A stretch of DNA of 64,000 nucleotides, taken from Acidimicrobiales bacterium (GTDB lineage Bacteria > Actinomycetota > Acidimicrobiia > Acidimicrobiales > Aldehydirespiratoraceae). The stretch is taken from assembly GCA_029263175.1 (NCBI GenBank), contig JAJCXZ010000081.1, positions 2,851 through 66,850 of the forward strand, given 5' to 3'. Position numbers and translations under genes: made by a program. The first letter of the stretch is position 1; each line of letters opens with the position of its first letter. This document shows, piece after piece, positions 1 through 64,000 of the stretch. Below the pieces are notes generated by a model. That model had not been told where the DNA came from. It saw nothing but the letters and a program-made list of their open reading frames with translations, and did not search any database.

Positions 1-14
1 GAAGCTGGTGAAGC

Positions 15-1004
15 ATGGCTGAGCACGCCGCAATTGTCGGCGCGGGCGTCATCGGCGCGGCGTGGGCCGCCCGTTTCGTCATGCACGGCATCGACGTGAA
101 GATCAGTGATCCGTCGCCGCACGCCGAACGGATCATGGGCGAGGTGCTCGACAACGCGCGAGTCGCATGGGGTGAGCTCGGTCTTCCCGCGCCGGTCGAG
201 GGCTCGATCACTTTCTGCGACTCGATCGAGAACACCGTTGCGGATGCGATACACGTGCAAGAAAGTGCACCTGAAGACCCCGGCATCAAGATTCCCATCC
301 TCGAAGCGATCGCCGCGGCCTGTCCGTCCGACACCGTCATTGCGTCGTCGACATCGGGCATCAAGCCGTCGGTGCTCCAGCCGAGCATCGTCAATCCTGA
401 GCGCCTGTTGGTCGGACACCCGTTCAACCCGGTCTACCTTCTGCCGCTCGTCGAGGTGTGCGGCGGTGCGCTGACCTCCCAGGCCGCGGTCGACATGGCG
501 ATGGCCACCTATGCATCCATCTCGATGAAGCCGCTCCACGTGCGCGTGGAGATCGACGCCTTCATCGCCGATCGCCTCCTCGAGGCGGTGTGGCGTGAAG
601 CGCTGTGGCTGGTGAACGACGGTGTGGCCACCACCGAAGAAATCGACGACTCGATCCGCTACGGCTTCGGCCTGCGGTGGGCTCAGATGGGCCTCTTCGA
701 GACCTACCGGATCGCCGGCGGCGAAGGCGGCATCGGCCACTTCATCGCCCAATTCGGGCCAACGCTCTCGTGGCCGTACTCGAAGCTGATGGACACCCCT
801 GAGCTCACCGACCAGCTCGTCGACGCCATCGCCTCGCAGTCCGACGATCAGTCCGGTGCCCACTCGATCCGCGAACTCGAGCGCATCCGTGACCGCAACC
901 TGGTCGGTTTCCTGCAGGTGCTCGAACGCAACGAGTGGGGGGCCGGCGTCACCCTCGCCGAGCAACGAGGACGACTGGAGGTCAGTTCTCCTCGATGGCC
1001 TTGA
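15..1004 (+). CDS. L-carnitine dehydrogenase-like 3-hydroxyacyl-CoA dehydrogenase family protein
   Basis: 329-aa ORF; N-terminal Rossmann motif IVGAGVIGAAWA; HPFNPVYLLPLVE and FIADRLLEAVWREAL blocks typical of the 3HCDH/carnitine dehydrogenase family. Confidence 0.75.
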   Translation: MAEHAAIVGAGVIGAAWAARFVMHGIDVKISDPSPHAERIMGEVLDNARVAWGELGLPAPVEGSITFCDSIENTVADAIHVQESAPEDPGIKIPILEAIAAACPSDTVIASSTSGIKPSVLQPSIVNPERLLVGHPFNPVYLLPLVEVCGGALTSQAAVDMAMATYASISMKPLHVRVEIDAFIADRLLEAVWREALWLVNDGVATTEEIDDSIRYGFGLRWAQMGLFETYRIAGGEGGIGHFIAQFGPTLSWPYSKLMDTPELTDQLVDAIASQSDDQSGAHSIRELERIRDRNLVGFLQVLERNEWGAGVTLAEQRGRLEVSSPRWP

Positions 1005-1839
1005 CGTTCTTGAGCCAGAGGCCGCCGCCTCGGTGGGGGCGAGGGTCATAGGACCGATGGCCCAGGAGGCGTTGCACTCGAGGTGACTGCTCGGCCAGTT
1101 CCACAGTCGTGTAGTCATTGGCGTTGGCCTCTTCAGGGGTAAGCCAGCCGGCGACAAACGACAGGTGCATGGCGCGACGCCAGCGATCGTCGGTCCGGTT
1201 GGCGCCACCTCCATGAAGCACCTGGCCCGAATACACGAGAGCGTCGCCGGGTCCGAGTTCGGCGGGCACGCTGTCGGCGTCGGCGAACCGGCTCAGCTCT
1301 CCCCATCGGTGGCTACCGGGGACGACGCGGGTGGCACCCAGCTCCTCGGTCACATCCTCCAGCCCGATCATGGCGCTGAGGGTGATCTCGGGGGAATCGG
1401 GCCACGTCCGTGACACGAACTCCCACCAGTTGTTGCCGTCTCGGTGCAAGACCTGCGCCGGCTCACCAGGCCCGATGTACATCACCTGGGCGGTGTTGAC
1501 CCAGTAGGAACCACAGGTCGGCAGCAGAACGGCATCCGCGATCGATTCGTAGAGCTCGTTGTCGAGCATTTGAAAGTACGCGGGCGTCAGCTTGCCGAGC
1601 GAGGAAAAGCGAATCGTGTTCGCGCCGACGAAGGCAGCGCCATCCTCTCCGAGACCCTGCGTCGCGGAGCCGGGCGCGAAGTCTCGGGAGTGTTGGTCAG
1701 CGGCGGTCCGGATCGCTTCGATCTGCGAGCGCGGAAACATGTTCTCGATGATCACGCCGCCGTCGCGCTCAAGGATCGGCAGGATCTGCTCGAGCGACGA
1801 GGAGGCAGGGAGTCGTTCGAGGGGACCGAGAGTCGTCAT
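982..1839 (-). CDS. phytanoyl-CoA dioxygenase (PhyH) family Fe(II)/2OG oxygenase
   Basis: 285-aa ORF; HRDG...VPGSHRW...LHGGGAN layout of the PhyH family; 3' end overlaps the convergent upstream gene by 23 nt. Confidence 0.8.
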   Translation of the reverse strand: MTTLGPLERLPASSSLEQILPILERDGGVIIENMFPRSQIEAIRTAADQHSRDFAPGSATQGLGEDGAAFVGANTIRFSSLGKLTPAYFQMLDNELYESIADAVLLPTCGSYWVNTAQVMYIGPGEPAQVLHRDGNNWWEFVSRTWPDSPEITLSAMIGLEDVTEELGATRVVPGSHRWGELSRFADADSVPAELGPGDALVYSGQVLHGGGANRTDDRWRRAMHLSFVAGWLTPEEANANDYTTVELAEQSPRVQRLLGHRSYDPRPHRGGGLWLKNVKAIEEN

Positions 1840-1957
1840 CGCGGGATTGTAGCGACAACGATCGATCCTGTGACGAGCGCCACACCCGCGGCGAGCGGTA
1901 GTCGATGAAACACGGAGAGTGCGGTAACGAAAGAAACGTTCTAGAGTCTTACCCGTT

Positions 1958-2013
1958 GTCCGAATTGGGGGATTCGGACGACGACGGCGTTGCCTACGGG
2001 TGGCGCCGTCGTC
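1958..2013 (-). terminator. two tandem GC-rich hairpins downstream of the methyltransferase gene
   Basis: GTCCGAAT-tggggg-ATTCGGAC (1958..1979) and GACGACGGCG-14 nt-CGCCGTCGTC (1980..2013); no clear U-tract. Confidence 0.3.
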
Positions 2014-2037
2014 GCGTCGGCCGGTGGAAACTCGTGA

Positions 2038-2652
2038 TCACACCGCGTCGGCCCGGCCGGCCACTCGTACCGAGAGCGCCTGGTACTTGCCGGTTTCGCC
2101 CAGATCCCACTCCTCGGCGTCTTCCACGGATCCGACGCTTTCCAGGATCGAACGATTGAGGTCGAGTGGACGGCTGAAGAATCGACGACGGTGACCGGCG
2201 ATCGATTCGTCGACACGCTCGCTTGTCTCGCCACCCCAGAGTCCCACCTGGAGCGGCGCCCCCGGCGTGAGTGCTGCCGCCATGGCGTGCACCGCGGTCG
2301 CCATGTCGTCAGCGGGGAGATGCATCAGGGTGCTCATCGACCATCCCGCATCGAACGCTGCCGGCCGGAACGGTGGCGCGAGCACCGAGCCGTGGATCAC
2401 CGTCAGGCCGGCTCGTCGAGCGGCCACACCGTTGGCGAGGGCGAGATCCAGCCCGGTGACCTGGAATCCGGCCTCATCGAAACCGGCGCAGTCCCGACCC
2501 GGTCCGGCTCCGAAATCGACGACCCGGCTTCGTCCTTCGTTCTCCAACCGAGCAATGAAGCGGTTGCGGAGATCGAGTCGCGGACCGGTGACGGAAGTGC
2601 TTCGCAAGCCTTGGCGGGCTTCTTCCTCGTAGTAGGCGCGGAGGGAGTTCAC
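2038..2652 (-). CDS. class I SAM-dependent methyltransferase
   Basis: 204-aa ORF; motif I VVDFGAGPGRD followed by an acidic loop (GLDLA); typical small methyltransferase fold layout. Confidence 0.75.
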   Translation of the reverse strand: MNSLRAYYEEEARQGLRSTSVTGPRLDLRNRFIARLENEGRSRVVDFGAGPGRDCAGFDEAGFQVTGLDLALANGVAARRAGLTVIHGSVLAPPFRPAAFDAGWSMSTLMHLPADDMATAVHAMAAALTPGAPLQVGLWGGETSERVDESIAGHRRRFFSRPLDLNRSILESVGSVEDAEEWDLGETGKYQALSVRVAGRADAV

Positions 2653-3047
2653 CTGCCGTACTTCTCGTCGTGATGAGCGTCCGCGTCGATGCCCCGCTCG
2701 CCGGGCGGCAGCGGCGCTTGCAGGCTGACGTTTCGGCCGTCTGGATCAGCGATGATCGCCTCGGTGACAGCCCAGTGCTGCGCGGTGAACGGTCGCACGG
2801 ATTCCGGGACGGGCTCAGGGGCGAACGCGATCGAGTCGGCCACGCCGAGGATCGGGTGGGTCTGGAGTTCACGATCCTCGTTCTGCTGGTTGATGAAGAC
2901 GTAAGGGCCGCCGGCCGAGTGAACCCACTGACCCGAGTGATGATCCGTTTCGAACACGGCGGTGAAACCCATCGATGCCCAGAACTCCGCAGTGGCCGCA
3001 TAGTCGCGGGTTTCGACGTAGAAGCCCTGGAATCCTTCTGTCGCCAT
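2649..3047 (-). CDS. VOC/glyoxalase family protein
   Basis: Start moved to ATG 3047 (MATEGFQGFYVE...), preceded by GGGAGG SD; FYVETRDYAATAEFW and paired beta-alpha-beta-beta-beta style sequence. Confidence 0.65.
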   Translation of the reverse strand: MATEGFQGFYVETRDYAATAEFWASMGFTAVFETDHHSGQWVHSAGGPYVFINQQNEDRELQTHPILGVADSIAFAPEPVPESVRPFTAQHWAVTEAIIADPDGRNVSLQAPLPPGERGIDADAHHDEKYGR

Positions 3048-3118
3048 TGGAGACCTCCCTGTCCGTTCCTGATGATCGCACATTGGATGGCCCACCGGAT
3101 CCTGTGCCAGGCTCGGTC

Positions 3119-4036
3119 ATGACTCACGACGTCCGTTTCCAAGCAATGATCCTGCCGAACCTGGGATGGGACGAGCTTCTGGGCCGATTCCGTGACGTTG
3201 AGGAGCTCGGCTTCGAGTTGGCGTCGACGGGTGATCACTTCTGTGACTGGTCGAACCCACCGAGTCCGTGGCTCGAACTCTGGGGCGTGCTGGCCGGGGT
3301 GGCGCAGGCTACCGAACGCATCCGCATCGCTCCATGTGTCGCGCAGATTCCGCTGCGGAACCCGGCCATGTTCGCTCGCCAGGCGCTCACGGTCGACCAC
3401 ATCTCCGGCGGGCGGCTCGAGATCGGGCTTGGCCTCGGGCTGACGATCGACCCCAGCTACGACATGATCGGTATGGAGAACTGGAGCAACAAGACGCGGG
3501 TGTCTCGGTTCACGGAGTACGTCGAGATCGTCGACCAGATGCTGTCGAACGAAGTCACCACCTATGCAGGTGAGCACTATCAGGTGAATGCGGCGACGAT
3601 GAATCCCCGGTCTCCGCAGAGTCCCCGTCCGCCGATCACGGTTGCGGCGCTCGGTCCGGTGATGGTGAAGAAGGCTGTGGCTCACGCCGACACGTGGAAC
3701 ACCATGAGTTTCGCCGGCACCTTCGAGGAACAGCTCGCCGAAACCAGTGTCCGGATCGATGCGGCGCTCGAGCACTGCGAGAAGATCGGTCGCGACCCCA
3801 CAACGCTGCGGATCTCCTACAACATGTTCGACCCCGGTTCCCGGGCGAGCGGCGGCCAGATCAGCTACTACGAGTCCACCGGGGCGTTTGTCGAACAGGC
3901 TGAGTCGCTTCTGGCATTGGGTGTCACCGAACTGTGTCTCTACTATCCGATGCTCGAGGAACAGCTTCCGGTCTTCGAGGCCATCGCCAACAATGTGTTT
4001 CCTCAGCTTCGAAACCATCGCCGCCCCGCGTTCTGA
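3119..4036 (+). CDS. LLM-class (luciferase-like) flavin/F420-dependent oxidoreductase
   Basis: Start at ATG 3119 (MTHDVRFQAMILPN...); LGFELASTGDHF, GGRLEIGLGLG and TELCLYYP blocks typical of LLM family. Confidence 0.8.
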   Translation: MTHDVRFQAMILPNLGWDELLGRFRDVEELGFELASTGDHFCDWSNPPSPWLELWGVLAGVAQATERIRIAPCVAQIPLRNPAMFARQALTVDHISGGRLEIGLGLGLTIDPSYDMIGMENWSNKTRVSRFTEYVEIVDQMLSNEVTTYAGEHYQVNAATMNPRSPQSPRPPITVAALGPVMVKKAVAHADTWNTMSFAGTFEEQLAETSVRIDAALEHCEKIGRDPTTLRISYNMFDPGSRASGGQISYYESTGAFVEQAESLLALGVTELCLYYPMLEEQLPVFEAIANNVFPQLRNHRRPAF

Positions 4037-4071
4037 TAGTGCCGACCGCCTCGGTCGCGCGAGTATCACCC

Positions 4072-5268
4072 ATGGATCAACCGCAAATCGGAGCCCTCGA
4101 CGGCATCCGGGTCCTCGACATGACCACGGTTGTCATGGGTCCCCTGGCGACTCGGAGCCTCGGTGACCTCGGTGCCGACGTCATCACCATCGAGACCAAA
4201 CACGGTGACCTGAACCGGCGGATGGGGCCCGGCCCGGACCGGGACTTCTCCGGCACGTCACTCAATCTGATGCGCAACAAACGCAGTATCGCGCTCGATC
4301 TGAAGGACGAACGCGGCCGGTCGGCGTGCCTTGCGATAGCGACCACCTGCGATGTGGTCGTGACCAACCTTCGGCCTGGTCCGCTGGGTCGGCTTGGCCT
4401 CGACTATGACGCCATCCGTGAGGTTCGGCCCGACATCGTCTTCTGCGCGGCGCACGGCTATCCATCCGATGGGCCAAAGGCAGACGCTCCGGCGTACGAC
4501 GACATCATTCAATCGGCGAGCGGGGTGAGCGATCTCTATCAGCGGGTCGGCGGTGAACCGAACCTGCTGCCGACGCTGGTGGCAGACAAGGTGTCAGGGA
4601 TGGCGATTGCCAACGCGGTCCTGGCCGCGCTCTACTACCGCTCGAGAACCGGGCACGGGCAGCGCATCGAGGTTCCGATGATCGATGTGATGACATCGTT
4701 CATCCTGACCGAGCATGGAGGTGGTGCCATCCCGGAACCACCGACAGGAGAGCCCGGACACACCCGCATCCTGACTCCAACCCGTCGGCCCCAGCCGACC
4801 GCGGACGGGTGGATCAGTCTCCTGCCGTACAACAAAGACCACTACGACGCCGTCTTCGCGGCGGGAGGTCGGGCGGACCTCGTCGGAGATGCGAGATACC
4901 GCACGACCCGTGAGCGGATGGCCAACAGCGGAGCGCTGTACGGCGACGTCGCCGCGATCCTGCCGCAACGCACGACCGAGGAGTGGCTGGATTTCTGCAC
5001 GGAGCACGGAATCCCGGCCACGCGAGCAACAACTCTCGACGAGCTCATCGAGGGTTTGCCGCTGGAGGAACACCCGACGGCCGGTTCCTATCGACTGATC
5101 CCTCCGGCGGAAAGGTTCTCCGAGACTCCTGCCCGACTCCACCGCCACGCGCCGCGAGTCGGAGAGCACAGTCGCGAGGTGCTCCGCGAGATCGGGTTCG
5201 ATGCCACCGAACTCGATGCTCTCGAAGACGCGGGTGTTCTCGGGAGGCCGACTGCCGACAAGGGCTGA
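4072..5268 (+). CDS. CaiB/BaiF family (type III) CoA-transferase
   Basis: Start at ATG 4072 (MDQPQIGALDGIRVLDMTTVVMGP...); LGADVIxIE and VVTNLRPG motifs of family III CoA-transferases. Confidence 0.85.
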   Translation: MDQPQIGALDGIRVLDMTTVVMGPLATRSLGDLGADVITIETKHGDLNRRMGPGPDRDFSGTSLNLMRNKRSIALDLKDERGRSACLAIATTCDVVVTNLRPGPLGRLGLDYDAIREVRPDIVFCAAHGYPSDGPKADAPAYDDIIQSASGVSDLYQRVGGEPNLLPTLVADKVSGMAIANAVLAALYYRSRTGHGQRIEVPMIDVMTSFILTEHGGGAIPEPPTGEPGHTRILTPTRRPQPTADGWISLLPYNKDHYDAVFAAGGRADLVGDARYRTTRERMANSGALYGDVAAILPQRTTEEWLDFCTEHGIPATRATTLDELIEGLPLEEHPTAGSYRLIPPAERFSETPARLHRHAPRVGEHSREVLREIGFDATELDALEDAGVLGRPTADKG

Positions 5269-5506
5269 TCCACACGCTCGGTCGCACGTCGTCATCCTTG
5301 GTTCGGTTGGCGAAGACGCGGTGAGTACAGTCGCGCTCAATGACCGAGTTCTTCACAACTGTCTCTGCACCGATCCGGCTATGGAAACCAGATACTGACA
5401 GGGCGCCTGTGTTTCGCTTGTACAACTCTGGGCGGATGGTCGGCGACGGCACGTTCGACCGACGCCGGGTCGAACCAGCTCCAAACCCCATCGAACGCGT
5501 GGGCTG

Positions 5507-6889
5507 ATGCCACTCGTAGCGGGCGTTGACTCATCGACGCAATCAACCAAGGTCGAGCTTCGCGACGTCGAGTCGGGATCTGTCATCGCCACGGGAAGAG
5601 CATCACACCCGCCGACGTCACCTCCGCGCAGCGAACAGAATCCCCGGTCGTGGTGGCAGGCTCTTGTCGATTCGTTCGAGCAGACCGGCGATGCCCGACG
5701 CGATGTGGTGGCGGTCTCGGTGGCCGGCCAGCAGCACGGGCTCGTGCTTCTCGATGCGGTGGGCGAACCGCTGCGAGATGCGAAGCTGTGGAACGACACA
5801 GAATCGGCGTCGGTGGCGTCGGGCCTGGTTGATGCCCTCGGTGCCGACGCCTGGGCTGCCGCGTGCGGTTCGGTTCCCGTGGCTTCGTTCACCATCACCA
5901 AGCTGGCCTGGATCGTCGAGATGGAGCCGTCGATTGCGAGACAGATTTCCTGGATCGGGCTTCCCCACGACTACCTCACGTATCGGCTCACCGGCAGTCA
6001 TGTCACCGATCGCGGTGACGCGTCCGGGACGGGCTGGTTCGACCCGGCGACGGCAGAATATCGCGGCGATCTTCTTGCTCTCGTTGGCGGACGTGATGAC
6101 TGGATCGACCTGCTCCCGACAGTGCTCGGGCCGAGCGAACCAGCCGGCACCATCACCGACGCGGCGGCCGCCGCCTTGGGTCTCCGCGCTGACGTCACTG
6201 TCGCCGCCGGGACGGGTGACAACATGGCTGCTGCTCTCGGGCTGGGGCTCGAGCCGGGAGATGTGGTGATGTCGCTCGGCACGTCGGGCACGGTGTACGC
6301 GTCGTCGAGGTCACCAACGGCTGATCCCTCTGGCGCCGTTGCCGGGTTCTGCGATGCCACGGGCCGCTACCTCCCCCTGGTCTGCACTCTCAACGCCACG
6401 AAGGTCACGGACTCGGTCAGTCGATGGACCGGCATGGACCAGGCGAGTTTTGCTTCGGCGGCTCTCGCGGCTCCGCCGGGGGCGAACGGCGTGCGGCTCC
6501 ACCCGTACTTCGACGGAGAGCGGACCCCGAATCTCCCGGACGCCACGGGCACATTCGAGGGCCTGCGCAACAGCACCGCGGTCTCAGATTTGGCCCGAGC
6601 AGCACACGAGGGTGTCGTTGGCGGCTTGCTTCACGGACTGGATGCGCTGCGCTCCGCCGGTGCGTCGGTCGATGGTCGATTGAGTCTCATCGGGGGCGGC
6701 GCAAAGTCACCGGCCTACCGACAAATCGCGGCTGACCTTCACGGCCGGCCGATCAGGGTTCCGCACCTCGATGAAACAGTTGCCACCGGTGCGTGTGTGC
6801 AGGCCGCGATCGTCGATACCGATGACTCGCCGGAATCCGTCGCGTCGGTTTGGGGCCTCGGCGCGGGGGTCGATATCGACCCGACATAG
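5507..6889 (+). CDS. xylB: xylulokinase (FGGY carbohydrate kinase)
   Basis: 460-aa ORF; N-terminus MPLVAGVDSSTQSTKVE, GTGDNMAAALG and GGGAKSPAYRQIAAD motifs. Confidence 0.85.
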   Translation: MPLVAGVDSSTQSTKVELRDVESGSVIATGRASHPPTSPPRSEQNPRSWWQALVDSFEQTGDARRDVVAVSVAGQQHGLVLLDAVGEPLRDAKLWNDTESASVASGLVDALGADAWAAACGSVPVASFTITKLAWIVEMEPSIARQISWIGLPHDYLTYRLTGSHVTDRGDASGTGWFDPATAEYRGDLLALVGGRDDWIDLLPTVLGPSEPAGTITDAAAAALGLRADVTVAAGTGDNMAAALGLGLEPGDVVMSLGTSGTVYASSRSPTADPSGAVAGFCDATGRYLPLVCTLNATKVTDSVSRWTGMDQASFASAALAAPPGANGVRLHPYFDGERTPNLPDATGTFEGLRNSTAVSDLARAAHEGVVGGLLHGLDALRSAGASVDGRLSLIGGGAKSPAYRQIAADLHGRPIRVPHLDETVATGACVQAAIVDTDDSPESVASVWGLGAGVDIDPT

Positions 6890-6928
6890 GTCGGCTCGGC
6901 TCACTCGGCGAACTGAAACGAGTATCCC

Positions 6929-6945
6929 TACGGGTTGTGCCCGTA
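6929..6945 (+). terminator. small hairpin after xylB
   Basis: TACGGG-ttgtg-CCCGTA followed by TT; weak. Confidence 0.25.
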
Positions 6946-6964
6946 TTCACTACTCTGCGTCGCC

Positions 6965-7495
6965 ATGGAAGTTGGGGGACCTCGCTGGGCATCGGTCGGG
7001 GGCGTACATCGTGCGCCTCTGCGAAACGTGGACGGAGCCTTGTACTTGTGCGGGCTGGACGCGGTTGGGCCGAGTCCCGCCGATCTGCTCGAGCACGTCG
7101 ACGCGCACACCGTTGTGTGTTTGCAATCAGATCTTGAGATCGAACGTCGCTACCCGGGTTACCTCCGCTGGCTGGCGGCCCCGGAGCCGCATGAGTCGCT
7201 GCGGCTCCCAACTGGCGATCGGGTGGCCGCCGAGGACGAACCGGTGATCTCTCTGGTCGCCGGAGTCCTCGATCGGGTGAGGGGCGGCGAAGGCGTGGTG
7301 ATCCACTGTGGGGCCGGCTGGGGGCGCACCGGCGTCATCGCGGCTCTGGTCATGGTTGCCGCAGGCGCGTCGATCGACGAGGCCCTTCAGGAGCTCCGAC
7401 TGGCGCGTCCCGGTGCAGGCCCGCAGTCGGTGGAGCAAGAACTCCAGATCTCACGAGTGGCGCCAGCGGTCAGCGACCGTTTCGCCCTCGACTAA
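6965..7495 (+). CDS. dual-specificity/tyrosine protein phosphatase family protein
   Basis: Active-site P-loop HCGAGWGRTG (HCx5R[ST]); start uncertain (TTG 6935 lies in the hairpin, ATG 6965 chosen). Confidence 0.65.
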   Translation: MEVGGPRWASVGGVHRAPLRNVDGALYLCGLDAVGPSPADLLEHVDAHTVVCLQSDLEIERRYPGYLRWLAAPEPHESLRLPTGDRVAAEDEPVISLVAGVLDRVRGGEGVVIHCGAGWGRTGVIAALVMVAAGASIDEALQELRLARPGAGPQSVEQELQISRVAPAVSDRFALD

Positions 7496-7526
7496 GTCAC
7501 ACGGGGGACAGACCCCAGGGTGACTT
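7495..7526. repeat. REP-like palindromic element, GTCAC-arm variant
   Basis: AAGTCACACGGGGG-ACAGA-CCCCAGGGTGACTT between convergent stop codons (TAA 7493..7495 and TAG 7534..7536). Confidence 0.75.
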
Positions 7527-7533
7527 GCTCGGG

Positions 7534-8931
7534 CTAGATCAGGGAGTCGATGAGGTCGCGGAGACCCTCGACGTGGCGAGCCTCGGTCCAGGTTGATCCG
7601 ATGGAGACACGGATGAACTGCTCGTCGTCGATCACCGAGGGTGTGACATACACGGAGCCGGTGGCGTTGATCGCCACAGCAAGGCTCGTGGTGGCGTCGT
7701 TGCCGTCGACATGGGTGAAGCACACCAGACCGAATTCGGTCGGGGCAAAGAGACTGAGTTTCGGATGGGCTTCGACCCACGCCGTGAGCTCGTTGGCCAT
7801 TGCCACATGCGAACGGATCAGCGACTGCAGGCCCTCGACGCCGAATGACCGAAGCACGAACCACAGCTTCAAAGCGCGGAAGCGACGACCGAGTGGCACG
7901 TGCCAGTCGCGATAGTCGATCACCGCGCCTGATTCGCTCGCAGAGTTGCGCAGGTAGGGCGGGAGAATGCTGAGCGTCTCGATCAGTGGTGTGCGATCCG
8001 CAACCCAGAAGATCGAACAGTCGAAATTGGTGGCCAGCCACTTGTGGGCGTTGAACGTGTAGCTGTCGACGAGCTCGAGTCCGTCCTGATGGTGCCGGAA
8101 CTCCTCGCACAACATCGCTGCGCCTGCGTAGGCGGCATCGATGTGGAACCACAGGTCGAACTCGTCGGCGATCTCGCCGAAAGCCCGGACTGGATCGACG
8201 GCGGTCGTGCCGGTGGTGCCGACGGCTGCGCAGACGAAAGCTGGCGTGAGCCCGGCCGCGAGGTCGGCCTCGATACCGGCCCGTAGCGCTTCTGGTCTCG
8301 CCGCGAAGTTTTCGTCGACATCAAGCAGACGGACGTGGCCGTAGCCGGCAACGTTGCCGCCCTTCTCCAACGACGAATGGGTCTGGCTCGACGTGTAGGC
8401 GACCATCTGCTCGGCGGGCGCCCCCGTGCGCTTGCGGCATTCTTCGCGGGCAACCACGAGAGCGGTGTGGGTTGAGTCGGAGGCGCTCATCTGGATGACG
8501 CCCCCGCCGGGGCCGGTCGTCTTCCAGTCCTGCGGTACGCCTGTGAGGTCGACAAGCCAGTCGAGGACGTGTGACTCGATTTCGGTGACGGCCGGCGACG
8601 TGGACCACAGCATTCCTTGGACGCCGATGCCGGCCGCCGCGAGCTCGCCGAGGATGGCGGGCGGCGACGACATGGCGGGGAAGTAGCCGAACCAGCCGGG
8701 GTGCTGCCAATGGGTCAGCCCGGGGACGACGATCTCGTCGAGGTCCCGCATCATGGCGCTGAACGGCTCGGCGGTCTGCGGTGCCGTGTTTGGGAGCTTG
8801 GCCCGCACGTCGCCGGGGGAGACCGGCTCCACAACGGGCCGCGTCTCAAGGCCGCCGAGGTAGTCGGCGATCCAGTCGATCAGTTGGTGCCCGTTCTCGC
8901 GAAAGGCATCAAGGTCAAGCGGGTCTGTCAC
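7534..8931 (-). CDS. pyridoxal-dependent (group II) aromatic-L-amino-acid decarboxylase family
   Basis: 465-aa ORF; HIDAAYAG and FNAHKW (PLP lysine) motifs; GTG start overlaps stop of the upstream SelW-like gene (GTGA). Confidence 0.85.
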   Translation of the reverse strand: MTDPLDLDAFRENGHQLIDWIADYLGGLETRPVVEPVSPGDVRAKLPNTAPQTAEPFSAMMRDLDEIVVPGLTHWQHPGWFGYFPAMSSPPAILGELAAAGIGVQGMLWSTSPAVTEIESHVLDWLVDLTGVPQDWKTTGPGGGVIQMSASDSTHTALVVAREECRKRTGAPAEQMVAYTSSQTHSSLEKGGNVAGYGHVRLLDVDENFAARPEALRAGIEADLAAGLTPAFVCAAVGTTGTTAVDPVRAFGEIADEFDLWFHIDAAYAGAAMLCEEFRHHQDGLELVDSYTFNAHKWLATNFDCSIFWVADRTPLIETLSILPPYLRNSASESGAVIDYRDWHVPLGRRFRALKLWFVLRSFGVEGLQSLIRSHVAMANELTAWVEAHPKLSLFAPTEFGLVCFTHVDGNDATTSLAVAINATGSVYVTPSVIDDEQFIRVSIGSTWTEARHVEGLRDLIDSLI

Positions 8932-9194
8932 TCGTCCCCGTAACGCGCGATCGGGCCGACCATGTCGGTGAACAGGGCGAGCACCTCGCCGTCGTCGGCA
9001 TGGCGCCCTGTCTCTTGTTTCGAGTAGATCAATTGGCCGTCAACCGTCACGTCGAACACGCCCTTGGAACCCATGACGAGCCGAAGCTCCTCGATGACGT
9101 GTTGGTAGTTCGAGAGCAAATCGGAGACCGCGCTCACGGCGCGGGACGAATAGTCTCAAGGAACGCAGTAGGTAATTTCCACGCGGTGAGTCAT
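8928..9194 (-). CDS. SelW-like / Rdx family selenoprotein (CVP-U redox motif, in-frame TGA at 9156..9158)
   Basis: Read-through product MTHRVEITYCVPUDYSSRAVSAVSDLL...GVFDVTVDGQLIYSKQETGRHADDGE; ORF track shows only the part after the TGA; SECIS-like hairpin 11 nt 3' of UGA. Confidence 0.7.
9128..9144 (-). promoter_or_regulatory. putative bacterial SECIS hairpin (SelW-like gene)
   Basis: mRNA CCGCGC-CGUGA-GCGCGG, 17 nt, begins at nt 12 after UGA; possible lower stem GAGA/UCUC. Confidence 0.6.
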
Positions 9195-9204
9195 ATCGGT
9201 GACT

Positions 9205-9681
9205 TTAGTGAGGCCACGCCGCGATCGCCGCAGTGGTGGCATCCAGCGCTCGAATCAGGTCGCCGGGTGCGAGGCCGACCTCGAGCCCGCGGCGCCCTCC
9301 GCTGCAATGGATCTGGTCGTGTGTCATCGCCCACTCGTCGAGAAAGGTCGGCGCTCGTCGCTTCTGGCCGAAGGGACTGATTCCGCCAACCACGTAGCCG
9401 GTGCGCCGCTCCGCCTCGGCCGGATCGGTCATCACCGCCTTCTTGGCCCCCGCTGCCGCTGCGATCGCCTTGAGGTCGAGCTTGCAGATCACGGGCACGA
9501 TCCCGATGGCATATGTGCCATCGTCGAGCGTCACCATGAGTGTCTTGAAGATCGAGTCGGCCTCGACACCGAGTGCCTCCGCCGCTTCCATGCCGAACGA
9601 ACCGTGCGCGGGATCGTGGTGGTACTCGACAACGGCGTGCTCGATGCCGAGAGCTCGAAGAAGGTCAACCGCAGGCGTCAC
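9205..9681 (-). CDS. ybaK: Cys-tRNA(Pro)/Cys-tRNA(Cys) deacylase YbaK
   Basis: 158-aa ORF; FKTLMV, GYVVGGISPFGQKRR and IHCSGGRRGLEV blocks typical of YbaK. Confidence 0.85.
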   Translation of the reverse strand: MTPAVDLLRALGIEHAVVEYHHDPAHGSFGMEAAEALGVEADSIFKTLMVTLDDGTYAIGIVPVICKLDLKAIAAAAGAKKAVMTDPAEAERRTGYVVGGISPFGQKRRAPTFLDEWAMTHDQIHCSGGRRGLEVGLAPGDLIRALDATTAAIAAWPH

Positions 9682-9696
9682 GCTCCTATGTTGCCA

Positions 9697-10758
9697 TCAG
9701 CTGAGCCAGCGCTCGGCCCCCTCCAGGAGCCCATCGACATTGTCACGGGAGAAGTCATCGTCTCGTGTCTCCTGGTCGCCCATGGCGCCGAGGCTGTAGC
9801 GAACGCGGACGCCCTCGCTGATGCAGGCGAGTCGCCAATGCTGGAACGCGACGTACCAGGGGAGTGCCGAGATGTCGCGATCGGAGTCTTCGGCGTAGCG
9901 ACTGATGACGTCGTCGGCCGTGCCGAAGCCGTCAGCCCGGGTGGGCGCGTCGGCGATCCGGCCGCGGGCATCGGGATCGTCGCCCCACCACATCACCATC
10001 CCGGCAAGATCGGCGAGCACATCGCCGAGGGTGCACAGCTCCCAATCGAGCACTGCGGCGACACGGCCGTCGAAGCCCATCATGCAATTGTCGAGCCGGT
10101 AGTCGCCATGCACGATTCCGGCTCCTTGCTGCGGCGGGATCGAGGCTTCGAGCCGAGCGTGTAGGTGGTTGAGTAGTGGAATCTCACGATCAGAACCCTC
10201 GTCGATCTGCCGTTTCCAGCGACGGAGCTGACGAGCGCAGTAGTTCTCCTTGCGACCGAGCTCGCCCAAGCCGACATCGTCGGGGTTCACGGTGTGGAGG
10301 GCCACGAGCGTGTCAACCAGCGAGTCCCTCATCACCGGACGCAACGCCGGCTCGACCGCTTCGCCGTCAGCGAGGTCGAAGACGATCGAACCCTCGACGA
10401 AGCCCATCACGAAGAACGGTGCATCATTCACCGAGACGTCGTCGCAGAGTCCGACCAGGGGTGGGACTGGCACATCGGTGTCCTGGAGCGCCGCCATGAT
10501 CCGGTGTTCACGGGTCATGTCGTGAGCGCTGGCCAACACGTGCCCGGTCGGGGGGCGGCGCAGGACGTACCGAACGCCCGCCGCGTCGGTGACTCGGTAC
10601 GTGAGGTTCGATGCGCCTCCTTCGATCTGGTCGAACTGGAGTGGCGCCGCCAGCCCGTCGACTCGGGCAGCGATCCAATCGGTGACCGGGCCAGGGTTGA
10701 TCCCCGTGGGAGTGTGAGCCATCGGGAGAGGATCGCAGCTGGCGGGAAGCGTCGCCAA
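9697..10758 (-). CDS. phosphotransferase (APH/ChoK-like kinase) family protein
   Basis: Catalytic loop IVHGDYRLDNCMM and DWELCTLGD; start could instead be ATG 10722 (MAHTPTG). Confidence 0.8.
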   Translation of the reverse strand: MATLPASCDPLPMAHTPTGINPGPVTDWIAARVDGLAAPLQFDQIEGGASNLTYRVTDAAGVRYVLRRPPTGHVLASAHDMTREHRIMAALQDTDVPVPPLVGLCDDVSVNDAPFFVMGFVEGSIVFDLADGEAVEPALRPVMRDSLVDTLVALHTVNPDDVGLGELGRKENYCARQLRRWKRQIDEGSDREIPLLNHLHARLEASIPPQQGAGIVHGDYRLDNCMMGFDGRVAAVLDWELCTLGDVLADLAGMVMWWGDDPDARGRIADAPTRADGFGTADDVISRYAEDSDRDISALPWYVAFQHWRLACISEGVRVRYSLGAMGDQETRDDDFSRDNVDGLLEGAERWLS

Positions 10759-10774
10759 CTGCGAGCGTGGGGAT

Positions 10775-12373
10775 ATGAACGCGGAGATCGATACAGATGT
10801 CGTGATCGTCGGGGCCGGTTTCGCCGGCCTCTACATGTTGCATTCGGTGCGAGGGCTCGGCCTGAACGCACGCGTCATCGAGGCGGCCGACGACGTGGGC
10901 GGCACCTGGTATTGGAATCGCTATCCCGGGGCCCGTTGCGACGTGCCGAGTATGGAGTACTCCTACGGCTGGGATGACGATCTGCAACAGGAGTGGGAAT
11001 GGACGGAGCGCTACGCCACCCAACCCGAGATCCTCTCCTATGTCGAGCACGTCGCTGAGCGGTTCGACCTTCGTCGCGACATCACCTTCGAGACGCGGGT
11101 GGTGGCATCGGACTTCGACGAGACCACCGATACGTGGACGGTTTCGACCGACGCCGGCGAAGGGATCCGGTGCCGGTTCGTCGTGCTCGCCACCGGTTGC
11201 CTGTCGTCGGCGAACATGCCCGACTTCGAGGGCCGAGATGACTTCGCCGGTCGCTCGTTCCATACCGGCCAGTGGCCCCACGAGATGGTCGACTTCAGTG
11301 GCCGTCGCGTGGTCGTGATCGGCACCGGCTCATCGGCGATCCAGTCGATCCCTCTGATCGCTGCAGAGGCTGATTCCGTCACGGTCATGCAGCGCACGGC
11401 GAACTATGCGATACCGGCCCACAACAAGCCGCTCGATCCCGAAGAAGTCGCCGAGATCAAGGCTGACTACCGGAATTGGCGAGAGAAGGCCCGAGACTCC
11501 ACCGCGGCATTCGGTGGCCACCGTCCACGAATGGACGTCAGTGCCAAGGCGGTGCCGGCCGATGAACGGCAAGCGACGTTCGAGGAACGGTGGGCCTACG
11601 GCGGCCTCGGGTTCGGCGGCGCCTTCAACGATCTGATGCTCGATCAAGAGTCGAACGTGCTGGCCGCCGACTTCTTCCGGTCGAAGGTCGCTGAGATCGT
11701 CGAAGACTCCGATCTGGCACAGAAGCTGTCACCTCAGACGATTCTCGGCTGCAAGCGCATCTGTGTCGACACCGACTATTTCGCCACATACAACCGGACC
11801 AACGTCTCACTCGTCGATGTCAGCGCTACGCCGATCGAGCGCATCACCGCGACGGGCGTTGTTGTCGCCGGAGCGGAGTACGAGGCCGACGACATCGTCT
11901 ACGCCACCGGCTTCGACGCCATGACCGGCACGATCCAGCGCATCGACATCACTGGTCGCAATGGACTCTCGCTGAAGGACAAGTGGTCGGCCGGGCCGTT
12001 GACATATCTCGGGCTCGGGGTCGAGGGCTTCCCGAACCTGTTCCTCATCACCGGGCCCGGCAGTCCATCGGTGCTCACCAACATGATCGCCTCGATCGAG
12101 CAGCATGTGGAATGGATCCGAGACGTCATCGGCTCGATGACCGAGAAAGGCCAGTCCACCATCGAGGCCGACGGCGACGCCGAAGCCCGGTGGGTTGAAC
12201 ACGTGAATGCCGTCGCCGGCCTGACCCTCTTCAACAACTGCAGCTCCTGGTACCTCGGTGCAAATGTCCCCGGCAAGCCTCGAGTGTTCATGCCGCTCCC
12301 CGGCTTCCCCGACTACAAGGTCAAGTGCGACGAGGTAGCCGCGGCCGGCTATGAAGGATGGGTGCTCGCTTGA
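10775..12373 (+). CDS. Baeyer-Villiger (flavin-containing, NADPH-dependent) monooxygenase
   Basis: GAGFAG and GTGSSA dinucleotide motifs, GGTWYWNRYPGARCD, BVMO fingerprint FAGRSFHTGQWP. Confidence 0.9.
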   Translation: MNAEIDTDVVIVGAGFAGLYMLHSVRGLGLNARVIEAADDVGGTWYWNRYPGARCDVPSMEYSYGWDDDLQQEWEWTERYATQPEILSYVEHVAERFDLRRDITFETRVVASDFDETTDTWTVSTDAGEGIRCRFVVLATGCLSSANMPDFEGRDDFAGRSFHTGQWPHEMVDFSGRRVVVIGTGSSAIQSIPLIAAEADSVTVMQRTANYAIPAHNKPLDPEEVAEIKADYRNWREKARDSTAAFGGHRPRMDVSAKAVPADERQATFEERWAYGGLGFGGAFNDLMLDQESNVLAADFFRSKVAEIVEDSDLAQKLSPQTILGCKRICVDTDYFATYNRTNVSLVDVSATPIERITATGVVVAGAEYEADDIVYATGFDAMTGTIQRIDITGRNGLSLKDKWSAGPLTYLGLGVEGFPNLFLITGPGSPSVLTNMIASIEQHVEWIRDVIGSMTEKGQSTIEADGDAEARWVEHVNAVAGLTLFNNCSSWYLGANVPGKPRVFMPLPGFPDYKVKCDEVAAAGYEGWVLA

Positions 12374-12756
12374 GGCCGTGGCTGGTCGCCGCCAGCTTGG
12401 TGTTGGCGGCATGTTCGTCGACCGACGATGTCGGCGACGGCGACGGTCTGTTCCCCGACGTCGTCAGCGTCGACGCCAGACCGGCCCCCGATGGCACATG
12501 GACCTTCGACGTCACGCTCAGTTCGCCCTACGACGCACCCGATCGCTTCGCGGACGCCTGGCGAGTCCTCGCCCCCGACGGCACCGAGCTCGGGATTCGA
12601 GTGCTACTCCATGATCATGCCAATGAGCAGCCGTTCACCCGAAGTCTGAGCGGCGTGGCGATCCCTGATGGGGTGAATGACGTGACCGTGGAAGGAAAGG
12701 ACCAGCTCAACGGTTGGGGTGGAGAGGTGGTAGAGGTGAAGCTGGTACCGGAGTAG
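12358..12756 (+). CDS. putative lipoprotein, unknown function
   Basis: Signal/lipobox LVLAAC-SS near N-terminus; 132-aa ORF overlapping BVMO stop. Confidence 0.55.
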   Translation: MGARLRPWLVAASLVLAACSSTDDVGDGDGLFPDVVSVDARPAPDGTWTFDVTLSSPYDAPDRFADAWRVLAPDGTELGIRVLLHDHANEQPFTRSLSGVAIPDGVNDVTVEGKDQLNGWGGEVVEVKLVPE

Positions 12757-12781
12757 TCCGGAGGTGTGGAAGGGTGGCGCA

Positions 12782-14164
12782 ATGGAGATCTTTGACTCGG
12801 TGCTCGACATGGTCGGAGAGACGCCGTTGGTGCGCCTTCGACAGATCGGAGCGGACTTGCCGTGCCCCATTGTGGCCAAGGTTGAAGCCACCAATCCCGG
12901 CGGCAGCTCGAAGGATCGCCCCGCCATTTCGATGATCGATGCGGCTGAACGAGACGGCCTGCTGAAGCCCGGCGGCACCATCGTGGAGCCAACATCCGGC
13001 AACACCGGCGTCGGGCTGGCGATCGTCGCGGCCCAGCGGGGCTACAAGTGCGTTTTCGTCATGACCGACAAGGTCGGCGTCGAAAAGGTCGATCTTCTGC
13101 GGGCCTATGGCGCCGAGGTGGTCGTCTGCCCGGTGGCGGTCGCTCCCGAGGACCCATCGTCGTACTACTCAACAGCCGAGCGGCTCGTGAACGAGATCCC
13201 CGGCGCCTTCCGACCGAACCAGTACTACAACCCCTCGAACCGACAGGCCCACTACGAGACCACGGGCCCCGAGATCTGGCGGCAAACCGACGGCAGGGTC
13301 ACCCACTTTGTCGCCGGCGCAGGCACCGGCGGCACGCTTTCAGGCGTCGCCAAATACCTGAAGGAACAGAATCCGGACATCCAGATCATCGCCGCCGACC
13401 CTGAGGGCTCCGTTTACTCGGGAGGCTCCGGTCGGCCGTACCTCGTCGAGGGTGTGGGCGAGGATTTCTGGCCGCCGAACTACAACCCGGACCTGGTGGA
13501 TCGCACCATCGCAGTGAGCGACCAGGACTCTTTTCTCACCGCCCGTGAGGTCACCCGCCGTGAGGGTCTTCTCATCGGAGGCTCCGGCGGCACCGCAGCC
13601 AACGCGGCAATCACAGTGGCCCGCGACGCGTCGCCCGACGATCTTGTGGTCGTGTTGCTGCCGGACAGTGGCCGGCTCTATCTCTCCACGGTTTTCGACG
13701 ACGAATGGATGCACGGCTTCGGCTTTCTGCGCGCCGATGGCCCCGTGGTCGCCGATGTGCTCGAGAGCCGTCGCGACGGGGTCCCCGAGTTGCTCTACGT
13801 CCAACCGCAACAGACCGTTCGTGAGGCTGCTCGGGTCATGAGCGAGCACGGCGTCTCGCAGTTGCCCGTCGCCAAGAACGCGATGCCGCTGGCGGCCGCT
13901 GAGGTCATGGGCTCGGTCAGCGAACTCCGGCTCATGGAGCTTGCGTTCGAGACCGAGGCTGCGCTCGACAAAACAGTCGAGGACATCATGGGCCCGAAAC
14001 TTCGAACCATCGGCTCCGGTCAACCGGTGGCTCTCGCCGTGGAGATGCTCGAGTCGTGTTCCGCGCTGCTGGTGCTCGACGGCGGCCGTCCGAGAGCTGT
14101 CGTGTCATCAACCGACGTACTCACCTTCCTTTCCCGGAACGCCCACATCACCCAGGAGATTTGA
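12782..14164 (+). CDS. cystathionine beta-synthase (PLP fold type II plus tandem CBS domains)
   Basis: Start ATG 12782 (MEIFDSVLDMVGETPLVRL); PLP-lysine motif NPGGSSKDRPA; C-terminal CBS pair. Confidence 0.85.
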   Translation: MEIFDSVLDMVGETPLVRLRQIGADLPCPIVAKVEATNPGGSSKDRPAISMIDAAERDGLLKPGGTIVEPTSGNTGVGLAIVAAQRGYKCVFVMTDKVGVEKVDLLRAYGAEVVVCPVAVAPEDPSSYYSTAERLVNEIPGAFRPNQYYNPSNRQAHYETTGPEIWRQTDGRVTHFVAGAGTGGTLSGVAKYLKEQNPDIQIIAADPEGSVYSGGSGRPYLVEGVGEDFWPPNYNPDLVDRTIAVSDQDSFLTAREVTRREGLLIGGSGGTAANAAITVARDASPDDLVVVLLPDSGRLYLSTVFDDEWMHGFGFLRADGPVVADVLESRRDGVPELLYVQPQQTVREAARVMSEHGVSQLPVAKNAMPLAAAEVMGSVSELRLMELAFETEAALDKTVEDIMGPKLRTIGSGQPVALAVEMLESCSALLVLDGGRPRAVVSSTDVLTFLSRNAHITQEI

Positions 14165-15331
14165 GTGGCTGACGACATTTTCACCGATCCCCAGCAGTGG
14201 GGGTTCGAGACCCGCGCCATCCGTGCTGGTCAACATCACGACGCATCATCGGGCGCGGTGGTCACGCCGATCTCGTTGGCCACCACCTTCGTGCAGGAAG
14301 AGCCGGGAAAGCATCGCGGCTATGAGTACTCACGCACCGGAAACCCAACCCGGTCTGCGCTGCAGGACTGCCTCGCCTCCCTCGAAGGAGCGGGCCATGG
14401 CCTCGCTTTCGGATCGGGAATGGCTGCGGAGGACACACTTCTCCGCACCCTGTCGCCGGGCGATCACATCGTGCTCGGCAACGATGCCTACGGTGGCACC
14501 TACCGCCTCATCTCCGCGGTGCTCGCTCCGAGCGGTGTGGACTGGAGCGCCGCCGACCTCACCGACCCCGATTCGCTGCGCGCTGCCATGCGCCCCGCAA
14601 CCAAAGTCGTCTGGGCCGAGACTCCGACCAACCCCTTGCTGACGGTGATCGACCTGGCCGCCACCGCGGAGATCGCTCACGCGGGTGGTGCGAGGTTCGT
14701 GGTCGACAACACGTTCGCCACGCCCTACCTCCAGCAGCCGCTCTCGCAGGGTGCCGACGTCGTCGTCCACTCGACCACCAAGTACTGCGGCGGCCACTCC
14801 GACGTCGTCGGCGGTTTCATCGCCACGAACGACGATGGGCTGGCCGAACGTCTGGCGTATCTCCAGAACGCCATCGGCGCGATCGGTAGCCCGTTCGACA
14901 ACTACCTGACATTGCGTGGACTCAAGACCCTTGCCGTCCGCATGGACCGCCACTGTGAGAACGCACAGGCAATCGTCGATCTTCTCGTCGACCATCCCGC
15001 CGTCTCGCACGTGCTCTACCCGGGCCTATCCGACCATCCGGGTCATGAGGCTGCGGCTCGTCAGATGAGCGCCTTCGGCGGCATGGTGTCGTTCCGCGTG
15101 GCCGCTGGCCGCGACGCAGCGATGCGGGTCACCACCGCAACCAAAGTCTTCTCGCTGGCCGAGTCGCTCGGCGCCGTGGAATCCTTGATCGAGCACCCGG
15201 GCGTGATGACGCATGCGTCGGCCGCAGGCTCGCCGCTGGAGGTTCCCGACGATCTCGTGCGGCTCAGCGTCGGGATCGAATCAACTCAGGACTTGGTCGA
15301 CGACGTCGCTCAGGCACTCGACGGGCTCTAA
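14165..15331 (+). CDS. cystathionine gamma-lyase/gamma-synthase family (Cys/Met metabolism PLP enzyme)
   Basis: GTG start abutting CBS stop; YSRTGNPT and STTKYCGGHSDVVGG (PLP lysine) motifs. Confidence 0.85.
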   Translation: MADDIFTDPQQWGFETRAIRAGQHHDASSGAVVTPISLATTFVQEEPGKHRGYEYSRTGNPTRSALQDCLASLEGAGHGLAFGSGMAAEDTLLRTLSPGDHIVLGNDAYGGTYRLISAVLAPSGVDWSAADLTDPDSLRAAMRPATKVVWAETPTNPLLTVIDLAATAEIAHAGGARFVVDNTFATPYLQQPLSQGADVVVHSTTKYCGGHSDVVGGFIATNDDGLAERLAYLQNAIGAIGSPFDNYLTLRGLKTLAVRMDRHCENAQAIVDLLVDHPAVSHVLYPGLSDHPGHEAAARQMSAFGGMVSFRVAAGRDAAMRVTTATKVFSLAESLGAVESLIEHPGVMTHASAAGSPLEVPDDLVRLSVGIESTQDLVDDVAQALDGL

Positions 15332-15407
15332 CGGGTGTCGCACGGGTAGGCGTTCGGCGTCAGGAGTGCGGCTGAACTCTTAAGCCGCTCATCACATTCT
15401 CCTCACA

Positions 15408-15426
15408 GGTCATGTCGATCATGACC
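15408..15426. promoter_or_regulatory. perfect 7-5-7 palindrome immediately upstream of the DUF1800 start
   Basis: GGTCATG-TCGAT-CATGACC ends 2 nt before GTG 15429, in a locally AT-richer stretch. Confidence 0.25.
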
Positions 15427-15428
15427 AT

Positions 15429-16694
15429 GTGACAACGAGAGAAGACATCGCATTCCTCGCTCGACGAGCCGCCTGGGGACTCGCCCCCGGCGAGCTCGAC
15501 GCACTCGAGGCCCTCGGAACAACGGCCTACATCGATGCGCTCGTCGACCCCGACGGGGCCGGGATCGAGGCGGAGCCGTCGCCGTGGGTGGATTTCGAGT
15601 ACGTGGACGAGCAGGAGGTTCGCCAGCAGCAAGGCCTTGAGACTCTCGATCGCTGGACGACTCATCTGGTCGAAACGAAGCGTCCGTTCGAGAATGCGAT
15701 GGCGTGGTTCTGGCACGATCACTTCGCGGTCTCATTCCAGGTTGTGCAGTACCTGCCGACCCTGATCGATCACCTTGACCTGATCCGCGATCAGGGTCTT
15801 GGCGACTTCCGTGAACTGATCCGGAGCATCTCGGTCGACGGCGCCATGCTGGTTTTCCTCGACGGCGCCACGTCAACAGGAGATGCGCCGAACGAGAACT
15901 ACGGGCGTGAATTGCTGGAGCTCTACACCCTCGGCATCGGCAACTACACCGAAGACGACGTGCAGGCAGCGGCAGTGGCGCTCACCGGTTGGGTGGTGCG
16001 CCGCCGGCTCGGCTGGGAGGTTCAGTTCGTGCCTCGCCGCCACGACTCGTCCCCGCAGTCGTTCCTCGGCAAGACGGTTAATGACGTCGAGTCCGTCGTC
16101 GACGCCGCATGCTCGCATACGGCGTGCGCAGGCTTCGCCTCCGGGAAAGTCGCTCGCTTCTTCCTTGGAAACCCGAGCGACAGTGTGCTGAACGACATGG
16201 CCGAACGGTTCGCCGCCGCGGAGCTCGATCTGTCGGCGCTGGCCCGCGACGTGCTGGAGGCCGGTGCGGCCGGCGAGTCAACGCCACTGGTCGTTGCCCC
16301 GGTTCCGTGGTTCATCGGCGCGCTCAAGGCCACTGGGGCGCTGATCGAGCCTCGCGCGCAAATAGGCCTCCTCCGTGCCATGGGCCAGGTGCCAGGCTCG
16401 CCGCCGAACGTCGGCGGTTTCCCCGGCGCGTCGACATGGTTGGCGTCCTCGTCCACCGCCGCACGCTTCGGTGCGGCGAACGTGATCGCCCGCTCGACGG
16501 CCGACGATGCGGCAGCGATCACTCTGGCCGCCGACGGCGAGTGGGACGGCCTTGCCGATTTGCTACTGCGCCCTTCCGGATTCAGCGCCGCCACGCTCGC
16601 CGCACTCCGCGATCTTCCCGCCAACGTGTCCACTCGCCGGGGAGAGGGAGCCCTAGCGCTCGCCTTGGCGTCACCCGACCTGCTGATCGTCTAG
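15429..16694 (+). CDS. DUF1800 domain-containing protein
   Basis: 421-aa ORF; WFWHDHFAVS and RELLELYTLGIGNYTEDDV blocks characteristic of DUF1800; followed by its usual DUF1501 partner. Confidence 0.8.
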   Translation: MTTREDIAFLARRAAWGLAPGELDALEALGTTAYIDALVDPDGAGIEAEPSPWVDFEYVDEQEVRQQQGLETLDRWTTHLVETKRPFENAMAWFWHDHFAVSFQVVQYLPTLIDHLDLIRDQGLGDFRELIRSISVDGAMLVFLDGATSTGDAPNENYGRELLELYTLGIGNYTEDDVQAAAVALTGWVVRRRLGWEVQFVPRRHDSSPQSFLGKTVNDVESVVDAACSHTACAGFASGKVARFFLGNPSDSVLNDMAERFAAAELDLSALARDVLEAGAAGESTPLVVAPVPWFIGALKATGALIEPRAQIGLLRAMGQVPGSPPNVGGFPGASTWLASSSTAARFGAANVIARSTADDAAAITLAADGEWDGLADLLLRPSGFSAATLAALRDLPANVSTRRGEGALALALASPDLLIV

Positions 16695-16701
16695 GAGACT
16701 C

Positions 16702-18009
16702 ATGTCGAATCAATCCCTCTCTCGTCGCCGGTTCATCGGAGCCGCCGGCGCCACGGCCGGAGTCGTAGCGGTCGGCGGCGGCATATGGGCGACAACGCTG
16801 CGCGACAGCGTCGAACAGTCGGTGCTCGAAGGCATCGGCTCCACCACATCCACCACGACCACTGCCGCCGGTACTGGCGCAGCGCCATACGGCGATCGGA
16901 TCCTTGTGGTGTTGGAAATGGCCGGCGGCAACGATGCCATCAACACGCTCGTGCCCGCATCGGGGCTCTACAACGATGCCCGACGCGAGCTCGCGCTTCC
17001 GGCGAACGAGTTGGTCACACTGAGCGGGACTGACTACCGGCTGCATCCTGCGCTCACCACGCTGGCGCCGTATTGGGATGATGGTTCGATGGCCGCCGTC
17101 GCCGGTGTCGGCTTGGTCGACCAGAGCCGATCGCACTTCAAGGCGATGGACACCTGGTGGTCGGGCATCCCGGGAGCACCGTCACGGACGGGCTGGCTCG
17201 GCCGGTGGCTCGATGCCACGCTCGAAGGGCCCAACGATCCGCTACGTGCGATCGCGCTCGGGGGTGGGAGCCCGGCCCTGGTGGGGGACAAGACTCTCGC
17301 CACCGTGGTGCGAAACCCGGCCAACTTCTCGCTCAGGACCTTCCCCGACATGGATGCCGACACGTTGATCAACGCCTTCCTCGACACCGCTGAGCCGCTG
17401 GCACAGACGCCTGAGCTCGCGGCTGCACAGGCAGCGATCCCGTCAACGCTCGAGGCGGTTGAGTTGCTCGCCACCGTCTCGGGCGATATCGATGAGACCG
17501 CCGTGTTCGGCTCAGGTCCCCAGCGCGGTGGCGAGTCGGTCACCGATCTGCTGCAGACGGCTGCAGGCATCATCAACCTGGGAGTCGGGACTCGCGTCAT
17601 GACAGTTGGCATCAGCGGATTCGACACGCATGCCGATCAGCTCTCCCGGCATCACGACCTGCTCAACGATGTCGGAGCCGGCCTCGCAGGCTTCTTCGAA
17701 CGTCTCGCCGCCGATGGACATCTCGACAAGGTGATGGTGGTGACCACCAGCGAGTTTGGCCGCCGGATCCAGGAGAACGGCTCGTTCGGAACCGACCACG
17801 GCACCGGCGGTCTTCAGTTCATTTTCGGTCCGGGTGTCGTCGGCGGCCAGGTGGCCGGCGAGCTCGATCTCGCCAACCCGGTCAACGGCGACCTCCCAGT
17901 CGTGCTCGACACGCGGTCGGTCTACTCAATCGCCCTCGACTGGCTCGGTGGGCCCACGGACGAAATCCTCGGCGGACCTCATGACCGCCTCGGGCTCCTC
18001 GCTGCTTGA
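16702..18009 (+). CDS. DUF1501 domain-containing protein (Tat-exported, sulfatase/phosphatase-like fold)
   Basis: Twin-arginine signal SRRRFIGAAG; SEFGRRIQENGSFGTDHGTGG motif. Confidence 0.8.
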   Translation: MSNQSLSRRRFIGAAGATAGVVAVGGGIWATTLRDSVEQSVLEGIGSTTSTTTTAAGTGAAPYGDRILVVLEMAGGNDAINTLVPASGLYNDARRELALPANELVTLSGTDYRLHPALTTLAPYWDDGSMAAVAGVGLVDQSRSHFKAMDTWWSGIPGAPSRTGWLGRWLDATLEGPNDPLRAIALGGGSPALVGDKTLATVVRNPANFSLRTFPDMDADTLINAFLDTAEPLAQTPELAAAQAAIPSTLEAVELLATVSGDIDETAVFGSGPQRGGESVTDLLQTAAGIINLGVGTRVMTVGISGFDTHADQLSRHHDLLNDVGAGLAGFFERLAADGHLDKVMVVTTSEFGRRIQENGSFGTDHGTGGLQFIFGPGVVGGQVAGELDLANPVNGDLPVVLDTRSVYSIALDWLGGPTDEILGGPHDRLGLLAA

Positions 18010-18013
18010 TCGC

Positions 18014-18050
18014 CTAACGCACACTGGGGTCTGTCCCCAGTGTGCGTTAG
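18014..18050. repeat. REP-like palindromic element, perfect copy
   Basis: CTAACGCACACTGGGG-TCTGT-CCCCAGTGTGCGTTAG; right arm contains the TAA stop of the LLM gene (18047..18049). Confidence 0.85.
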
Positions 18051-18955
18051 GTCTGTTTGTGCATGACGGCGTCGGCGATCTCGTCGATCTCGGTGATCCA
18101 ATCATCTGCGGTACCGAGGTCGCCCGAGGGGAAAACCACGAACTTGGAGGCGCCGACCTCCAGATAGTTGTCGATCATCTCCGCGAGGCGCTTGTGCGAA
18201 GTCGCGATGACATCCTCGGGATCGGCGTCGGGACGGCGTTGAGAGATCCGAACCGCGACGGCGTCGGGGATACCGTCGGTGGAGATGGGGATGAGCACGC
18301 CGTAGTGCTCGGGGTCCATCCGGCGACCGGCTTCCTCGGCCGCAGCTTCGATGGCCCTGATCCCCTCAGCGACGTGGTGCGGGGTCGTGAACGAGGCCAG
18401 CCAACCGTCGGCGAGTCGGCCGGTGCGGCGAAGCTCTGATGGCGCCTGACCCCCGAGCCAGACTTCGAAGGGATCCTGCACGGGCTTGGGCAACACGCGT
18501 GCGCCCTTGATCGAGAACCGTTCACCTTCGTGGTCGACGACTTCTTCGCTCCAGAGCCGTCGCATCAACGGCATGGCTTCATTGAGCCACGGAGCCCGTT
18601 CTTTGCGGTCGACGCCGAACGCCTGCTGTTCGGCGGTGTTGGCGATACCCAAGCCGAACGCGGGGAGGCAGCGCCCGCCCGAGACCTGATCGAGACTGGC
18701 CAGCGCCTTCGCCATGACGACCGGGTTGCGCCCAGGGATCACGGAGACGGCCGGGCCGAACTTCAGCCGCTCGCTGCGTCCAGCGACGTACGACATCGCC
18801 ACGATCGGGTCGAGCTGCGGACTGTTGATCCGTTCGGGAAACCACAGGGAGTCGTAGCGGTGTTTGTCGAGCGCCTCCACGACTCGGCCGAGGCCCTGCC
18901 CCTCGGCATAGAGCCTGGGTGCGGCGCCGATTCCGAATCCGATTCGAACCTTCAT
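18047..18955 (-). CDS. LLM-class F420-dependent oxidoreductase
   Basis: Start ATG 18955 (MKVRIGFGIG...); YDSLWFPERI, GGRCLPAFGLG blocks; paralogous in type to 3119..4036. Confidence 0.8.
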   Translation of the reverse strand: MKVRIGFGIGAAPRLYAEGQGLGRVVEALDKHRYDSLWFPERINSPQLDPIVAMSYVAGRSERLKFGPAVSVIPGRNPVVMAKALASLDQVSGGRCLPAFGLGIANTAEQQAFGVDRKERAPWLNEAMPLMRRLWSEEVVDHEGERFSIKGARVLPKPVQDPFEVWLGGQAPSELRRTGRLADGWLASFTTPHHVAEGIRAIEAAAEEAGRRMDPEHYGVLIPISTDGIPDAVAVRISQRRPDADPEDVIATSHKRLAEMIDNYLEVGASKFVVFPSGDLGTADDWITEIDEIADAVMHKQT

Positions 18956-19000
18956 GCCGTGAGGTTTCCACAGAACTGTCGATGAGGCAGAGTTGCACCA

Positions 19001-19663
19001 ATGGCTGACCAGGGGTTCGCGTTGCACGATGTCTCGGTGGGCGCGCCGGGTCACCGCCGACTCCACGACGTCACCCTCGAGATCCCGGCGTCAGGCATCA
19101 CTGTTCTCGCCGGCCCGTCAGGGGCCGGCAAGTCGACCCTGCTGCGTCTCCTGAACCGGCTCGACGTGCCCGACTCGGGTTCGGTCCGCTGGCGGGGCAC
19201 ACCGCTCGACGATCTCGACGTGCTTGTTCATCGGCGCGAGGTCGGGATGGTGTTCCAGCAGCCGACGGCGGTTCCGGGCACCGTGGCCGACAATCTCCGC
19301 CTGGCCGCGCCAAGCATGGGCGACGCGGCGATGGTCGAGCTCCTCGACACCGTCGCACTCGGCGCCGACTTTCTGAATCGCAACGCACTCGAACTCTCCG
19401 GCGGCGAGCGTCAGCGGGTGTGTCTCGCCCGCACGCTGGCCACCGATCCGATCATGGTCCTCGCCGACGAGCCGACGGCTTCGCTCGATCCGGAGGCCAC
19501 GGCGATCATCGAAGCGTCAGTTCGACAACTGGCCGATCCCAGCGGACCGCACCGAGTCGGGTGGGTGTGGGTGTCCCACGATGCGAAGCAGACCGAACGC
19601 CTCGCCGACCGGGTGATCACGCTCGATGCCGGCGCAGTCCTGGGCGGAGGTCTCGATGGCTGA
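19001..19663 (+). CDS. fetA: ABC transporter ATP-binding protein, FetA/YbbL-like
   Basis: Walker [10 protein letters not shown], signature LSGGERQR, Walker B VLADEPT; followed by UPF0014 permease. Confidence 0.7.
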
Positions 19664-20462
19664 CACCGACATCGGCCTCGTCGGCCTCGCCCTCTCAGGA
19701 ATCCTGGTCGGAGTGGCGATCCTGCTGTCGCTGATCCGACAACTCGACATCGCCCGTGAAATGGTCATCGCCGCAACCCGAGCCCTGGTGCAGCTGCTCA
19801 TTGTCGGAGCCGCGCTCGGGCTCGTGGTGAAGGACGACTCGCCGTTGGTCTGGACCTGGCTCTGGCTGGTGGCGATGGTGGTGTTCGCATCATGGACCGT
19901 TGGCCGCCGAGCTCCAGAGGTCCCGCAGGCCCGTCGCCTCGCGCTCGTCTCGTTCACCGCAGCTGCCGTCGTCACGCTTGGTGTCCTCTTCGGCCTCCGG
20001 GTGTTCGAGCCCACGGGCCGAGCCATGGTGCCGCTCGGCGGGATGATGGTCGGCAACGCAATGACCGGCACCGTGGTCGCATCGCGGCGTATCGTCGCCG
20101 AGGCTCGGGACAAGCGGGACCTGATCGAGGCTCGGCTTGCCCTCGGACTGCCATCCAACGAGGCCTTCGCCCCGCATCTCCGCGAGGCCTTGCGGACAGC
20201 ACTCGTGCCTCAGATCGAATCGACGAAGGCGGTGGGGATCGTGTTCCTGCCCGGCGCCATGACCGGGCTGATCCTGGGCGGAGTGGATCCGGTGGAGGCC
20301 GTCCGCATCCAGGTTGCCGTCATGTATCTGGTTCTTGGGTCGGTTGCGACGACCACGTCGGTGATGGCACTGGGGCTGACGAGAGCGATGTTCACCACCG
20401 ATCACCGCCTCCGATGGCTGCGATCACCAGAGAAGTGGGCACGTAGGGACCGAAGCCCCTAA
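19656..20462 (+). CDS. fetB: ABC transporter permease, FetB/YbbM (UPF0014) family
   Basis: Start ATG 19656 overlapping fetA stop; multi-TM; GMMVGNAMT and [15 protein letters not shown] motifs. Confidence 0.7.
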
Positions 20463-20471
20463 TACGCGTCC

Positions 20472-21014
20472 GTGTCTACGGGCGAGAGTGCCACCGTGAC
20501 GCAAACCATGGACCCTCCAGCCGCGGACCCCGCGGTCACCCATATTCCCTACAAGACGCAGAACGCCGCATGGCTCAACCTGTTCGCGCCGTTGGTAGTG
20601 GTGTCTCTCGTGCTGTCGGTGATCGCTCTCGTGGTCGCTGTCAACGTCGATCAGACCACTGTTGTCCAGAGCGGGCCGGTTGCCGCCACTGGGGCGACAT
20701 CCCTCACCGCTGAGCTCGGTGAGTGGGAGTTCGTGTTCGACTCGCCGGCTATCGCTGCCGACACTGATGTGGCGGTGACTTTCTCGAACGTCGGGAACGT
20801 CGAGCACAACTTCGCTGTCCTGCGCAGCGGGGCCGACCCTGCCGACGAGGAGCGGATCGACGACGGCATGATCGTCGCCGATCTCGGCGACGCTCAGCCG
20901 GGTGAGACCCTTTCGGGAACTCTCACTCTCGGCGCCGGCAACTACCTCGTCGTGTGCCTCATCCCGGGACACTTCAACTCCGGGATGAAGGCGGAACTGC
21001 AGGTGGCCGCATGA
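20472..21014 (+). CDS. membrane-anchored type-1 copper (cupredoxin) protein
   Basis: N-terminal TM helix; ligand pattern H (VEHNFAV) ... C-x4-H-x4-M (VVCLIPGHFNSGM). Confidence 0.75.
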   Translation: MSTGESATVTQTMDPPAADPAVTHIPYKTQNAAWLNLFAPLVVVSLVLSVIALVVAVNVDQTTVVQSGPVAATGATSLTAELGEWEFVFDSPAIAADTDVAVTFSNVGNVEHNFAVLRSGADPADEERIDDGMIVADLGDAQPGETLSGTLTLGAGNYLVVCLIPGHFNSGMKAELQVAA

Positions 21015-21154
21015 GCGGAAAGAGCCCAACCGACGCCAGCAGCACCGACCACGAACACAAGCCGAAGGGCACCCTCGTCCTGATGTTCATCTTTCTCGGC
21101 GTGATCGCCACTTTGTGGATCTGGATGTATCTGATCATGCTGAGCCGGAGCTGA
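21011..21154 (+). CDS. ba3-type cytochrome c oxidase subunit IIa-like small membrane protein
   Basis: 47-aa; KPKGTLVLMFIFLGVIATLWIWMYLIMLSRS resembles, from memory, Thermus subunit IIa (EKPKGAL...); ATG overlaps upstream stop. Confidence 0.6.
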   Translation: MSGKSPTDASSTDHEHKPKGTLVLMFIFLGVIATLWIWMYLIMLSRS

Positions 21155-21161
21155 GGGAGCT

Positions 21162-21638
21162 ATGGAAATCGATCGCTACGAACGCTGGTTCATGATCGCC
21201 ACATTCACGTTCATCATCGGGGCGGCACTCGCCCTCATGATCTCCGTGGTGGGCCATCACGCCTCCCTTGCCGAGTCGGCCGGCACCATCAACCCCGAAG
21301 ACGTCCGTACCACGGCGCCCTTCGACGCACCCGGGCTTCACCCCAGCACCGACCCCGATCACGACTACGACCTCGTGATCATCGCCCAGACCTGGTCATG
21401 GACCCCTGAGGAGATGGTGGTGCCTGTTGGTGCCAATGTCCGCATCCTCGCCACGTCCGTTGACGTTGTCCACGGGCTCAAGCTCAAGGACACCAATGCC
21501 AACGTGATGGTGATTCCCGGCCAGATCTCCGAAGTGCGAGATGTGCATTTCGACGAAGCCGGCACCTATTGGCTCTTCTGCCATGAGTACTGCGGAATCC
21601 AACACCACAACATGGCAGCAAGGGTGATCGCCGAATGA
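21162..21638 (+). CDS. cbaB: cytochrome c oxidase subunit II (ba3/B-family, CuA)
   Basis: One TM plus CuA site H...CHEYCGIQHHNM. Confidence 0.85.
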   Translation: MEIDRYERWFMIATFTFIIGAALALMISVVGHHASLAESAGTINPEDVRTTAPFDAPGLHPSTDPDHDYDLVIIAQTWSWTPEEMVVPVGANVRILATSVDVVHGLKLKDTNANVMVIPGQISEVRDVHFDEAGTYWLFCHEYCGIQHHNMAARVIAE

Positions 21639-23344
21639 CCGCCACACTCGACCCCCAATCATCTGACGCGGCCGACGATGTCAGAGTCGGACCAGGCTGG
21701 GAAATCGATATCGATGGAGTGACGCGAGAAGACCTCGCGCCGGTCCGCCGTCAACTATGGCTCGCACTGGTCGGCCTCGCTCTGGGCGCCCTCATGGGCA
21801 TAGCTCAGGCGGCTGATCGAGCCGACATCAACCTCTACGATGCATTCCAGCTCGAGTCGTACTACCAGGGCCTCACGCTGCACGGCGTGGCACTCGCTTT
21901 CATCTTCACGTTCTGCTTCTCGAACGCCTTCCTGTCGATCCTCGGCATGCGGGCCTACGGGCGGCCATTGAACCGGATGCTCGCCAACGCTTCGCTGTAT
22001 GTCGCCTGGCTCGGAGTGTTGCTGGCCGCCTGGGCAATCTTGGCCAACAAGGCCACGGTGATGTTCACGTTCTACGCCCCGCTCGAAGCCACGCCGGCGT
22101 TCTACTTCGGCGCTGTGTTCCTTGTGATCTCGACGTGGATCGTGTTCTTGAACCTGGTGCTGACCCATCGCCAGTGGCGAGCCGAGCACGAACACGAGCG
22201 CATCCCGCTGCTCGGATTCGTGTCGCTCATGACCTCGCTGATGTGGTTCCTTGCCAGCCTCGGGGTCGCCATCCAGGTCCTTGGCTTCATGATCCCGTGG
22301 TCACTCGGATGGGTCGACGAGATCGACCCCCAGTTCACGCGAATCCTGTTCTGGTTCACCGGGCACCCGATCGTCTACTTCTGGCTGCTGCCGGTCTACA
22401 TCTCGTGGTACCTCAGCCTCCCGAAGCTGGTCGGTGGCCGGATCTACAGCGACGGCCTCGTTCGGATGGTGTTCATCGCTTTCGTCGTGCTGATCCCGGT
22501 CGGCATCCACCACCAGTTCACCGATCCCGGCATCCCGTTCACGTCGAAGTCGGTCTCGTTCATCTTGACCTTCTTCATCTTCTTCCCGTCGACGGTGACG
22601 GCGTTCTCGATCTTCGCCTCCTTGGAGGAGGGTGGTCGTGCCAACGGCGGCACAGGTCTGATTGGCTGGATCCGCAAGTTGCCCTGGGGCAATCCAGCGG
22701 TCTCGGGGCAACTCCTCGCCGGCATCGGGTTCATGCTCGGTGGTGCGTCCGGGCTCATCAACGCCAGCTTCACGGTCAACAACCTGGTCCACAACACCGC
22801 CTTCATCCCCGGCCATTTCCACCTCACGGTGGGCACGGGTGTGGCGCTGTCGATCATGGCCATCTGTTACTGGCTGGTTCCCTACCTCACCGGTCGAGAA
22901 CTCTGGGGTCGCCGCATAGCTGTGACCCAGACGTGGCTCTGGCTCGGAGGCGTGTTCATCTTCAGCCGCGGCCAGATGATGGGTGGCATCGACTCGATGC
23001 CTCGCCGCACCCAGGCCAGTGGGTCGAACTACTTCGACGCTCAGGGTTCCACCTGGGAGTGGGCAAACGCGCTGACCGCCGTCGGCGGAACGGTCATGTT
23101 CGTGTCGGCGCTGCTGTTCTTCATGGTCGTCATCGGCACCGTGGCCAACCCGATCGCTGTGACCGGGCGTCAGGAGATTCCGATCGCCGAGGTCGTCCAT
23201 GGTCCTCGCCGCAGTTGGGCGATCCTCGACGACATCAAGATCTGGGCCGCTATCGCCGTGGTCCTGACGGTCGTCGTCTACGGCGAGGTGATCTGGCACT
23301 ACGGCGGCCTGAACAATGTCAGCGGCGGGTTCCGCGTCTGGTAG
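21635..23344 (+). CDS. cbaA: cytochrome c oxidase subunit I (B-family, ba3-type)
   Basis: 569-aa polytopic ORF; WFTGHPIVYFWLLP, HHQF and HFHLTVG histidine motifs. Confidence 0.9.
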   Translation: MTATLDPQSSDAADDVRVGPGWEIDIDGVTREDLAPVRRQLWLALVGLALGALMGIAQAADRADINLYDAFQLESYYQGLTLHGVALAFIFTFCFSNAFLSILGMRAYGRPLNRMLANASLYVAWLGVLLAAWAILANKATVMFTFYAPLEATPAFYFGAVFLVISTWIVFLNLVLTHRQWRAEHEHERIPLLGFVSLMTSLMWFLASLGVAIQVLGFMIPWSLGWVDEIDPQFTRILFWFTGHPIVYFWLLPVYISWYLSLPKLVGGRIYSDGLVRMVFIAFVVLIPVGIHHQFTDPGIPFTSKSVSFILTFFIFFPSTVTAFSIFASLEEGGRANGGTGLIGWIRKLPWGNPAVSGQLLAGIGFMLGGASGLINASFTVNNLVHNTAFIPGHFHLTVGTGVALSIMAICYWLVPYLTGRELWGRRIAVTQTWLWLGGVFIFSRGQMMGGIDSMPRRTQASGSNYFDAQGSTWEWANALTAVGGTVMFVSALLFFMVVIGTVANPIAVTGRQEIPIAEVVHGPRRSWAILDDIKIWAAIAVVLTVVVYGEVIWHYGGLNNVSGGFRVW

Positions 23345-23365
23345 TCGGGATCGATCCGAACGATC

Positions 23366-23390
23366 GGGGGGCGCTCAGAGAGCGTCCCCC
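23366..23390. terminator. bidirectional hairpin between convergent genes
   Basis: GGGGGCGCTC-aga-GAGCG(T)CCCCC followed by GGTGTTCGTT. Confidence 0.5.
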
Positions 23391-23410
23391 GGTGTTCGTT
23401 GTCGGCCAGG

Positions 23411-24043
23411 TCAGTTGACGCGCTGGGCCAAGGTCATGGCGCCCGTGGCGGGAACGAAGAGCTCGCCGGCCTTCGCGGCTCGTTCCAGATACTCGGCGTT
23501 GCCCATGAGCGCGGCCTGAGCATCGTCGACCGCGGCGGCGTCGGCGTATGCCGCCACCCAGCTCATCTCGCCGACGCCGGCGAAGCTGTTGACGCAGAAG
23601 GACACGGCGTTTCCGGTCGTGGCAGCGACGAAGTCGGCCATGTCGGCCCCGAACGCGATCGCCTCTGCAGTATTGCCGGCGTGCGCGGTGGCGGTGAGTG
23701 ACGAGACATAGCCGATCGCACCCGGGGTGCCGGCTTGGTGCACGACATTCAGCAGTCGGTCAGCGAACGACCCGGTGACGAAGAGCCCCTTCTCGCCGGC
23801 TTCGGCGGCCTTCGCCGCGTAGCTCTCACTCTCGGCGAGCTTCTGTCCGACTGCGGCCATGGTGGCGAACGACTCGACCTGAGCCGACCAGCTGACCGTC
23901 CCCATGGGAACGCCGTAGAGGCCCGTCCAGACGCCGATCGCCACGCCGCTCGCGGCCTCGACCTCTGCCGCCATGTCCACGGCGAAGCCGATCGCCCCGG
24001 GCAGATCGTTTGCGGCCTGTGCCGAACGAATGTTGATGTACAT
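23411..24043 (-). CDS. hypothetical protein made of two about 100-aa internal repeats
   Basis: Start ATG 24043 preceded by AAGGAGGG SD; the two halves align (AIGFAVDMAAEVEAASG.. with AIAFGADMADFVAATTG..); no family recognised. Confidence 0.6.
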   Translation of the reverse strand: MYINIRSAQAANDLPGAIGFAVDMAAEVEAASGVAIGVWTGLYGVPMGTVSWSAQVESFATMAAVGQKLAESESYAAKAAEAGEKGLFVTGSFADRLLNVVHQAGTPGAIGYVSSLTATAHAGNTAEAIAFGADMADFVAATTGNAVSFCVNSFAGVGEMSWVAAYADAAAVDDAQAALMGNAEYLERAAKAGELFVPATGAMTLAQRVN

Positions 24044-24149
24044 GATGAACCCTCCTTGGTTGCAGGACGGCCCCATCGGTCGCCCTGGGTTCCACCATGC
24101 GCCTGCCTGCCAGCGGCGTATGTAACCCACGTCACGCGGGCCCGCTGAA

Positions 24150-25787
24150 TCAACCTCGGAGCTTCACCGGGGTGGTTACCTCGGCGTAGAAGTCGTTGCC
24201 TTTGTCGTCGACAACGATGAAGGCGGGGAAGTCTTCGACCTCGATCCTCCAGACCGCTTCCATTCCGAGCTCGGGGAACTCGAGCACCTCGACGCTGCGA
24301 ATCGAATCCTTGGCGAGACGGGCGGCAGGGCCGCCGATCGAGCCGAGGTAGAACCCGCCGTGGGTGGCGCAGGCCTCGGTGACCTGGCGGGAGCGGTTGC
24401 CCTTGGCCAGCATCACCATCGAACCGCCGGCGGCCTGGAACTGCTCGACATAGGAATCCATACGACCGGCGGTCGTGGGACCAAACGAGCCCGATGCGTA
24501 TCCTTCCGGCGTCTTGGCCGGGCCTGCGTAGTAGATGGCGTGGTCTCGCAGATACTGCGGCATCGGCTCGCCGGCGTCGAGGCGTTCCTTGATCTTCGCG
24601 TGGGCGATGTCGCGGCCGACGACCAGAGTGCCGGTGAGGGAGAGCCGAGTCTTGACCGGGTACTGGCTCAGCTGGTTGCGGATGGCGTCCATCGGCTGGT
24701 TGAGGTCGACGGCCACAGTTTCGGTCGACAGGACATCTTCGGTCGCTTCAGGGAGGAACCGGGCGGGATCGGTCTCGAGCTGCTCGAGGAAGACCCCCTC
24801 GGCGGTGATCTTCGCCCGGGCCTGACGGTCAGCAGAACACGAGACCGCCAGTCCGACGGGGTTGGAGGCGCCATGGCGGGGGAGGCGAATCACGCGGATG
24901 TCGTGGCAGAAGTACTTGCCGCCGAACTGGGCCCCGATCCCGAACTCTTGTGTCTGCTCGAGGATCCGCTGCTCCCATTCGAGGTCGCGGTAGCCATGGC
25001 CGGTGGCCTCATCCCCCGATGTCGGCAGGGTGTCGAGATAGTGGGCCGATGCGAGCTTCGCTGTCTTCAAGCAGAACTCGGCCGACGTGCCTCCGACCAC
25101 CAGGGCGAGGTGATAGGGCGGGCACGCAGACGTGCCGATCGCGCGGAGCGACTCGTCGAGGAAGTCGATCATCGACTCTTCGTTCAGCAGCGCCTTCGTC
25201 TTTTGGAACAGGAACGACTTGTTGGCGGAACCGCCACCCTTCGCCATGAACAGGAACTCATAACTCTGACCCGGCTTCGTGTACAGCTCGATCTGGGCGG
25301 GGAGATTGTTGCCGGTGTTCTTCTCTTCGAACATCGACGTCGGCGCCAGCTGCGAGTAGCGCAGGTTCGACTCGGTATAGGTGTCGTAGATGCCGCGGCT
25401 GATCCATTCGGCATCGTCGGCGAAGGTGACGACTTGATCGCCCTTCTTGCCCATGACGATCGCCGTGCCGGTGTCCTGGCACATCGGCAGGACACCGGCT
25501 GCGGCGATGTTCGAGTTGAGAAGGAGTTCAGTCGCGACGAACACGTCGTTGGGCGACGCCTCCGGGTCATCGAGGATCGACGCCAACTGTTCAAGATGCT
25601 CGGTGCGGAGATAGTGCGAGATATCGCGCATCGCTTCGCGGGTCAGCAGCTGTATTGCCTCCGGCTCCACCTTGAGCAGTGTGTGCCCGTCGACGTCGAC
25701 GGTGGACACTCCTTCGGTCGTGAGAAGCCGGTATTCCGTCGTGTCGGGGCCGACGGGGAGAAGATCGGAGTACGCAAACTCGGGCAT
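24150..25787 (-). CDS. fumA: class I (Fe-S) fumarate hydratase
   Basis: Start ATG 25787 ([11 protein letters not shown]...); [10 protein letters not shown], fused alpha+beta tartrate/fumarate hydro-lyase layout, about 545 aa. Confidence 0.9.
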
Positions 25788-26082
25788 GGTGGTAACGCTA
25801 CCCGGCGCTACGCTCGCGGCCGTGAGCGGGGATCCGGACAGAATCATCAACCAGATTGCCCATGCGTTCAACCCTGCCGAGTGGCGTGGCTGGTCGTTGG
25901 CGATCGCGATCGTGGTCTTCGCGGCCGTGCTCAGCGTGACGGTGATTCAGCGGGCGTTGGTGGCCGACACCACGTCGGAGTGGGTGCTCACCGGCATCCA
26001 CGGAGTGATCGTTGCCGCCATCATCCCGCTGCTGGCAATCCGGGCCGTCGGCGATTGGCGAGCCGCCCAGGACCAGAACTAG
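25786..26082 (+). CDS. small membrane protein, hypothetical
   Basis: Two predicted TM helices ([31 protein letters not shown]); start uncertain, shares a CATG with the divergent fumarase start. Confidence 0.35.
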
Positions 26083-26552
26083 AGAGCGGTGCCTGCGAAG
26101 GGTGCCGGGTCGCCGTCGGCGGGAAGCTGCGTGCGGCTCCACTCGGTCTGAGAGTCGATGGCCTCGGCTACTTCACGCCAGCTCTCGGGGTCCCATCCTT
26201 CGGCCTTGGCCACGATGTTGCCGTCTTGGCGAACCAGAGCGAATGCGGGAGCGGCTTCAATGCCCCAACCCTTCAGCGCAGCCCGGTCGGGATCAGCGAA
26301 GGTGAGGAACTCGTCGGCGTAGGGGCCGAGAAACTCCTTGGCGTCATCGGCTGACGCCGCGACGAGCCAGCAGGGACGGCAGTCGGCGTCCTTGTACGCG
26401 GCGAGAACCCGACGAGCGGTGTCGAGGATCCAGGCGCTCTCGTTCGTATACGGGTCGATGACCACCGCTACGAGCGGGAAGGTCGTGAGCCACTCGCTCA
26501 GTGAGCGGGACTCGCCATCGAGGGGCGTGAGTTCGAAATCGAGGGCTACCAC
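26079..26552 (-). CDS. hypothetical protein, thioredoxin-fold-like without CxxC
   Basis: 157-aa ORF with redoxin-like order of elements (LTPLDGESRSL..VAVVIDPYT..PAFALVRQDGNI) but no redox cysteine pair. Confidence 0.45.
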   Translation of the reverse strand: MVALDFELTPLDGESRSLSEWLTTFPLVAVVIDPYTNESAWILDTARRVLAAYKDADCRPCWLVAASADDAKEFLGPYADEFLTFADPDRAALKGWGIEAAPAFALVRQDGNIVAKAEGWDPESWREVAEAIDSQTEWSRTQLPADGDPAPFAGTAL

Positions 26553-26673
26553 GGAGGGTCAAGTTATCGCGGTGGAGGCGGGTCGGGTCGCATCGGGCAC
26601 CCAGCGTTGGTCTTGCGGGCTGTGACCGTGACCGTAGACAGCAATCGACACGACCCCAACTACGATCTGTGTC

Positions 26674-27462
26674 GTGCACCCCATTGAGCGACTTCGCCAT
26701 ATGGCCCGTGCCGGCGACGTCGGCACCGCCTCGCTGGTCCGCGAAGCCGCGGTCGCATTGGGAGCCACTGCCCACGATCCCATGGAACTGGTCATGGCCT
26801 GTCGACAACTGATCGACAGACGACCGTCGTCGGGGCCACTGGTGTGGCTTTCGGCCCGGATGATCACCGGCTCCGGAGCAGGAGCCGAGGCATGGGATGC
26901 GGCCGAAGCAATCGAGCGCGATACGACTGCCCGAGAGCTGGCGCACGTGCTGGATGCCGGCACCACAGTGCTCATCATCGGTTCGCCCGAGATTGCAGGC
27001 GACGCGCTCCTTGCCCGCCGCGACGTGGATGTGCTGGTCGCCGACACGATCGGCGAGGGTTATGGGCTGGTCCATCAGCTCGAAATCAACGACCACGCGG
27101 TGGCGGATGTGCCGGCCGGAGGAGTGGGCTCGGCGGCCGCCGGGGCCGATCTGGTTCTCCTGGAGACCGATGCCCTCAGCGATGGTGGTGCGCTCTGTCG
27201 TACCGGTTCGCTCGCAGCTGCCGCGGTTGCCCACCACGCCGGTGTACCGGTCTGGCTGGTGGCCGGGGTCGGTCGATGCTTGCCGCGACGCATGTGGGAG
27301 CCGATGGCAGACCGCTCGATCAGCGATCAACCGTGGGATGACGAGGTCGAGTTGGTGCCTCTCGAGCTCGTTGCGAAAGTGATCGGGCCGTCTGGCCCGC
27401 AACCGGTCGCCGAGGCTCGACTCCGGGTTGATTGCCCGATTGCACCAGAATTGGTCCGATGA
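26674..27462 (+). CDS. eIF-2B alpha/beta/delta-like family protein
   Basis: GTG start; C-terminal ADLVLLETDALSDGGALCRTGSLAAAAVAHHAGVPVWLVAG resembles the IF-2B family Rossmann part. Confidence 0.5.
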   Translation: MHPIERLRHMARAGDVGTASLVREAAVALGATAHDPMELVMACRQLIDRRPSSGPLVWLSARMITGSGAGAEAWDAAEAIERDTTARELAHVLDAGTTVLIIGSPEIAGDALLARRDVDVLVADTIGEGYGLVHQLEINDHAVADVPAGGVGSAAAGADLVLLETDALSDGGALCRTGSLAAAAVAHHAGVPVWLVAGVGRCLPRRMWEPMADRSISDQPWDDEVELVPLELVAKVIGPSGPQPVAEARLRVDCPIAPELVR

Positions 27463-28721
27463 AACGCGTCGGCCTGGTGTTCTTTGTCGTTGTGATGTTC
27501 GGGCTCGGGATGTATCTCGGCAATCGGACGCCCGATGACCAGTCGGAAGCTGCAGCAGCCGCCACCGACGTGGAGGCCGCGGCGGTCACGTCCACGAGTA
27601 CCACATCGACGACCACCACAACCACCACGACCACAACGACGACGCTTCCTCCTCCCCGAGCCGCCACGATGGCGTTCACGGGGGATCTGCTCCCGCACGG
27701 CGGCGTGCAGAATGCGGCCGCGGCATGGGCCGCTGACGCAGGCGTAGATGGCTGGGATTTCCGACCGATGTTCGATGAGGTCAGACCGATTCTCTCGGCC
27801 GTCGATCTCGCCATCTGTCACCTCGAGACACCGATCTCGTACAACGACACCAACCTCAGTGGCTACCCGATCTTCAACGCTCCCCGGGCGCTCGTCGAAG
27901 GCGCACTGGATGCCGGTTACGACGGCTGCTCCACTGCGTCGAACCACTCGTACGACCGATCCGCCAACGGTGTCGTCGGCACGCTGGATGCCATGGACGA
28001 GATGGGTATGCCGTTCGCGGGGATGGCCCGCAGCGAAGAGGAAGACCTTGCGCCGGTCATCTACGAAGTCAACGGCATCACCATCGCTCACATCTCGGCC
28101 ACATACGGCCTGAATGGCTTCTCGATGCCGGCTGATCGGCAGTATCTCGTCGACGTGATCGACGCCGAGGAGATCATCGCGGAGGCCGGCCTGGCGAAAG
28201 CTGCAGGCGCCGAGTTCGTTGTGGTCAGCCTTCACTGGGGCAACGAATACCGCCACGAGCACACGTCCTGGCAGAACGAACGCCTTGCCGAGATCCTGCC
28301 ATCGGATGAGGTCGACCTGATCATCGGCCATCACGCCCATGTCGTGCAGCCCGTCGACAAGGTCGGTGACGAGTGGGTTGTGTTCGGGCTCGGCAACTTC
28401 GTGTCGAACCAGTCAGCCAATTGCTGCGTGACCGCGTCCCAGGACGGGATGATCGCCACCGTGCAGCTCCTCGAGAACAAGCTCACGGGCAGGATCGAGG
28501 CGGTCGGCGTGCACTACGTCCCGACGTGGGTCGATCGCCACAACGGCTACATCATCCGGGTGGCGGAACCCGGCCGTGACGACGTGCCGGGCGAAACCGC
28601 CCGAATCCTCGAGGCGTCGGAAAGTCGCACCGAGGATGTGGTGAGCTCCCGGCTCGGCCCGATCGACGGGCTCACCGCGGAGAGCGACTTCAGGTCCGAT
28701 CAGCCAACAGACGACGAATGA
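27459..28721 (+). CDS. CapA family (PGA_cap metallophosphatase-like) protein
   Basis: ATG 27459 overlapping upstream stop; TM anchor, poly-Thr linker, then FTGDLLPHGG, NHSYD, SLHWGNEY, IIGHHAHVVQP motifs. Confidence 0.8.
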   Translation: MKRVGLVFFVVVMFGLGMYLGNRTPDDQSEAAAAATDVEAAAVTSTSTTSTTTTTTTTTTTTLPPPRAATMAFTGDLLPHGGVQNAAAAWAADAGVDGWDFRPMFDEVRPILSAVDLAICHLETPISYNDTNLSGYPIFNAPRALVEGALDAGYDGCSTASNHSYDRSANGVVGTLDAMDEMGMPFAGMARSEEEDLAPVIYEVNGITIAHISATYGLNGFSMPADRQYLVDVIDAEEIIAEAGLAKAAGAEFVVVSLHWGNEYRHEHTSWQNERLAEILPSDEVDLIIGHHAHVVQPVDKVGDEWVVFGLGNFVSNQSANCCVTASQDGMIATVQLLENKLTGRIEAVGVHYVPTWVDRHNGYIIRVAEPGRDDVPGETARILEASESRTEDVVSSRLGPIDGLTAESDFRSDQPTDDE

Positions 28722-30264
28722 TCACCTTGAGGCACAGCGTCTCGTCTGCACCCTCGAAGATCGACAGCACCCGAGCGTCGACGAAGTAGCGAGACACAGC
28801 GTACTCCTCGGCGTAGCCCATGCCGCCGTGAATCTGCATCGCTTCGCGGGTGACCCACTCGGCGGCTCGGCACACGTAGGCCTTCACCATCGACGCTTCG
28901 AGCGTGCCCTTGCCGTCGCCCATCAGATGCGCAACGTGGAGGGCGTACTGTCGGGCGGCCTGGATGATGATGGCCATCCGGCCGAGCTTCGCCTGGGTGA
29001 GTTGGTACTGAGCGATGGGCTGGTCGAATACCACCCGCTCGTTGGCGTAGGCCACTGCGGACTCGTAGGCGGCCTGCATGACGCCAACCGCCCGAGCGGC
29101 GGTCTGGAGCCGCCCGTTCTCGAAGCCCTGCATCTGGAAGTAGAAACCTCGGCCCTCACCATCGGCCTCGCCGATCAGAGCGTCGGCGGGGACCCACCAG
29201 TCGTCGAAGCTGACTTCATAGCTGTGCATGCCGCGATAACCGATGGTGTCGATGGCACGACCTTCCATACGGCCGCCATCAGGCTGCTCGTGGGTGAAGC
29301 CGTGTCCGCCGCCCCGGGGCTTTGGCACGATGAACACGCTCAGGCCCCTGTGATCCGTCGAACCAGGCGTCGTTCGGGCGAGCAACATGAGCACGTCGGC
29401 ACGACCGGCGAACGTGCACCAGGTCTTGGTGCCATTTATCACCCAACCGTTCTGATCGTCGCGGGTGGCCGCGACACGAATGCCGGCGACGTCGCTGCCA
29501 TGGTCGGGTTCGGTGACAGCAACGGCAGCCATGATCTCGCCGCGGGCGAGCTTGGGTAGCCACTCGGTCTTCTGGGTTTCGGTTCCGCCGGCGAGCAACG
29601 CGCGGGTGAGGATCTCGGGGCGGGTGATGAGGGATCCGCCGATTCCCAGTGAGCCCCGGGAGAGCTCCTCGGTAGCGACCACCATGCCGAGATAGTCACG
29701 GGCACCGCCTTCGGCGAACCCGCCGTATTCGACAGGAGCAGAAAGACCGAAGACTCCAAGCTCCGCAAGGCCGCCGATGAGATCCTCGGGGATGTCGGTG
29801 TTGGTGCGATGGATGTGCTCGGCGATCGGCGCGATCTGCTCTTCAGCGAAACGACGGAACGTCTCGGCGACCAGTTCGAAGTCTTCGTCGAGGTGATTGG
29901 GTGCGCCGTCGACGAGCGACGCGAGCAGCCCCGGCTCGCGCCCGGCTGACATGAACGCTCGGACGCTGTCGAGGGCCCCGATCTCACATCCCCAGGCTGC
30001 TTCCCTGCCGAGAAGCCGAGCGCCGACGTCGTGCGCCACATCGGCGATGAAGGCCACGGTCAGTTGTGCTTCGGCTTCGCCCCGGTCCCCGTAGGCGAGC
30101 AGGTTGGTGGCCGATGCGACCGCGGCGGCGGCGTGTGCAACGTCGTAGGCGACCACCTGATGGTCGTCGATGTTGACTCCAACCAGGGTGTCGAGCGCAC
30201 GGTCGACAACGCCTTGGAGGGTGGCGGCGACGTCGGCGGCGTCAACAAGAGTGAGGGTTGTCAT
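28690..30264 (-). CDS. acyl-CoA dehydrogenase family protein with N-terminal extension
   Basis: Start ATG 30264 (MTTLTLVDAAD...); EPDHGSDVAG, IHGGMGYAEEY, IFEGADE motifs; 3' end overlaps capA 3' end by 32 nt. Confidence 0.85.
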   Translation of the reverse strand: MTTLTLVDAADVAATLQGVVDRALDTLVGVNIDDHQVVAYDVAHAAAAVASATNLLAYGDRGEAEAQLTVAFIADVAHDVGARLLGREAAWGCEIGALDSVRAFMSAGREPGLLASLVDGAPNHLDEDFELVAETFRRFAEEQIAPIAEHIHRTNTDIPEDLIGGLAELGVFGLSAPVEYGGFAEGGARDYLGMVVATEELSRGSLGIGGSLITRPEILTRALLAGGTETQKTEWLPKLARGEIMAAVAVTEPDHGSDVAGIRVAATRDDQNGWVINGTKTWCTFAGRADVLMLLARTTPGSTDHRGLSVFIVPKPRGGGHGFTHEQPDGGRMEGRAIDTIGYRGMHSYEVSFDDWWVPADALIGEADGEGRGFYFQMQGFENGRLQTAARAVGVMQAAYESAVAYANERVVFDQPIAQYQLTQAKLGRMAIIIQAARQYALHVAHLMGDGKGTLEASMVKAYVCRAAEWVTREAMQIHGGMGYAEEYAVSRYFVDARVLSIFEGADETLCLKVIIRRLLADRT

Positions 30265-30275
30265 GGGCGACCACC

Positions 30276-32891
30276 CTAGGAGGGGCCCGCTGCCGGTGTC
30301 GTTTCGGGCGGGGTCGACACACCGGGGCCGCTGAGGTAGCACCGGAGGTCGGCAAGTGCCATTGGTTTGGCGAAGAAAAAACCCTGCGCACGATCACACC
30401 CGAGCAGGGAGAGCTGGGTGAGAGCCTCGTTGGTTTCGACCCCTTCGGCAACCACTTCGAGACCGAGGTTGTGGGCGAGCGAGATGATCGAGCGGACGAT
30501 GGCGGACGCGGCTTCGTCTCCTGCAGCCATGCCCTGAACAAACGACTTGTCGATCTTCACTTCGCTCACCGGGAGGCTCTGCAGGTTCGACAACGAGGAG
30601 TGGCCGGTGCCGAAGTCATCGACCGCACTTCGGACTCCGAACTCGCCGAGTCGGCCGAGTACGTTGTGGGCGAGCAGCGGGTCGTCCATGACCTGGGTCT
30701 CGGTGAGTTCGATTGTGAGCCGATCTCCGGGAAGGCCGGCGTCTTCCGTCAGCGACCGGACCGCGTCGACCAACACCGGCTCGTAGAGGTTGCGGACCGA
30801 CACGTTGATCGACACGCCCACGAGATACCCCTCGGCGTTCAGCTGCGCAGTGTCGTGGATTGCTCGGTGGAGGACCCATCGTGTCAACGGGCGGATGAGA
30901 CCGGATACCTCGGCCAGGTCGATGAACTCTCCGGGGTTGACGAGACCGCGCTCCGGGTGATTCCAGCGCACGAGCGCTTCAACGCTGTTGACGTGGCCCG
31001 TATCGAGGCTGACTGCCGGCTGATAGTGGATCTCGAGGCGGTCCTGCGTGATCGCCTCGCGCAACTCGGTGACGAGCGTGAGACGCTGAAGGTTGGGCTG
31101 ATCGCGCTCGGGGTCATAGACGGCGATGCCTCCACCCCGTCGCTTGGCCACATACATGGCGATGTCGGCGTGCTTGCGCAACGCATCAGCGGAGTCGCCA
31201 TGGTCGGGATAGAGGGCAACCCCAAGACTGGCGCCGGTTTGAAGGCTCATGCCATCTATCTCCATCGGCTCCTCGAAGCACGCTAGGACTCGCTCGGCGG
31301 CTCGAAGGGTGCGGCGCGGCGACACATCGTCGGTGAGGAGAACCGCGAACTCGTCGCCTCCCAGCCGGGCGACGGTGTCGACGGCGCGCACGACTCCTTG
31401 GATGCGATCGGCGACGGCGCAGAGGAGCCGGTCGCCCTCATCGTGGCCGAGCGTGTCGTTGACCTCTTTGAACTGGTTGAGGTCCAGCATCAACAGGCCC
31501 ACGGAACTGTGGTCTCGCCCGGCGGCGTCGAGGGCATGGCGGAGTCGATCCTCCAACAATGTGCGGTTCGGAAGCCCGGTGAGAGCATCGTGCAGCGCTT
31601 GATGGCGGAGGCGGGCGGCCGTGGTGACTCGCTCGGTGACATCGACCACGTTCATCCCGATCAACACATCGGAGATGGGGAACGCCTCGAGCGAGAGAAT
31701 TCGATCTCCACCGTTGCGGAGATCGCCGGCCTCTTCGACACGACGGGCCTGGCCCGCTTCGGCCACCTGAAGAAGGACTCGACGCACGTCGACCCAGCCG
31801 GGCCCGGTTATGGGACTGGCGACGCTATTGCTGACAAGGGCGGTGGCACTCAGCCCGGTCAGCTTCTCATAGGCGGGGTTGACCGACAGGGTCGTGAAGA
31901 TCGTGTCGCCATTGACGTTCTCGGCCTGAGCAACCACGAGCCCCACGGGCACCCGCTCGACGAGCTCGGCGAGATTGCGGTTTGACTCCCGGACCCGAAC
32001 CTCGTCGGTGATGTCGGTGACGACGCCTCGAGCGGTCGTGGGTTTGCCGTTGGCATCGGTCTCTACGCGAACGCGGTCGCGTACGTGGCGCAAACTGCCG
32101 TCAGCCGCGGTGAGCCGATAGATGAGCTCATGGTCCTCGCCGGCTTCGATGAGGGTCTGGGATCGGTTGACGACCGTCGATCGATCAAACGCGGGAAGCC
32201 GCTGAAGCCAGGCACCAGGCCCGGTGACGTCGGCGACCGGGAGGCCGAGGATGCCCTCGACCCGCCCTGACACCTCCGCATCGACGAACGGGTATGGATG
32301 CGCCTCCCAAACGACAGCGTCGATGCCATCGAGCAGTTCGTCGCGTCGCTGTCGCTCGTGGCGCTCCGATGACGAGATGACGGAGATGAAGTACGCCATG
32401 CCGAGCGCGGTGGACAGGTAGGTGGCCATGATGATGACCGAATCATCGACTGCTCGAACGGCGAGGGCCGCGCCGATGAAGGGTGCGCCACCAACGGTGG
32501 CCGCAACCGTTGGCCGCCATCCGGCAGTCGCTGCGACGCTGGTGGAGGCCATCAGTAGCACAGCTGCTGCCGCTGCTGTGTTGGGATCAATCAACACGCC
32601 GAGACTGAGCAGGACACTGTCGCTCAGCACGATTGCCCAGGGATGGGGGCGGATCAGATCAACTCGTTCACGAACGACCAGGTTGATCGGGAGCCCGACG
32701 AGCAGCAGCACCAGCGTGATGAAGGGTTCGATGTCCACGAACGGTGTGATCGAGACCACGCCCAGGGTGACCAACCCCACGCAGCGCACGGTGAAGAACA
32801 GGCGCCAGAGTTCACGCTCGAACTCGCGATGATTCGTGGAGTCTTCGGTCATCTGATCGCCCCGCCCGGGCGGCCGCCTTTCCTTCGACAT
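30276..32891 (-). CDS. membrane-anchored PAS/GGDEF/EAL signalling protein (c-di-GMP turnover)
   Basis: N-terminal TM block, RLGGDEFAVLL (GGDEF), SVEALVRW (EAL), DDFGTGHSSL; start may be ATG 32852 instead. Confidence 0.85.
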   Translation of the reverse strand: MSKERRPPGRGDQMTEDSTNHREFERELWRLFFTVRCVGLVTLGVVSITPFVDIEPFITLVLLLVGLPINLVVRERVDLIRPHPWAIVLSDSVLLSLGVLIDPNTAAAAAVLLMASTSVAATAGWRPTVAATVGGAPFIGAALAVRAVDDSVIIMATYLSTALGMAYFISVISSSERHERQRRDELLDGIDAVVWEAHPYPFVDAEVSGRVEGILGLPVADVTGPGAWLQRLPAFDRSTVVNRSQTLIEAGEDHELIYRLTAADGSLRHVRDRVRVETDANGKPTTARGVVTDITDEVRVRESNRNLAELVERVPVGLVVAQAENVNGDTIFTTLSVNPAYEKLTGLSATALVSNSVASPITGPGWVDVRRVLLQVAEAGQARRVEEAGDLRNGGDRILSLEAFPISDVLIGMNVVDVTERVTTAARLRHQALHDALTGLPNRTLLEDRLRHALDAAGRDHSSVGLLMLDLNQFKEVNDTLGHDEGDRLLCAVADRIQGVVRAVDTVARLGGDEFAVLLTDDVSPRRTLRAAERVLACFEEPMEIDGMSLQTGASLGVALYPDHGDSADALRKHADIAMYVAKRRGGGIAVYDPERDQPNLQRLTLVTELREAITQDRLEIHYQPAVSLDTGHVNSVEALVRWNHPERGLVNPGEFIDLAEVSGLIRPLTRWVLHRAIHDTAQLNAEGYLVGVSINVSVRNLYEPVLVDAVRSLTEDAGLPGDRLTIELTETQVMDDPLLAHNVLGRLGEFGVRSAVDDFGTGHSSLSNLQSLPVSEVKIDKSFVQGMAAGDEAASAIVRSIISLAHNLGLEVVAEGVETNEALTQLSLLGCDRAQGFFFAKPMALADLRCYLSGPGVSTPPETTPAAGPS

Positions 32892-32931
32892 CCATCGGCT
32901 CTCGAAGGGGGGATCATGAGCGGGAGAGGCG

Positions 32932-33837
32932 GTGGAAAACTTGTGGATTTCTGCAACCTACGATTGGGGTGTGACGGTGCGTGTCGACAAGCCCTCTGAC
33001 CTGCGCGAGCCGGTGCTTGCCTGGGGTGCATCAAACCTTCGCGATCTGCCTTGGCGTCGGACTCGTGACCCGTGGACGATCCTGGTCTCGGAAACGATGC
33101 TTCAGCAGACTCAAGTGGCTCGAGTGGTGGCGCGGCTTGCTGAGTTCCTCGACCAGTTTCCTGACGCCTCAGCCTGCGCCGCAGTCAGCGCCGGCGATGT
33201 TGTGACGGCCTGGGCCGGCCTCGGGTACAACCGGAGACCGCTGATGCTTCACCGTGCGGCCACCCAGATTGTCGCCGTTCACGCTGGTGAGGTCCCGTCC
33301 GACTTCGAGGCGCTGCTCGCACTGCCGGGAGTCGGGCCCTACACGGCGCGAGCCGTGAGGGCGTTTGCGTTCGAGCTCTCCGCGGCAGTCGTGGACACCA
33401 ACATCGGGCGTGTCTACGCCCGCGTCCAGGGAAGCAAGCTCACCGCCCGCGAGGTGCAGGCGTTTGCCGACGAGGCATCGTCAGACGATCAGCCGTGGCT
33501 CTGGAATCAGTCGGTCATGGAACTCGGCGCACTCATCTGTACCAAGCAGGCTCCCTCGTGCGGTGCTTGCCCCATCAGGGAGATCTGCGCGTGGGCAGGG
33601 GAGGGCGATGACCCGGCTCAGGGCTCGGCGGCGGTCTCGGTGTCACAGGCGCGGTTCGAAGGAAGCGACCGTCAGCTGCGTGGGCGACTGGTCGACGTCC
33701 TGCGCTCGGCTCCGGTCCCGTTGAGCAAGCTCGCGGCGACCATGAAGACCGATCCCACCCGCGCCGAGAAGATCCTGGCCGGCCTCCAGCGGGACGGCCT
33801 TGTCGTCACCACCAACGACCACGCGAGGTTGCCCTAA
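32932..33837 (+). CDS. HhH-GPD base-excision glycosylase, MutY-like (4Fe-4S loop)
   Basis: LPGVGPYTARAV helix-hairpin-helix, C-x6-C-x2-C-x5-C (CTKQAPSCGACPIREIC); TAA stop lies inside the REP arm; start uncertain. Confidence 0.75.
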   Translation: MENLWISATYDWGVTVRVDKPSDLREPVLAWGASNLRDLPWRRTRDPWTILVSETMLQQTQVARVVARLAEFLDQFPDASACAAVSAGDVVTAWAGLGYNRRPLMLHRAATQIVAVHAGEVPSDFEALLALPGVGPYTARAVRAFAFELSAAVVDTNIGRVYARVQGSKLTAREVQAFADEASSDDQPWLWNQSVMELGALICTKQAPSCGACPIREICAWAGEGDDPAQGSAAVSVSQARFEGSDRQLRGRLVDVLRSAPVPLSKLAATMKTDPTRAEKILAGLQRDGLVVTTNDHARLP

Positions 33838-33870
33838 CGCACGCTGGGGACAGACCCCAGTGTGCGTTAG
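33834..33870. repeat. REP-like palindromic element
   Basis: CTAACGCACGCTGGGG-ACAGA-CCCCAGTGTGCGTTAG; both arms provide TAA stops (mutY-like on +, RAYT on -). Confidence 0.85.
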
Positions 33871-34694
33871 CGATTGAGAATCGAGCGGAGCCGCTGCCAT
33901 GTCTCGGCAAAAGTTGAATCTGCCTGTCGACAGTCTCGGGCCCGCCGGGCAGCTGAACGGACCGTGGACGCCGTGGTGAATCCGAACGACCCGACGAGGG
34001 AACCCGGCTTCATCCCCGCCAGTTCCACGAGTCCCAGGACGAGTAGCAGGCGGGCGTCGTTGCGATGATGCCGGCGAGTGCTGAACAACTCTGCGTGGGT
34101 CGCGTCGGTCAACTCCATCACGGCGAGAATCACATCCTCTCTCGCGGATGTGGTGTCCTCAGGCCGATCGGCCTCGACGAACGACCGATAGCCGGCGGGC
34201 CCGTTCAGCATCTCGAGGACAGTGTCGGTGTGGAGCCACGATGGTGGCCGTCGGAGACCGAGGTAGCTGCGGTGGCTCGACCAGTGATAGTCGGCGAGTT
34301 GGTCGACCTCTGAGATGTCGAGCGGGTTGCGAGCGACGTAGCGAATGACCGTCAGCAGCTGTCGGTCATCGGTGATTGGCTCTGATCCGAAACGCCCGCG
34401 AAACAGCGGACCGTCGACCTCATGGTGATGGTTGAACTGCTGGGTGTACATCTGGCCGATGTATCCGATGGCTCGAGAGAGGTTGGCTTTCGGGGCACGG
34501 GTCACCAGGTGGTAGTGATTGCCCATCAGACAGAACCCGTGGATCTCGATGCCATAGCTGTCAACCGCGGTTTGCAGCAGCCCAACGAACGCCCGTCGAT
34601 CATCGTCGGTCTGAAAGATCGGCCAACGACGCGCGCCGCGGTTGAAGACGTGGTCCCAGTTTCCCTCTGCTGATGATCGAGCATGACGAGCCAT
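33867..34694 (-). CDS. REP-associated tyrosine transposase-like (IS200/Y1_Tnp family) protein
   Basis: Start ATG 34694 (MARHARSS...); HUH motif GNHYHLV, catalytic-Tyr region IRYVARNP; longer ORF-track version reads through the upstream REP and is rejected. Confidence 0.75.
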   Translation of the reverse strand: MARHARSSAEGNWDHVFNRGARRWPIFQTDDDRRAFVGLLQTAVDSYGIEIHGFCLMGNHYHLVTRAPKANLSRAIGYIGQMYTQQFNHHHEVDGPLFRGRFGSEPITDDRQLLTVIRYVARNPLDISEVDQLADYHWSSHRSYLGLRRPPSWLHTDTVLEMLNGPAGYRSFVEADRPEDTTSAREDVILAVMELTDATHAELFSTRRHHRNDARLLLVLGLVELAGMKPGSLVGSFGFTTASTVRSAARRARDCRQADSTFAETWQRLRSILNR

Positions 34695-34744
34695 GCCCGA
34701 GCAACCTAGGCCGACGGTGTGACAGCGCCCCGTCGAGTGAGTCT

Positions 34745-34781
34745 CTAACGCACGCTGGGGTCTGTCCCCAGTGTGCGTTAG
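34745..34781. repeat. REP-like palindromic element
   Basis: CTAACGCACGCTGGGG-TCTGT-CCCCAGTGTGCGTTAG; right arm holds the TAA stop of the UGSC gene. Confidence 0.85.
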
Positions 34782-35308
34782 AGCCCGGTGAGCGACGCGA
34801 TCAGTTCGTCGACCGCTTTGTCGGCGATCTCCCGCATCTCGTCGTCGGTGCGGTCCTGGATCGGATGCTCGGTGTAGACACGAGCGGGTTCGATCCCGAG
34901 GCTCGCCGCCTGTGCTTCCGCGGCAGAAGTGAATTCGACCGTGGCCACGAACACGCCGGGGATTCCGCGGCGCTCGAGATCGCTGATGTCGTGCACACTG
35001 CACGACGTGCAACTTCCTCAATCGGCCAATGCTTCGATCACCGCATCACATGACGTGGCGATCTCATGGCGCAGGTCGACAGGGGCAGGCTTGGCAAATG
35101 TCGGCTTCGCGAAGCGCTTCACCTCGGCGCCGACAGCAGTCAGCCGCTCTTCGATCTGATCGAGGAAGACGTTGCCGCGTGCCTTGGAGATGTCGAGCAA
35201 ACCAACGGTGAGACCGTTGAGAGACTCCGGTCGAGTGACCAGTTCGCGGTGCTGAGGCTTCAGCTCTCCGGTGGGATCCAGAACGACGGTGTTCGCAGAC
35301 GTGCTCAT
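34778..35308 (-). CDS. UGSC-motif selenoprotein (in-frame TGA at 35018..35020)
   Basis: ORFs 35018..35308 and 34778..34996 are in the same frame, separated only by TGA: ...CDAVIEALAD-U-GSCTSCSVHDISDLERRG...; SECIS-like hairpin 11 nt 3' of UGA; ATG overlaps upstream stop (ATGA). Confidence 0.75.
34988..35006 (-). promoter_or_regulatory. putative bacterial SECIS hairpin (UGSC gene)
   Basis: mRNA GUCGUGCA-GUG-UGCACGAC, 19 nt, begins at nt 12 after UGA. Confidence 0.6.
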
Positions 35309-36759
35309 CGGGTGATCTCCTTCGTGACGGTGACACTACCTGTGCCGCCTGCTACCCATCCACCGAACGTCATGGAGAAAAGGCCGGCATTGCTGCCGGC
35401 GTGAACGACATGAATGCCGCCCGGTGGGAACTTCGGGACCTGGATGCCGGCAAACGCTTCGGGAAGTCCCTCTCCGATGCCATCGGCACCATGGATGATC
35501 TCGTCGGCCTCGATCATGAGATGGCGCTCGAGTTCCTCCAGGAAACGTACGCGGTCCCAACCGGCGTCTTTGAAGCGAGCCATGTGTTCGGGGCCGATCA
35601 CCAGCATCGTTTCGAATCCCATGGCGAGACGGGGGCTGATGTTGGCGCGCAGGGCCAGTGCCATGTGCTTGACCAGTGAGTCAGCCGATCGGGAGATCTG
35701 ATCGAAGATGATGCGAGGGGATTCGCCGGAGAACAGCGTCACGGTCGACTGGTCGACGGAGAACCCTCGACTCTCGGCCAACGAGGTCCACGGCGACCCC
35801 TCCTCGTCCTCGGGAAAGGCCAAGCCGATCTTGTGCGGGCTGCCGTGAGTCGATCGGTCGACGCCACCGGGCTTGCCGCCGCCGACATTGGAGATCACCA
35901 ACTGCAGCGCGCGCCCGATCGTGGAGTTGGCCCGGTTGCCTTGGCCAAGCACGTTCATCCCGCTGTTCATGCCGATCTCACGACGGATCGGTCCGTTGAC
36001 GATGATGACCGGACCCGTCGGCATCGTGGTGGCCAGGAGACCGTGCATGTTGAACTCGTCGGTGCATGCGGCCTCGACCGCGGCGATGACGACAGGTAGG
36101 TACTCAGGCAGACAACCAGCCATCACCGCGTTGACCGCGATCTTCTCGACAGTGCACTCGACGAGGTCGGGGGGCACGATCGCCACGACGTCCTGAGGGT
36201 CCCTACTCGTGCCCTGGAGCATGCGGAGAACGCGCGCCTCGGTCGGAGGGACGACCGGCAGGCCATCGCTCCAGTCCCGGTCGTACATCGCTTCCCACTC
36301 GTCTTCGAGCGCGGCGATCTCCACTCGGCGGCTGTTCATCGTCGACTTCGAGAACCGAACGGCCAGCTCATCAGTGCGAGACGGATCGACGCTCAGCGAA
36401 CCGCAGCCGGGCCGCCATTCGGGAAGGTCGGGGCCGAGACCATCGACCCCGGTGAGCGACTCCCAGTCCTCACGAGACCAGCCTTCGATCTGGGTCGTGG
36501 CTGCCCCGTCTGCGACTCGCAGCAGGGTCGGCACGGTCACGATGTCGTGGTGCCAGGAGAGGGCGAGGTCCTGGTCGAACACGACCCAATCGGCGGCCGC
36601 GGGAAAGTCGGGATTGTCCTGCGTGATCACGGTGATGTCGGCCCGCTCGGCCAGGTCGGCGAGCACCGGAGCGACCAGCACGCACGTCGGGCAATCTTCC
36701 TTGACGATGGCTACCAACCCGTCGGGCAGCGGCGGTCGAGTCGTTGCATCAGCGCTCAT
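35305..36759 (-). CDS. thioredoxin-like (CPTC) domain fused to a large uncharacterised domain
   Basis: Start ATG 36759 (MSADATTRPP...); N-terminal VKEDCPTCVLVAP...VPTLL Trx-like module; about 370-aa C-terminal part not recognised; translationally coupled to the UGSC gene. Confidence 0.6.
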   Translation of the reverse strand: MSADATTRPPLPDGLVAIVKEDCPTCVLVAPVLADLAERADITVITQDNPDFPAAADWVVFDQDLALSWHHDIVTVPTLLRVADGAATTQIEGWSREDWESLTGVDGLGPDLPEWRPGCGSLSVDPSRTDELAVRFSKSTMNSRRVEIAALEDEWEAMYDRDWSDGLPVVPPTEARVLRMLQGTSRDPQDVVAIVPPDLVECTVEKIAVNAVMAGCLPEYLPVVIAAVEAACTDEFNMHGLLATTMPTGPVIIVNGPIRREIGMNSGMNVLGQGNRANSTIGRALQLVISNVGGGKPGGVDRSTHGSPHKIGLAFPEDEEGSPWTSLAESRGFSVDQSTVTLFSGESPRIIFDQISRSADSLVKHMALALRANISPRLAMGFETMLVIGPEHMARFKDAGWDRVRFLEELERHLMIEADEIIHGADGIGEGLPEAFAGIQVPKFPPGGIHVVHAGSNAGLFSMTFGGWVAGGTGSVTVTKEITR

Positions 36760-36849
36760 CGCCCCACTCTGGCACACCGAAAGAATGGTGAGATATTCGT
36801 CACACACATCTCGACGGCTGTGGACAACCTGGCTACCTTGGGCGAGGTA

Positions 36850-37710
36850 ATGGGGGAATTCCGAGAAGCAGTCACGATTGCGTTCCATGGTGTTCGCGGG
36901 TCGACGCCCTGCAGCTGTCCGCAACTGCAGCGCTATGGCGGCAATACGTCGTGCGTCACGATCGAGACCCCAGGGCACGATCCGATCGTTCTCGACCTCG
37001 GCACCGGACTGCGGATGTGGGGAGCTTCGCTCGGCCGCCCCGAGTCGCTCACGGTCCACGCGCTGGTCACCCATCTGCACTGGGACCACGTCCAGGGCCT
37101 GCCGTTCTTCAAGCCCCTGCAGTGCGACTCCACCACCCTCAACGTCTACGGACCGGGCGAGGGCGGCGAGTCGTTGGGGGAGTGCTTCAATCGGTTCATG
37201 ACACCCCCGTTCTTCCCGATTCAACCGAAAGACCTGCCCGCCACCGTCGAGTTCCGCGATGCGCTGTGCAGCGACTTCACCATCGGTGATGCATCGATCA
37301 TGGCGCGACCGGTTCCACACACCGGACCCACCGCCGGTTATCGCGTGACCTACGGCGATCTGGCGGTCGCCTATGTGCCCGACCACCAGCAGCCGGTCGA
37401 CACGTCCGTCGTGGCCGAGTCAGTGCTCGAGCTCTGCGACGGTGTCGACCTGCTCATCCACGATGCGCAGCTTCGTGCCGATGAATTCCCCGACAAGTCC
37501 GACTGGGGTCACTGCACCCCGGCCTACGCCGTCGAGGTTGCTCGGCAAAGCGGCGCGAAGTCGTTGGTGCTCTTCCACCATGACCCTGGCCACGACGATG
37601 CCGAACTCGATCGCATGACCGAGAGAGCTCGAGAGATCGCCGGCGCTGACGGGGTATCGGTCATCGCCGCCACCGAAGGCCTGAAGCTCACCCTCGGCGC
37701 CGGTCTCTGA
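36850..37710 (+). CDS. MBL-fold metallo-hydrolase
   Basis: Start ATG 36850 (MGEFREAVTIAFHGVRGS...); HLHWDH (HxHxDH) and later His/Asp ligands (HDAQ, FHHDP). Confidence 0.8.
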   Translation: MGEFREAVTIAFHGVRGSTPCSCPQLQRYGGNTSCVTIETPGHDPIVLDLGTGLRMWGASLGRPESLTVHALVTHLHWDHVQGLPFFKPLQCDSTTLNVYGPGEGGESLGECFNRFMTPPFFPIQPKDLPATVEFRDALCSDFTIGDASIMARPVPHTGPTAGYRVTYGDLAVAYVPDHQQPVDTSVVAESVLELCDGVDLLIHDAQLRADEFPDKSDWGHCTPAYAVEVARQSGAKSLVLFHHDPGHDDAELDRMTERAREIAGADGVSVIAATEGLKLTLGAGL

Positions 37711-37766
37711 TCCGCTGGGGTGGGGCGCTACTCTCTGCCTCACTCGACCGAGAACTGGAGACCGAT

Positions 37767-38261
37767 ATGTCGTTCGATGGCGCTGACTTCCGGCGCGTGC
37801 TTGGCCACTTTCCCACTGGTGTCACCGTGGTGACCGCGATGGACGACGAGGGCCCCGCAGGCATGGCGATCGGCTCGTTCGCTTCGGTCTCGCTCGACCC
37901 GCCTCTCGTGATGTTCTGCCCCGCCAAGGACTCCGGCAGCTGGCTTCGGATGAAGGACGCCGGCAGCTTCTGTGTGAACGTGCTCGGCGCCGACCAGGCC
38001 GCGACGTGTGGCCTCTTCGCCGGTCGTGCCGAAGACAAGTTCGAGGACATCTCGTGGACGACCGATGCCACGGGAGCTCCGGTCATCCCCGGATCGATAG
38101 CGGTCATGGATTGCGAGCTCCACGCCATACACGATGGCGGTGATCACGACATCGTTGTGGGCCTCGTGAAGTCGCTGTGGACCGACCCGGGCCTCGAAGA
38201 GGATCCTCGTGGTCCGCTCCTGTTCTTTCAGGGCCGCCTCGGACAGTTCCAGGACTTCTAG
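37767..38261 (+). CDS. flavin reductase family (HpaC/NADH:flavin oxidoreductase small component-like)
   Basis: FRRVLGHFPTGVTVVT and SFASVSLDPPLV motifs. Confidence 0.8.
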   Translation: MSFDGADFRRVLGHFPTGVTVVTAMDDEGPAGMAIGSFASVSLDPPLVMFCPAKDSGSWLRMKDAGSFCVNVLGADQAATCGLFAGRAEDKFEDISWTTDATGAPVIPGSIAVMDCELHAIHDGGDHDIVVGLVKSLWTDPGLEEDPRGPLLFFQGRLGQFQDF

Positions 38262-38779
38262 TGCCGATCTACGCCCTCGGCGATCGAGTGCCCGAGATCC
38301 ACGAATCGGCCTACATCTCGCCTGAGGCGACGCTGATCGGAAGTGTGGTCATCGGCGCCGACTCTTCGGTGTGGCCCGGTGCCGTCATCCGTGCCGACGA
38401 CAACTACATCCGCGTGGGAGAAGGCACATCGATTCAGGACGGCGCGGTGTTGCACTGCACCGCATCGCTGGAGACGGTCGTCGGCGACTACTGCACCGTT
38501 GGTCACCTCGCCCATCTCGAAGGCTGCACTGTGCACGATCACTCGTTGATCGGCTCCGGGTCGATTGTGTTGCACGAGGCGATCATCGGCCCGCACGCCC
38601 TCGTCGGCGGTGCGGCGATGGTGCCCGGCGGCGTCGAGGTGCCGCCTCGTGCGATGGCGCTCGGCGTCCCGGCGAAGATCCTTCTTGACAAGCTGCTCGA
38701 GCATCACTCTCGCGAAGGCGCCGACAGCTACATCGAGCGGAGCCGGCGATTCCGCACCGGGCTGCGGCGGGTCGACTGA
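38261..38779 (+). CDS. gamma-class carbonic anhydrase/hexapeptide-repeat family protein
   Basis: GTG 38261 overlapping upstream TAG; left-handed beta-helix repeats, SVWPGAVIRAD and IQDGAVLH motifs. Confidence 0.8.
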   Translation: MPIYALGDRVPEIHESAYISPEATLIGSVVIGADSSVWPGAVIRADDNYIRVGEGTSIQDGAVLHCTASLETVVGDYCTVGHLAHLEGCTVHDHSLIGSGSIVLHEAIIGPHALVGGAAMVPGGVEVPPRAMALGVPAKILLDKLLEHHSREGADSYIERSRRFRTGLRRVD

Positions 38780-38780
38780 C

Positions 38781-39332
38781 ATGAGCCCGGCTCCGTTTCG
38801 GATCCTGGTCATGTGCACGGCCAACGTGTGCCGTTCGCCGATGACTGAAGCATTCGTACGTCGAGCCGCGGACGCGCTCGGGGTCGATGTCGTTGTCGAC
38901 TCGGCCGGGTTTCTCTCCCAGGACGAGGAGGCGACCCCTGTGGTCGTCGAGATCATGGGGGAGCGCGGCATCGACATCTCCGGCCATCGTTCGCGCATCG
39001 TCACGGCGGAGATGGCGCACCAGGCCGACCTTGTCGTGGCCATGGAGCGGCGCCATGTTCGCGACCTCGCTCTCCTTGCCCCTGAAGCAGTTGCGCGAAT
39101 CGACACGCTCGGAGGCCTGGTCGAGCGACTTCAGGGCGTGACGGCCGAGTCGCCGGCCGGAAGAATCGCCGCTGCCACCGCACCGCGACTCGCCGGCGAC
39201 ATGCTCGGTCGAGGCGACGATGAGATCGACGATCCCTACGGCAAGTCGAAGAAGGTGAATCGAGAGACGGCCGGCCGGCTCGCCGAACTGAGCGACGCAC
39301 TCATCGCCGGACTGTTCCAGTCCGGCGTCTGA
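38781..39332 (+). CDS. low-molecular-weight protein-tyrosine/arsenate-type phosphatase
   Basis: Start ATG 38781; P-loop VMCTANVCRSPM (Cx5R[ST]); DDPYG aspartate loop. Confidence 0.8.
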   Translation: MSPAPFRILVMCTANVCRSPMTEAFVRRAADALGVDVVVDSAGFLSQDEEATPVVVEIMGERGIDISGHRSRIVTAEMAHQADLVVAMERRHVRDLALLAPEAVARIDTLGGLVERLQGVTAESPAGRIAAATAPRLAGDMLGRGDDEIDDPYGKSKKVNRETAGRLAELSDALIAGLFQSGV

Positions 39333-39335
39333 GCC

Positions 39336-39839
39336 TCACCCCAAGCGCTCGACGACGCGCCCGGCACCCAACGGGTCAGCCATGAGCGCCCGCAGCGACA
39401 TCCCCAGGCCGTAGGTGACGAACCGCCGCGGGAGAGGGATTCGGAGGAAGCAACCGTCGGCGAGTTCGAGCTCGCCGTGTCCGGTGATCTTCGTGAGTTC
39501 GCCTCGCTCCACCAGCTCAGTCAGGATGGGCGAGTCGGGGCTGAGGATCTCAGCCGTCGACTGAAACTGAATCGTGGACGGCGGGCCGACGGGGATACGG
39601 CGAACCGGAACGGTGATGGCCACCGTCGGGTTCGCGGCGATGTTGCGGGCCTTGCGGCTCGGACGCAAGGTCGAGATGAAGAGCGTATCGTCGGCTAGGG
39701 CGTAAATCACGCCGGCCACGTGCGCCCGCTCCCGCGTGGATGTCGTGGCCAGCGTGGCGAACGAGCGGCGGGCGAGGGCTCGCTCGATCTGTCTGTCGAC
39801 TGGAGATGATTCTGAAGTTGTTGTTGGCATGACGTCCAT
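39336..39839 (-). CDS. pyridoxamine 5'-phosphate oxidase (PPOX/F420-binding split-barrel) family protein
   Basis: FATLATTS..RAHVAGVIY..LFIST..SRKARNIAANP pattern. Confidence 0.7.
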   Translation of the reverse strand: MDVMPTTTSESSPVDRQIERALARRSFATLATTSTRERAHVAGVIYALADDTLFISTLRPSRKARNIAANPTVAITVPVRRIPVGPPSTIQFQSTAEILSPDSPILTELVERGELTKITGHGELELADGCFLRIPLPRRFVTYGLGMSLRALMADPLGAGRVVERLG

Positions 39840-39893
39840 GCTTCCGGTTGTCTGCCGGCGTGTCCATGCTCATATCCCCTTGTTTCATGCTCA
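39835..39893. promoter_or_regulatory. three direct repeats T[CT]CATGCT(CA) in the PPOX/AraC divergent region
   Basis: Copies begin at 39835, 39863 and 39884 (28- and 21-nt spacing); candidate AraC-type operator, unproven. Confidence 0.25.
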
Positions 39894-39914
39894 AACGTCC
39901 ACAGAGCTGGACGA

Positions 39915-40889
39915 ATGGTCTTCATCCGGGCAACCATGGCGCCCATGACCGTGTTCGATCCCCCGATTGCACCTCTCAGCGAGGCGCTGCGTTGCGTGCA
40001 GGTGTCGGGTGTGTTCTATTGCCCGTCAGAGCTCAGCGAGCCGTGGGGCGTGGAACTGCCGCCAATGGACGACTGTGTCTGGTTCCATGCCGTGATCGAA
40101 GGGAGCTGCACGCTCGAGGTCGAGGGGCAGATCCAGGAGATCCGGGCCGGGGATCTGATCGTGATTCCCCACGGCTCCGGTCATCGGGCATGGGGTGCGG
40201 AGCCAGCACCAACTCCATCAGTGTTCGACTTGCCTCACGACCACGTGAACGAGCAGTACGCGGTGCTTCGCCACGGTGGCGGGGGAGAGATGACTCGGCT
40301 TGTCTGCGGCGGCGTCCGCCTGCACCACCCTGCGGCGCGGCCGTTGATCGATGCCTTGCCGGCGGTGATCCACACGGAGCCGGTGGGTTCGGCGCGGTCG
40401 GATTGGATCTGGTCGACGCTTGAACTGATCGCTGAGGAGACTCGAACAGTGCGCCCCGGCGGCGAAGCGGTGGTGAGCCGGCTCTGCGACATCGTCGTCA
40501 TCCAGGCGATCCGATCGTGGATGGATCGAGACCCGGCGGCCCGTGTCGGCTGGCTCGGTGCGCTGCGCGATCCACAGGTCGGCGGAGTCATCGCCGCGAT
40601 CCACGCGGACCCAGCCGCCGATTGGACCGTTGCCGCCCTCGCCGAGGTCGCGGCAATGTCGAGATCGGCCTTCGCGTCTCGTTTCACCGGTCTCGTCGGC
40701 GAATCCGCAATGCGCTACGTCGCCCGTTGGCGCATGGCCGTCGCCGCCGACCTCTTGGCGGAAAGCGGTACCACCGTCGGCGGCGCCGCGGCAGCAGTTG
40801 GGTACGACTCCGAGGCGGCGTTCAGCCGGGCGTTCAAGAGGGTCACGGGCGCGAACCCGCGTGAATCGAAGCGGTCGCTGACCCAGTAG
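39915..40889 (+). CDS. AraC family transcriptional regulator (cupin-like N-domain)
   Basis: C-terminal double HTH (AALAEVAAMSRSAFASRFTGLVGESAMRYV..., GYDSEAAFSRAFKR); start may be ATG 39936. Confidence 0.85.
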   Translation: MVFIRATMAPMTVFDPPIAPLSEALRCVQVSGVFYCPSELSEPWGVELPPMDDCVWFHAVIEGSCTLEVEGQIQEIRAGDLIVIPHGSGHRAWGAEPAPTPSVFDLPHDHVNEQYAVLRHGGGGEMTRLVCGGVRLHHPAARPLIDALPAVIHTEPVGSARSDWIWSTLELIAEETRTVRPGGEAVVSRLCDIVVIQAIRSWMDRDPAARVGWLGALRDPQVGGVIAAIHADPAADWTVAALAEVAAMSRSAFASRFTGLVGESAMRYVARWRMAVAADLLAESGTTVGGAAAAVGYDSEAAFSRAFKRVTGANPRESKRSLTQ

Positions 40890-40969
40890 GCCAAAAGTCT
40901 CAAAGGACCTGGGCCGAAATACCTACAGGTCGCTCCTGCACCGTCCGAAACCTTCCGTGACCTGGGAGG

Positions 40970-42841
40970 GTGGAATTGGCTCCTGTAGCACCGCGGCATC
41001 GTCCGGACGATCATGAGATCCCCGACGGCATGACGCTGCTCTACGCGGATCTACCTGAACGGCCCGAACCACCGGCGGAGCGGAGTCGGGTCGAGCTCAT
41101 GCTCGGCGTCGTCGCCACGGTGGGTGCCGCCACAGTCGGCGCCCGAGTCGTGGGCGACGTGTTCGGGTCCGCCGGCGCTCCCCGCCGGTCGCACCGCGAG
41201 TATGCCGGAGCGGAAACCGTCGCTGGGTTCGTTGGCCTCGAGCGTGTCGTCGGCCCCGACCAGGCAGTGCTTCGGTTGGACGATGTGCCGATCGTCGAAT
41301 ACGCACCGATCAGCGCCGACGACGACGCCCGCTCGGTCGTGGACTCGGCCCCGCTACCGGCGCCTCTGCCCAGCACGGGCACGCCGCCCAAGTCACTACC
41401 GGTCGCTCCGGCGCCCACCGAATCCGCCCCGAAACCACCCGCCCCGACAACGAGTACCACGGTGCCCGCCAGCACAGTTCCGGCCACCACGGTCCCCTCA
41501 ACCAACCCGACGACCAGCGTTCCGCCAACCACCGCCCCGACAACTACGACGTCACCGACAACGACAGCCCCGCCCGCTGACGTTGAGCCGCCGGATGAGA
41601 TTCGCAGTCTCGCCCTGGTGGCCGGGTTCAACTTGACGTCGCAGATGGCGGGGACGATTGACGCCGTCGGCTTTGAGGGGTGGGTCGACATGCAGCTCGA
41701 CCCCTCGACGACTCCTGACCCTGTCGTCGACGCCGTGGTGGCCGATTTCGACCTGCTTGACGCCGACCCGGAACACCTTCGGGCCAACGGGCTCGGCCCC
41801 GCTGCGCTCTCGCAGACACGATGGGCCGGATTTGCCCGAACGCTGGTCGGGGAACGCCAGGTTGTGGAGACAGTGGTGTCGTTGTGGCGGGAGTTCTTCG
41901 CCGTTCGTGCACCGGAGGCCGATCTCGTCGAACTCGAGCAGGTCATCCGAAAACACGCCCTCGGCGGCTATGCCGTCCTGCTCGACGCTGTCGTCGGTTC
42001 GGCGGCCACTCGCTCTGCGTTCGCGCTCCCGGCGGAGCCGTCGGTCGAGCAGATCGTCGACAGCAACCTGGCCCGCACCGTCCTCGAACGGTTCGCCTAT
42101 GGCGATCCGGAGAGATTCGACGAAGTGGCGATTGATCGTGCAGCCGCGGCGCTCGCCGACGACCCGCTCGGGTTCGTCACCGTACTGGTGGCCGAGCCGG
42201 CGGTCGTTTCCAACATCAGTGGGCTCCTGGCCCGCCGGCTTCTCGGCGATGGGGTCGGCGCCGACGCGCTTACTGCCGCGGAGGCCGCGTTCGCGTCTTC
42301 GGGCGGTTCGGTCCGTGCGGTCGTGCGTCGGCTCCTGCTCGATGGCGTCGGGCTCGCTGACCCCAGCCGGATTCGCAGCGGCACGGGGTGGCTCACGGCA
42401 GGTCTCAGGTCGCTTGGGGCTGATGTCATGATCGGCGGCCCGTGGGACCCGGCCGATCCTGGTTCGCTGCCAGGGCTTCTCCGTCTTCTCGATGCCGAGC
42501 CTGGCACCGGCGTGATTCGTTCCGACGAGGACTGGCTCGCGCCCACGGTGGTCACCGGGCGTTGGCAGATCGCCCGCTCATTGACGGGCGAAGAGCTGAG
42601 CGACGTGTCTCTCCCGGCCGTCGATCTGCCGGCGGTGGCATCGGCGCGAGAACTCGTCGACGTGATCGCGGAATCGTGTGACGCGGTGCTCTCCGAGGCG
42701 GAGCGTGCTGCCGTCCTGCACTACCTGTCCCTGGATCCGACGCAGCCCGCTCCCGTTTTGGTCGGATCCGAGATCGCGGACGTCAGAGGCCTGATTCTCA
42801 GCTTCCCTTCATTCCAGCGTCGAGACGGAGGCGGGCAGTGA
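40970..42841 (+). CDS. DUF1800-like protein with long Pro/Thr-rich N-terminal region
   Basis: TM segment, about 60-aa P/T/S-rich tract, then DUF1800-type C-terminal domain; paired with DUF1501; start codon uncertain. Confidence 0.6.
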   Translation: MELAPVAPRHRPDDHEIPDGMTLLYADLPERPEPPAERSRVELMLGVVATVGAATVGARVVGDVFGSAGAPRRSHREYAGAETVAGFVGLERVVGPDQAVLRLDDVPIVEYAPISADDDARSVVDSAPLPAPLPSTGTPPKSLPVAPAPTESAPKPPAPTTSTTVPASTVPATTVPSTNPTTSVPPTTAPTTTTSPTTTAPPADVEPPDEIRSLALVAGFNLTSQMAGTIDAVGFEGWVDMQLDPSTTPDPVVDAVVADFDLLDADPEHLRANGLGPAALSQTRWAGFARTLVGERQVVETVVSLWREFFAVRAPEADLVELEQVIRKHALGGYAVLLDAVVGSAATRSAFALPAEPSVEQIVDSNLARTVLERFAYGDPERFDEVAIDRAAAALADDPLGFVTVLVAEPAVVSNISGLLARRLLGDGVGADALTAAEAAFASSGGSVRAVVRRLLLDGVGLADPSRIRSGTGWLTAGLRSLGADVMIGGPWDPADPGSLPGLLRLLDAEPGTGVIRSDEDWLAPTVVTGRWQIARSLTGEELSDVSLPAVDLPAVASARELVDVIAESCDAVLSEAERAAVLHYLSLDPTQPAPVLVGSEIADVRGLILSFPSFQRRDGGGQ

Positions 42842-44124
42842 GTCTCCGCTCACCACAGGCTCTCCGACCCGCTCAAAGGCTGAGTCGCCGTTCGCTGCTC
42901 GGGGGGATGGTCGGCGTCGGTGCCGGCACGATCGCACTACGCCCGACAGCCGCCGGGGCTCAAGGTGACGATGCGGAAGAAGGAGATGACGGCGGCGGAA
43001 CACTCGCTCGAACGGGTGCCGTCGTCGTCGTCCACCTCATCGGCGGGCTCGACGGTCTGTCGCTGGTTGTTCCGCATACAAGCGACGACTACTACCGACT
43101 CCGGCCATCGACTGCGATCGCACGGCCCGGTGAACCTGGTGGTGCGGTTCCCTTTGTCGCGGACTGGGGGCTTCATCCCGCTCTTGCCCCTCTCGTGAAC
43201 GAGGTCGGCACAGACACCTTCGCGGTGGTCGCTGGAGTCGGCCACCCCGACACGCTTCGTAATCGCAGCCATCGCCTCGCGCTGAGGCGCCTCCACCGCG
43301 GCGGTCATCAACGCGGACGCAATGGCTGGGGGACGCGACTCCTCGAGGGTGGTGGTCAGAGCGGCGAACTCGCGTGGACTGCCGACGACGACGGCCACCC
43401 CGTGTTTCGAGGGCTCCGTGGCCTCAACGCGGGACAGGGCTTCGCCTCCCCGACTGCTCAGTTCAATGATCCTGGTCGCGCCGTCGAGGCGCTTGCCGCG
43501 GCCTATGCCGGCACGACTGCGATCGACGCGGCAGGGCGGGAAGCGATCGGCCGGGCCGGGCGGGCGGCGCAGTTTTCGTGGTCGGCGCCTACCGATCGGG
43601 GCTACCCGACCGGGTCGCTCGGGTCGCAGCTTGCCGGAGCGGCCGATGTGTTGCGGTCATCGATCGGTGTTCGGCTCGTTGCTGTCGATCACGAGGGATA
43701 CGACACGCACGCCGATCAGGGCGACGGGATCGGCGGCGTTCTCGCCGTGCGACTCGACGAGTTGGCGACCGCGCTCGCCGCGTTCTGGTCCGACCTGGGT
43801 CCGCTGTCGACTGGTGTGACCGTCGTTGCGGTCAGCGAATTCGGTCGCCGTGTCCAGGAGAACCGCCGCGGCGGCACGAATCACGGTCGTGGTGGCGCCG
43901 CTCTAGTACTCGATCGGTCCGTTGTCAGCGGAATTCATGCGACTCCTGACACGCTTGACCCCGAGCTCGACCGCGGTGCCTGGCCGGTCACGGTCGGGGT
44001 TCACCAGCTGCTCGCCGACGTCATGGCCAGCCGAGGTTTGAACCCCTGGATCGGCGATGATGACGACGCGCCGTTCAGCGACGTGGCTCTCGACGATTCG
44101 GTAGGCGTCATTCGGGCCGGTTGA
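42838..44124 (+). CDS. DUF1501 domain-containing protein (Tat signal)
   Basis: SRRSLLGGMVG twin-arginine signal; SEFGRRVQENRRGGTNHGRGG motif; paralogue of 16702..18009. Confidence 0.8.
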   Translation: MSLRSPQALRPAQRLSRRSLLGGMVGVGAGTIALRPTAAGAQGDDAEEGDDGGGTLARTGAVVVVHLIGGLDGLSLVVPHTSDDYYRLRPSTAIARPGEPGGAVPFVADWGLHPALAPLVNEVGTDTFAVVAGVGHPDTLRNRSHRLALRRLHRGGHQRGRNGWGTRLLEGGGQSGELAWTADDDGHPVFRGLRGLNAGQGFASPTAQFNDPGRAVEALAAAYAGTTAIDAAGREAIGRAGRAAQFSWSAPTDRGYPTGSLGSQLAGAADVLRSSIGVRLVAVDHEGYDTHADQGDGIGGVLAVRLDELATALAAFWSDLGPLSTGVTVVAVSEFGRRVQENRRGGTNHGRGGAALVLDRSVVSGIHATPDTLDPELDRGAWPVTVGVHQLLADVMASRGLNPWIGDDDDAPFSDVALDDSVGVIRAG

Positions 44125-44165
44125 GTTGTTACTATCTGCGTAGGAGAAATTAGTTCGGAGAACTC

Positions 44166-45566
44166 ATGACTACTGCAGAGAACCTCGACCTCGGTAAGTA
44201 CCAGCTTGGCTGGTCTGATGAAGAGGACTACGTCTTCAAGCCCAAGAAGGGCATAAACGAAGGCATCCTGCGCGAAATGTCGTGGCTCAAGGGCGAACCT
44301 CAGTGGATGCTCGACTTCCGTCTGAAGTCCTACAAGCGTTTCGGAAATCGCCCGATGCCCAGCTGGGGCGGCGACATGTCCGGCATCGATTTCAACGATA
44401 TCTACTACTACATCAAGCCCAAGGGCGGCCTGAACGACGATTGGGACGAGGTCCCGGAGTCGATCAAGAACACCTACGAGAAGCTTGGTATCCCCGAGGC
44501 CGAGCGCAAGTATCTCGCCGGTGTCACCGCTCAGTACGAGTCCGAGGTGGTGTACCACCGCAACCGCGAGGACCTCGAGCAGCAGGGTGTCCTCTTCTGC
44601 GACATGGACACGGCACTCAAGGAATACCCGCAGCTCGTCAAGCAGTACTTCGGCAAGATCATTCCGCCGAACGACAACAAGTTCTCCTCGCTCAACAGCT
44701 CCGCCTGGTCGGGCGGCTCGTTCATCTACGTGCCCCCGGGTGTGCAGGTCGAGATGCCGCTGCAGGCCTACTTCCGCATCAACGCGGAGAACATGGGCCA
44801 GTTCGAGCGCACCCTGATCATTGCCGATGAGGGTTCCCAGGTTCACTACATCGAAGGTTGCTCGGCGCCGACCTACACCTCCGACTCGCTGCATTCCGCG
44901 GTGGTCGAAATCGTGGTCAAGCCGTCCGCCCGAGTCACCTACACGACCATCCAGAACTGGTCCGACAACGTCTACAACCTGGTCACCAAGCGGGCCTGGG
45001 TCGAGGCCGAGGGTCACATGGAGTGGATCGACGGCAACATCGGCTCGAAGCTCACGATGAAGTACCCGGCCATTGTGCTCGCCGGTCCGAAGGCTTCGGG
45101 CGAGGTTCTCTCGGTCGCCTACGCCGGCGCCGGTCAGCACCAGGACACCGGTGCCAAGATGACTCACGCCGCGCCGGAGACCACGTCGAAGATCGTGTCG
45201 AAGTCGATCTCCAAGGATGGCGGCCGCACGTCATACCGCGGCCTCGTGCGAGTCGAAGACAACGCCTATGGCTGCAAGAGCCACGTTCAGTGCGATGCGC
45301 TCATCCTCGACGAGGATTCCATCTCCGACACCTATCCGTACATGGAGGTCGGTTCCGGCGACGCAATCATCGGTCACGAGGCCACCGTGTCTCGCGTGGC
45401 CGACGAGCAGCTCTTCTATCTCCAGAGCCGCGGTCTCACCGAGGAGCAGGCGATGAGCATGGTCGTCAACGGCTTCATCGAGCCCATCACGAAGACACTG
45501 CCGATGGAATACGCCGTCGAATGGTCCCGCCTGATCGAACTCCAAATGGAGGGTTCGGTCGGGTAA
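44166..45566 (+). CDS. sufB: Fe-S cluster assembly protein SufB
   Basis: 466-aa ORF with highly conserved SufB blocks ([38 protein letters not shown]). Confidence 0.95.
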
Positions 45567-45597
45567 ATCACACTGGGGACAGACCCCAGCGTGACTT
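45565..45597. repeat. REP-like palindromic element, TCAC-arm variant
   Basis: AAATCACACTGGGG-ACAGA-CCCCAGCGTGACTT immediately after the sufB TAA. Confidence 0.75.
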
Positions 45598-45624
45598 GGT
45601 CCGCAACGCGCGTGGTTCCATGGG

Positions 45625-47205
45625 CTAGCTCCAGGCCTTGGCCGGGTCGTCGATTTCGATGACGTCGTTGTCTTCGCTGAAGGCGACGAATCGGTCGAAG
45701 CCGCGCAGAAACCAGCGATCGTGGGTGACACAGACGACGGTGCCTTCGAAGATGTCGAGGCCGGTTTCGAGTGCCTCGGCGGAGGCGACGTCGAGATTGT
45801 CGGTGGGTTCGTCGAGCAGCAGCAGGTTTGCGCCGTCGATCTCGAGTAACAGGATCTGGAAGCGAGCCTGCTGGCCGCCAGAGAGCGTCTCGAAGGTCTG
45901 CTCGGCGGCGAAGTTGAGCTCGTACCGGCGCAGACGGGCCATCGCGGGACCCCGGGCGATCTCGCGTTTGGCCAACACGTCGAGCAGCGTCATTCCCACC
46001 AACTCGGGGTGATCATGCGTCTGATTGAACAGGCCCGGCACCACGCGGGCGCCGAGGCGCCAGTCGCCGGAGTGCCGTACGTCGCTACCGCCCAAAAGTC
46101 GCAGGAAGTGGGACTTGCCGGTGCCGTTGCGGCCGACGACGGCCACCCGTTCGCCGAACCAGATCTCCAGATCGAATGGATAGGTCAGGTCGGTGAGCTC
46201 GAGTTGCTCGACGATCACGACCCGCTTACCGGTGCGTCCACCTTCGAGCCGCATGTCGATCTTCTGCTCGCGGGCGGCTTCGGGCGGCGGCCCGTCCTCG
46301 TCGAAGTGACGGAGGCGCGTCTCCGCGGCCCGGGCGCGGCTTGCGTTGGCGTCGCTCATCGCGGCGCGGCGCTTCTGCTCGCGCATGTGGTTGACGAGCC
46401 GCTTTCGCTCCATGCCCCAGCGGCGCTGCTCTTCGCTGATGAGCTCGATCCGGTGCTCACGCGCCTCACGCCACGTCTTGAACGATTCGCCGTGCGTCCA
46501 TGCGCCCTTCGCCTCGATGGTCACGACCTTGTGTGATGTCTCGGCAAGGAGTTCGCGATCGTGGCTGACATAGAGGATCGTCTTCGGTGAGGCGTTGAGC
46601 CGGTCGCTCAACCATTCCTTGCCGGGGACGTCCAGGAAGTTGTCAGGTTCGTCGAGAAGGAGGACATCGTGCTCGCTGCGGAGGAGCATCTCCAAAGCCA
46701 GGCGCTTCTGCTCACCGCCGGAGAACGTGGCCATCGAACGGTTCTCGACCTCCCGCCAGGACAGGTCCACCACTCGGTGGGCGCATTCCTGCCAGAGGAT
46801 CTCGATGTCGTAGCCGCCGGCGCTCTCCCAGTGCTCCAACGCGGCGGCGTACTTCATGCCGTCGTCGTCACCTGCGGCCATGCGGGCCTCAGCGCGGACG
46901 AGCCGCTCGGCCGCGGTGTTGATCGCGGGGCTGGCCAAGGAGAGGTAGAGGTCACGAACCGTTGATGACTTGTCCAGCGAGCCCACCAGCTGGGTCATCA
47001 CGCCGAGTGAACCATCAATGGAGATCGTGCCCTCTCGAGCCGGAATCGTGCCTGCGATCAAACGCATCACGGTGCTCTTGCCCGCCCCATTGGCACCGAC
47101 GAGCGCGACGTGTTCCCCGTTGCCGACGCGGAACGACACATCGTCGAGCAGTGACTGTCCGCCAGGAATCGACCATCCAAGATGGCTCACTTGGATGGAA
47201 CCCAT
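45625..47205 (-). CDS. ABC-F family ATPase (two ABC cassettes, no TM domain)
   Basis: Start ATG 47205 (MGSIQVSHLG...); GANGAGKST / GRNGTGKSH Walker A, two LSGG(E/Q)Q signatures, Arg/Lys-rich linker. Confidence 0.85.
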   Translation of the reverse strand: MGSIQVSHLGWSIPGGQSLLDDVSFRVGNGEHVALVGANGAGKSTVMRLIAGTIPAREGTISIDGSLGVMTQLVGSLDKSSTVRDLYLSLASPAINTAAERLVRAEARMAAGDDDGMKYAAALEHWESAGGYDIEILWQECAHRVVDLSWREVENRSMATFSGGEQKRLALEMLLRSEHDVLLLDEPDNFLDVPGKEWLSDRLNASPKTILYVSHDRELLAETSHKVVTIEAKGAWTHGESFKTWREAREHRIELISEEQRRWGMERKRLVNHMREQKRRAAMSDANASRARAAETRLRHFDEDGPPPEAAREQKIDMRLEGGRTGKRVVIVEQLELTDLTYPFDLEIWFGERVAVVGRNGTGKSHFLRLLGGSDVRHSGDWRLGARVVPGLFNQTHDHPELVGMTLLDVLAKREIARGPAMARLRRYELNFAAEQTFETLSGGQQARFQILLLEIDGANLLLLDEPTDNLDVASAEALETGLDIFEGTVVCVTHDRWFLRGFDRFVAFSEDNDVIEIDDPAKAWS

Positions 47206-47265
47206 CTGGCCACGGTAGCGGTAGGCCGCCCGAGTAGCAGGGGCATTTCGGGCCACACTGTCGGC

Positions 47266-47545
47266 ATGGATGGTGAGTGGACAGCACACGGCGAGCGGCC
47301 GATCTACGAATCGGAGTGGATGTCGCTTCGAATGGTCGACGTCGAGACGCCTGCGGGCAAGCGGTCCGATCACCACGTTCTGCGGATGCCCAATGATGCT
47401 GCGGCCCGAGAATGCCTCGAAGAGACCGGCTGGGATCCTGGCCCCACCGAGCCCTTCACGCGACATCCCCGCCCTCGTGAGGACCGGCGAAATCGGCGAC
47501 GGTCTGTCGGTTGTGGCCCTTCTTGGCGAGCTGGCAGGGATCTGA
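47266..47545 (+). pseudogene. decayed Nudix hydrolase remnant (internal deletions plus frameshift)
   Basis: Frame 1: GERPIYESEWMSLRMVDVETPAGKRSDHHVLRMP then directly ARECLEETGW (partial Nudix box). Frame 2: DIPALVRTGEIGDGLSVVALL (typical C-terminus). About 280 bp instead of roughly 550 bp. Confidence 0.5.
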
Positions 47546-47605
47546 CCAACGCACGCTGGGGTCTGCGTTGTCGCAGCGAGGACGCTGTCCCCAGTGTGCG
47601 TTCGG
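47546..47605. repeat. REP-like element with about 20 nt inserted in the loop
   Basis: CCAACGCACGCTGGGGTCTG-[CGTTGTCGCAGCGAGGACGC]-TGTCCCCAGTGTGCGTTCGG; the insert is itself an imperfect hairpin. Confidence 0.7.
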
Positions 47606-47640
47606 GGACCGGCGCCGGAAGGGCTGCGTCATGCGCCACA

Positions 47641-48129
47641 ATGGACGCCATGCCAATGCGCCAGGACTGCAAGTTCTTCGAGTCCCGCACCTACGCCAAC
47701 GGCGACACGGTGCGGAAATGCGATCTCGATCTCGCTCCCGAAGCGCCGTGGCGTTGTCCCGCCGACTGCCCGGCGTATACCCGCCGCATGGCTGATGTGA
47801 ACTGGGCTCATGGTTCGCTCGTCACACCGGAAACACCGCCCGAACCGAAGAGCCTCGGCGAGGACGACTCGATCGCCGCTCTGCTCGACGCGGCCGAAGA
47901 CATCATCAACGATGCCGTCCCGAGCACAATCGCGGACCTCGAAGAGGAGCGCCGCAAACGGGACAAGAAGGGCATCCGACTCCCCGGCAGAGGCAAGAAG
48001 GCGAAGGCTGGAAAGCAGGAATCGGCCAAGCAGAAGCCCACGAAGAAGCCGGCCAAGAAGAAGTCGCCGAAGAACAACGGTGAGAGTCTCGGCGAACGTA
48101 TGCGCCGCCGATATCGCGAGGGTCGGTAG
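47641..48129 (+). CDS. hypothetical protein: Cys-rich N-domain plus Lys-rich basic tail
   Basis: MDAMPMRQDCKFF...RKCDL...WRCPADCPAY then KKGIRLPGRGKKAKAGKQESAKQKPTKKPAKKKSPK; start uncertain (47641 or 47650). Confidence 0.5.
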   Translation: MDAMPMRQDCKFFESRTYANGDTVRKCDLDLAPEAPWRCPADCPAYTRRMADVNWAHGSLVTPETPPEPKSLGEDDSIAALLDAAEDIINDAVPSTIADLEEERRKRDKKGIRLPGRGKKAKAGKQESAKQKPTKKPAKKKSPKNNGESLGERMRRRYREGR

Positions 48130-48179
48130 CCCCGAATCCGTCGTTGGGAATTAGCACTGTCCAGATAGGATAAATCCCC

Positions 48180-49463
48180 GTGTCATCGACGTTTTCCCCC
48201 GATGCCGCACGAGCGATCGATGGGCCGTCGTGGCTGGTCGATCGACGTGTTGCGGCTGCAGAAGCGCTGAGCGAACGCGCTGTTCCCACGGTTGCCGACG
48301 AAGAGTGGCGGTACAGCCCGATCGCGGAGCTCGACCTCGACACCTTCGCGCCGTCAACCACGTTCGGCGATGCGCCCATGGCGCGCCTCGATGTGGAACC
48401 GGCTGCCACCGTCCGCTGTGTCAATGGCAAGGTCGTGTCAATCGAAGTCGACGCCCTGCTCGTCGAGCAGGGCGTGTTCGTCGGCCTGCTGGTCGATCAT
48501 GCCGACGGCGAAGCAGTGCTCGGTTCCGTCTCCGCCGACGCCGGCGACTACTTCACCGAGCTCAACGACGCGTTCACGCCCCACCCGGTTTTCATCAACG
48601 TTCCGAACGGTGTCACCGTCGATCGTCCGATCGTCATCACCCATCATGCCGCCGGCGACCACGGCGCCACGTTTTCCCGCCTCGTCGTCCGGGTCGGCAA
48701 GAACGCCCAGGCGACTGTCCTCGACCAGTACAGCAGTGACGACGGTGATGTCGTTCTGGCCTGCCCAGTAGTCGAACTCGACGTTGCACAAGCGGGCCGC
48801 CTCGGCTATCTCAACATCCAGGAGCTCGGCGACAGCACATGGCAGATCGCATCGCAGGTCGCTCGCGTCGAGCGCGACGCCACCATCTCCGCCGGAACCG
48901 CCGCCTTCGGTGGCGCCTATGCCCGCAGCCGTGCCGACACCCGCCTTGTCGGGCGCGGTGCCCACGGTGACCTTCAGGCCCTGTACTTCGGTGACGAGGG
49001 CCAGACGCTCGACTTCCGCACCTATCAGGACCATGTCGCTCCCGACACCACGTCCAACCTGCTCTACAAGGGTGTCGTGGCCGGCAAGTCTCGCAGTATC
49101 TACACCGGTCTCATCCGCGTCCGTCCCGACGCACGCGGCACCAACGCCTATCAGACGAACCGCAATCTCAAGTTGGGCGATGATGCCTGGGCCGAGTCCG
49201 TGCCGAACCTGGAGATCGAGAACAACGACGTCAAGTGCAGCCATGCCTCCACGGTGAGTCCGGTCGACGACGACCAGAGGTTCTACCTGGAGAGCCGTGG
49301 CGTGCCCACTGGCGAAGCAGAGCGTCTCATCGTGGCCGGCTTCCTCGACGAGGTCGTGACTGAACTTGCTGTCCCTTCGGCGGCTCAGGGCCTGCGCCGC
49401 TCGGTTGCCGTCAAGCTGGCCGCTCAGCGCTTCGCTGAATACGGAGTGGAGGACAGCGCATGA
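48180..49463 (+). CDS. sufD: Fe-S cluster assembly protein SufD
   Basis: GTG start; SufB/SufD beta-helix family with NRNLKLGDDAWAESVPNLEIENNDVKCSHAST block. Confidence 0.9.
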   Translation: MSSTFSPDAARAIDGPSWLVDRRVAAAEALSERAVPTVADEEWRYSPIAELDLDTFAPSTTFGDAPMARLDVEPAATVRCVNGKVVSIEVDALLVEQGVFVGLLVDHADGEAVLGSVSADAGDYFTELNDAFTPHPVFINVPNGVTVDRPIVITHHAAGDHGATFSRLVVRVGKNAQATVLDQYSSDDGDVVLACPVVELDVAQAGRLGYLNIQELGDSTWQIASQVARVERDATISAGTAAFGGAYARSRADTRLVGRGAHGDLQALYFGDEGQTLDFRTYQDHVAPDTTSNLLYKGVVAGKSRSIYTGLIRVRPDARGTNAYQTNRNLKLGDDAWAESVPNLEIENNDVKCSHASTVSPVDDDQRFYLESRGVPTGEAERLIVAGFLDEVVTELAVPSAAQGLRRSVAVKLAAQRFAEYGVEDSA

Positions 49464-49795
49464 GCGTTCATGACCTGTTCGCCATCGACGAGATCGATCC
49501 CGGGACCGCCCGCAAGGTGGTGCTCGAGGGTCGCGAAATCGCCCTGATCCGGCTCGGCGACGATGTCTACGCCCTCGGCGACACCTGCAGCCACGACGAT
49601 GTCTCGCTCTCCGAAGGCTTCGTCGAAGAGGATGAATGCGCCATCGAGTGCTCAAAGCACGGCGCCCTGTTCGACCTGAAGACCGGTGAACCGTTGAGCC
49701 TTCCCGCTGTTCGCGCAGTACCGGTGTACGCCGTCGCTGTCGTCGACGGCCGGGTAGAGCTCACCATCGAACAAGCGGCGAAGGAGTCACAATGA
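49460..49795 (+). CDS. Rieske (2Fe-2S) ferredoxin-like protein embedded in the suf operon
   Basis: CSHDDVSL...CSKHGALF (CxH...CxxH) Rieske ligands; position between sufD and sufC as in many actinobacteria. Confidence 0.85.
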   Translation: MSVHDLFAIDEIDPGTARKVVLEGREIALIRLGDDVYALGDTCSHDDVSLSEGFVEEDECAIECSKHGALFDLKTGEPLSLPAVRAVPVYAVAVVDGRVELTIEQAAKESQ

Positions 49796-50580
49796 GCGAG
49801 CTCATCATCGAAGGCCTGTGCGCTTCTGTCGAAGGCAAGGAAATCCTCAAGGGCGTCGACCTCGTCGTGAAGTCCGGTGAGGTCGCCGCGGTCATGGGCC
49901 CCAACGGCTCGGGCAAGTCCACGCTTTCTCACGTGATTGCCGGTCGACCCGGCTATGAGGTCACCGGTGGGTCAGTCCGTATCGACGACCTCGAGCTGCT
50001 CGATTTGCCGACGTGGAAACGCGCCGAAGCCGGCCTCTTCCTCGCCATGCAGTACCCGACCGAGGTTCCCGGTGTCGCGCTGAGAGACCTGTTGCGTGCC
50101 TCCGCCCGCACCTCCGACGACCCCGAGGAGATCGAGAGTCGGATGCAGGCCGAGGCCGAGCGCATCGGATTCGGTGCCCAGTTCCTCGAGCGCCCACTCA
50201 ACGTCGACCTTTCCGGCGGCGAGAAGAAGCGCAACGAGACGCTTCAGCTCGGGGTGTTGCGACCCGCCTTTGCGATCCTCGATGAGCTCGACTCCGGTCT
50301 CGACGTCGATGCATTGCGCATCGTGAGCGCTCGAATCGAGCAGGCGACCGAGGAAGACGGACTCGGCGTTCTGGCCATCACCCACTACTCGCGCCTCTTC
50401 GATGAGCTCCGCCCTGACACAGTCCACGTGTTCGCCGACGGTCGTATTCGGGAATCCGGTGGACCCAGGCTCGCCACGGAGCTCGAAGAGACCGGTTACG
50501 AACGATGGGTTCAGCCTGCCGCAGCCACCAAGCCCTCCCCGGCATTGTCCGACGACCCGTTCGCCGATCCCCTCGGTTGA
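49792..50580 (+). CDS. sufC: Fe-S cluster assembly ATPase SufC (copy 1)
   Basis: GPNGSGKST, LSGGEKKRNE, AILDELDSGLD, ITHY; has an about 20-aa Pro/Ala-rich C-terminal tail. Confidence 0.9.
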   Translation: MSELIIEGLCASVEGKEILKGVDLVVKSGEVAAVMGPNGSGKSTLSHVIAGRPGYEVTGGSVRIDDLELLDLPTWKRAEAGLFLAMQYPTEVPGVALRDLLRASARTSDDPEEIESRMQAEAERIGFGAQFLERPLNVDLSGGEKKRNETLQLGVLRPAFAILDELDSGLDVDALRIVSARIEQATEEDGLGVLAITHYSRLFDELRPDTVHVFADGRIRESGGPRLATELEETGYERWVQPAAATKPSPALSDDPFADPLG

Positions 50581-50598
50581 TCTGACACAATCGCAGTC

Positions 50599-50883
50599 AT
50601 GCCCGGGACACTGTTGACCGAAGACGAGATCGACGAGATGCTGCGGTCCCATCCGGAGTGGGCCCAGGTCGGCGAAGGCCTCGAGCGAACCATCGACTTT
50701 GGTTCATTCGTGGCGGCGTTCGCGTTCATGACCGACGTTGCCCTGGTCAGCGAGGAACTCTTCCACCACCCTGAGTGGAGCAACGTCTACGGCACGGTCC
50801 ACATGCGCATCACTGATCACGACGCCGGCGGAATCTCGACCAACGACCGGGCGTGGATCGAGCGAGTCGACGCGGTTGGCTAG
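50599..50883 (+). CDS. phhB: 4a-hydroxytetrahydrobiopterin (pterin-4-alpha-carbinolamine) dehydratase
   Basis: 94-aa; F..AFAFM..VA..SEELFHHPEWSNVY..V...TDHDAGGIS pattern of the PCD/DCoH family. Confidence 0.85.
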   Translation: MPGTLLTEDEIDEMLRSHPEWAQVGEGLERTIDFGSFVAAFAFMTDVALVSEELFHHPEWSNVYGTVHMRITDHDAGGISTNDRAWIERVDAVG

Positions 50884-51857
50884 AGATCTCCGGCGGGTGA
50901 GATTTCTGTGCTGAATGGTCCCTCCACCGAGGCGTAGAGCTTCACCGAGGTCGCCGTTTGCAATCCGTAGTACACGAATTGCCCGACGATGTTGATCAGG
51001 ATGCCGATCAGCGGGATCAGATTGACCACGCCGAGCACGACGTTGATGGCGAACAAGATGAGGTTCACGACGAGCACGCGTAGTGCCACGGTGCCCCATT
51101 GATTTCTTACGAGCGCCCGCGCGGTTCGAAAGGGAGGCCGGTCAACGGGGCCGAGAAAGAGGCCGGCGCCGGCAATAGTCATGATGGGAAAGAGGTAGAT
51201 GACAGCAGCGATCGTCAGTGGGATCACGGCGACAAGTGAGATTGGTGTCAGTGCGAACGCCAATGCAACCAGCAGGACAAGAGGGAGGAATCCGACCAAG
51301 CCCCACAGGATGGTGATTCCGACCCAGCGCAGGAGCCGCTTCATCGCAAACCGGAAACAGTCCCCTACACCAACCTGTTGTCCTTGATGCGCAGCGCCGA
51401 GCAAGAGTGTGCTTGTACCGGTGCCGACAAATATTGCAAGTGTCACGATCAATGAACCGGCGAGCGCCAGCGCTACGAACGATGCGCTGAAGCTGAACTC
51501 GATGCTGTCGAGAAAGGCTTGGTCGGCGGGATTGGCATCGGCGTCGAAACCTGAGCTGAGAACTCGATCGGCGATGTCGAAGACATCCGGGTCAAGCGCC
51601 GAGATCATGGCGTAGATGAGAAGAGCTGCACCGACCAGTGCGATCAGAAAAGTGACCGCCCCGATTCCGAGGAGCGACGTCCAATTGTTCTTGAAGAGCT
51701 CCCAGCCGGAGGCGATGATTCCGGTGCCGCTGTTGTCTTCGTACTGTGGCGGCCCCGCCTTGGGTGAACGATGCTCGGTCCACTCAGCGCCGTCCCAGTA
51801 CCGAAACATGTCCCGGCGCTCGGGATCATCGAACCAGCCGGCTGGAGGAAGACTCAT
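50880..51857 (-). CDS. DUF2510-type N-terminal motif fused to a polytopic membrane domain
   Basis: Start ATG 51857 (MSLPPAGWFDDPERRDMFRYWDGAEWTEH), followed by about 6 TM helices. Confidence 0.65.
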   Translation of the reverse strand: MSLPPAGWFDDPERRDMFRYWDGAEWTEHRSPKAGPPQYEDNSGTGIIASGWELFKNNWTSLLGIGAVTFLIALVGAALLIYAMISALDPDVFDIADRVLSSGFDADANPADQAFLDSIEFSFSASFVALALAGSLIVTLAIFVGTGTSTLLLGAAHQGQQVGVGDCFRFAMKRLLRWVGITILWGLVGFLPLVLLVALAFALTPISLVAVIPLTIAAVIYLFPIMTIAGAGLFLGPVDRPPFRTARALVRNQWGTVALRVLVVNLILFAINVVLGVVNLIPLIGILINIVGQFVYYGLQTATSVKLYASVEGPFSTEISPAGDL

Positions 51858-51897
51858 AGCGGGGGAGGGTAGTGGGCACGACCCGTAGGATCGGTTC

Positions 51898-52569
51898 ATG
51901 ATCCCCGAGAAGTTCGAGCAATTCGTCGATCCGGTCGACGGCACGAAGTGGAATGTCGACATGGGGTTCCTCTCGTCGTCATGGCGCTGCGTCTGGGGTG
52001 AGGGGTGCCAAGGCATTCTCGACGAGCCTGCCGAGGCGCTTCAGCAGGGTTGTTGCTCCGTCGGAGTCGAGTTGTTCGACGAGGACGAAGCAATGCTGAT
52101 CTCCGCGCTCGCCCCCACCATCGACCCTGGGCGGTGGCAGTTCGCGGCGACTGCGGCCGAGTCAGGCATCTTCCGAGATGACAAGCGCGACCACACGGCG
52201 TTGGTCGACGGCGCGTGCATCTTTCTCAATCGGGTCGACTTCGCCGGCGGTGCCGGTTGCGCCCTTCATCTGCAGGCGGAGGCAGATGGCGAGCGGCCGA
52301 TGGACTGGAAGCCTGCCGTGTGTTGGCAGCTTCCGCTTCGGGCCGAGGGTGCCGATGGCGACGTCGCCACACTGCGGCGGTGGACGCGAGCGGACTGGGG
52401 CACCGACGCCACGATGGCGTGGTGTTGTACCGAGGAGGCCGCCGCGTTCGTCGGTGACAAGCCGGTTGCCGAATCATTGGCGGGCGAGCTCGAAGCCCTG
52501 GTCGGGCCTGACGTGGCCGTGATGATCACAAGGCGGGCGATGCTGCAGTCTCCGGCGGATTCGGAATAG
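51898..52569 (+). CDS. conserved-looking Cys-rich hypothetical protein
   Basis: 223-aa ORF; WRCVWGEGCQGI, QGCCSVG, GACIFLN, GGAGCALH, AVCWQLP cysteine clusters suggest metal/Fe-S binding; family not recognised. Confidence 0.55.
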   Translation: MIPEKFEQFVDPVDGTKWNVDMGFLSSSWRCVWGEGCQGILDEPAEALQQGCCSVGVELFDEDEAMLISALAPTIDPGRWQFAATAAESGIFRDDKRDHTALVDGACIFLNRVDFAGGAGCALHLQAEADGERPMDWKPAVCWQLPLRAEGADGDVATLRRWTRADWGTDATMAWCCTEEAAAFVGDKPVAESLAGELEALVGPDVAVMITRRAMLQSPADSE

Positions 52570-53290
52570 CGAGGTAGTCCTCGGCGGGAATTCGCACGAG
52601 TCCCACCAGGCCGAGGAGATCGCGATCCTCGTCCGTGAGGTCTTCTATGGACCGTTCGACCGCGTCGAAGATTGTCTCGGCGTCGTTGCCGTTGGCAGTG
52701 ATCAGAGGAAGCCCGGGGGTGGGGTCGGTCCACTCCAGCACGCGGAGTCGGGTGGCGAACGGCTCGTACCGAGCGATCAGCCGCCACGACACGGCATCCA
52801 GCGAGGCAATATCGGCGGCTCCTTCTGCGACCGAACGCGCCGATCGGACATGTTGTTCGGTGTGGACGAGGTCGTCGAACCACCAGCCGTGGTCGGCAAG
52901 GTGGTTGTAGACCGCGGCGAAGCCGGACTGCGAGAACGTCTGGTTGTAGGCCAGGCGGGCATCGCGAAACTCATCGATCCTCAAGCGGGTGTCGTCGGCG
53001 CGAACGACGAGTGGACTTCGGTAGTAGCCGGGTGGGCAACCATCGATCCCGAAGTCGGGAGTGCCGACCAGCGTCACTTCGCCGTGGAGCCAAAGTCGAT
53101 ACGGCATGCCGCAGGTCTGGCTCACGAGCAGCTCGGGGTGCTGCCACACGACGAACTCGTCTTCGTCTTGCGACAGCGCCGGGGGACTGTCGATTCCGTG
53201 GGTGGCGAGGTTCGACCGGATGAGTGTCCAGTATCGATCGTGGGCGGCCTCGAGCTCCGGCCGGCGGTACATCATCAAGCTGGCGATCAT
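52526..53290 (-). CDS. PhnD/SsuA-like (periplasmic-binding-protein fold) protein without signal peptide
   Basis: MIASLMMYRRPELEAAHDRYW...SQTCGMPY pattern seen in phosphonate-binding-like proteins; call tentative. Confidence 0.5.
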   Translation of the reverse strand: MIASLMMYRRPELEAAHDRYWTLIRSNLATHGIDSPPALSQDEDEFVVWQHPELLVSQTCGMPYRLWLHGEVTLVGTPDFGIDGCPPGYYRSPLVVRADDTRLRIDEFRDARLAYNQTFSQSGFAAVYNHLADHGWWFDDLVHTEQHVRSARSVAEGAADIASLDAVSWRLIARYEPFATRLRVLEWTDPTPGLPLITANGNDAETIFDAVERSIEDLTDEDRDLLGLVGLVRIPAEDYLAIPNPPETAASPAL

Positions 53291-54957
53291 TCAGTGGCTC
53301 CCATGCCTCGGCACATGCACGACGATGTGATCGCCGTGTCGGTTCTGGCCAGGGCCTCGTCGAGCTTTGCCTGGAGCACAGCGAGTTCGGGCGACTCGCC
53401 CCGGCGGCGGACACACTCGACGAGTCCGTGGAGGGCCCATACATTGTCTGGGTGCTGGGCGCACCGTTGCACGTCGTCGGTGAGTCCGAGATCGGCTCGG
53501 CAGACAGCTTCGGCCTCGTCGTAGTGCCCTTGTTCGGTCAACAGAGCCGCCAATGCGTGTCGCGGTGGATGCATCCACGCCCACGGCTCGGTATAGCCCA
53601 GGTCATCGTCTCGGCGGACGGCTTCGCGCAAGCTGACGAAGGCGGCGTCGTGGTTGCCCTTGTGGTACTCGACCTCCCCGTCCAGCATCATTTCGCCGAC
53701 CCCGAGAATGGTGTGGGCGGCATTGTTGAAGAACCGCCGCTCGGCGGGAATCCGGCTGAGCGCGCGGGCGAACGCTCTGCGTTCCGTGTCCGCCGCAACG
53801 AACTGCTTCAGCGTGGCGCGGGCGATTCCCTTGGCGTAGTGGTGCATGGCGGTCGACACGCAGTAGAGGTCCGCGTCGGCGGGCATCGGTTCGTCGATGA
53901 TCTCTTGCCATCGGCCGAACCGCACCAGCACGTGCATCTTCATGGAGTAGTAGCCCTCCATCGTGATGGCCAACTGCGGTTTGTCCTCCACGCCGAGCAC
54001 CTCGCGGGTGAGCGTGGCGCACATCTTCTCGGCCGCTGCCATCGCCGGTTCGAACTGGCCGAGCAACATGCACGTGTACATCATGAGATGGAGGTCGTGG
54101 CAACGGGCCGCGGTGTAGAAGTTGAACGGGCCGGCGTAGTCGACGTACATGTCGTCGGCCTGAATCGCTTTCTCGCTGGCCGCCTTCGCCTTCGCGTACT
54201 CGCCGCAGAGGACGTAGGTGTGGCCGGGCATGTGATTCAGGTGCCCGGCGTCGGGACACATCGTGAAGAGAAGGCCGGCGGCTCGCATCGATCGCTCCGG
54301 TTCGGTCGACATCTCCGTCGTGTGGATGTGGAGATGCAGGATGGCGGGATGCTGTGGATCGCCGACCTCGTCCTTCAGCCTGATCGATCGGTCGAGCACC
54401 GTCAGGGCTTCCATGGTGTCGGCGCCGGTCATTGGCGCGCCCGACTTCACGTCCCAGAGCTTCCACGGCGTTCGGGTGATCATCGCCTCGACGAAGACGG
54501 CCATGACGTCGTGGTCATCGGGGAACCGCTCGTAGACCTCACGCATGGCGGCGGCATAGTCATCGTCCCATCGATCGAACTCGTCGCCGGTCACGCCGTG
54601 CGGCTTCTGGAATCGCCGTGCCATCGCCTCGACGAGTGCGTTCTCGACATCGGTTGCGGTGGGCGCGAGCCTACGGGCGGCGTGGATGTGGCCATGACCG
54701 AACGCAGTGGCTTCGTCGGCCTCAACCCGACTGAACTGTCGCCAGACATAGTTGAGGAACGGACCGGCCCCCAGGGCCGCACCCCAGTGCGCCATCACAC
54801 ATTCGGGGTCGTGTTGGAGAGCTCGCTCGAAGCACTTCACGCCTTCTTCGTGATTGAACCCGTAGACCCAGTTGAGGCCGAGGTCGAACCACCGCTGCGC
54901 TGCGGGCGAAGTCGTTGAGATCGTTCGAGTGTGTGCGCCGAGATCGAAGCGGTCCAT
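53287..54957 (-). CDS. TPR repeat-containing protein
   Basis: 556-aa ORF; N-terminal AQRWFDLGLNWVYGFNHEEGVKCFERALQHDPECVMAHWG and further TPR-like helices. Confidence 0.7.
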   Translation of the reverse strand: MDRFDLGAHTRTISTTSPAAQRWFDLGLNWVYGFNHEEGVKCFERALQHDPECVMAHWGAALGAGPFLNYVWRQFSRVEADEATAFGHGHIHAARRLAPTATDVENALVEAMARRFQKPHGVTGDEFDRWDDDYAAAMREVYERFPDDHDVMAVFVEAMITRTPWKLWDVKSGAPMTGADTMEALTVLDRSIRLKDEVGDPQHPAILHLHIHTTEMSTEPERSMRAAGLLFTMCPDAGHLNHMPGHTYVLCGEYAKAKAASEKAIQADDMYVDYAGPFNFYTAARCHDLHLMMYTCMLLGQFEPAMAAAEKMCATLTREVLGVEDKPQLAITMEGYYSMKMHVLVRFGRWQEIIDEPMPADADLYCVSTAMHHYAKGIARATLKQFVAADTERRAFARALSRIPAERRFFNNAAHTILGVGEMMLDGEVEYHKGNHDAAFVSLREAVRRDDDLGYTEPWAWMHPPRHALAALLTEQGHYDEAEAVCRADLGLTDDVQRCAQHPDNVWALHGLVECVRRRGESPELAVLQAKLDEALARTDTAITSSCMCRGMGATE

Positions 54958-54981
54958 CGCCCGCTGACGCTACAGCTCGAC
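54951..54981. repeat. direct repeat copy A (covers the TPR gene start)
   Basis: GGTCCATCGCCCGCTGACGCTACAGCTCGAC; 29/31 identical to 59798..59828, similarity extends about 16 nt further into coding sequence. Confidence 0.8.
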
Positions 54982-55070
54982 ACCGCAGTGATGCGTCTGA
55001 CAGTGAGCTGACAGCGATCTGAGGAGGTGGTGGATCAGTGTTCGCTTCACACCCATCAGAGGAGAAACTA

Positions 55071-56027
55071 ATGACCAACGCAAGCCCCACCAGACTTCCC
55101 CAGTTCTCGGGGAAGACGATGCTGACTGATGGCGGCCTCGAGACAGTCCTCATCTTCGACATGGGTTTCGACCTGCCTGAATTCGCGGCCTTTCCCCTGC
55201 TCGATTCTGCGCGCGGACGCAGCGGTCTCGACTCCTACTACGCAGACTTCATCGACGTTGCCATCGCCCATCGGGTTGGCATCGTTCTCGAGACACCCAC
55301 CTGGCGAGCGTCTGCGGACTGGGGCAGGAAGCTCGGCTACGACGCCGATGACCTCAACCGTGTCAACCGTGATGCAGTGACGTTCATCCGCGGGATCGCC
55401 GATCGCCGGACCACCGACACAACCCCGATCGTGGTGAGCGGATCCGTCGGGCCACGCGGCGATGGGTACGTGCCTGGTGAGCAGATGACAATTGCCGAGG
55501 CCGCGGCCTTTCATGCTCCGCAGATGGCCAGCCTCGCAGATGCGGGTGCCGACATGGTGTCGATCATCACGGTGCCGTACATGGAGGAGGGCATCGGGGC
55601 TGCGAAGGCGGCCGCTTCGATCGGTATCCCGATCGTCGTCGCCTTCACGGTCGAGACGGACGGCCGCCTCCCGACCGGACAGGCACTCGGCGCAGCCATC
55701 GAGGAAGCGGACCAGGCGACCGCCGGCTATCCGGCGGCGTATGGCATCAACTGCGCCCATCCGGACCACTTCGCCGAAACGATTGCCGCGGGGGGAGCTT
55801 GGCGTGATCGCATCGGGTTGATACGCGCGAACGCTTCGCGAATGAGTCACGAGGAGCTGGACAACGCAGAGGAGCTCGATGCAGGCGATCCCGACGAACT
55901 CGGATCGCAGTACCGCGAGCTTCGTGAGGTCCTTCCGTCATTGACGGTCATGGGAGGTTGCTGCGGGACCGACGCCCGTCACGTTGCCGCAATCGGAGCT
56001 GCATGCCTCGACCCGGTTGTCAGGTGA
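55071..56027 (+). CDS. homocysteine S-methyltransferase family protein
   Basis: Start ATG 55071 with AGAGGAG SD; TDGGLET, INCAHP and MGGCCGT zinc-ligand motifs. Confidence 0.85.
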   Translation: MTNASPTRLPQFSGKTMLTDGGLETVLIFDMGFDLPEFAAFPLLDSARGRSGLDSYYADFIDVAIAHRVGIVLETPTWRASADWGRKLGYDADDLNRVNRDAVTFIRGIADRRTTDTTPIVVSGSVGPRGDGYVPGEQMTIAEAAAFHAPQMASLADAGADMVSIITVPYMEEGIGAAKAAASIGIPIVVAFTVETDGRLPTGQALGAAIEEADQATAGYPAAYGINCAHPDHFAETIAAGGAWRDRIGLIRANASRMSHEELDNAEELDAGDPDELGSQYRELREVLPSLTVMGGCCGTDARHVAAIGAACLDPVVR

Positions 56028-56875
56028 TGGCCGCTGTCACAAGGCTTGAAGGCGACGCGCCAACGAGCCGGATGCTCTCCGCACTCAAGGACAACGGGGC
56101 CGTCGTTCTTCACAACCTCATCGATACGGCGACCATCCACCGGATCGCCAACGAAGTCGACCCCTACCTCCACGCGGCCGACCCGGCCATGACACACGTG
56201 AACGGTGTCCTCCAGGAGTTCTTCGCCGGCGTCCGCAATGTCACCGGGTTGGCCGGGAAGTCACCGACCTTCGTCGATGAGGTGCTGCTCCATCCTTCGC
56301 TGCTTGGCGTGGCCGATGGGCTGCTGGGGGAGAACTCTGCAAGCGTTGCGCTGAATGTGGCCCACCTCATGGCCCGAGAACCAGGCGCCGAACGTCAGTG
56401 GGTCCACCGGGATCAGGAGGTGTGGTCGTACCTTCCCGAATCGTTTCCCGATGTGGAGGTTTCGATCGTGCTCGCACTCGGAGACTTCAGCAAGGAGAAC
56501 GGCGCCACCGCAGTCGTCCCCGGCAGCCACCGTTGGGACCTTGGCCGTCGCCCCGAGGAAGACGAGATCGCGTATGCCGAAATGCCGGCTGGAAGCGCGG
56601 TTCTCTATCTCGGGTCGACGCTTCATGCGGGCGGAGCGAACACCACCTCCTCACGCCGCGTCGGCGTTCACATGAGCTATGTCGCGGGGTGGCTCCGAAC
56701 CGAGGAGAACAACTGTCTGGCCACACCACCATCGGTGGCGTGCCGGCTCCCCAGGAGAGCGCAGGAGCTTCTCGGGTACGGCATGCATGACGCCACGAGT
56801 GTCGGCGGGGGCTTCCTCGGTTGTGTGGATCTTCAGGACCCTGTCGACCTGTTGGCCGTGGGGAAACTCGGCTAG
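56027..56875 (+). CDS. phytanoyl-CoA dioxygenase (PhyH) family oxygenase (second copy)
   Basis: ATG overlaps upstream TGA; HRDQ..., VVPGSHRW, LHAGGAN motifs; same family as 982..1839. Confidence 0.8.
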   Translation: MAAVTRLEGDAPTSRMLSALKDNGAVVLHNLIDTATIHRIANEVDPYLHAADPAMTHVNGVLQEFFAGVRNVTGLAGKSPTFVDEVLLHPSLLGVADGLLGENSASVALNVAHLMAREPGAERQWVHRDQEVWSYLPESFPDVEVSIVLALGDFSKENGATAVVPGSHRWDLGRRPEEDEIAYAEMPAGSAVLYLGSTLHAGGANTTSSRRVGVHMSYVAGWLRTEENNCLATPPSVACRLPRRAQELLGYGMHDATSVGGGFLGCVDLQDPVDLLAVGKLG

Positions 56876-59757
56876 CGGGGCAGCGACGCGAGAATGCGGA
56901 GGCGTTCCAGCGACCCGAAGACGGCGTCACCGGGGGTGCCCTCGCCCGTCCCCGGGTTGTCGAGCGCATCCGCGCCGAGCTCGTGACGAATCGCACTGGC
57001 GGCGGCAGTGAGTCGGCCGACGTCGGCCGACCCTTCTGCAGGGTCGTAGGTTCCGCTCGCGTACACGGCTGTCAGGAGCCGAGCAGCCTCGTCGAACTCA
57101 CCGAGCCGGACAAACAGATCCACGACCGTGCGGGCGGCGATCCAGATCTGTACCCATGCCCCGGACTCACGCCAGAAGTCGAGTCGGGACAGCAATGTCG
57201 GGATGGCGCTGTGCGGGTCGCCGTGGCGGATCTCGAGGCCGCAAAATGTCAAGTCGCTCACGCCGGCGATGAAGTGGGCACCTTGTTGGTTGGCGACCCG
57301 CGTCGCCCGCCTCAGCGAGCGGAGTGCCCGGTCCGGGTCCGACTCGCTGAAGGCTTCGCCTTCCGCATAGTCGATCCACGCGAGAAACAGTGAGTCTGGA
57401 TCGGCCAGCGTCCGGGCTTCGCTCAGTGCGGCATCAGCTTCATCGAGGTCGCCGTTGTAGCCGGCAATCATTGCGTAGTCGGCCAGGTCGGTGACCAGAC
57501 GCGCCGGGTCGTTCATCCGGCGAGCGATGTTTGTCGCCTCAAGGAAGAGATCCGTTGCGAGTTGGCGATTGCCCGCAAAATTTTCGATATCTGCCATCGA
57601 GGTCATCGCGCCATGACCGGCATCGATGGTCAGCGAGGTGGCGCCGACATGTTCCGCTTGCATGGCGAATCTCGTTGCTCGGTCGAGGTCGCCCGCCTGC
57701 CATGAGCCGATCGAGGCGGATGCGAGCACGGACTCGGCGTGCTCGGCGCCGACATCGCCGAATCGCTCAGCGGTCTCCATGATCCACCCGAACATCTCGC
57801 CTTGGGCGTGGAAGAGGGCGGGATAGTGAAGACAGTGCGCGAGGAGAAGCGCGGCTCCCGCATCGCTGTTTCGAAGAAGTCGTTGGTGAGCGAGTCGAAT
57901 CTCATCATGGATCTCCATGACGGTGCGAACCATCTCGCCCTCGGCGGCGGTGGTGAAGGCCGCATACGCAGCCTCGACCTGGTGAAGCACCCAGCGGCTA
58001 TGGCGATCACGCGCTTCGTCCTCCGCATCCTGGTTGGAGAGCGCCTCTCGGGCGACCAGCCTGATCGTCTCCAGGAATGAATACCTCTGGCCCCGGCCGG
58101 GCTCAGCGGTTGTGGTGAGCAGCGAACGGTCAGCGAGGTCCATCAGTGCGTTGGCGATGTTGGTGGTGGTCGGTGCTGCGACAGCAGCGGCGTCCGCAGC
58201 CGTGAACGAACCGGCGAAGACCGACGTTTGCAGCAAGATGGCGAGGAGATCAGGTTCGAGGTCTCGTAACGACCAGTCCACAAGCGCCGCCAACGATCGA
58301 TGTCGCTCGTCAGCGGTTCGTCGGCCCCGAGACAACAAGCCCAGCGTCTCGTCGAGGCCGGCAGAGATCTGGTCGATCGTCATCGTCGAGGCGCGAGCAG
58401 CGGCCAGTTCGATCGCGAGCGGTAGCCCGTCGAGTTCCCGGCAGATCTGCGCTGCTGTCTCCTTCGTGTCCACGTCGAAGCTCAGTCCAATCGCTGACAT
58501 CGTCGCGCGTTCCATGAACAACTCGACTGCTTCGTGGTCGGTCGAGAGCGGGTCAAGCCGGAGGAGTCGCTCCGCGTCGATGTTCAACGGTTCCCTCGAT
58601 GTGGCCAGGATTCGAAGACGCGGCGCACTCCTGATCACGGCATCCGCGAACCGCGCGACTGCGTCGATCAGGTGCTCACAGTTGTCGAGAACCAGGAGGA
58701 GCGGCCGGCTGGCCGCGGTCTCGATCACCCGGTCGGTCCACGACACGTCTACTTGTGGTGACAGCTTGAGAGCGTTGGCGACGAACTCCGCCACCTGCGT
58801 CGGATCACGTAGAGGGGCCAGCTCGATGAATACGGCACCTTGCGCGGCATCGATCAGCCTGAGGGCTTCGAGGGCCAGTCGAGTCTTCCCCACACCGCCA
58901 GGGCCAACGACCGTGAGGATGCGGCTCGACTCCAGCGCCGCCCCGACCTCGCCGACCTCCTTGGCGCGGCCGAGAAACGATGAAGCCGGCAGCGGGAGCG
59001 GAGTGGGGGTGCTCACAGGGTCTCCCGCTTCCCGCGGTCGGGCGGGGGCAGCATGCTCGCCCAAGATGATGGCTGTCTCGAGCTCGCGGAGTCGGTCGCT
59101 CGGCTCGAGGCCGAACTCCTCGATCAGTGACTGGCGATACTCCGAATAGACCGCGAGCGCCCGGGTCTGGTCTCCAGCGATGGAACGGGCGATCATCAGC
59201 ATGTGAATGGTTGTCTCGCGGAAGGGGTCGATTGCGCGAGTGCCTTCGAGTTCGGCGAGCGCCTCAGGGATTCGATCGAGCGTCACGAGTTCCTCGGCAC
59301 GCAGGTCCTGCAAGGCGATGAGCGTTTCGCCCAGGCGGAGCTCAGCGGCAGTGGCATGCGGGTCATCGAGCTCGCGGAAAGGGGCACCGCGCCAAAGGGC
59401 GATGGCGTCGTCGATGGTGCGGAGTCGCTCGCCCACCGGGGTCGCCGGGATGGCCGAATACAGCGCTTCGAAGAGAGCGATGTCCAGTGCGCCGACGGGA
59501 GTGGCGAGGCGGTAGCCGGCGCCGACCGGGACGACACTCGCCTCGGCAGGGAGAATCTTGCGAAGACGAGAGACATGGTTCTGCAGCGACGCTGTGGGAT
59601 TCTCGGGCTGATCGGTGCCCCAGATGAGGTCGACAAGTCGTTCGGTGGAGACGACACGGCCTCGGTCCAAAGCGAGTGCCGTGATCAGAACGCGCTGCGC
59701 TTTGCTGCGGAGCGGGCCACGTCCGTCGATCGCCGGCTCACCGAGCACTCGGATCAT
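56872..59757 (-). CDS. AfsR/SARP-type regulator (winged-helix + BTAD + NB-ARC ATPase + TPR)
   Basis: Start ATG 59757 (MIRVLGEPAIDG...); LWRGAPF, P-loop GPGGVGKTRLA, C-terminal TPR-like repeats. Confidence 0.85.
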   Translation of the reverse strand: MIRVLGEPAIDGRGPLRSKAQRVLITALALDRGRVVSTERLVDLIWGTDQPENPTASLQNHVSRLRKILPAEASVVPVGAGYRLATPVGALDIALFEALYSAIPATPVGERLRTIDDAIALWRGAPFRELDDPHATAAELRLGETLIALQDLRAEELVTLDRIPEALAELEGTRAIDPFRETTIHMLMIARSIAGDQTRALAVYSEYRQSLIEEFGLEPSDRLRELETAIILGEHAAPARPREAGDPVSTPTPLPLPASSFLGRAKEVGEVGAALESSRILTVVGPGGVGKTRLALEALRLIDAAQGAVFIELAPLRDPTQVAEFVANALKLSPQVDVSWTDRVIETAASRPLLLVLDNCEHLIDAVARFADAVIRSAPRLRILATSREPLNIDAERLLRLDPLSTDHEAVELFMERATMSAIGLSFDVDTKETAAQICRELDGLPLAIELAAARASTMTIDQISAGLDETLGLLSRGRRTADERHRSLAALVDWSLRDLEPDLLAILLQTSVFAGSFTAADAAAVAAPTTTNIANALMDLADRSLLTTTAEPGRGQRYSFLETIRLVAREALSNQDAEDEARDRHSRWVLHQVEAAYAAFTTAAEGEMVRTVMEIHDEIRLAHQRLLRNSDAGAALLLAHCLHYPALFHAQGEMFGWIMETAERFGDVGAEHAESVLASASIGSWQAGDLDRATRFAMQAEHVGATSLTIDAGHGAMTSMADIENFAGNRQLATDLFLEATNIARRMNDPARLVTDLADYAMIAGYNGDLDEADAALSEARTLADPDSLFLAWIDYAEGEAFSESDPDRALRSLRRATRVANQQGAHFIAGVSDLTFCGLEIRHGDPHSAIPTLLSRLDFWRESGAWVQIWIAARTVVDLFVRLGEFDEAARLLTAVYASGTYDPAEGSADVGRLTAAASAIRHELGADALDNPGTGEGTPGDAVFGSLERLRILASLPR

Positions 59758-59804
59758 GCCGGGAGTCTTCCAGGCGGGTCGACCTCGAGCCAGAACTGGT
59801 TCAT
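59754..59804 (-). other. 16-codon upstream ORF overlapping the SARP start (relic of the TPR gene 5' end)
   Basis: ATGAACCAGTTCTGGCTCGAG... = MNQFWLEVDPPGRLPA*, stop overlaps regulator ATG (ATGA); first codons parallel MDRFDL of the TPR gene. Confidence 0.3.
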
Positions 59805-59828
59805 CGCCCGCTGACCCTACAGCTCGAC
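59798..59828. repeat. direct repeat copy B (covers the MOSC gene stop)
   Basis: GGTTCATCGCCCGCTGACCCTACAGCTCGAC; contains the TAG stop of the MOSC gene (59817..59819). Confidence 0.8.
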
Positions 59829-60245
59829 GGGATCGCCGATCTTGACCGAACCACCGCGGAGCACGCGGCAGATGACACCGGCTCGCCGGCGAAGCGCGTC
59901 TTTGGCTCCCCGTCCGAGTCCGTCTTCGAGAAGCTTGCACGGCGCCGCGATACGCACCACTTCGAGTTCGACCCCCGCGATCGACCAGCGATGACCGGGT
60001 GTGGTGGGGACCGGGCCGACATCGATGGTGATGTTTCGTCGCGTTCGCAGCGGATCGATCGTCGAGCCGAACATCTCGGTTGCCTCAGCCAACTCTGATG
60101 CGCTCTGCACGCTCACCTGGCGGTGGCGCGTCCCGTGATAGCGGTCACCGATGATTCCGGCCGCCATCTCGATCTCGATTCGGTCGACGGCGACCATGCC
60201 GAGCTTCGCCGCCTTCGCGATCTGAAGGCCCGAGACGCGAGGCAT
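59817..60245 (-). CDS. MOSC domain-containing protein
   Basis: Start ATG 60245 overlapping sufU stop; GDRYHG, RRNITI and conserved Cys (AAPCKLL) of MOSC domains. Confidence 0.75.
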   Translation of the reverse strand: MPRVSGLQIAKAAKLGMVAVDRIEIEMAAGIIGDRYHGTRHRQVSVQSASELAEATEMFGSTIDPLRTRRNITIDVGPVPTTPGHRWSIAGVELEVVRIAAPCKLLEDGLGRGAKDALRRRAGVICRVLRGGSVKIGDPVEL

Positions 60246-60742
60246 CAGGTGATCGGGGAGGCCTCGTCGAGGGCCTGGGCCAGGGTGTTCCAGCCGAGCG
60301 TGGCGCACTTGATGCGCACTGGGAACTTCACAACACCCTTGAGCGCTTCGAGGTCGCCGAGCTTCGTGTCGCCGGAGTCGATGCTGAGTTCGATGCCCAT
60401 GTCGGCTTCGCTGCCGTCGCCACCGATCTCACCCTCGTGGATCGACATCAGGCCCTTGAACGCGCCGATCAGGCGACGGGCGTAGGGGACGGTCTGACCC
60501 TTGACCGCAGCTGACATCATCGATGCCGAGGACTGACTGATCGAGCAACCCTGACCGCCGATGGCGATGTCGGTGATGAGGCCGTCGTCATCGACATCGA
60601 TGTAGACGATGATCTCGTCACCACAGAGCGGGTTGAAGCCCTCGGTCTTCACCGCGGGCGGCGACTCCAGCTCGCCGCGGTTTCGTGGCGAGCGGTAGTG
60701 ATCGAGAATGATCTCGCGGTAGAGGTCTTCGAGGCCGGGCAT
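60245..60742 (-). CDS. sufU: SUF-system Fe-S scaffold/sulfur acceptor SufU (NifU/IscU-like)
   Basis: NPLCGDE, GQGCSISQSSASMM, IKCATLGW cysteine motifs. Confidence 0.9.
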   Translation of the reverse strand: MPGLEDLYREIILDHYRSPRNRGELESPPAVKTEGFNPLCGDEIIVYIDVDDDGLITDIAIGGQGCSISQSSASMMSAAVKGQTVPYARRLIGAFKGLMSIHEGEIGGDGSEADMGIELSIDSGDTKLGDLEALKGVVKFPVRIKCATLGWNTLAQALDEASPIT

Positions 60743-60757
60743 AAGGGTTGCTGGTCC

Positions 60758-61987
60758 TTAGAACGAGAAGATGTCGGACGCCTCGGTGAGCGTCTCAGCG
60801 AGCAGATCGATGTCGGATTCGTCGTTGTAGATGTAGAGCGACACGCGGCTGGTGGCGGGCACTCCGAGAGTCCGCAGCAACGGCTTGGCACAGTGGTGGC
60901 CGGCCCGCACACAGATGCCCTTCTGGTCGAGGACCTGGGCGACATCGTGGGGATGGACCTGGTCGTAGACGAACGACAACACGCCGCCGCGCTCGGCCGG
61001 CTCGGACGGGCCATGAATGGTGATCTTGTCGCCGTGACGCTCTTTGAGAGTGCGCAGGGCGTAGGCGGTCAGTTCGACTTCGTGCTTGCGCACTTCGTCC
61101 ATGCCGATCTCGTTGAGGTAGTCGATCGCGGCGGCAAGACCGACAGCTTCAGCGACCATTGGAGTGCCGGCTTCGAACTTCCACGGGACTTCGTTGGTGG
61201 TGAAGCCTTCCTTGGTGACGTTGAGGATCATCTCGCCGCCGCCGAGGAATGGAGGCATGGCCTCGAGGATCTCCTCACGAGCCCACAACACACCGATACC
61301 CATCGGGCCGAGCATCTTGTGGCCGGTGAAGATGAGGAAGTCGGCGCCCATCGCTTGCACGTCGGTTGCCAGGTGGGGCACGTATTGGCTGCCGTCCACC
61401 GCGATCAATGCCCCGTGGGCGTGCGCGGCTTCGGCGAGGCGATGGATCGGGTTGAGCGTGCCGAGCACATTGCTCATGGCAGTGATCGACAGGAGCTTGG
61501 CGCCGTCGAGCAATTCGTCGAGATTGCTGAGATCGAGGTGGCCATCGTCCTTGACGGAGATCCAGCGGAGCTCGAAACCCTTCTCGGAAGCAAGCATGTG
61601 CCAGGGGACGATGTTGGCGTGATGTTCCATCTCGGAGATGACGACCGCATCGCCTTCGCCGAGGTTCGCTCCACCCCATGAGCGAGCCACCAGGTTCAGG
61701 GCCTCGGTGGCGTTCTTGGTGAAGACGACTTCTATTGAAGACGGAGCGTTGATGAAAGCGGCGACCTTCTGGCGGGCGCCTTCGATTGCGTCGGTTGCCT
61801 TGACCGCGATGTCGTACGAACCACGGTGCACATTGGCGTTGATGGTCTCGTAGTAGTTCGACATGGCGTCGATTACCCGCTGCGGTTTTTGTGACGTGTT
61901 GCCCGAGTCGAGATAGACCAGGGGTGCGCCGTTCGCGGTCTGCTTGAGCACGGGGAAATCGGCCTTGATCGCCGCCCAGTCGGTCAT
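60758..61987 (-). CDS. sufS: cysteine desulfurase SufS (group II)
   Basis: HHANIVPW, FTGHKMLGPMG (PLP lysine), RAGHHCA active-site loop. Confidence 0.95.
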   Translation of the reverse strand: MTDWAAIKADFPVLKQTANGAPLVYLDSGNTSQKPQRVIDAMSNYYETINANVHRGSYDIAVKATDAIEGARQKVAAFINAPSSIEVVFTKNATEALNLVARSWGGANLGEGDAVVISEMEHHANIVPWHMLASEKGFELRWISVKDDGHLDLSNLDELLDGAKLLSITAMSNVLGTLNPIHRLAEAAHAHGALIAVDGSQYVPHLATDVQAMGADFLIFTGHKMLGPMGIGVLWAREEILEAMPPFLGGGEMILNVTKEGFTTNEVPWKFEAGTPMVAEAVGLAAAIDYLNEIGMDEVRKHEVELTAYALRTLKERHGDKITIHGPSEPAERGGVLSFVYDQVHPHDVAQVLDQKGICVRAGHHCAKPLLRTLGVPATSRVSLYIYNDESDIDLLAETLTEASDIFSF

Positions 61988-62745
61988 GCCGTGACTCCGA
62001 AGCGTTCGTAGCCCTCCCGCTCCAGCTGCTTCGCGAGTTCGGCGTCGCCGGATTCGACGATTCGACCGTCGATGATCACGTGAACCTGGTCGGGCTGCAG
62101 CTCATCGAGGAGGCGCTGGTAGTGGGTGATGGCGAGGACGCCCAGTTCAGGACGATCGCGGCGGACTTCCTGCACACCGCGGCTGACAACCCGAAGGGCA
62201 TCGATGTCGAGGCCGGAGTCGGTCTCGTCGAGGATGGCCATCTCGGGTTCGAGGATTGCCATCTGGAGGATTTCGTTGCGCTTCTTCTCGCCGCCGGAGA
62301 AGCCCTCGTTGAGGTAGCGATCGGCGAAGGATGCGTCCATCTCCAAACGTTCCATCCACTCCATGATGGCGAGACGCAGCTCGAGCACCGACAGGTCGAT
62401 GCCCTTGCGGGCCGACAGTGATTGGCGCAGGAAGTTGAGAACAGAGACGCCGGGGATCTCCTGGGGGTACTGGAAGGCCAGGAAGATGCCGGCTTTGCCG
62501 CGCACATCGGCGGGCCAGTCGGTGACGTCCTCACCACGGAAGTGGATCGAGCCCGCGGTGACCTCGTACTCGGGGCTGCCGAGGAGGACGCTGGCAAGCG
62601 TGGACTTCCCGCTGCCGTTGGGGCCCATAAGGGCGTGGACTTCACCGATGCCGACCGTGAGATCGACACCTTTCAGGATCTCGTCGCCGCCTTCGACAGT
62701 GCTGGCGTGCAGACCCTTGATTTCGAACAGGGGAGCCTCGGACAT
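61984..62745 (-). CDS. sufC: Fe-S cluster assembly ATPase SufC (copy 2)
   Basis: GPNGSGKST, FSGGEKKRNE, AILDETDSGLD, ITHY; by eye roughly half the residues match copy 1. Confidence 0.9.
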   Translation of the reverse strand: MSEAPLFEIKGLHASTVEGGDEILKGVDLTVGIGEVHALMGPNGSGKSTLASVLLGSPEYEVTAGSIHFRGEDVTDWPADVRGKAGIFLAFQYPQEIPGVSVLNFLRQSLSARKGIDLSVLELRLAIMEWMERLEMDASFADRYLNEGFSGGEKKRNEILQMAILEPEMAILDETDSGLDIDALRVVSRGVQEVRRDRPELGVLAITHYQRLLDELQPDQVHVIIDGRIVESGDAELAKQLEREGYERFGVTA

Positions 62746-62791
62746 ACGGAAAGTCTATGCACCCTCCCGGGTTTGTCCTACCGGCGTAGTG

Positions 62792-63679
62792 CTAATTCAT
62801 CGAGGTCGGCGTGGCGTACCGTGCGGGTCGACGAGCCGTGTAGAGAAATCGGGCCAGGAGTCCGTCGTCGAGGCCGGCGAGAGTGCGTCGTCGGCTGTCG
62901 AGTCGATCGTCGTACATCTCGTCGCCCATGGACGTCCGTAGCGACCCTTCGTGCCGTGCGCCGGCGTCGATCCAACGCTGTTGCGTTGCCCGATACTCGG
63001 CAGTCACGTCGGTGGCGCTGACGCTCTCAAGCCCCGCGGATCGCATCATGCTCTGGTAGCTGGTTCGCACCGCACCGCTGCCGGGCCCTGCCGCGTTGGC
63101 GCGCCGACGATCGTTTCCGGAGAGGCCAGGTGTGGGCTGGATGGTGAAGAACGCCACGCGTCCGCCCGGCTTGAGAATCCCTCTGCATGCACTCAACACG
63201 GAGTGCTTGCGGCGAATTCAACACAAGAGGTCGCCGTGAGTAACCGCATCAACCGACCCACGACGAATCGGAATCAACTCGGCATCGCCCCGTATCGCAG
63301 CCGATGGGGTCGCGAGCCTGTCCTCTCTCAACCGGGCGCTTGTAGTGGCGCAGCCTTCTGAGACCGGATCGATGCTGATCACTGCACAGCCTGTGGTCTT
63401 CGCGAGATGCAGGCCGGGCCAGCCGCAGCCCGAGCCCAGGTCGACGAGCACCTTGCCCGGTCCGAGCTGAAGCAGATCGCTCAGCAGGTCGGCCTGCGCC
63501 ATCGTGGTGTAGCCGTTGGCCCGATAGTCGCTGCCGAGTGTTTCGAACTCGGTCGCCATCTCCGCCGCCGTCCCGATGAGGCTGTATCGCTCGGCGAAAC
63601 GCTCGGGATCATCCGCGGCGAACGTTCGCACTACGCCGCCGGGTTTGCGAGCAACGGCCAAGGGCGATGCCGTTCCCAT
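62792..63679 (-). CDS. class I SAM-dependent methyltransferase, candidate selenoprotein (C-U dipeptide, in-frame TGA at 63218..63220)
   Basis: ORFs 63218..63679 and 62792..63199 share a frame. Joined product reads VLVDLGSGCGWPG...SVDAVTHGDLLC-U-IRRKHSVLSACRGILKPGGRVAFFTI, restoring motif I through post-II of one methyltransferase. SECIS-like hairpin at 11 nt. Start uncertain. Confidence 0.55.
63185..63210 (-). promoter_or_regulatory. putative bacterial SECIS hairpin (methyltransferase gene)
   Basis: mRNA GCA-A-GCACUC-CGUGUU-GAGUGC-A-UGC; upper stem begins at nt 12 after UGA. Confidence 0.5.
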
Positions 63680-64000
63680 GCCAAGCCGAGATCCAGGAGC
63701 AGATCCTCTCGATGGTGGGGGGCGAGCACTTGGAGGCTCACGGGCAGCCCGTCACTGGCCAGACCGGCCGGTAGCGCCGCAGCGGGGTTGCCGAAGATGT
63801 TGGATGGCGCGGTCAGGGCGCCGTTGTTGCTCGAGTGGGCCTCGACCCCCTCGAACACGCTGGGAAGATGGCCTTCGGCATTGAAGGCAGTGGCAGGGTT
63901 CGTGGCGGCGAGGATGATGTCGGCATCAGCGAACATGGCGGCCATCGCCTTGTTGAGTTCGACCCGCCGGGTCTCGGCCTTCACCATGGCATCGAGGTCG
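63631..64000 (-). CDS. amidase family protein, C-terminal part (gene continues beyond the window)
   Basis: Frame stays open to position 64000; ...ILAATNPATAFNAEG...GNPAAALPAG...LPVSLQVLAPHHRED typical amidase-signature-family C-terminus. Confidence 0.65.
   Translation of the reverse strand, partial: DLDAMVKAETRRVELNKAMAAMFADADIILAATNPATAFNAEGHLPSVFEGVEAHSSNNGALTAPSNIFGNPAAALPAGLASDGLPVSLQVLAPHHREDLLLDLGLAWERHRPWPLLANPAA

What the first reader, a model, noticed from the sequence alone, without database searches (positions are those of the whole stretch)
62792..63679. SAM methyltransferase split by one in-frame TGA directly after a Cys (C-U), with a SECIS-type hairpin: candidate unusual selenoprotein
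Two adjacent minus-strand ORFs (63218..63679 and 62792..63199) are in the same frame and separated only by TGA 63218..63220. Neither half is a complete methyltransferase. Joined, they give one normal class I fold: motif I VLVDLGSGCGWPG, then SVDAVTHGDLLC-U-IRRKHSVLSACRGILKPGGRVAFF, the usual 'FDxV...L.H...RVLKPGG' region. The TGA falls where many methyltransferases have the L-x-H residue, and it follows a Cys, creating a C-U pair like redox-active selenenylsulfide motifs. Starting 11 nt 3' of the UGA the mRNA folds GCACUC-CGUGUU-GAGUGC, extendable by GCA/UGC. This is the same geometry as the two better-supported selenoprotein genes in this window. I do not recognise a described Sec-containing methyltransferase of this layout. 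The gene sits 47 bp upstream of sufC2-sufS-sufU-MOSC.
Basis: partly seen in the sequence, partly recalled or inferred. Interest (0 to 1): 0.8.

Follow-up and report, generated by a model that had tools for sequence, protein, structure and literature searches.

The report
Selenocysteine methyltransferase with Cys-Sec active site
The "broken" methyltransferase gene is intact: its in-frame TGA encodes selenocysteine at the enzyme's catalytic position. It belongs to a widespread bacterial selenoprotein family that I could not find in current inventories.

Summary
The minus-strand gene 62792..63631 is one class I SAM methyltransferase interrupted only by TGA 63218..63220, directly after a TGT Cys codon.

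Evidence that the TGA encodes selenocysteine:
- 81 related loci from independent metagenomes and MAGs carry TGA in this two-residue dyad. Most are Acidimicrobiia; some are other Actinomycetota, Chloroflexota and Dormiibacterota.
- Eleven fetched loci and at least 115 database proteins carry Cys-Cys there.
- The reading frame continues for 130-137 codons after the TGA, with dN/dS of about 0.1.
- A 6-bp hairpin starts 11 nt after the UGA. It is 99% paired across 75 distinct sequences, shows compensatory changes, and is frozen at synonymous sites.
- A curated UGSC selenoprotein gene in the same window has the same 11-nt geometry.

Profile alignment places Sec138 on the catalytic His of phosphoethanolamine, RebM and MitM methyltransferases.

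Not shown: the substrate and the Sec machinery. I did not find selA, selB, selC or selD among the window features I scanned.

The family reaches no NCBIfam cutoff and is absent from a 2026 inventory of 119 selenoprotein families. I could not compare it directly with the recently named MduS family.

Verdict: a real selenoprotein and a new member of a known kind.

The parts
62792..63631 (-). Selenoprotein methyltransferase gene: 279 residues counted from GTG 63631, stop TAG 62794..62792. An in-frame alternative start is ATG 63679.
   Evidence: Translation gives one frame with a single internal TGA. Pfam Methyltransf_11 spans residues 63-161 across the TGA. AlphaFold2 gives one compact class I fold, pLDDT 89.8. 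Orthologues are 44-80% identical over both halves.
63218..63220 (-). UGA codon read as selenocysteine (Sec138).
   Evidence: TGA is present in this dyad in 81 fetched loci. Homologues have Cys in 11 loci and at least 115 database proteins. The downstream frame is under purifying selection, dN/dS 0.09-0.15. The column aligns with the catalytic His of PMT, RebM and MitM.
63221..63223 (-). Cys137 codon (TGT), the first residue of the Cys-Sec dyad.
   Evidence: Invariant Cys in alignment A2. The codon is TGT in 76 of 77 Sec-form genes, whereas other Cys codons in the same genes are TGC 189: TGT 58. In four loci this position is itself TGA (UU or UC variants).
63207..63217 (-). 11-nt spacer between the UGA and the SECIS hairpin.
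   Evidence: The spacing is identical in all 75 distinct Sec-form sequences; the alignment has no gaps. The UGSC gene of this window has the same 11-nt spacing.
63189..63206 (-). SECIS-type hairpin: 5' arm GCACUC 63206..63201, loop CGUGUU 63200..63195, 3' arm GAGUGC 63194..63189.
   Evidence: This is the only helix in the RNAalifold consensus of 75 sequences. 99.1% of cells are paired, 2 of 6 pairs show changes on both sides, and 0 of 500 shuffles reach the observed covariation. Third-codon-position entropy is 0 across codons +5..+8, against 1.4-1.9 bits outside. Cys forms keep all six pairs in only 2 of 9 sequences.
63413..63451 (-). SAM-binding motif I (residues 61-73, VLVDLGSGCGWPG).
   Evidence: G66, G68, G70, W71, P72 and G73 are invariant in alignment A2. 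The motif lies within the Pfam Methyltransf_11 match.
34778..35308 (-). Separate UGSC-family selenoprotein gene (TGA 35020..35018). Listed as evidence that this organism decodes Sec.
   Evidence: NCBIfam NF041046 'UGSC family (seleno)protein' scores 156.9 bits, above the cutoff of 125. Translation shows ...EALAD-*-GSCTSC. An 8-bp hairpin with a GUG loop starts 11 nt after the UGA.

Best explanation
The locus is one functional gene for a selenocysteine-containing class I SAM-dependent methyltransferase.

Recoding (inferred from comparative evidence). The ribosome reads UGA 63220..63218 as Sec, presumably through SelB and Sec-tRNA. Recoding is directed by a minimal bacterial SECIS: a 6-bp hairpin with loop CGUG(U/C)U, starting 11 nt after the UGA and lying inside the coding sequence for K-(L/H/R)-S-V-L-(R/S).

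Position in the enzyme (shown by alignment). The product carries a vicinal Cys137-Sec138 dyad on the loop after strand beta4. Sec138 sits where related small-molecule methyltransferases have their catalytic His, next to the SAM methyl group. These relatives are the phosphoethanolamine N-methyltransferases, RebM/AtmM and MitM.

Function (inferred, low confidence). A thiol-selenol pair in place of a His base suggests that the enzyme binds and methylates a soft substrate. Candidates are a metalloid or a reactive sulfur or selenium species, such as arsenite, selenide, sulfide or a persulfide. The pair could hold such a substrate by coordination or as a covalent Se-S adduct.
For: Selenoprotein identity:
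- Six database orthologues end exactly at the Cys, and their DNA shows TGT-TGA followed by 130-137 in-frame homologous codons.
- A scan of species-representative genomes found 237 relatives. Of the 80 loci kept, 73 carry TGA in the dyad and 7 have Cys-Cys.
- dN/dS after the TGA is 0.09-0.15, the same as before it.
- The hairpin is 99.1% paired in 75 distinct sequences. The third pair occurs as UA, AU, GC, UG and GU, and the basal pair as GC, AU and GU.
- Synonymous sites inside the hairpin are frozen, and the rare Arg codon AGA is used in 67 of 80 sequences.
- A curated UGSC selenoprotein gene in the same window has the same 11-nt spacing.

Enzyme identity:
- Pfam Methyltransf_11 and an AlphaFold2 model with pLDDT 89.8.
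- Top Foldseek PDB hits are PMTs, AtmM/RebM, TleD, MitM and SDMT, with E down to 1e-18 and TM about 0.7.
- The profile alignment puts C137/U138 on RebM H140/H141 and on the His of PMT 'DTILH' and MitM 'ESIIH'.
- The nearest outgroups have C-H, L-Y or Q-Y at the dyad.
- CC, CU, UC and UU variants all occur, so both positions need a chalcogen.

Substrate hint:
- 12 of 46 loci with full flanks have an ArsM-like or related methyltransferase gene within 4 kb.
- That ArsM-like neighbour is itself a selenoprotein (DLWTG-U-IAGG) in 10 loci.
- Several loci share the gene order arsR/rhodanese, MBL plus two rhodanese domains, MFS, arsM-like(U), CU-methyltransferase.
- In the window the gene sits next to sufC-sufS-sufU.
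Against: - No Sec machinery genes (selA, selB, selC, selD) were found in the window, so Sec decoding is inferred from the UGSC gene only.
- There is no protein-level evidence.
- The gene neighbourhood is weakly conserved: the best neighbour is present in about a quarter of loci, and the suf linkage occurs in only 4 loci. The substrate inference is therefore soft.
- Structural neighbours are O-, N- and C-methyltransferases of small organic molecules, not ArsM. An ordinary organic substrate remains possible.
- The single-sequence folding energy of the hairpin region is not exceptional (z = -0.85).
- No Rfam SECIS model matches.
- Cys forms keep a degraded version of the hairpin, with 78% of cells paired. 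Part of the pairing potential may therefore come from the amino-acid sequence.
Confidence: 0.9

Rival explanations
1. Pseudogene: a methyltransferase gene inactivated by a nonsense mutation.
For: Gene callers split it into two ORFs. Public protein sets hold only the truncated N-terminal halves.
Against: The same TGA occurs in 75 or more distinct sequences from several phyla. The downstream half is under purifying selection, dN/dS about 0.1. A conserved hairpin with frozen synonymous sites follows the TGA. Cys occupies the column in homologues.
Confidence: 0.01
2. UGA is read through or reassigned to a standard amino acid such as Trp, Gly or Cys, without selenocysteine.
For: Two database proteins show C-W at the dyad, so some pipeline translated TGA as Trp. 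Sec machinery was not seen in the window.
Against: Most genes in the window end in TGA, so UGA is a normal stop here. The aligned residue in homologues is Cys, never Trp or Gly in genuine full-length genes. A position-specific hairpin 11 nt downstream is the signature of SelB-dependent recoding. The same window holds a curated UGSC selenoprotein gene.
Confidence: 0.03
3. It is a real selenoenzyme, but an ordinary small-molecule O-, N- or C-methyltransferase. Sec138 would simply replace His as the catalytic base or nucleophile, or would form a redox switch with Cys137. It would not bind metalloids or reactive sulfur.
For: The closest structures are PMT, RebM/AtmM, TleD, MitM, SDMT and GPP C-methyltransferase. 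The nearest outgroup has C-H at the dyad. Most loci show no conserved metal- or sulfur-related neighbour.
Against: A selenolate or thiolate is a poor base for O/N deprotonation but a good soft ligand or nucleophile. Both dyad positions must be Cys or Sec, as the CC, CU, UC and UU variants show, which fits chelation or a dichalcogenide better than a single base. There is recurrent linkage to an ArsM-like selenoprotein, rhodanese-domain proteins and ArsR or MerR regulators.
Confidence: 0.3
4. It is a member of an already named selenoprotein methyltransferase family: ArsM-type, MduS, or the methyltransferase/UXPK-star family.
For: There are weak NCBIfam matches to DVU_1556 family MTase (48 bits), ArsM PRK11873 (37 bits), ArsM_AhpD_UU (34 bits) and MTase_UXPK_star (26 bits). 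Methyltransferase selenoproteins are known (PMC13188914; PMC2375036).
Against: All these scores are far below the curated cutoffs of 155, 263, 510 and 460. The known families have Sec in a UxxG or CxxU motif, several with 2-3 Sec residues. Here there is one Sec in a C-U dyad at a different position: the ArsM-type U aligns with the lid loop of this protein. The window protein shares only 28% identity with the ArsM-like selenoprotein that neighbours its relatives in other loci.
Confidence: 0.1

Closest known systems
Arsenite methyltransferase (ArsM) selenoproteins, including the ArsM/AhpD, ArsM/DUF2284 and methyltransferase/UXPK-star forms (NCBIfam NF008823, NF041537, NF041536, NF047649; review PMC13188914)
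   Same: Both are class I SAM methyltransferases in which Sec replaces an active-site Cys. Both have Cys-containing homologues. An ArsM-like selenoprotein gene lies next to this family's gene in about 10 loci.
   Different: Identity is only 28% over the Rossmann core, and NCBIfam scores are far below cutoff. In ArsM-type proteins Sec is in a UxxG motif about 50 residues further on, aligned with the lid loop here. This family has a vicinal C-U dyad right after beta4 and lacks the three-Cys As(III) site. Its structural neighbours are PMT and RebM, not ArsM.
Phosphoethanolamine N-methyltransferases and RebM/AtmM/MitM-type small-molecule methyltransferases (PDB 5wp4/5wp5, 3uj7, 3bus, 6uv6, 8zc8)
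   Same: They share the fold, including the C-terminal lid (TM about 0.7, E 1e-16 to 1e-18), and match at profile level (E 1e-20 to 1e-24). The active-site Asp is conserved: D134 aligns with the D of 'D-x-I-L-H'.
   Different: Their catalytic His (HH in RebM) is replaced by Sec, preceded by Cys. No member of that clade is reported as a selenoprotein in the inventories read.
Escherichia coli fdhF-type bacterial SECIS
   Same: Both are a stem-loop inside the coding sequence immediately 3' of the UGA, with 11 nt between the UGA and the SelB-binding upper hairpin and a G-U in the apical loop. The fdhF details are from my own knowledge of the literature, not tested here.
   Different: This hairpin is only a 6-bp perfect stem with a 6-nt loop, has no bulged U, and has no conserved lower stem. 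No Rfam SECIS model matches it.
C-U / C-C dyad selenoproteins of metal and organometal biochemistry (SaoL, SaoC, HgcA, MbdU; Haft & Gwadz 2023 and Haft & Tolstoy 2025, as listed in PMC13188914) and the GCUG redox centre of thioredoxin reductase
   Same: All have an adjacent Cys-Sec pair, interchangeable with Cys-Cys in homologues.
   Different: The folds and contexts are unrelated. Here the dyad sits in a SAM methyltransferase active site. Whether it chelates a substrate or cycles as a selenenylsulfide is unknown.
H2S/methanethiol S-methyltransferases MddH, MddM1 and MddM2 (PMC11445057, PMC12904073)
   Same: They are class I SAM methyltransferases common in Actinomycetota and marine bacteria that detoxify reactive sulfur. 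This is one plausible substrate class, given the rhodanese and persulfide-dioxygenase-like neighbours.
   Different: MddM1 and MddM2 are about 205-210 aa proteins of the UbiG and UbiE families with no Sec reported.

Membership tests
Bacterial selenoprotein (UGA decoded as Sec) | In-frame UGA conserved at the same column in orthologues, with an intact conserved ORF on both sides | tested here: met
   81 loci have TGA in the dyad, with 130-137 homologous codons downstream. dN/dS downstream is 0.09-0.15.
Bacterial selenoprotein (UGA decoded as Sec) | Homologues with Cys aligned to the UGA (Sec/Cys pair) | tested here: met
   LCC occurs in 14 full-length hits, 11 fetched loci and 115 of 170 proteins held.
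Bacterial selenoprotein (UGA decoded as Sec) | bSECIS stem-loop immediately downstream of the UGA, conserved in the TGA forms | tested here: met
   A 6-bp helix starts 11 nt after the UGA, is 99.1% paired, and has 2 pairs with compensatory changes. Synonymous sites are frozen. The helix is degraded in Cys forms.
Bacterial selenoprotein (UGA decoded as Sec) | selA, selB, selC and selD present in the genome | tested here: inconclusive
   No tRNA-Sec was found in the window. No SelA, SelB or SelD domains were found among about 30 ORFs scanned. The rest of the genome is not available. Indirect support comes from the UGSC selenoprotein gene in the window.
Bacterial selenoprotein (UGA decoded as Sec) | Selenium in the polypeptide (75Se labelling or mass spectrometry) | not testable with these tools
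   This needs an experiment.
Class I SAM-dependent methyltransferase (Pfam Methyltransf_11 / _25) | Profile score above the gathering threshold, GxGxG motif I, acidic residue at the end of beta2, Rossmann-like fold | tested here: met
   PF08241 scores 48.3 bits against a cutoff of 21.2, and PF13649 scores 39.9 against 27. G66, G68, G70 and D88 are invariant. The AlphaFold2 model matches methyltransferase structures.
Arsenite methyltransferase ArsM (NF008823) and its selenoprotein forms | Family profile score at or above the curated cutoff | tested here: not met
   PRK11873 scores 36.9 against 263, ArsM_AhpD_UU 34.4 against 510, and ArsM_DUF2284_UU 16.5 against 575.
Arsenite methyltransferase ArsM (NF008823) and its selenoprotein forms | Sec or Cys in the UxxG motif, plus the N-terminal and 'SNC' arsenic-binding Cys residues (own knowledge of ArsM; motif as listed in PMC13188914) | tested here: not met
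   The conserved Cys/Sec residues are only C82, C137 and U138. The ArsM-type U aligns with the lid loop AAGPGSG.
DVU_1556 family methyltransferase (NF045667) | Profile score at or above the cutoff of 155 | tested here: not met
   It scores 48.4 bits. This is the best NCBIfam hit but far below the cutoff.
[quoted passage not shown] | Profile score at or above the cutoff of 460, with two Sec residues (UxxG and a C-terminal UXPK) | tested here: not met
   It scores 26 bits. There is one Sec and no C-terminal UXPK.
Methyltransferase domain-containing selenoprotein MduS (Haft & Tolstoy 2025; WP_332845911.1) | CxxU motif and 2 Sec residues, as listed in PMC13188914 | tested here: inconclusive
   The motif here is C-U with one Sec (two in the rare UU variants), which does not fit the listed description. 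The MduS sequence and paper were not available, so no direct alignment was made.
PMT / RebM / MitM-like small-molecule methyltransferases | Shared fold with lid domain, and a catalytic His after beta4 | tested here: inconclusive
   The fold and profile similarity are met. The catalytic His is replaced by Sec or Cys. It is a divergent relative, not a functional member.

The most novel reading that the evidence does not exclude
This is an undescribed and widespread selenoenzyme family in which a Cys-Sec dyad (or Sec-Sec, Sec-Cys) replaces the catalytic His of a small-molecule SAM methyltransferase. It would carry out a kind of methyl transfer not yet described. One possibility is capture of sulfane sulfur, selenium or a metalloid on the selenol as a covalent or chelated adduct, followed by methylation and release. 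It often works in tandem with an adjacent ArsM-like selenoprotein. In some lineages two consecutive UGA codons are decoded from a single minimal SECIS.
Probability: 0.3. Interest if true: 0.8.

Novelty: new member of a known kind. Interest (0 to 1): 0.62.

Why it matters
**Annotation.** Gene callers and public protein sets split this gene. They hold dozens of N-terminal fragments that all end at the same Cys, and a few entries with TGA mistranslated as Trp. Recognising the family would correct the annotation in many Acidimicrobiia and other Actinomycetota, Chloroflexota and related MAGs.

**Selenoprotein biology.** Nearly all known bacterial selenoproteins are redox proteins. A selenol sitting at the methyl-transfer site of a small-molecule methyltransferase is a different use of Sec. 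The family is common in aerobic marine and soil Actinomycetota.

**Possible role.** Some loci link the gene to an ArsM-like selenoprotein, rhodanese-domain proteins and efflux genes. This points to a possible role in methylating arsenic, selenium or sulfur species, which is relevant to the cycling of volatile metalloids and sulfur gases.

**Recoding.** The nearly invariant minimal SECIS, the strict U before the UGA, and the natural UGA-UGA and shifted-UGA variants give a natural test set for the spacing rules of SelB-dependent recoding.

Tried and rejected
- **Other in-frame TGA pairs in the window.** The junctions at 9697, 14162 and 50578 are simply adjacent genes that share a frame: APH-like/YbaK, CBS/cystathionine synthase, and SufC/pterin dehydratase. 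They are not selenoproteins.
- **The second 'better-supported' selenoprotein.** Two scans found only UGSC.
- **Rfam.** There was no match at gathering thresholds and none at E <= 10 around the site.
- **tRNA-Sec.** ARAGORN found none in the window or in 40 related loci.
- **Sec machinery.** Pfam scans of about 30 window ORFs found none.
- **Haft & Tolstoy 2025 (PMC12013261).** The library does not hold this paper, so MduS could not be compared.
- **Representative search.** I repeated it with database proteins only.
- **A third metal-binding Cys.** I considered the lid-loop Cys (GPPxC) of some Cys forms as a third ligand. It is present in fewer than 30% of sequences, so I dropped the idea.
- **'Cys forms lack the hairpin'.** I first thought so, but counting showed a degraded and partly retained helix, and I corrected the statement.
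- **The GCA/UGC stem extension.** It is not conserved.
- **Gene neighbourhood.** It gives no strongly conserved partner.
Full report
**1. The observation**

On the minus strand, the ORFs 63218..63679 and 62792..63199 share one frame. They are separated only by TGA 63220..63218, which follows a TGT Cys codon.

Read through, the gene gives a 279-residue protein counted from GTG 63631. That GTG overlaps the TAG of the upstream amidase gene by one base. An in-frame ATG at 63679 is an alternative start.

Pfam Methyltransf_11 matches residues 63-161, so it spans the TGA at residue 138 (48.3 bits, cutoff 21.2). Neither half is a complete domain.

The hairpin GCACUC-CGUGUU-GAGUGC lies at 63206..63189, 11 nt after the UGA. 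Its folding energy in this one sequence is not exceptional (z = -0.85). The case therefore rests on comparison with other sequences.

**2. Orthologues carry the same TGA, and homologues carry Cys**

A protein search with the joined sequence returned 21 hits. Six of them, 44-78% identical, end exactly at ...L/M-C. Fourteen full-length hits read L-C-C at that point.

I fetched the DNA of the six truncated hits. All have TGT-TGA at that column. All continue in frame for 130-137 codons that are homologous to the window's C-terminal half.

A scan of one genome per species found 237 relatives, of which 80 loci were kept. Of these 80 loci:
- 69 have C-U (TGT-TGA).
- 3 independent MAGs have U-U (TGA-TGA): L047, L054 and L076.
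- 1 Dehalococcoidia MAG has U-C (TGA-TGC): L090.
- 7 have C-C.

Carriers are mostly Acidimicrobiia (Ilumatobacter, Acidimicrobiaceae). Others are Streptosporangiaceae, Nocardiopsaceae, Chloroflexota, Dormiibacterota and Thermoanaerobaculia bins.

Between the window and its closest relatives, dN/dS is 0.09-0.15 downstream of the TGA. This equals the value for the upstream half. The downstream part is therefore translated and under selection.

An exhaustive profile search of 1.84 billion representative proteins found 202 clusters at E <= 1e-30. Among the 170 proteins held:
- 115 have C-C.
- 29 end at the Cys.
- 2 show C-W, which is TGA mistranslated as Trp.
- The nearest outgroups have C-H, L-Y or Q-Y.

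In a rough NJ tree, the TGA forms spread over most of the family. There are two all-Cys clades and about nine scattered Cys forms. This suggests repeated Sec/Cys exchange. The tree is only approximate.

**3. The recoding signal**

RNAalifold on 75 distinct TGA-form sequences predicts a single helix. It has 6 bp, starts 11 nt after the UGA, and has the loop CGUG(C/U)U.
- 99.1% of cells are paired.
- The third pair occurs as U-A (62 sequences), U-G (8), A-U (2), G-C (1) and G-U (1).
- The basal pair occurs as G-C, A-U and G-U.
- No shuffle out of 500 reaches the observed covariation, and slid controls collapse.

In the window the A-U version is made by His (CAC) paired with Ser (AGU). Relatives use Leu (CUC) with Arg (AGA), or Arg (CGC) with Ser (AGC). 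The amino acids change in step to keep the RNA pair.

Third-codon-position entropy is 0 for codons +5 to +8 (CTC TCC GTG CTG). The rare Arg codon AGA is used in 67 of 80 sequences. Equally conserved residues outside the hairpin show 1.4-1.9 bits.

The Cys codon before the UGA is TGT in 76 of 77 genes. Other Cys codons in the same genes are TGC 189: TGT 58. This is a nucleotide-level preference for U before the UGA.

Cys-form genes keep only a degraded helix. 78% of cells are paired, 2 of 9 sequences keep all six pairs, and the loops vary.

No Rfam family matches.

**4. Does the organism decode Sec?**

The window has no tRNA-Sec. No SelA, SelB or SelD domains appear among about 30 ORFs scanned.

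The window does contain a gene at 34778..35308 (minus strand) with an in-frame TGA at 35020..35018. It scores 156.9 bits against NCBIfam 'UGSC family (seleno)protein', above the cutoff of 125. Its 8-bp hairpin with a GUG loop also starts 11 nt after the UGA.

A 2026 preprint reports complete Sec machinery in another order of Acidimicrobiia. Sec decoding is thus well supported, but only indirectly.

**5. What the protein is**

AlphaFold2 gives a confident single-domain model with pLDDT 89.8.

The best Foldseek PDB matches have E down to 1e-18 and TM about 0.7. They are:
- plant, nematode and Plasmodium phosphoethanolamine N-methyltransferases
- AtmM/RebM
- TleD
- MitM
- sarcosine/dimethylglycine methyltransferase
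- GPP C-methyltransferase

ArsM is not among the 50 best matches shown.

A profile search against PDB sequences aligns D134-x-x-C137-U138 as follows:
- with D-T-I-L-H of the plant PMTs
- with E-S-L-H-H of RebM
- with E-S-I-I-H of MitM

In those enzymes this His is the catalytic base; this is my own knowledge. The PDB list itself contains H132A and D128A active-site mutants of PfPMT. Sec138 therefore sits at the catalytic position next to the SAM methyl group, and D134 matches the conserved active-site Asp.

Across the family the conserved Cys/Sec residues are C82, C137 and U138. C69 in motif I is Cys in 68% of Sec forms and never in Cys forms.

**6. Context and likely function**

The neighbourhood is only weakly conserved.

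The most frequent neighbour is an ArsM-like methyltransferase. It scores 193 bits against PRK11873, below the cutoff of 263. This gene, or a related methyltransferase that clustered with it, lies within 4 kb in 12 of 46 loci that have full flanks.

This neighbour lacks two of the three arsenic-binding Cys residues. It is itself a selenoprotein (DLWTG-U-IAGG) in 10 TGA-form loci, and has Cys in Cys-form loci.

Several loci share a gene order. These are L059, L083 and L060, and partly L070, L074, L078 and L082. The order is:
- an arsR-type regulator with a rhodanese domain
- a metallo-beta-lactamase protein with two rhodanese domains (persulfide-dioxygenase-like)
- an MFS transporter
- the ArsM-like selenoprotein
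- sometimes a glyoxalase-like gene
- the C-U methyltransferase

Cys-form loci often have MerR and ECF sigma regulators nearby.

In the window and three close relatives the gene sits just upstream of sufC-sufS-sufU. These genes form a persulfide-generating system.

The dyad needs a chalcogen at both positions, since CC, CU, UC and UU all occur. Together these facts favour a soft substrate bound by, or covalently attached to, the thiol-selenol pair and then methylated. Candidates are a metalloid or a reactive sulfur or selenium species. This is inference, and I rate it at roughly 0.4. An ordinary organic acceptor, with Sec acting as base or nucleophile, remains a serious rival.

**7. Comparison with what is known**

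A 2026 review lists 119 prokaryotic selenoprotein families. The methyltransferase entries are:
- ArsM (UxxG motif)
- MduS (CxxU motif, 2 Sec)
- methyltransferase/UXPK-star
- ArsM/DUF2284
- ArsM/AhpD
- the unrelated Ada-type DNA methyltransferase

None has a single Sec in a C-U dyad after beta4.

In NCBIfam release 20 the best hits are all far below cutoff:
- DVU_1556 family methyltransferase: 48 bits against 155.
- ArsM: 37 bits against 263.
- The ArsM and UXPK-star selenoprotein models: 17-34 bits against 460-575.

The window protein is 28% identical to the ArsM-like selenoprotein that neighbours its relatives in other loci. The two Sec positions do not coincide.

The family is not mentioned in the main texts of several other papers I checked:
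- the Sargasso Sea and GOS surveys
- Peng 2016
- the deep-Sep and BSepDB papers
- the 2022 review

The algal 'methyltransferase' selenoprotein of 2007 is described only as a homologue of a bacterial one.

I could not read Haft & Tolstoy 2025 or obtain the MduS sequence. A small chance remains that the family has already been named.

**8. Verdict**

The finding is real.

The recoding mechanism is ordinary. The protein family, and the position of Sec at the catalytic site of a small-molecule methyltransferase, appear to be undescribed. I class it as a new member of a known kind, with moderate to high interest. The substrate and chemistry remain open.

Noticed in passing
L047:10388-10453, L054:4330-4395, L076 (dyad near 4758): Three independent Acidimicrobiales MAGs have two consecutive TGA codons (a U-U dyad) in this methyltransferase. 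The hairpin is unchanged, so one SECIS would serve UGAs at 14 and 11 nt. The downstream ORF is intact.
   Followed up: partly
L090:10376-10441: A Dehalococcoidia MAG has the dyad as TGA-TGC (U-C). The Sec codon is shifted one codon upstream while the hairpin stays in place, giving a spacing of 14 nt.
   Followed up: partly
L017, L051, L059, L060, L070, L074, L078, L082, L083, L084 (for example L059, about 8790-9580): An ArsM-like methyltransferase gene close to the C-U methyltransferase gene is itself a selenoprotein (DLWTG-U-IAGG). In eight of the ten loci it lies upstream on the same strand. It has VISNGV in place of the arsenic-binding SNC motif. Cys-form loci carry the Cys version of this neighbour.
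   Followed up: partly
window 34778..35308 (-): A UGSC-family selenoprotein gene with TGA at 35020..35018 scores above the NCBIfam cutoff. An 8-bp hairpin with a GUG loop starts 11 nt after the UGA.
   Followed up: yes
codon before the UGA in 77 Sec-form genes (window 63221..63223): The Cys codon preceding the UGA is TGT in 76 of 77 genes, although TGC dominates elsewhere in the same genes (189:58). This points to selection for U immediately 5' of the Sec codon.
   Followed up: partly
proteins P0034 and P0106: Public protein entries show C-W at the dyad followed by KLSVLR. These are most likely Sec-form genes translated with a code that reads TGA as Trp.
   Followed up: no
window 55023..56027 (+): A homocysteine S-methyltransferase family gene (PF02574) lies about 7 kb from the finding. 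Members of that family use a zinc site with a vicinal Cys-Cys to activate thiol or selenol substrates (own knowledge).
   Followed up: no
A similar regulator lies near the Cys-form gene in L008.
   Followed up: partly
window 44154..45566, 48174..49463, 49690..50580 and 60245..62745: The window holds two sets of suf genes: SufB/D-like genes with a first SufC, and a second SufC-SufS-SufU set directly downstream of the selenoprotein gene.
   Followed up: partly
window 15384..18009 and 40961..42841: The window has a DUF1800/DUF1501 gene pair and a second DUF1800 gene, of unknown function.
   Followed up: no
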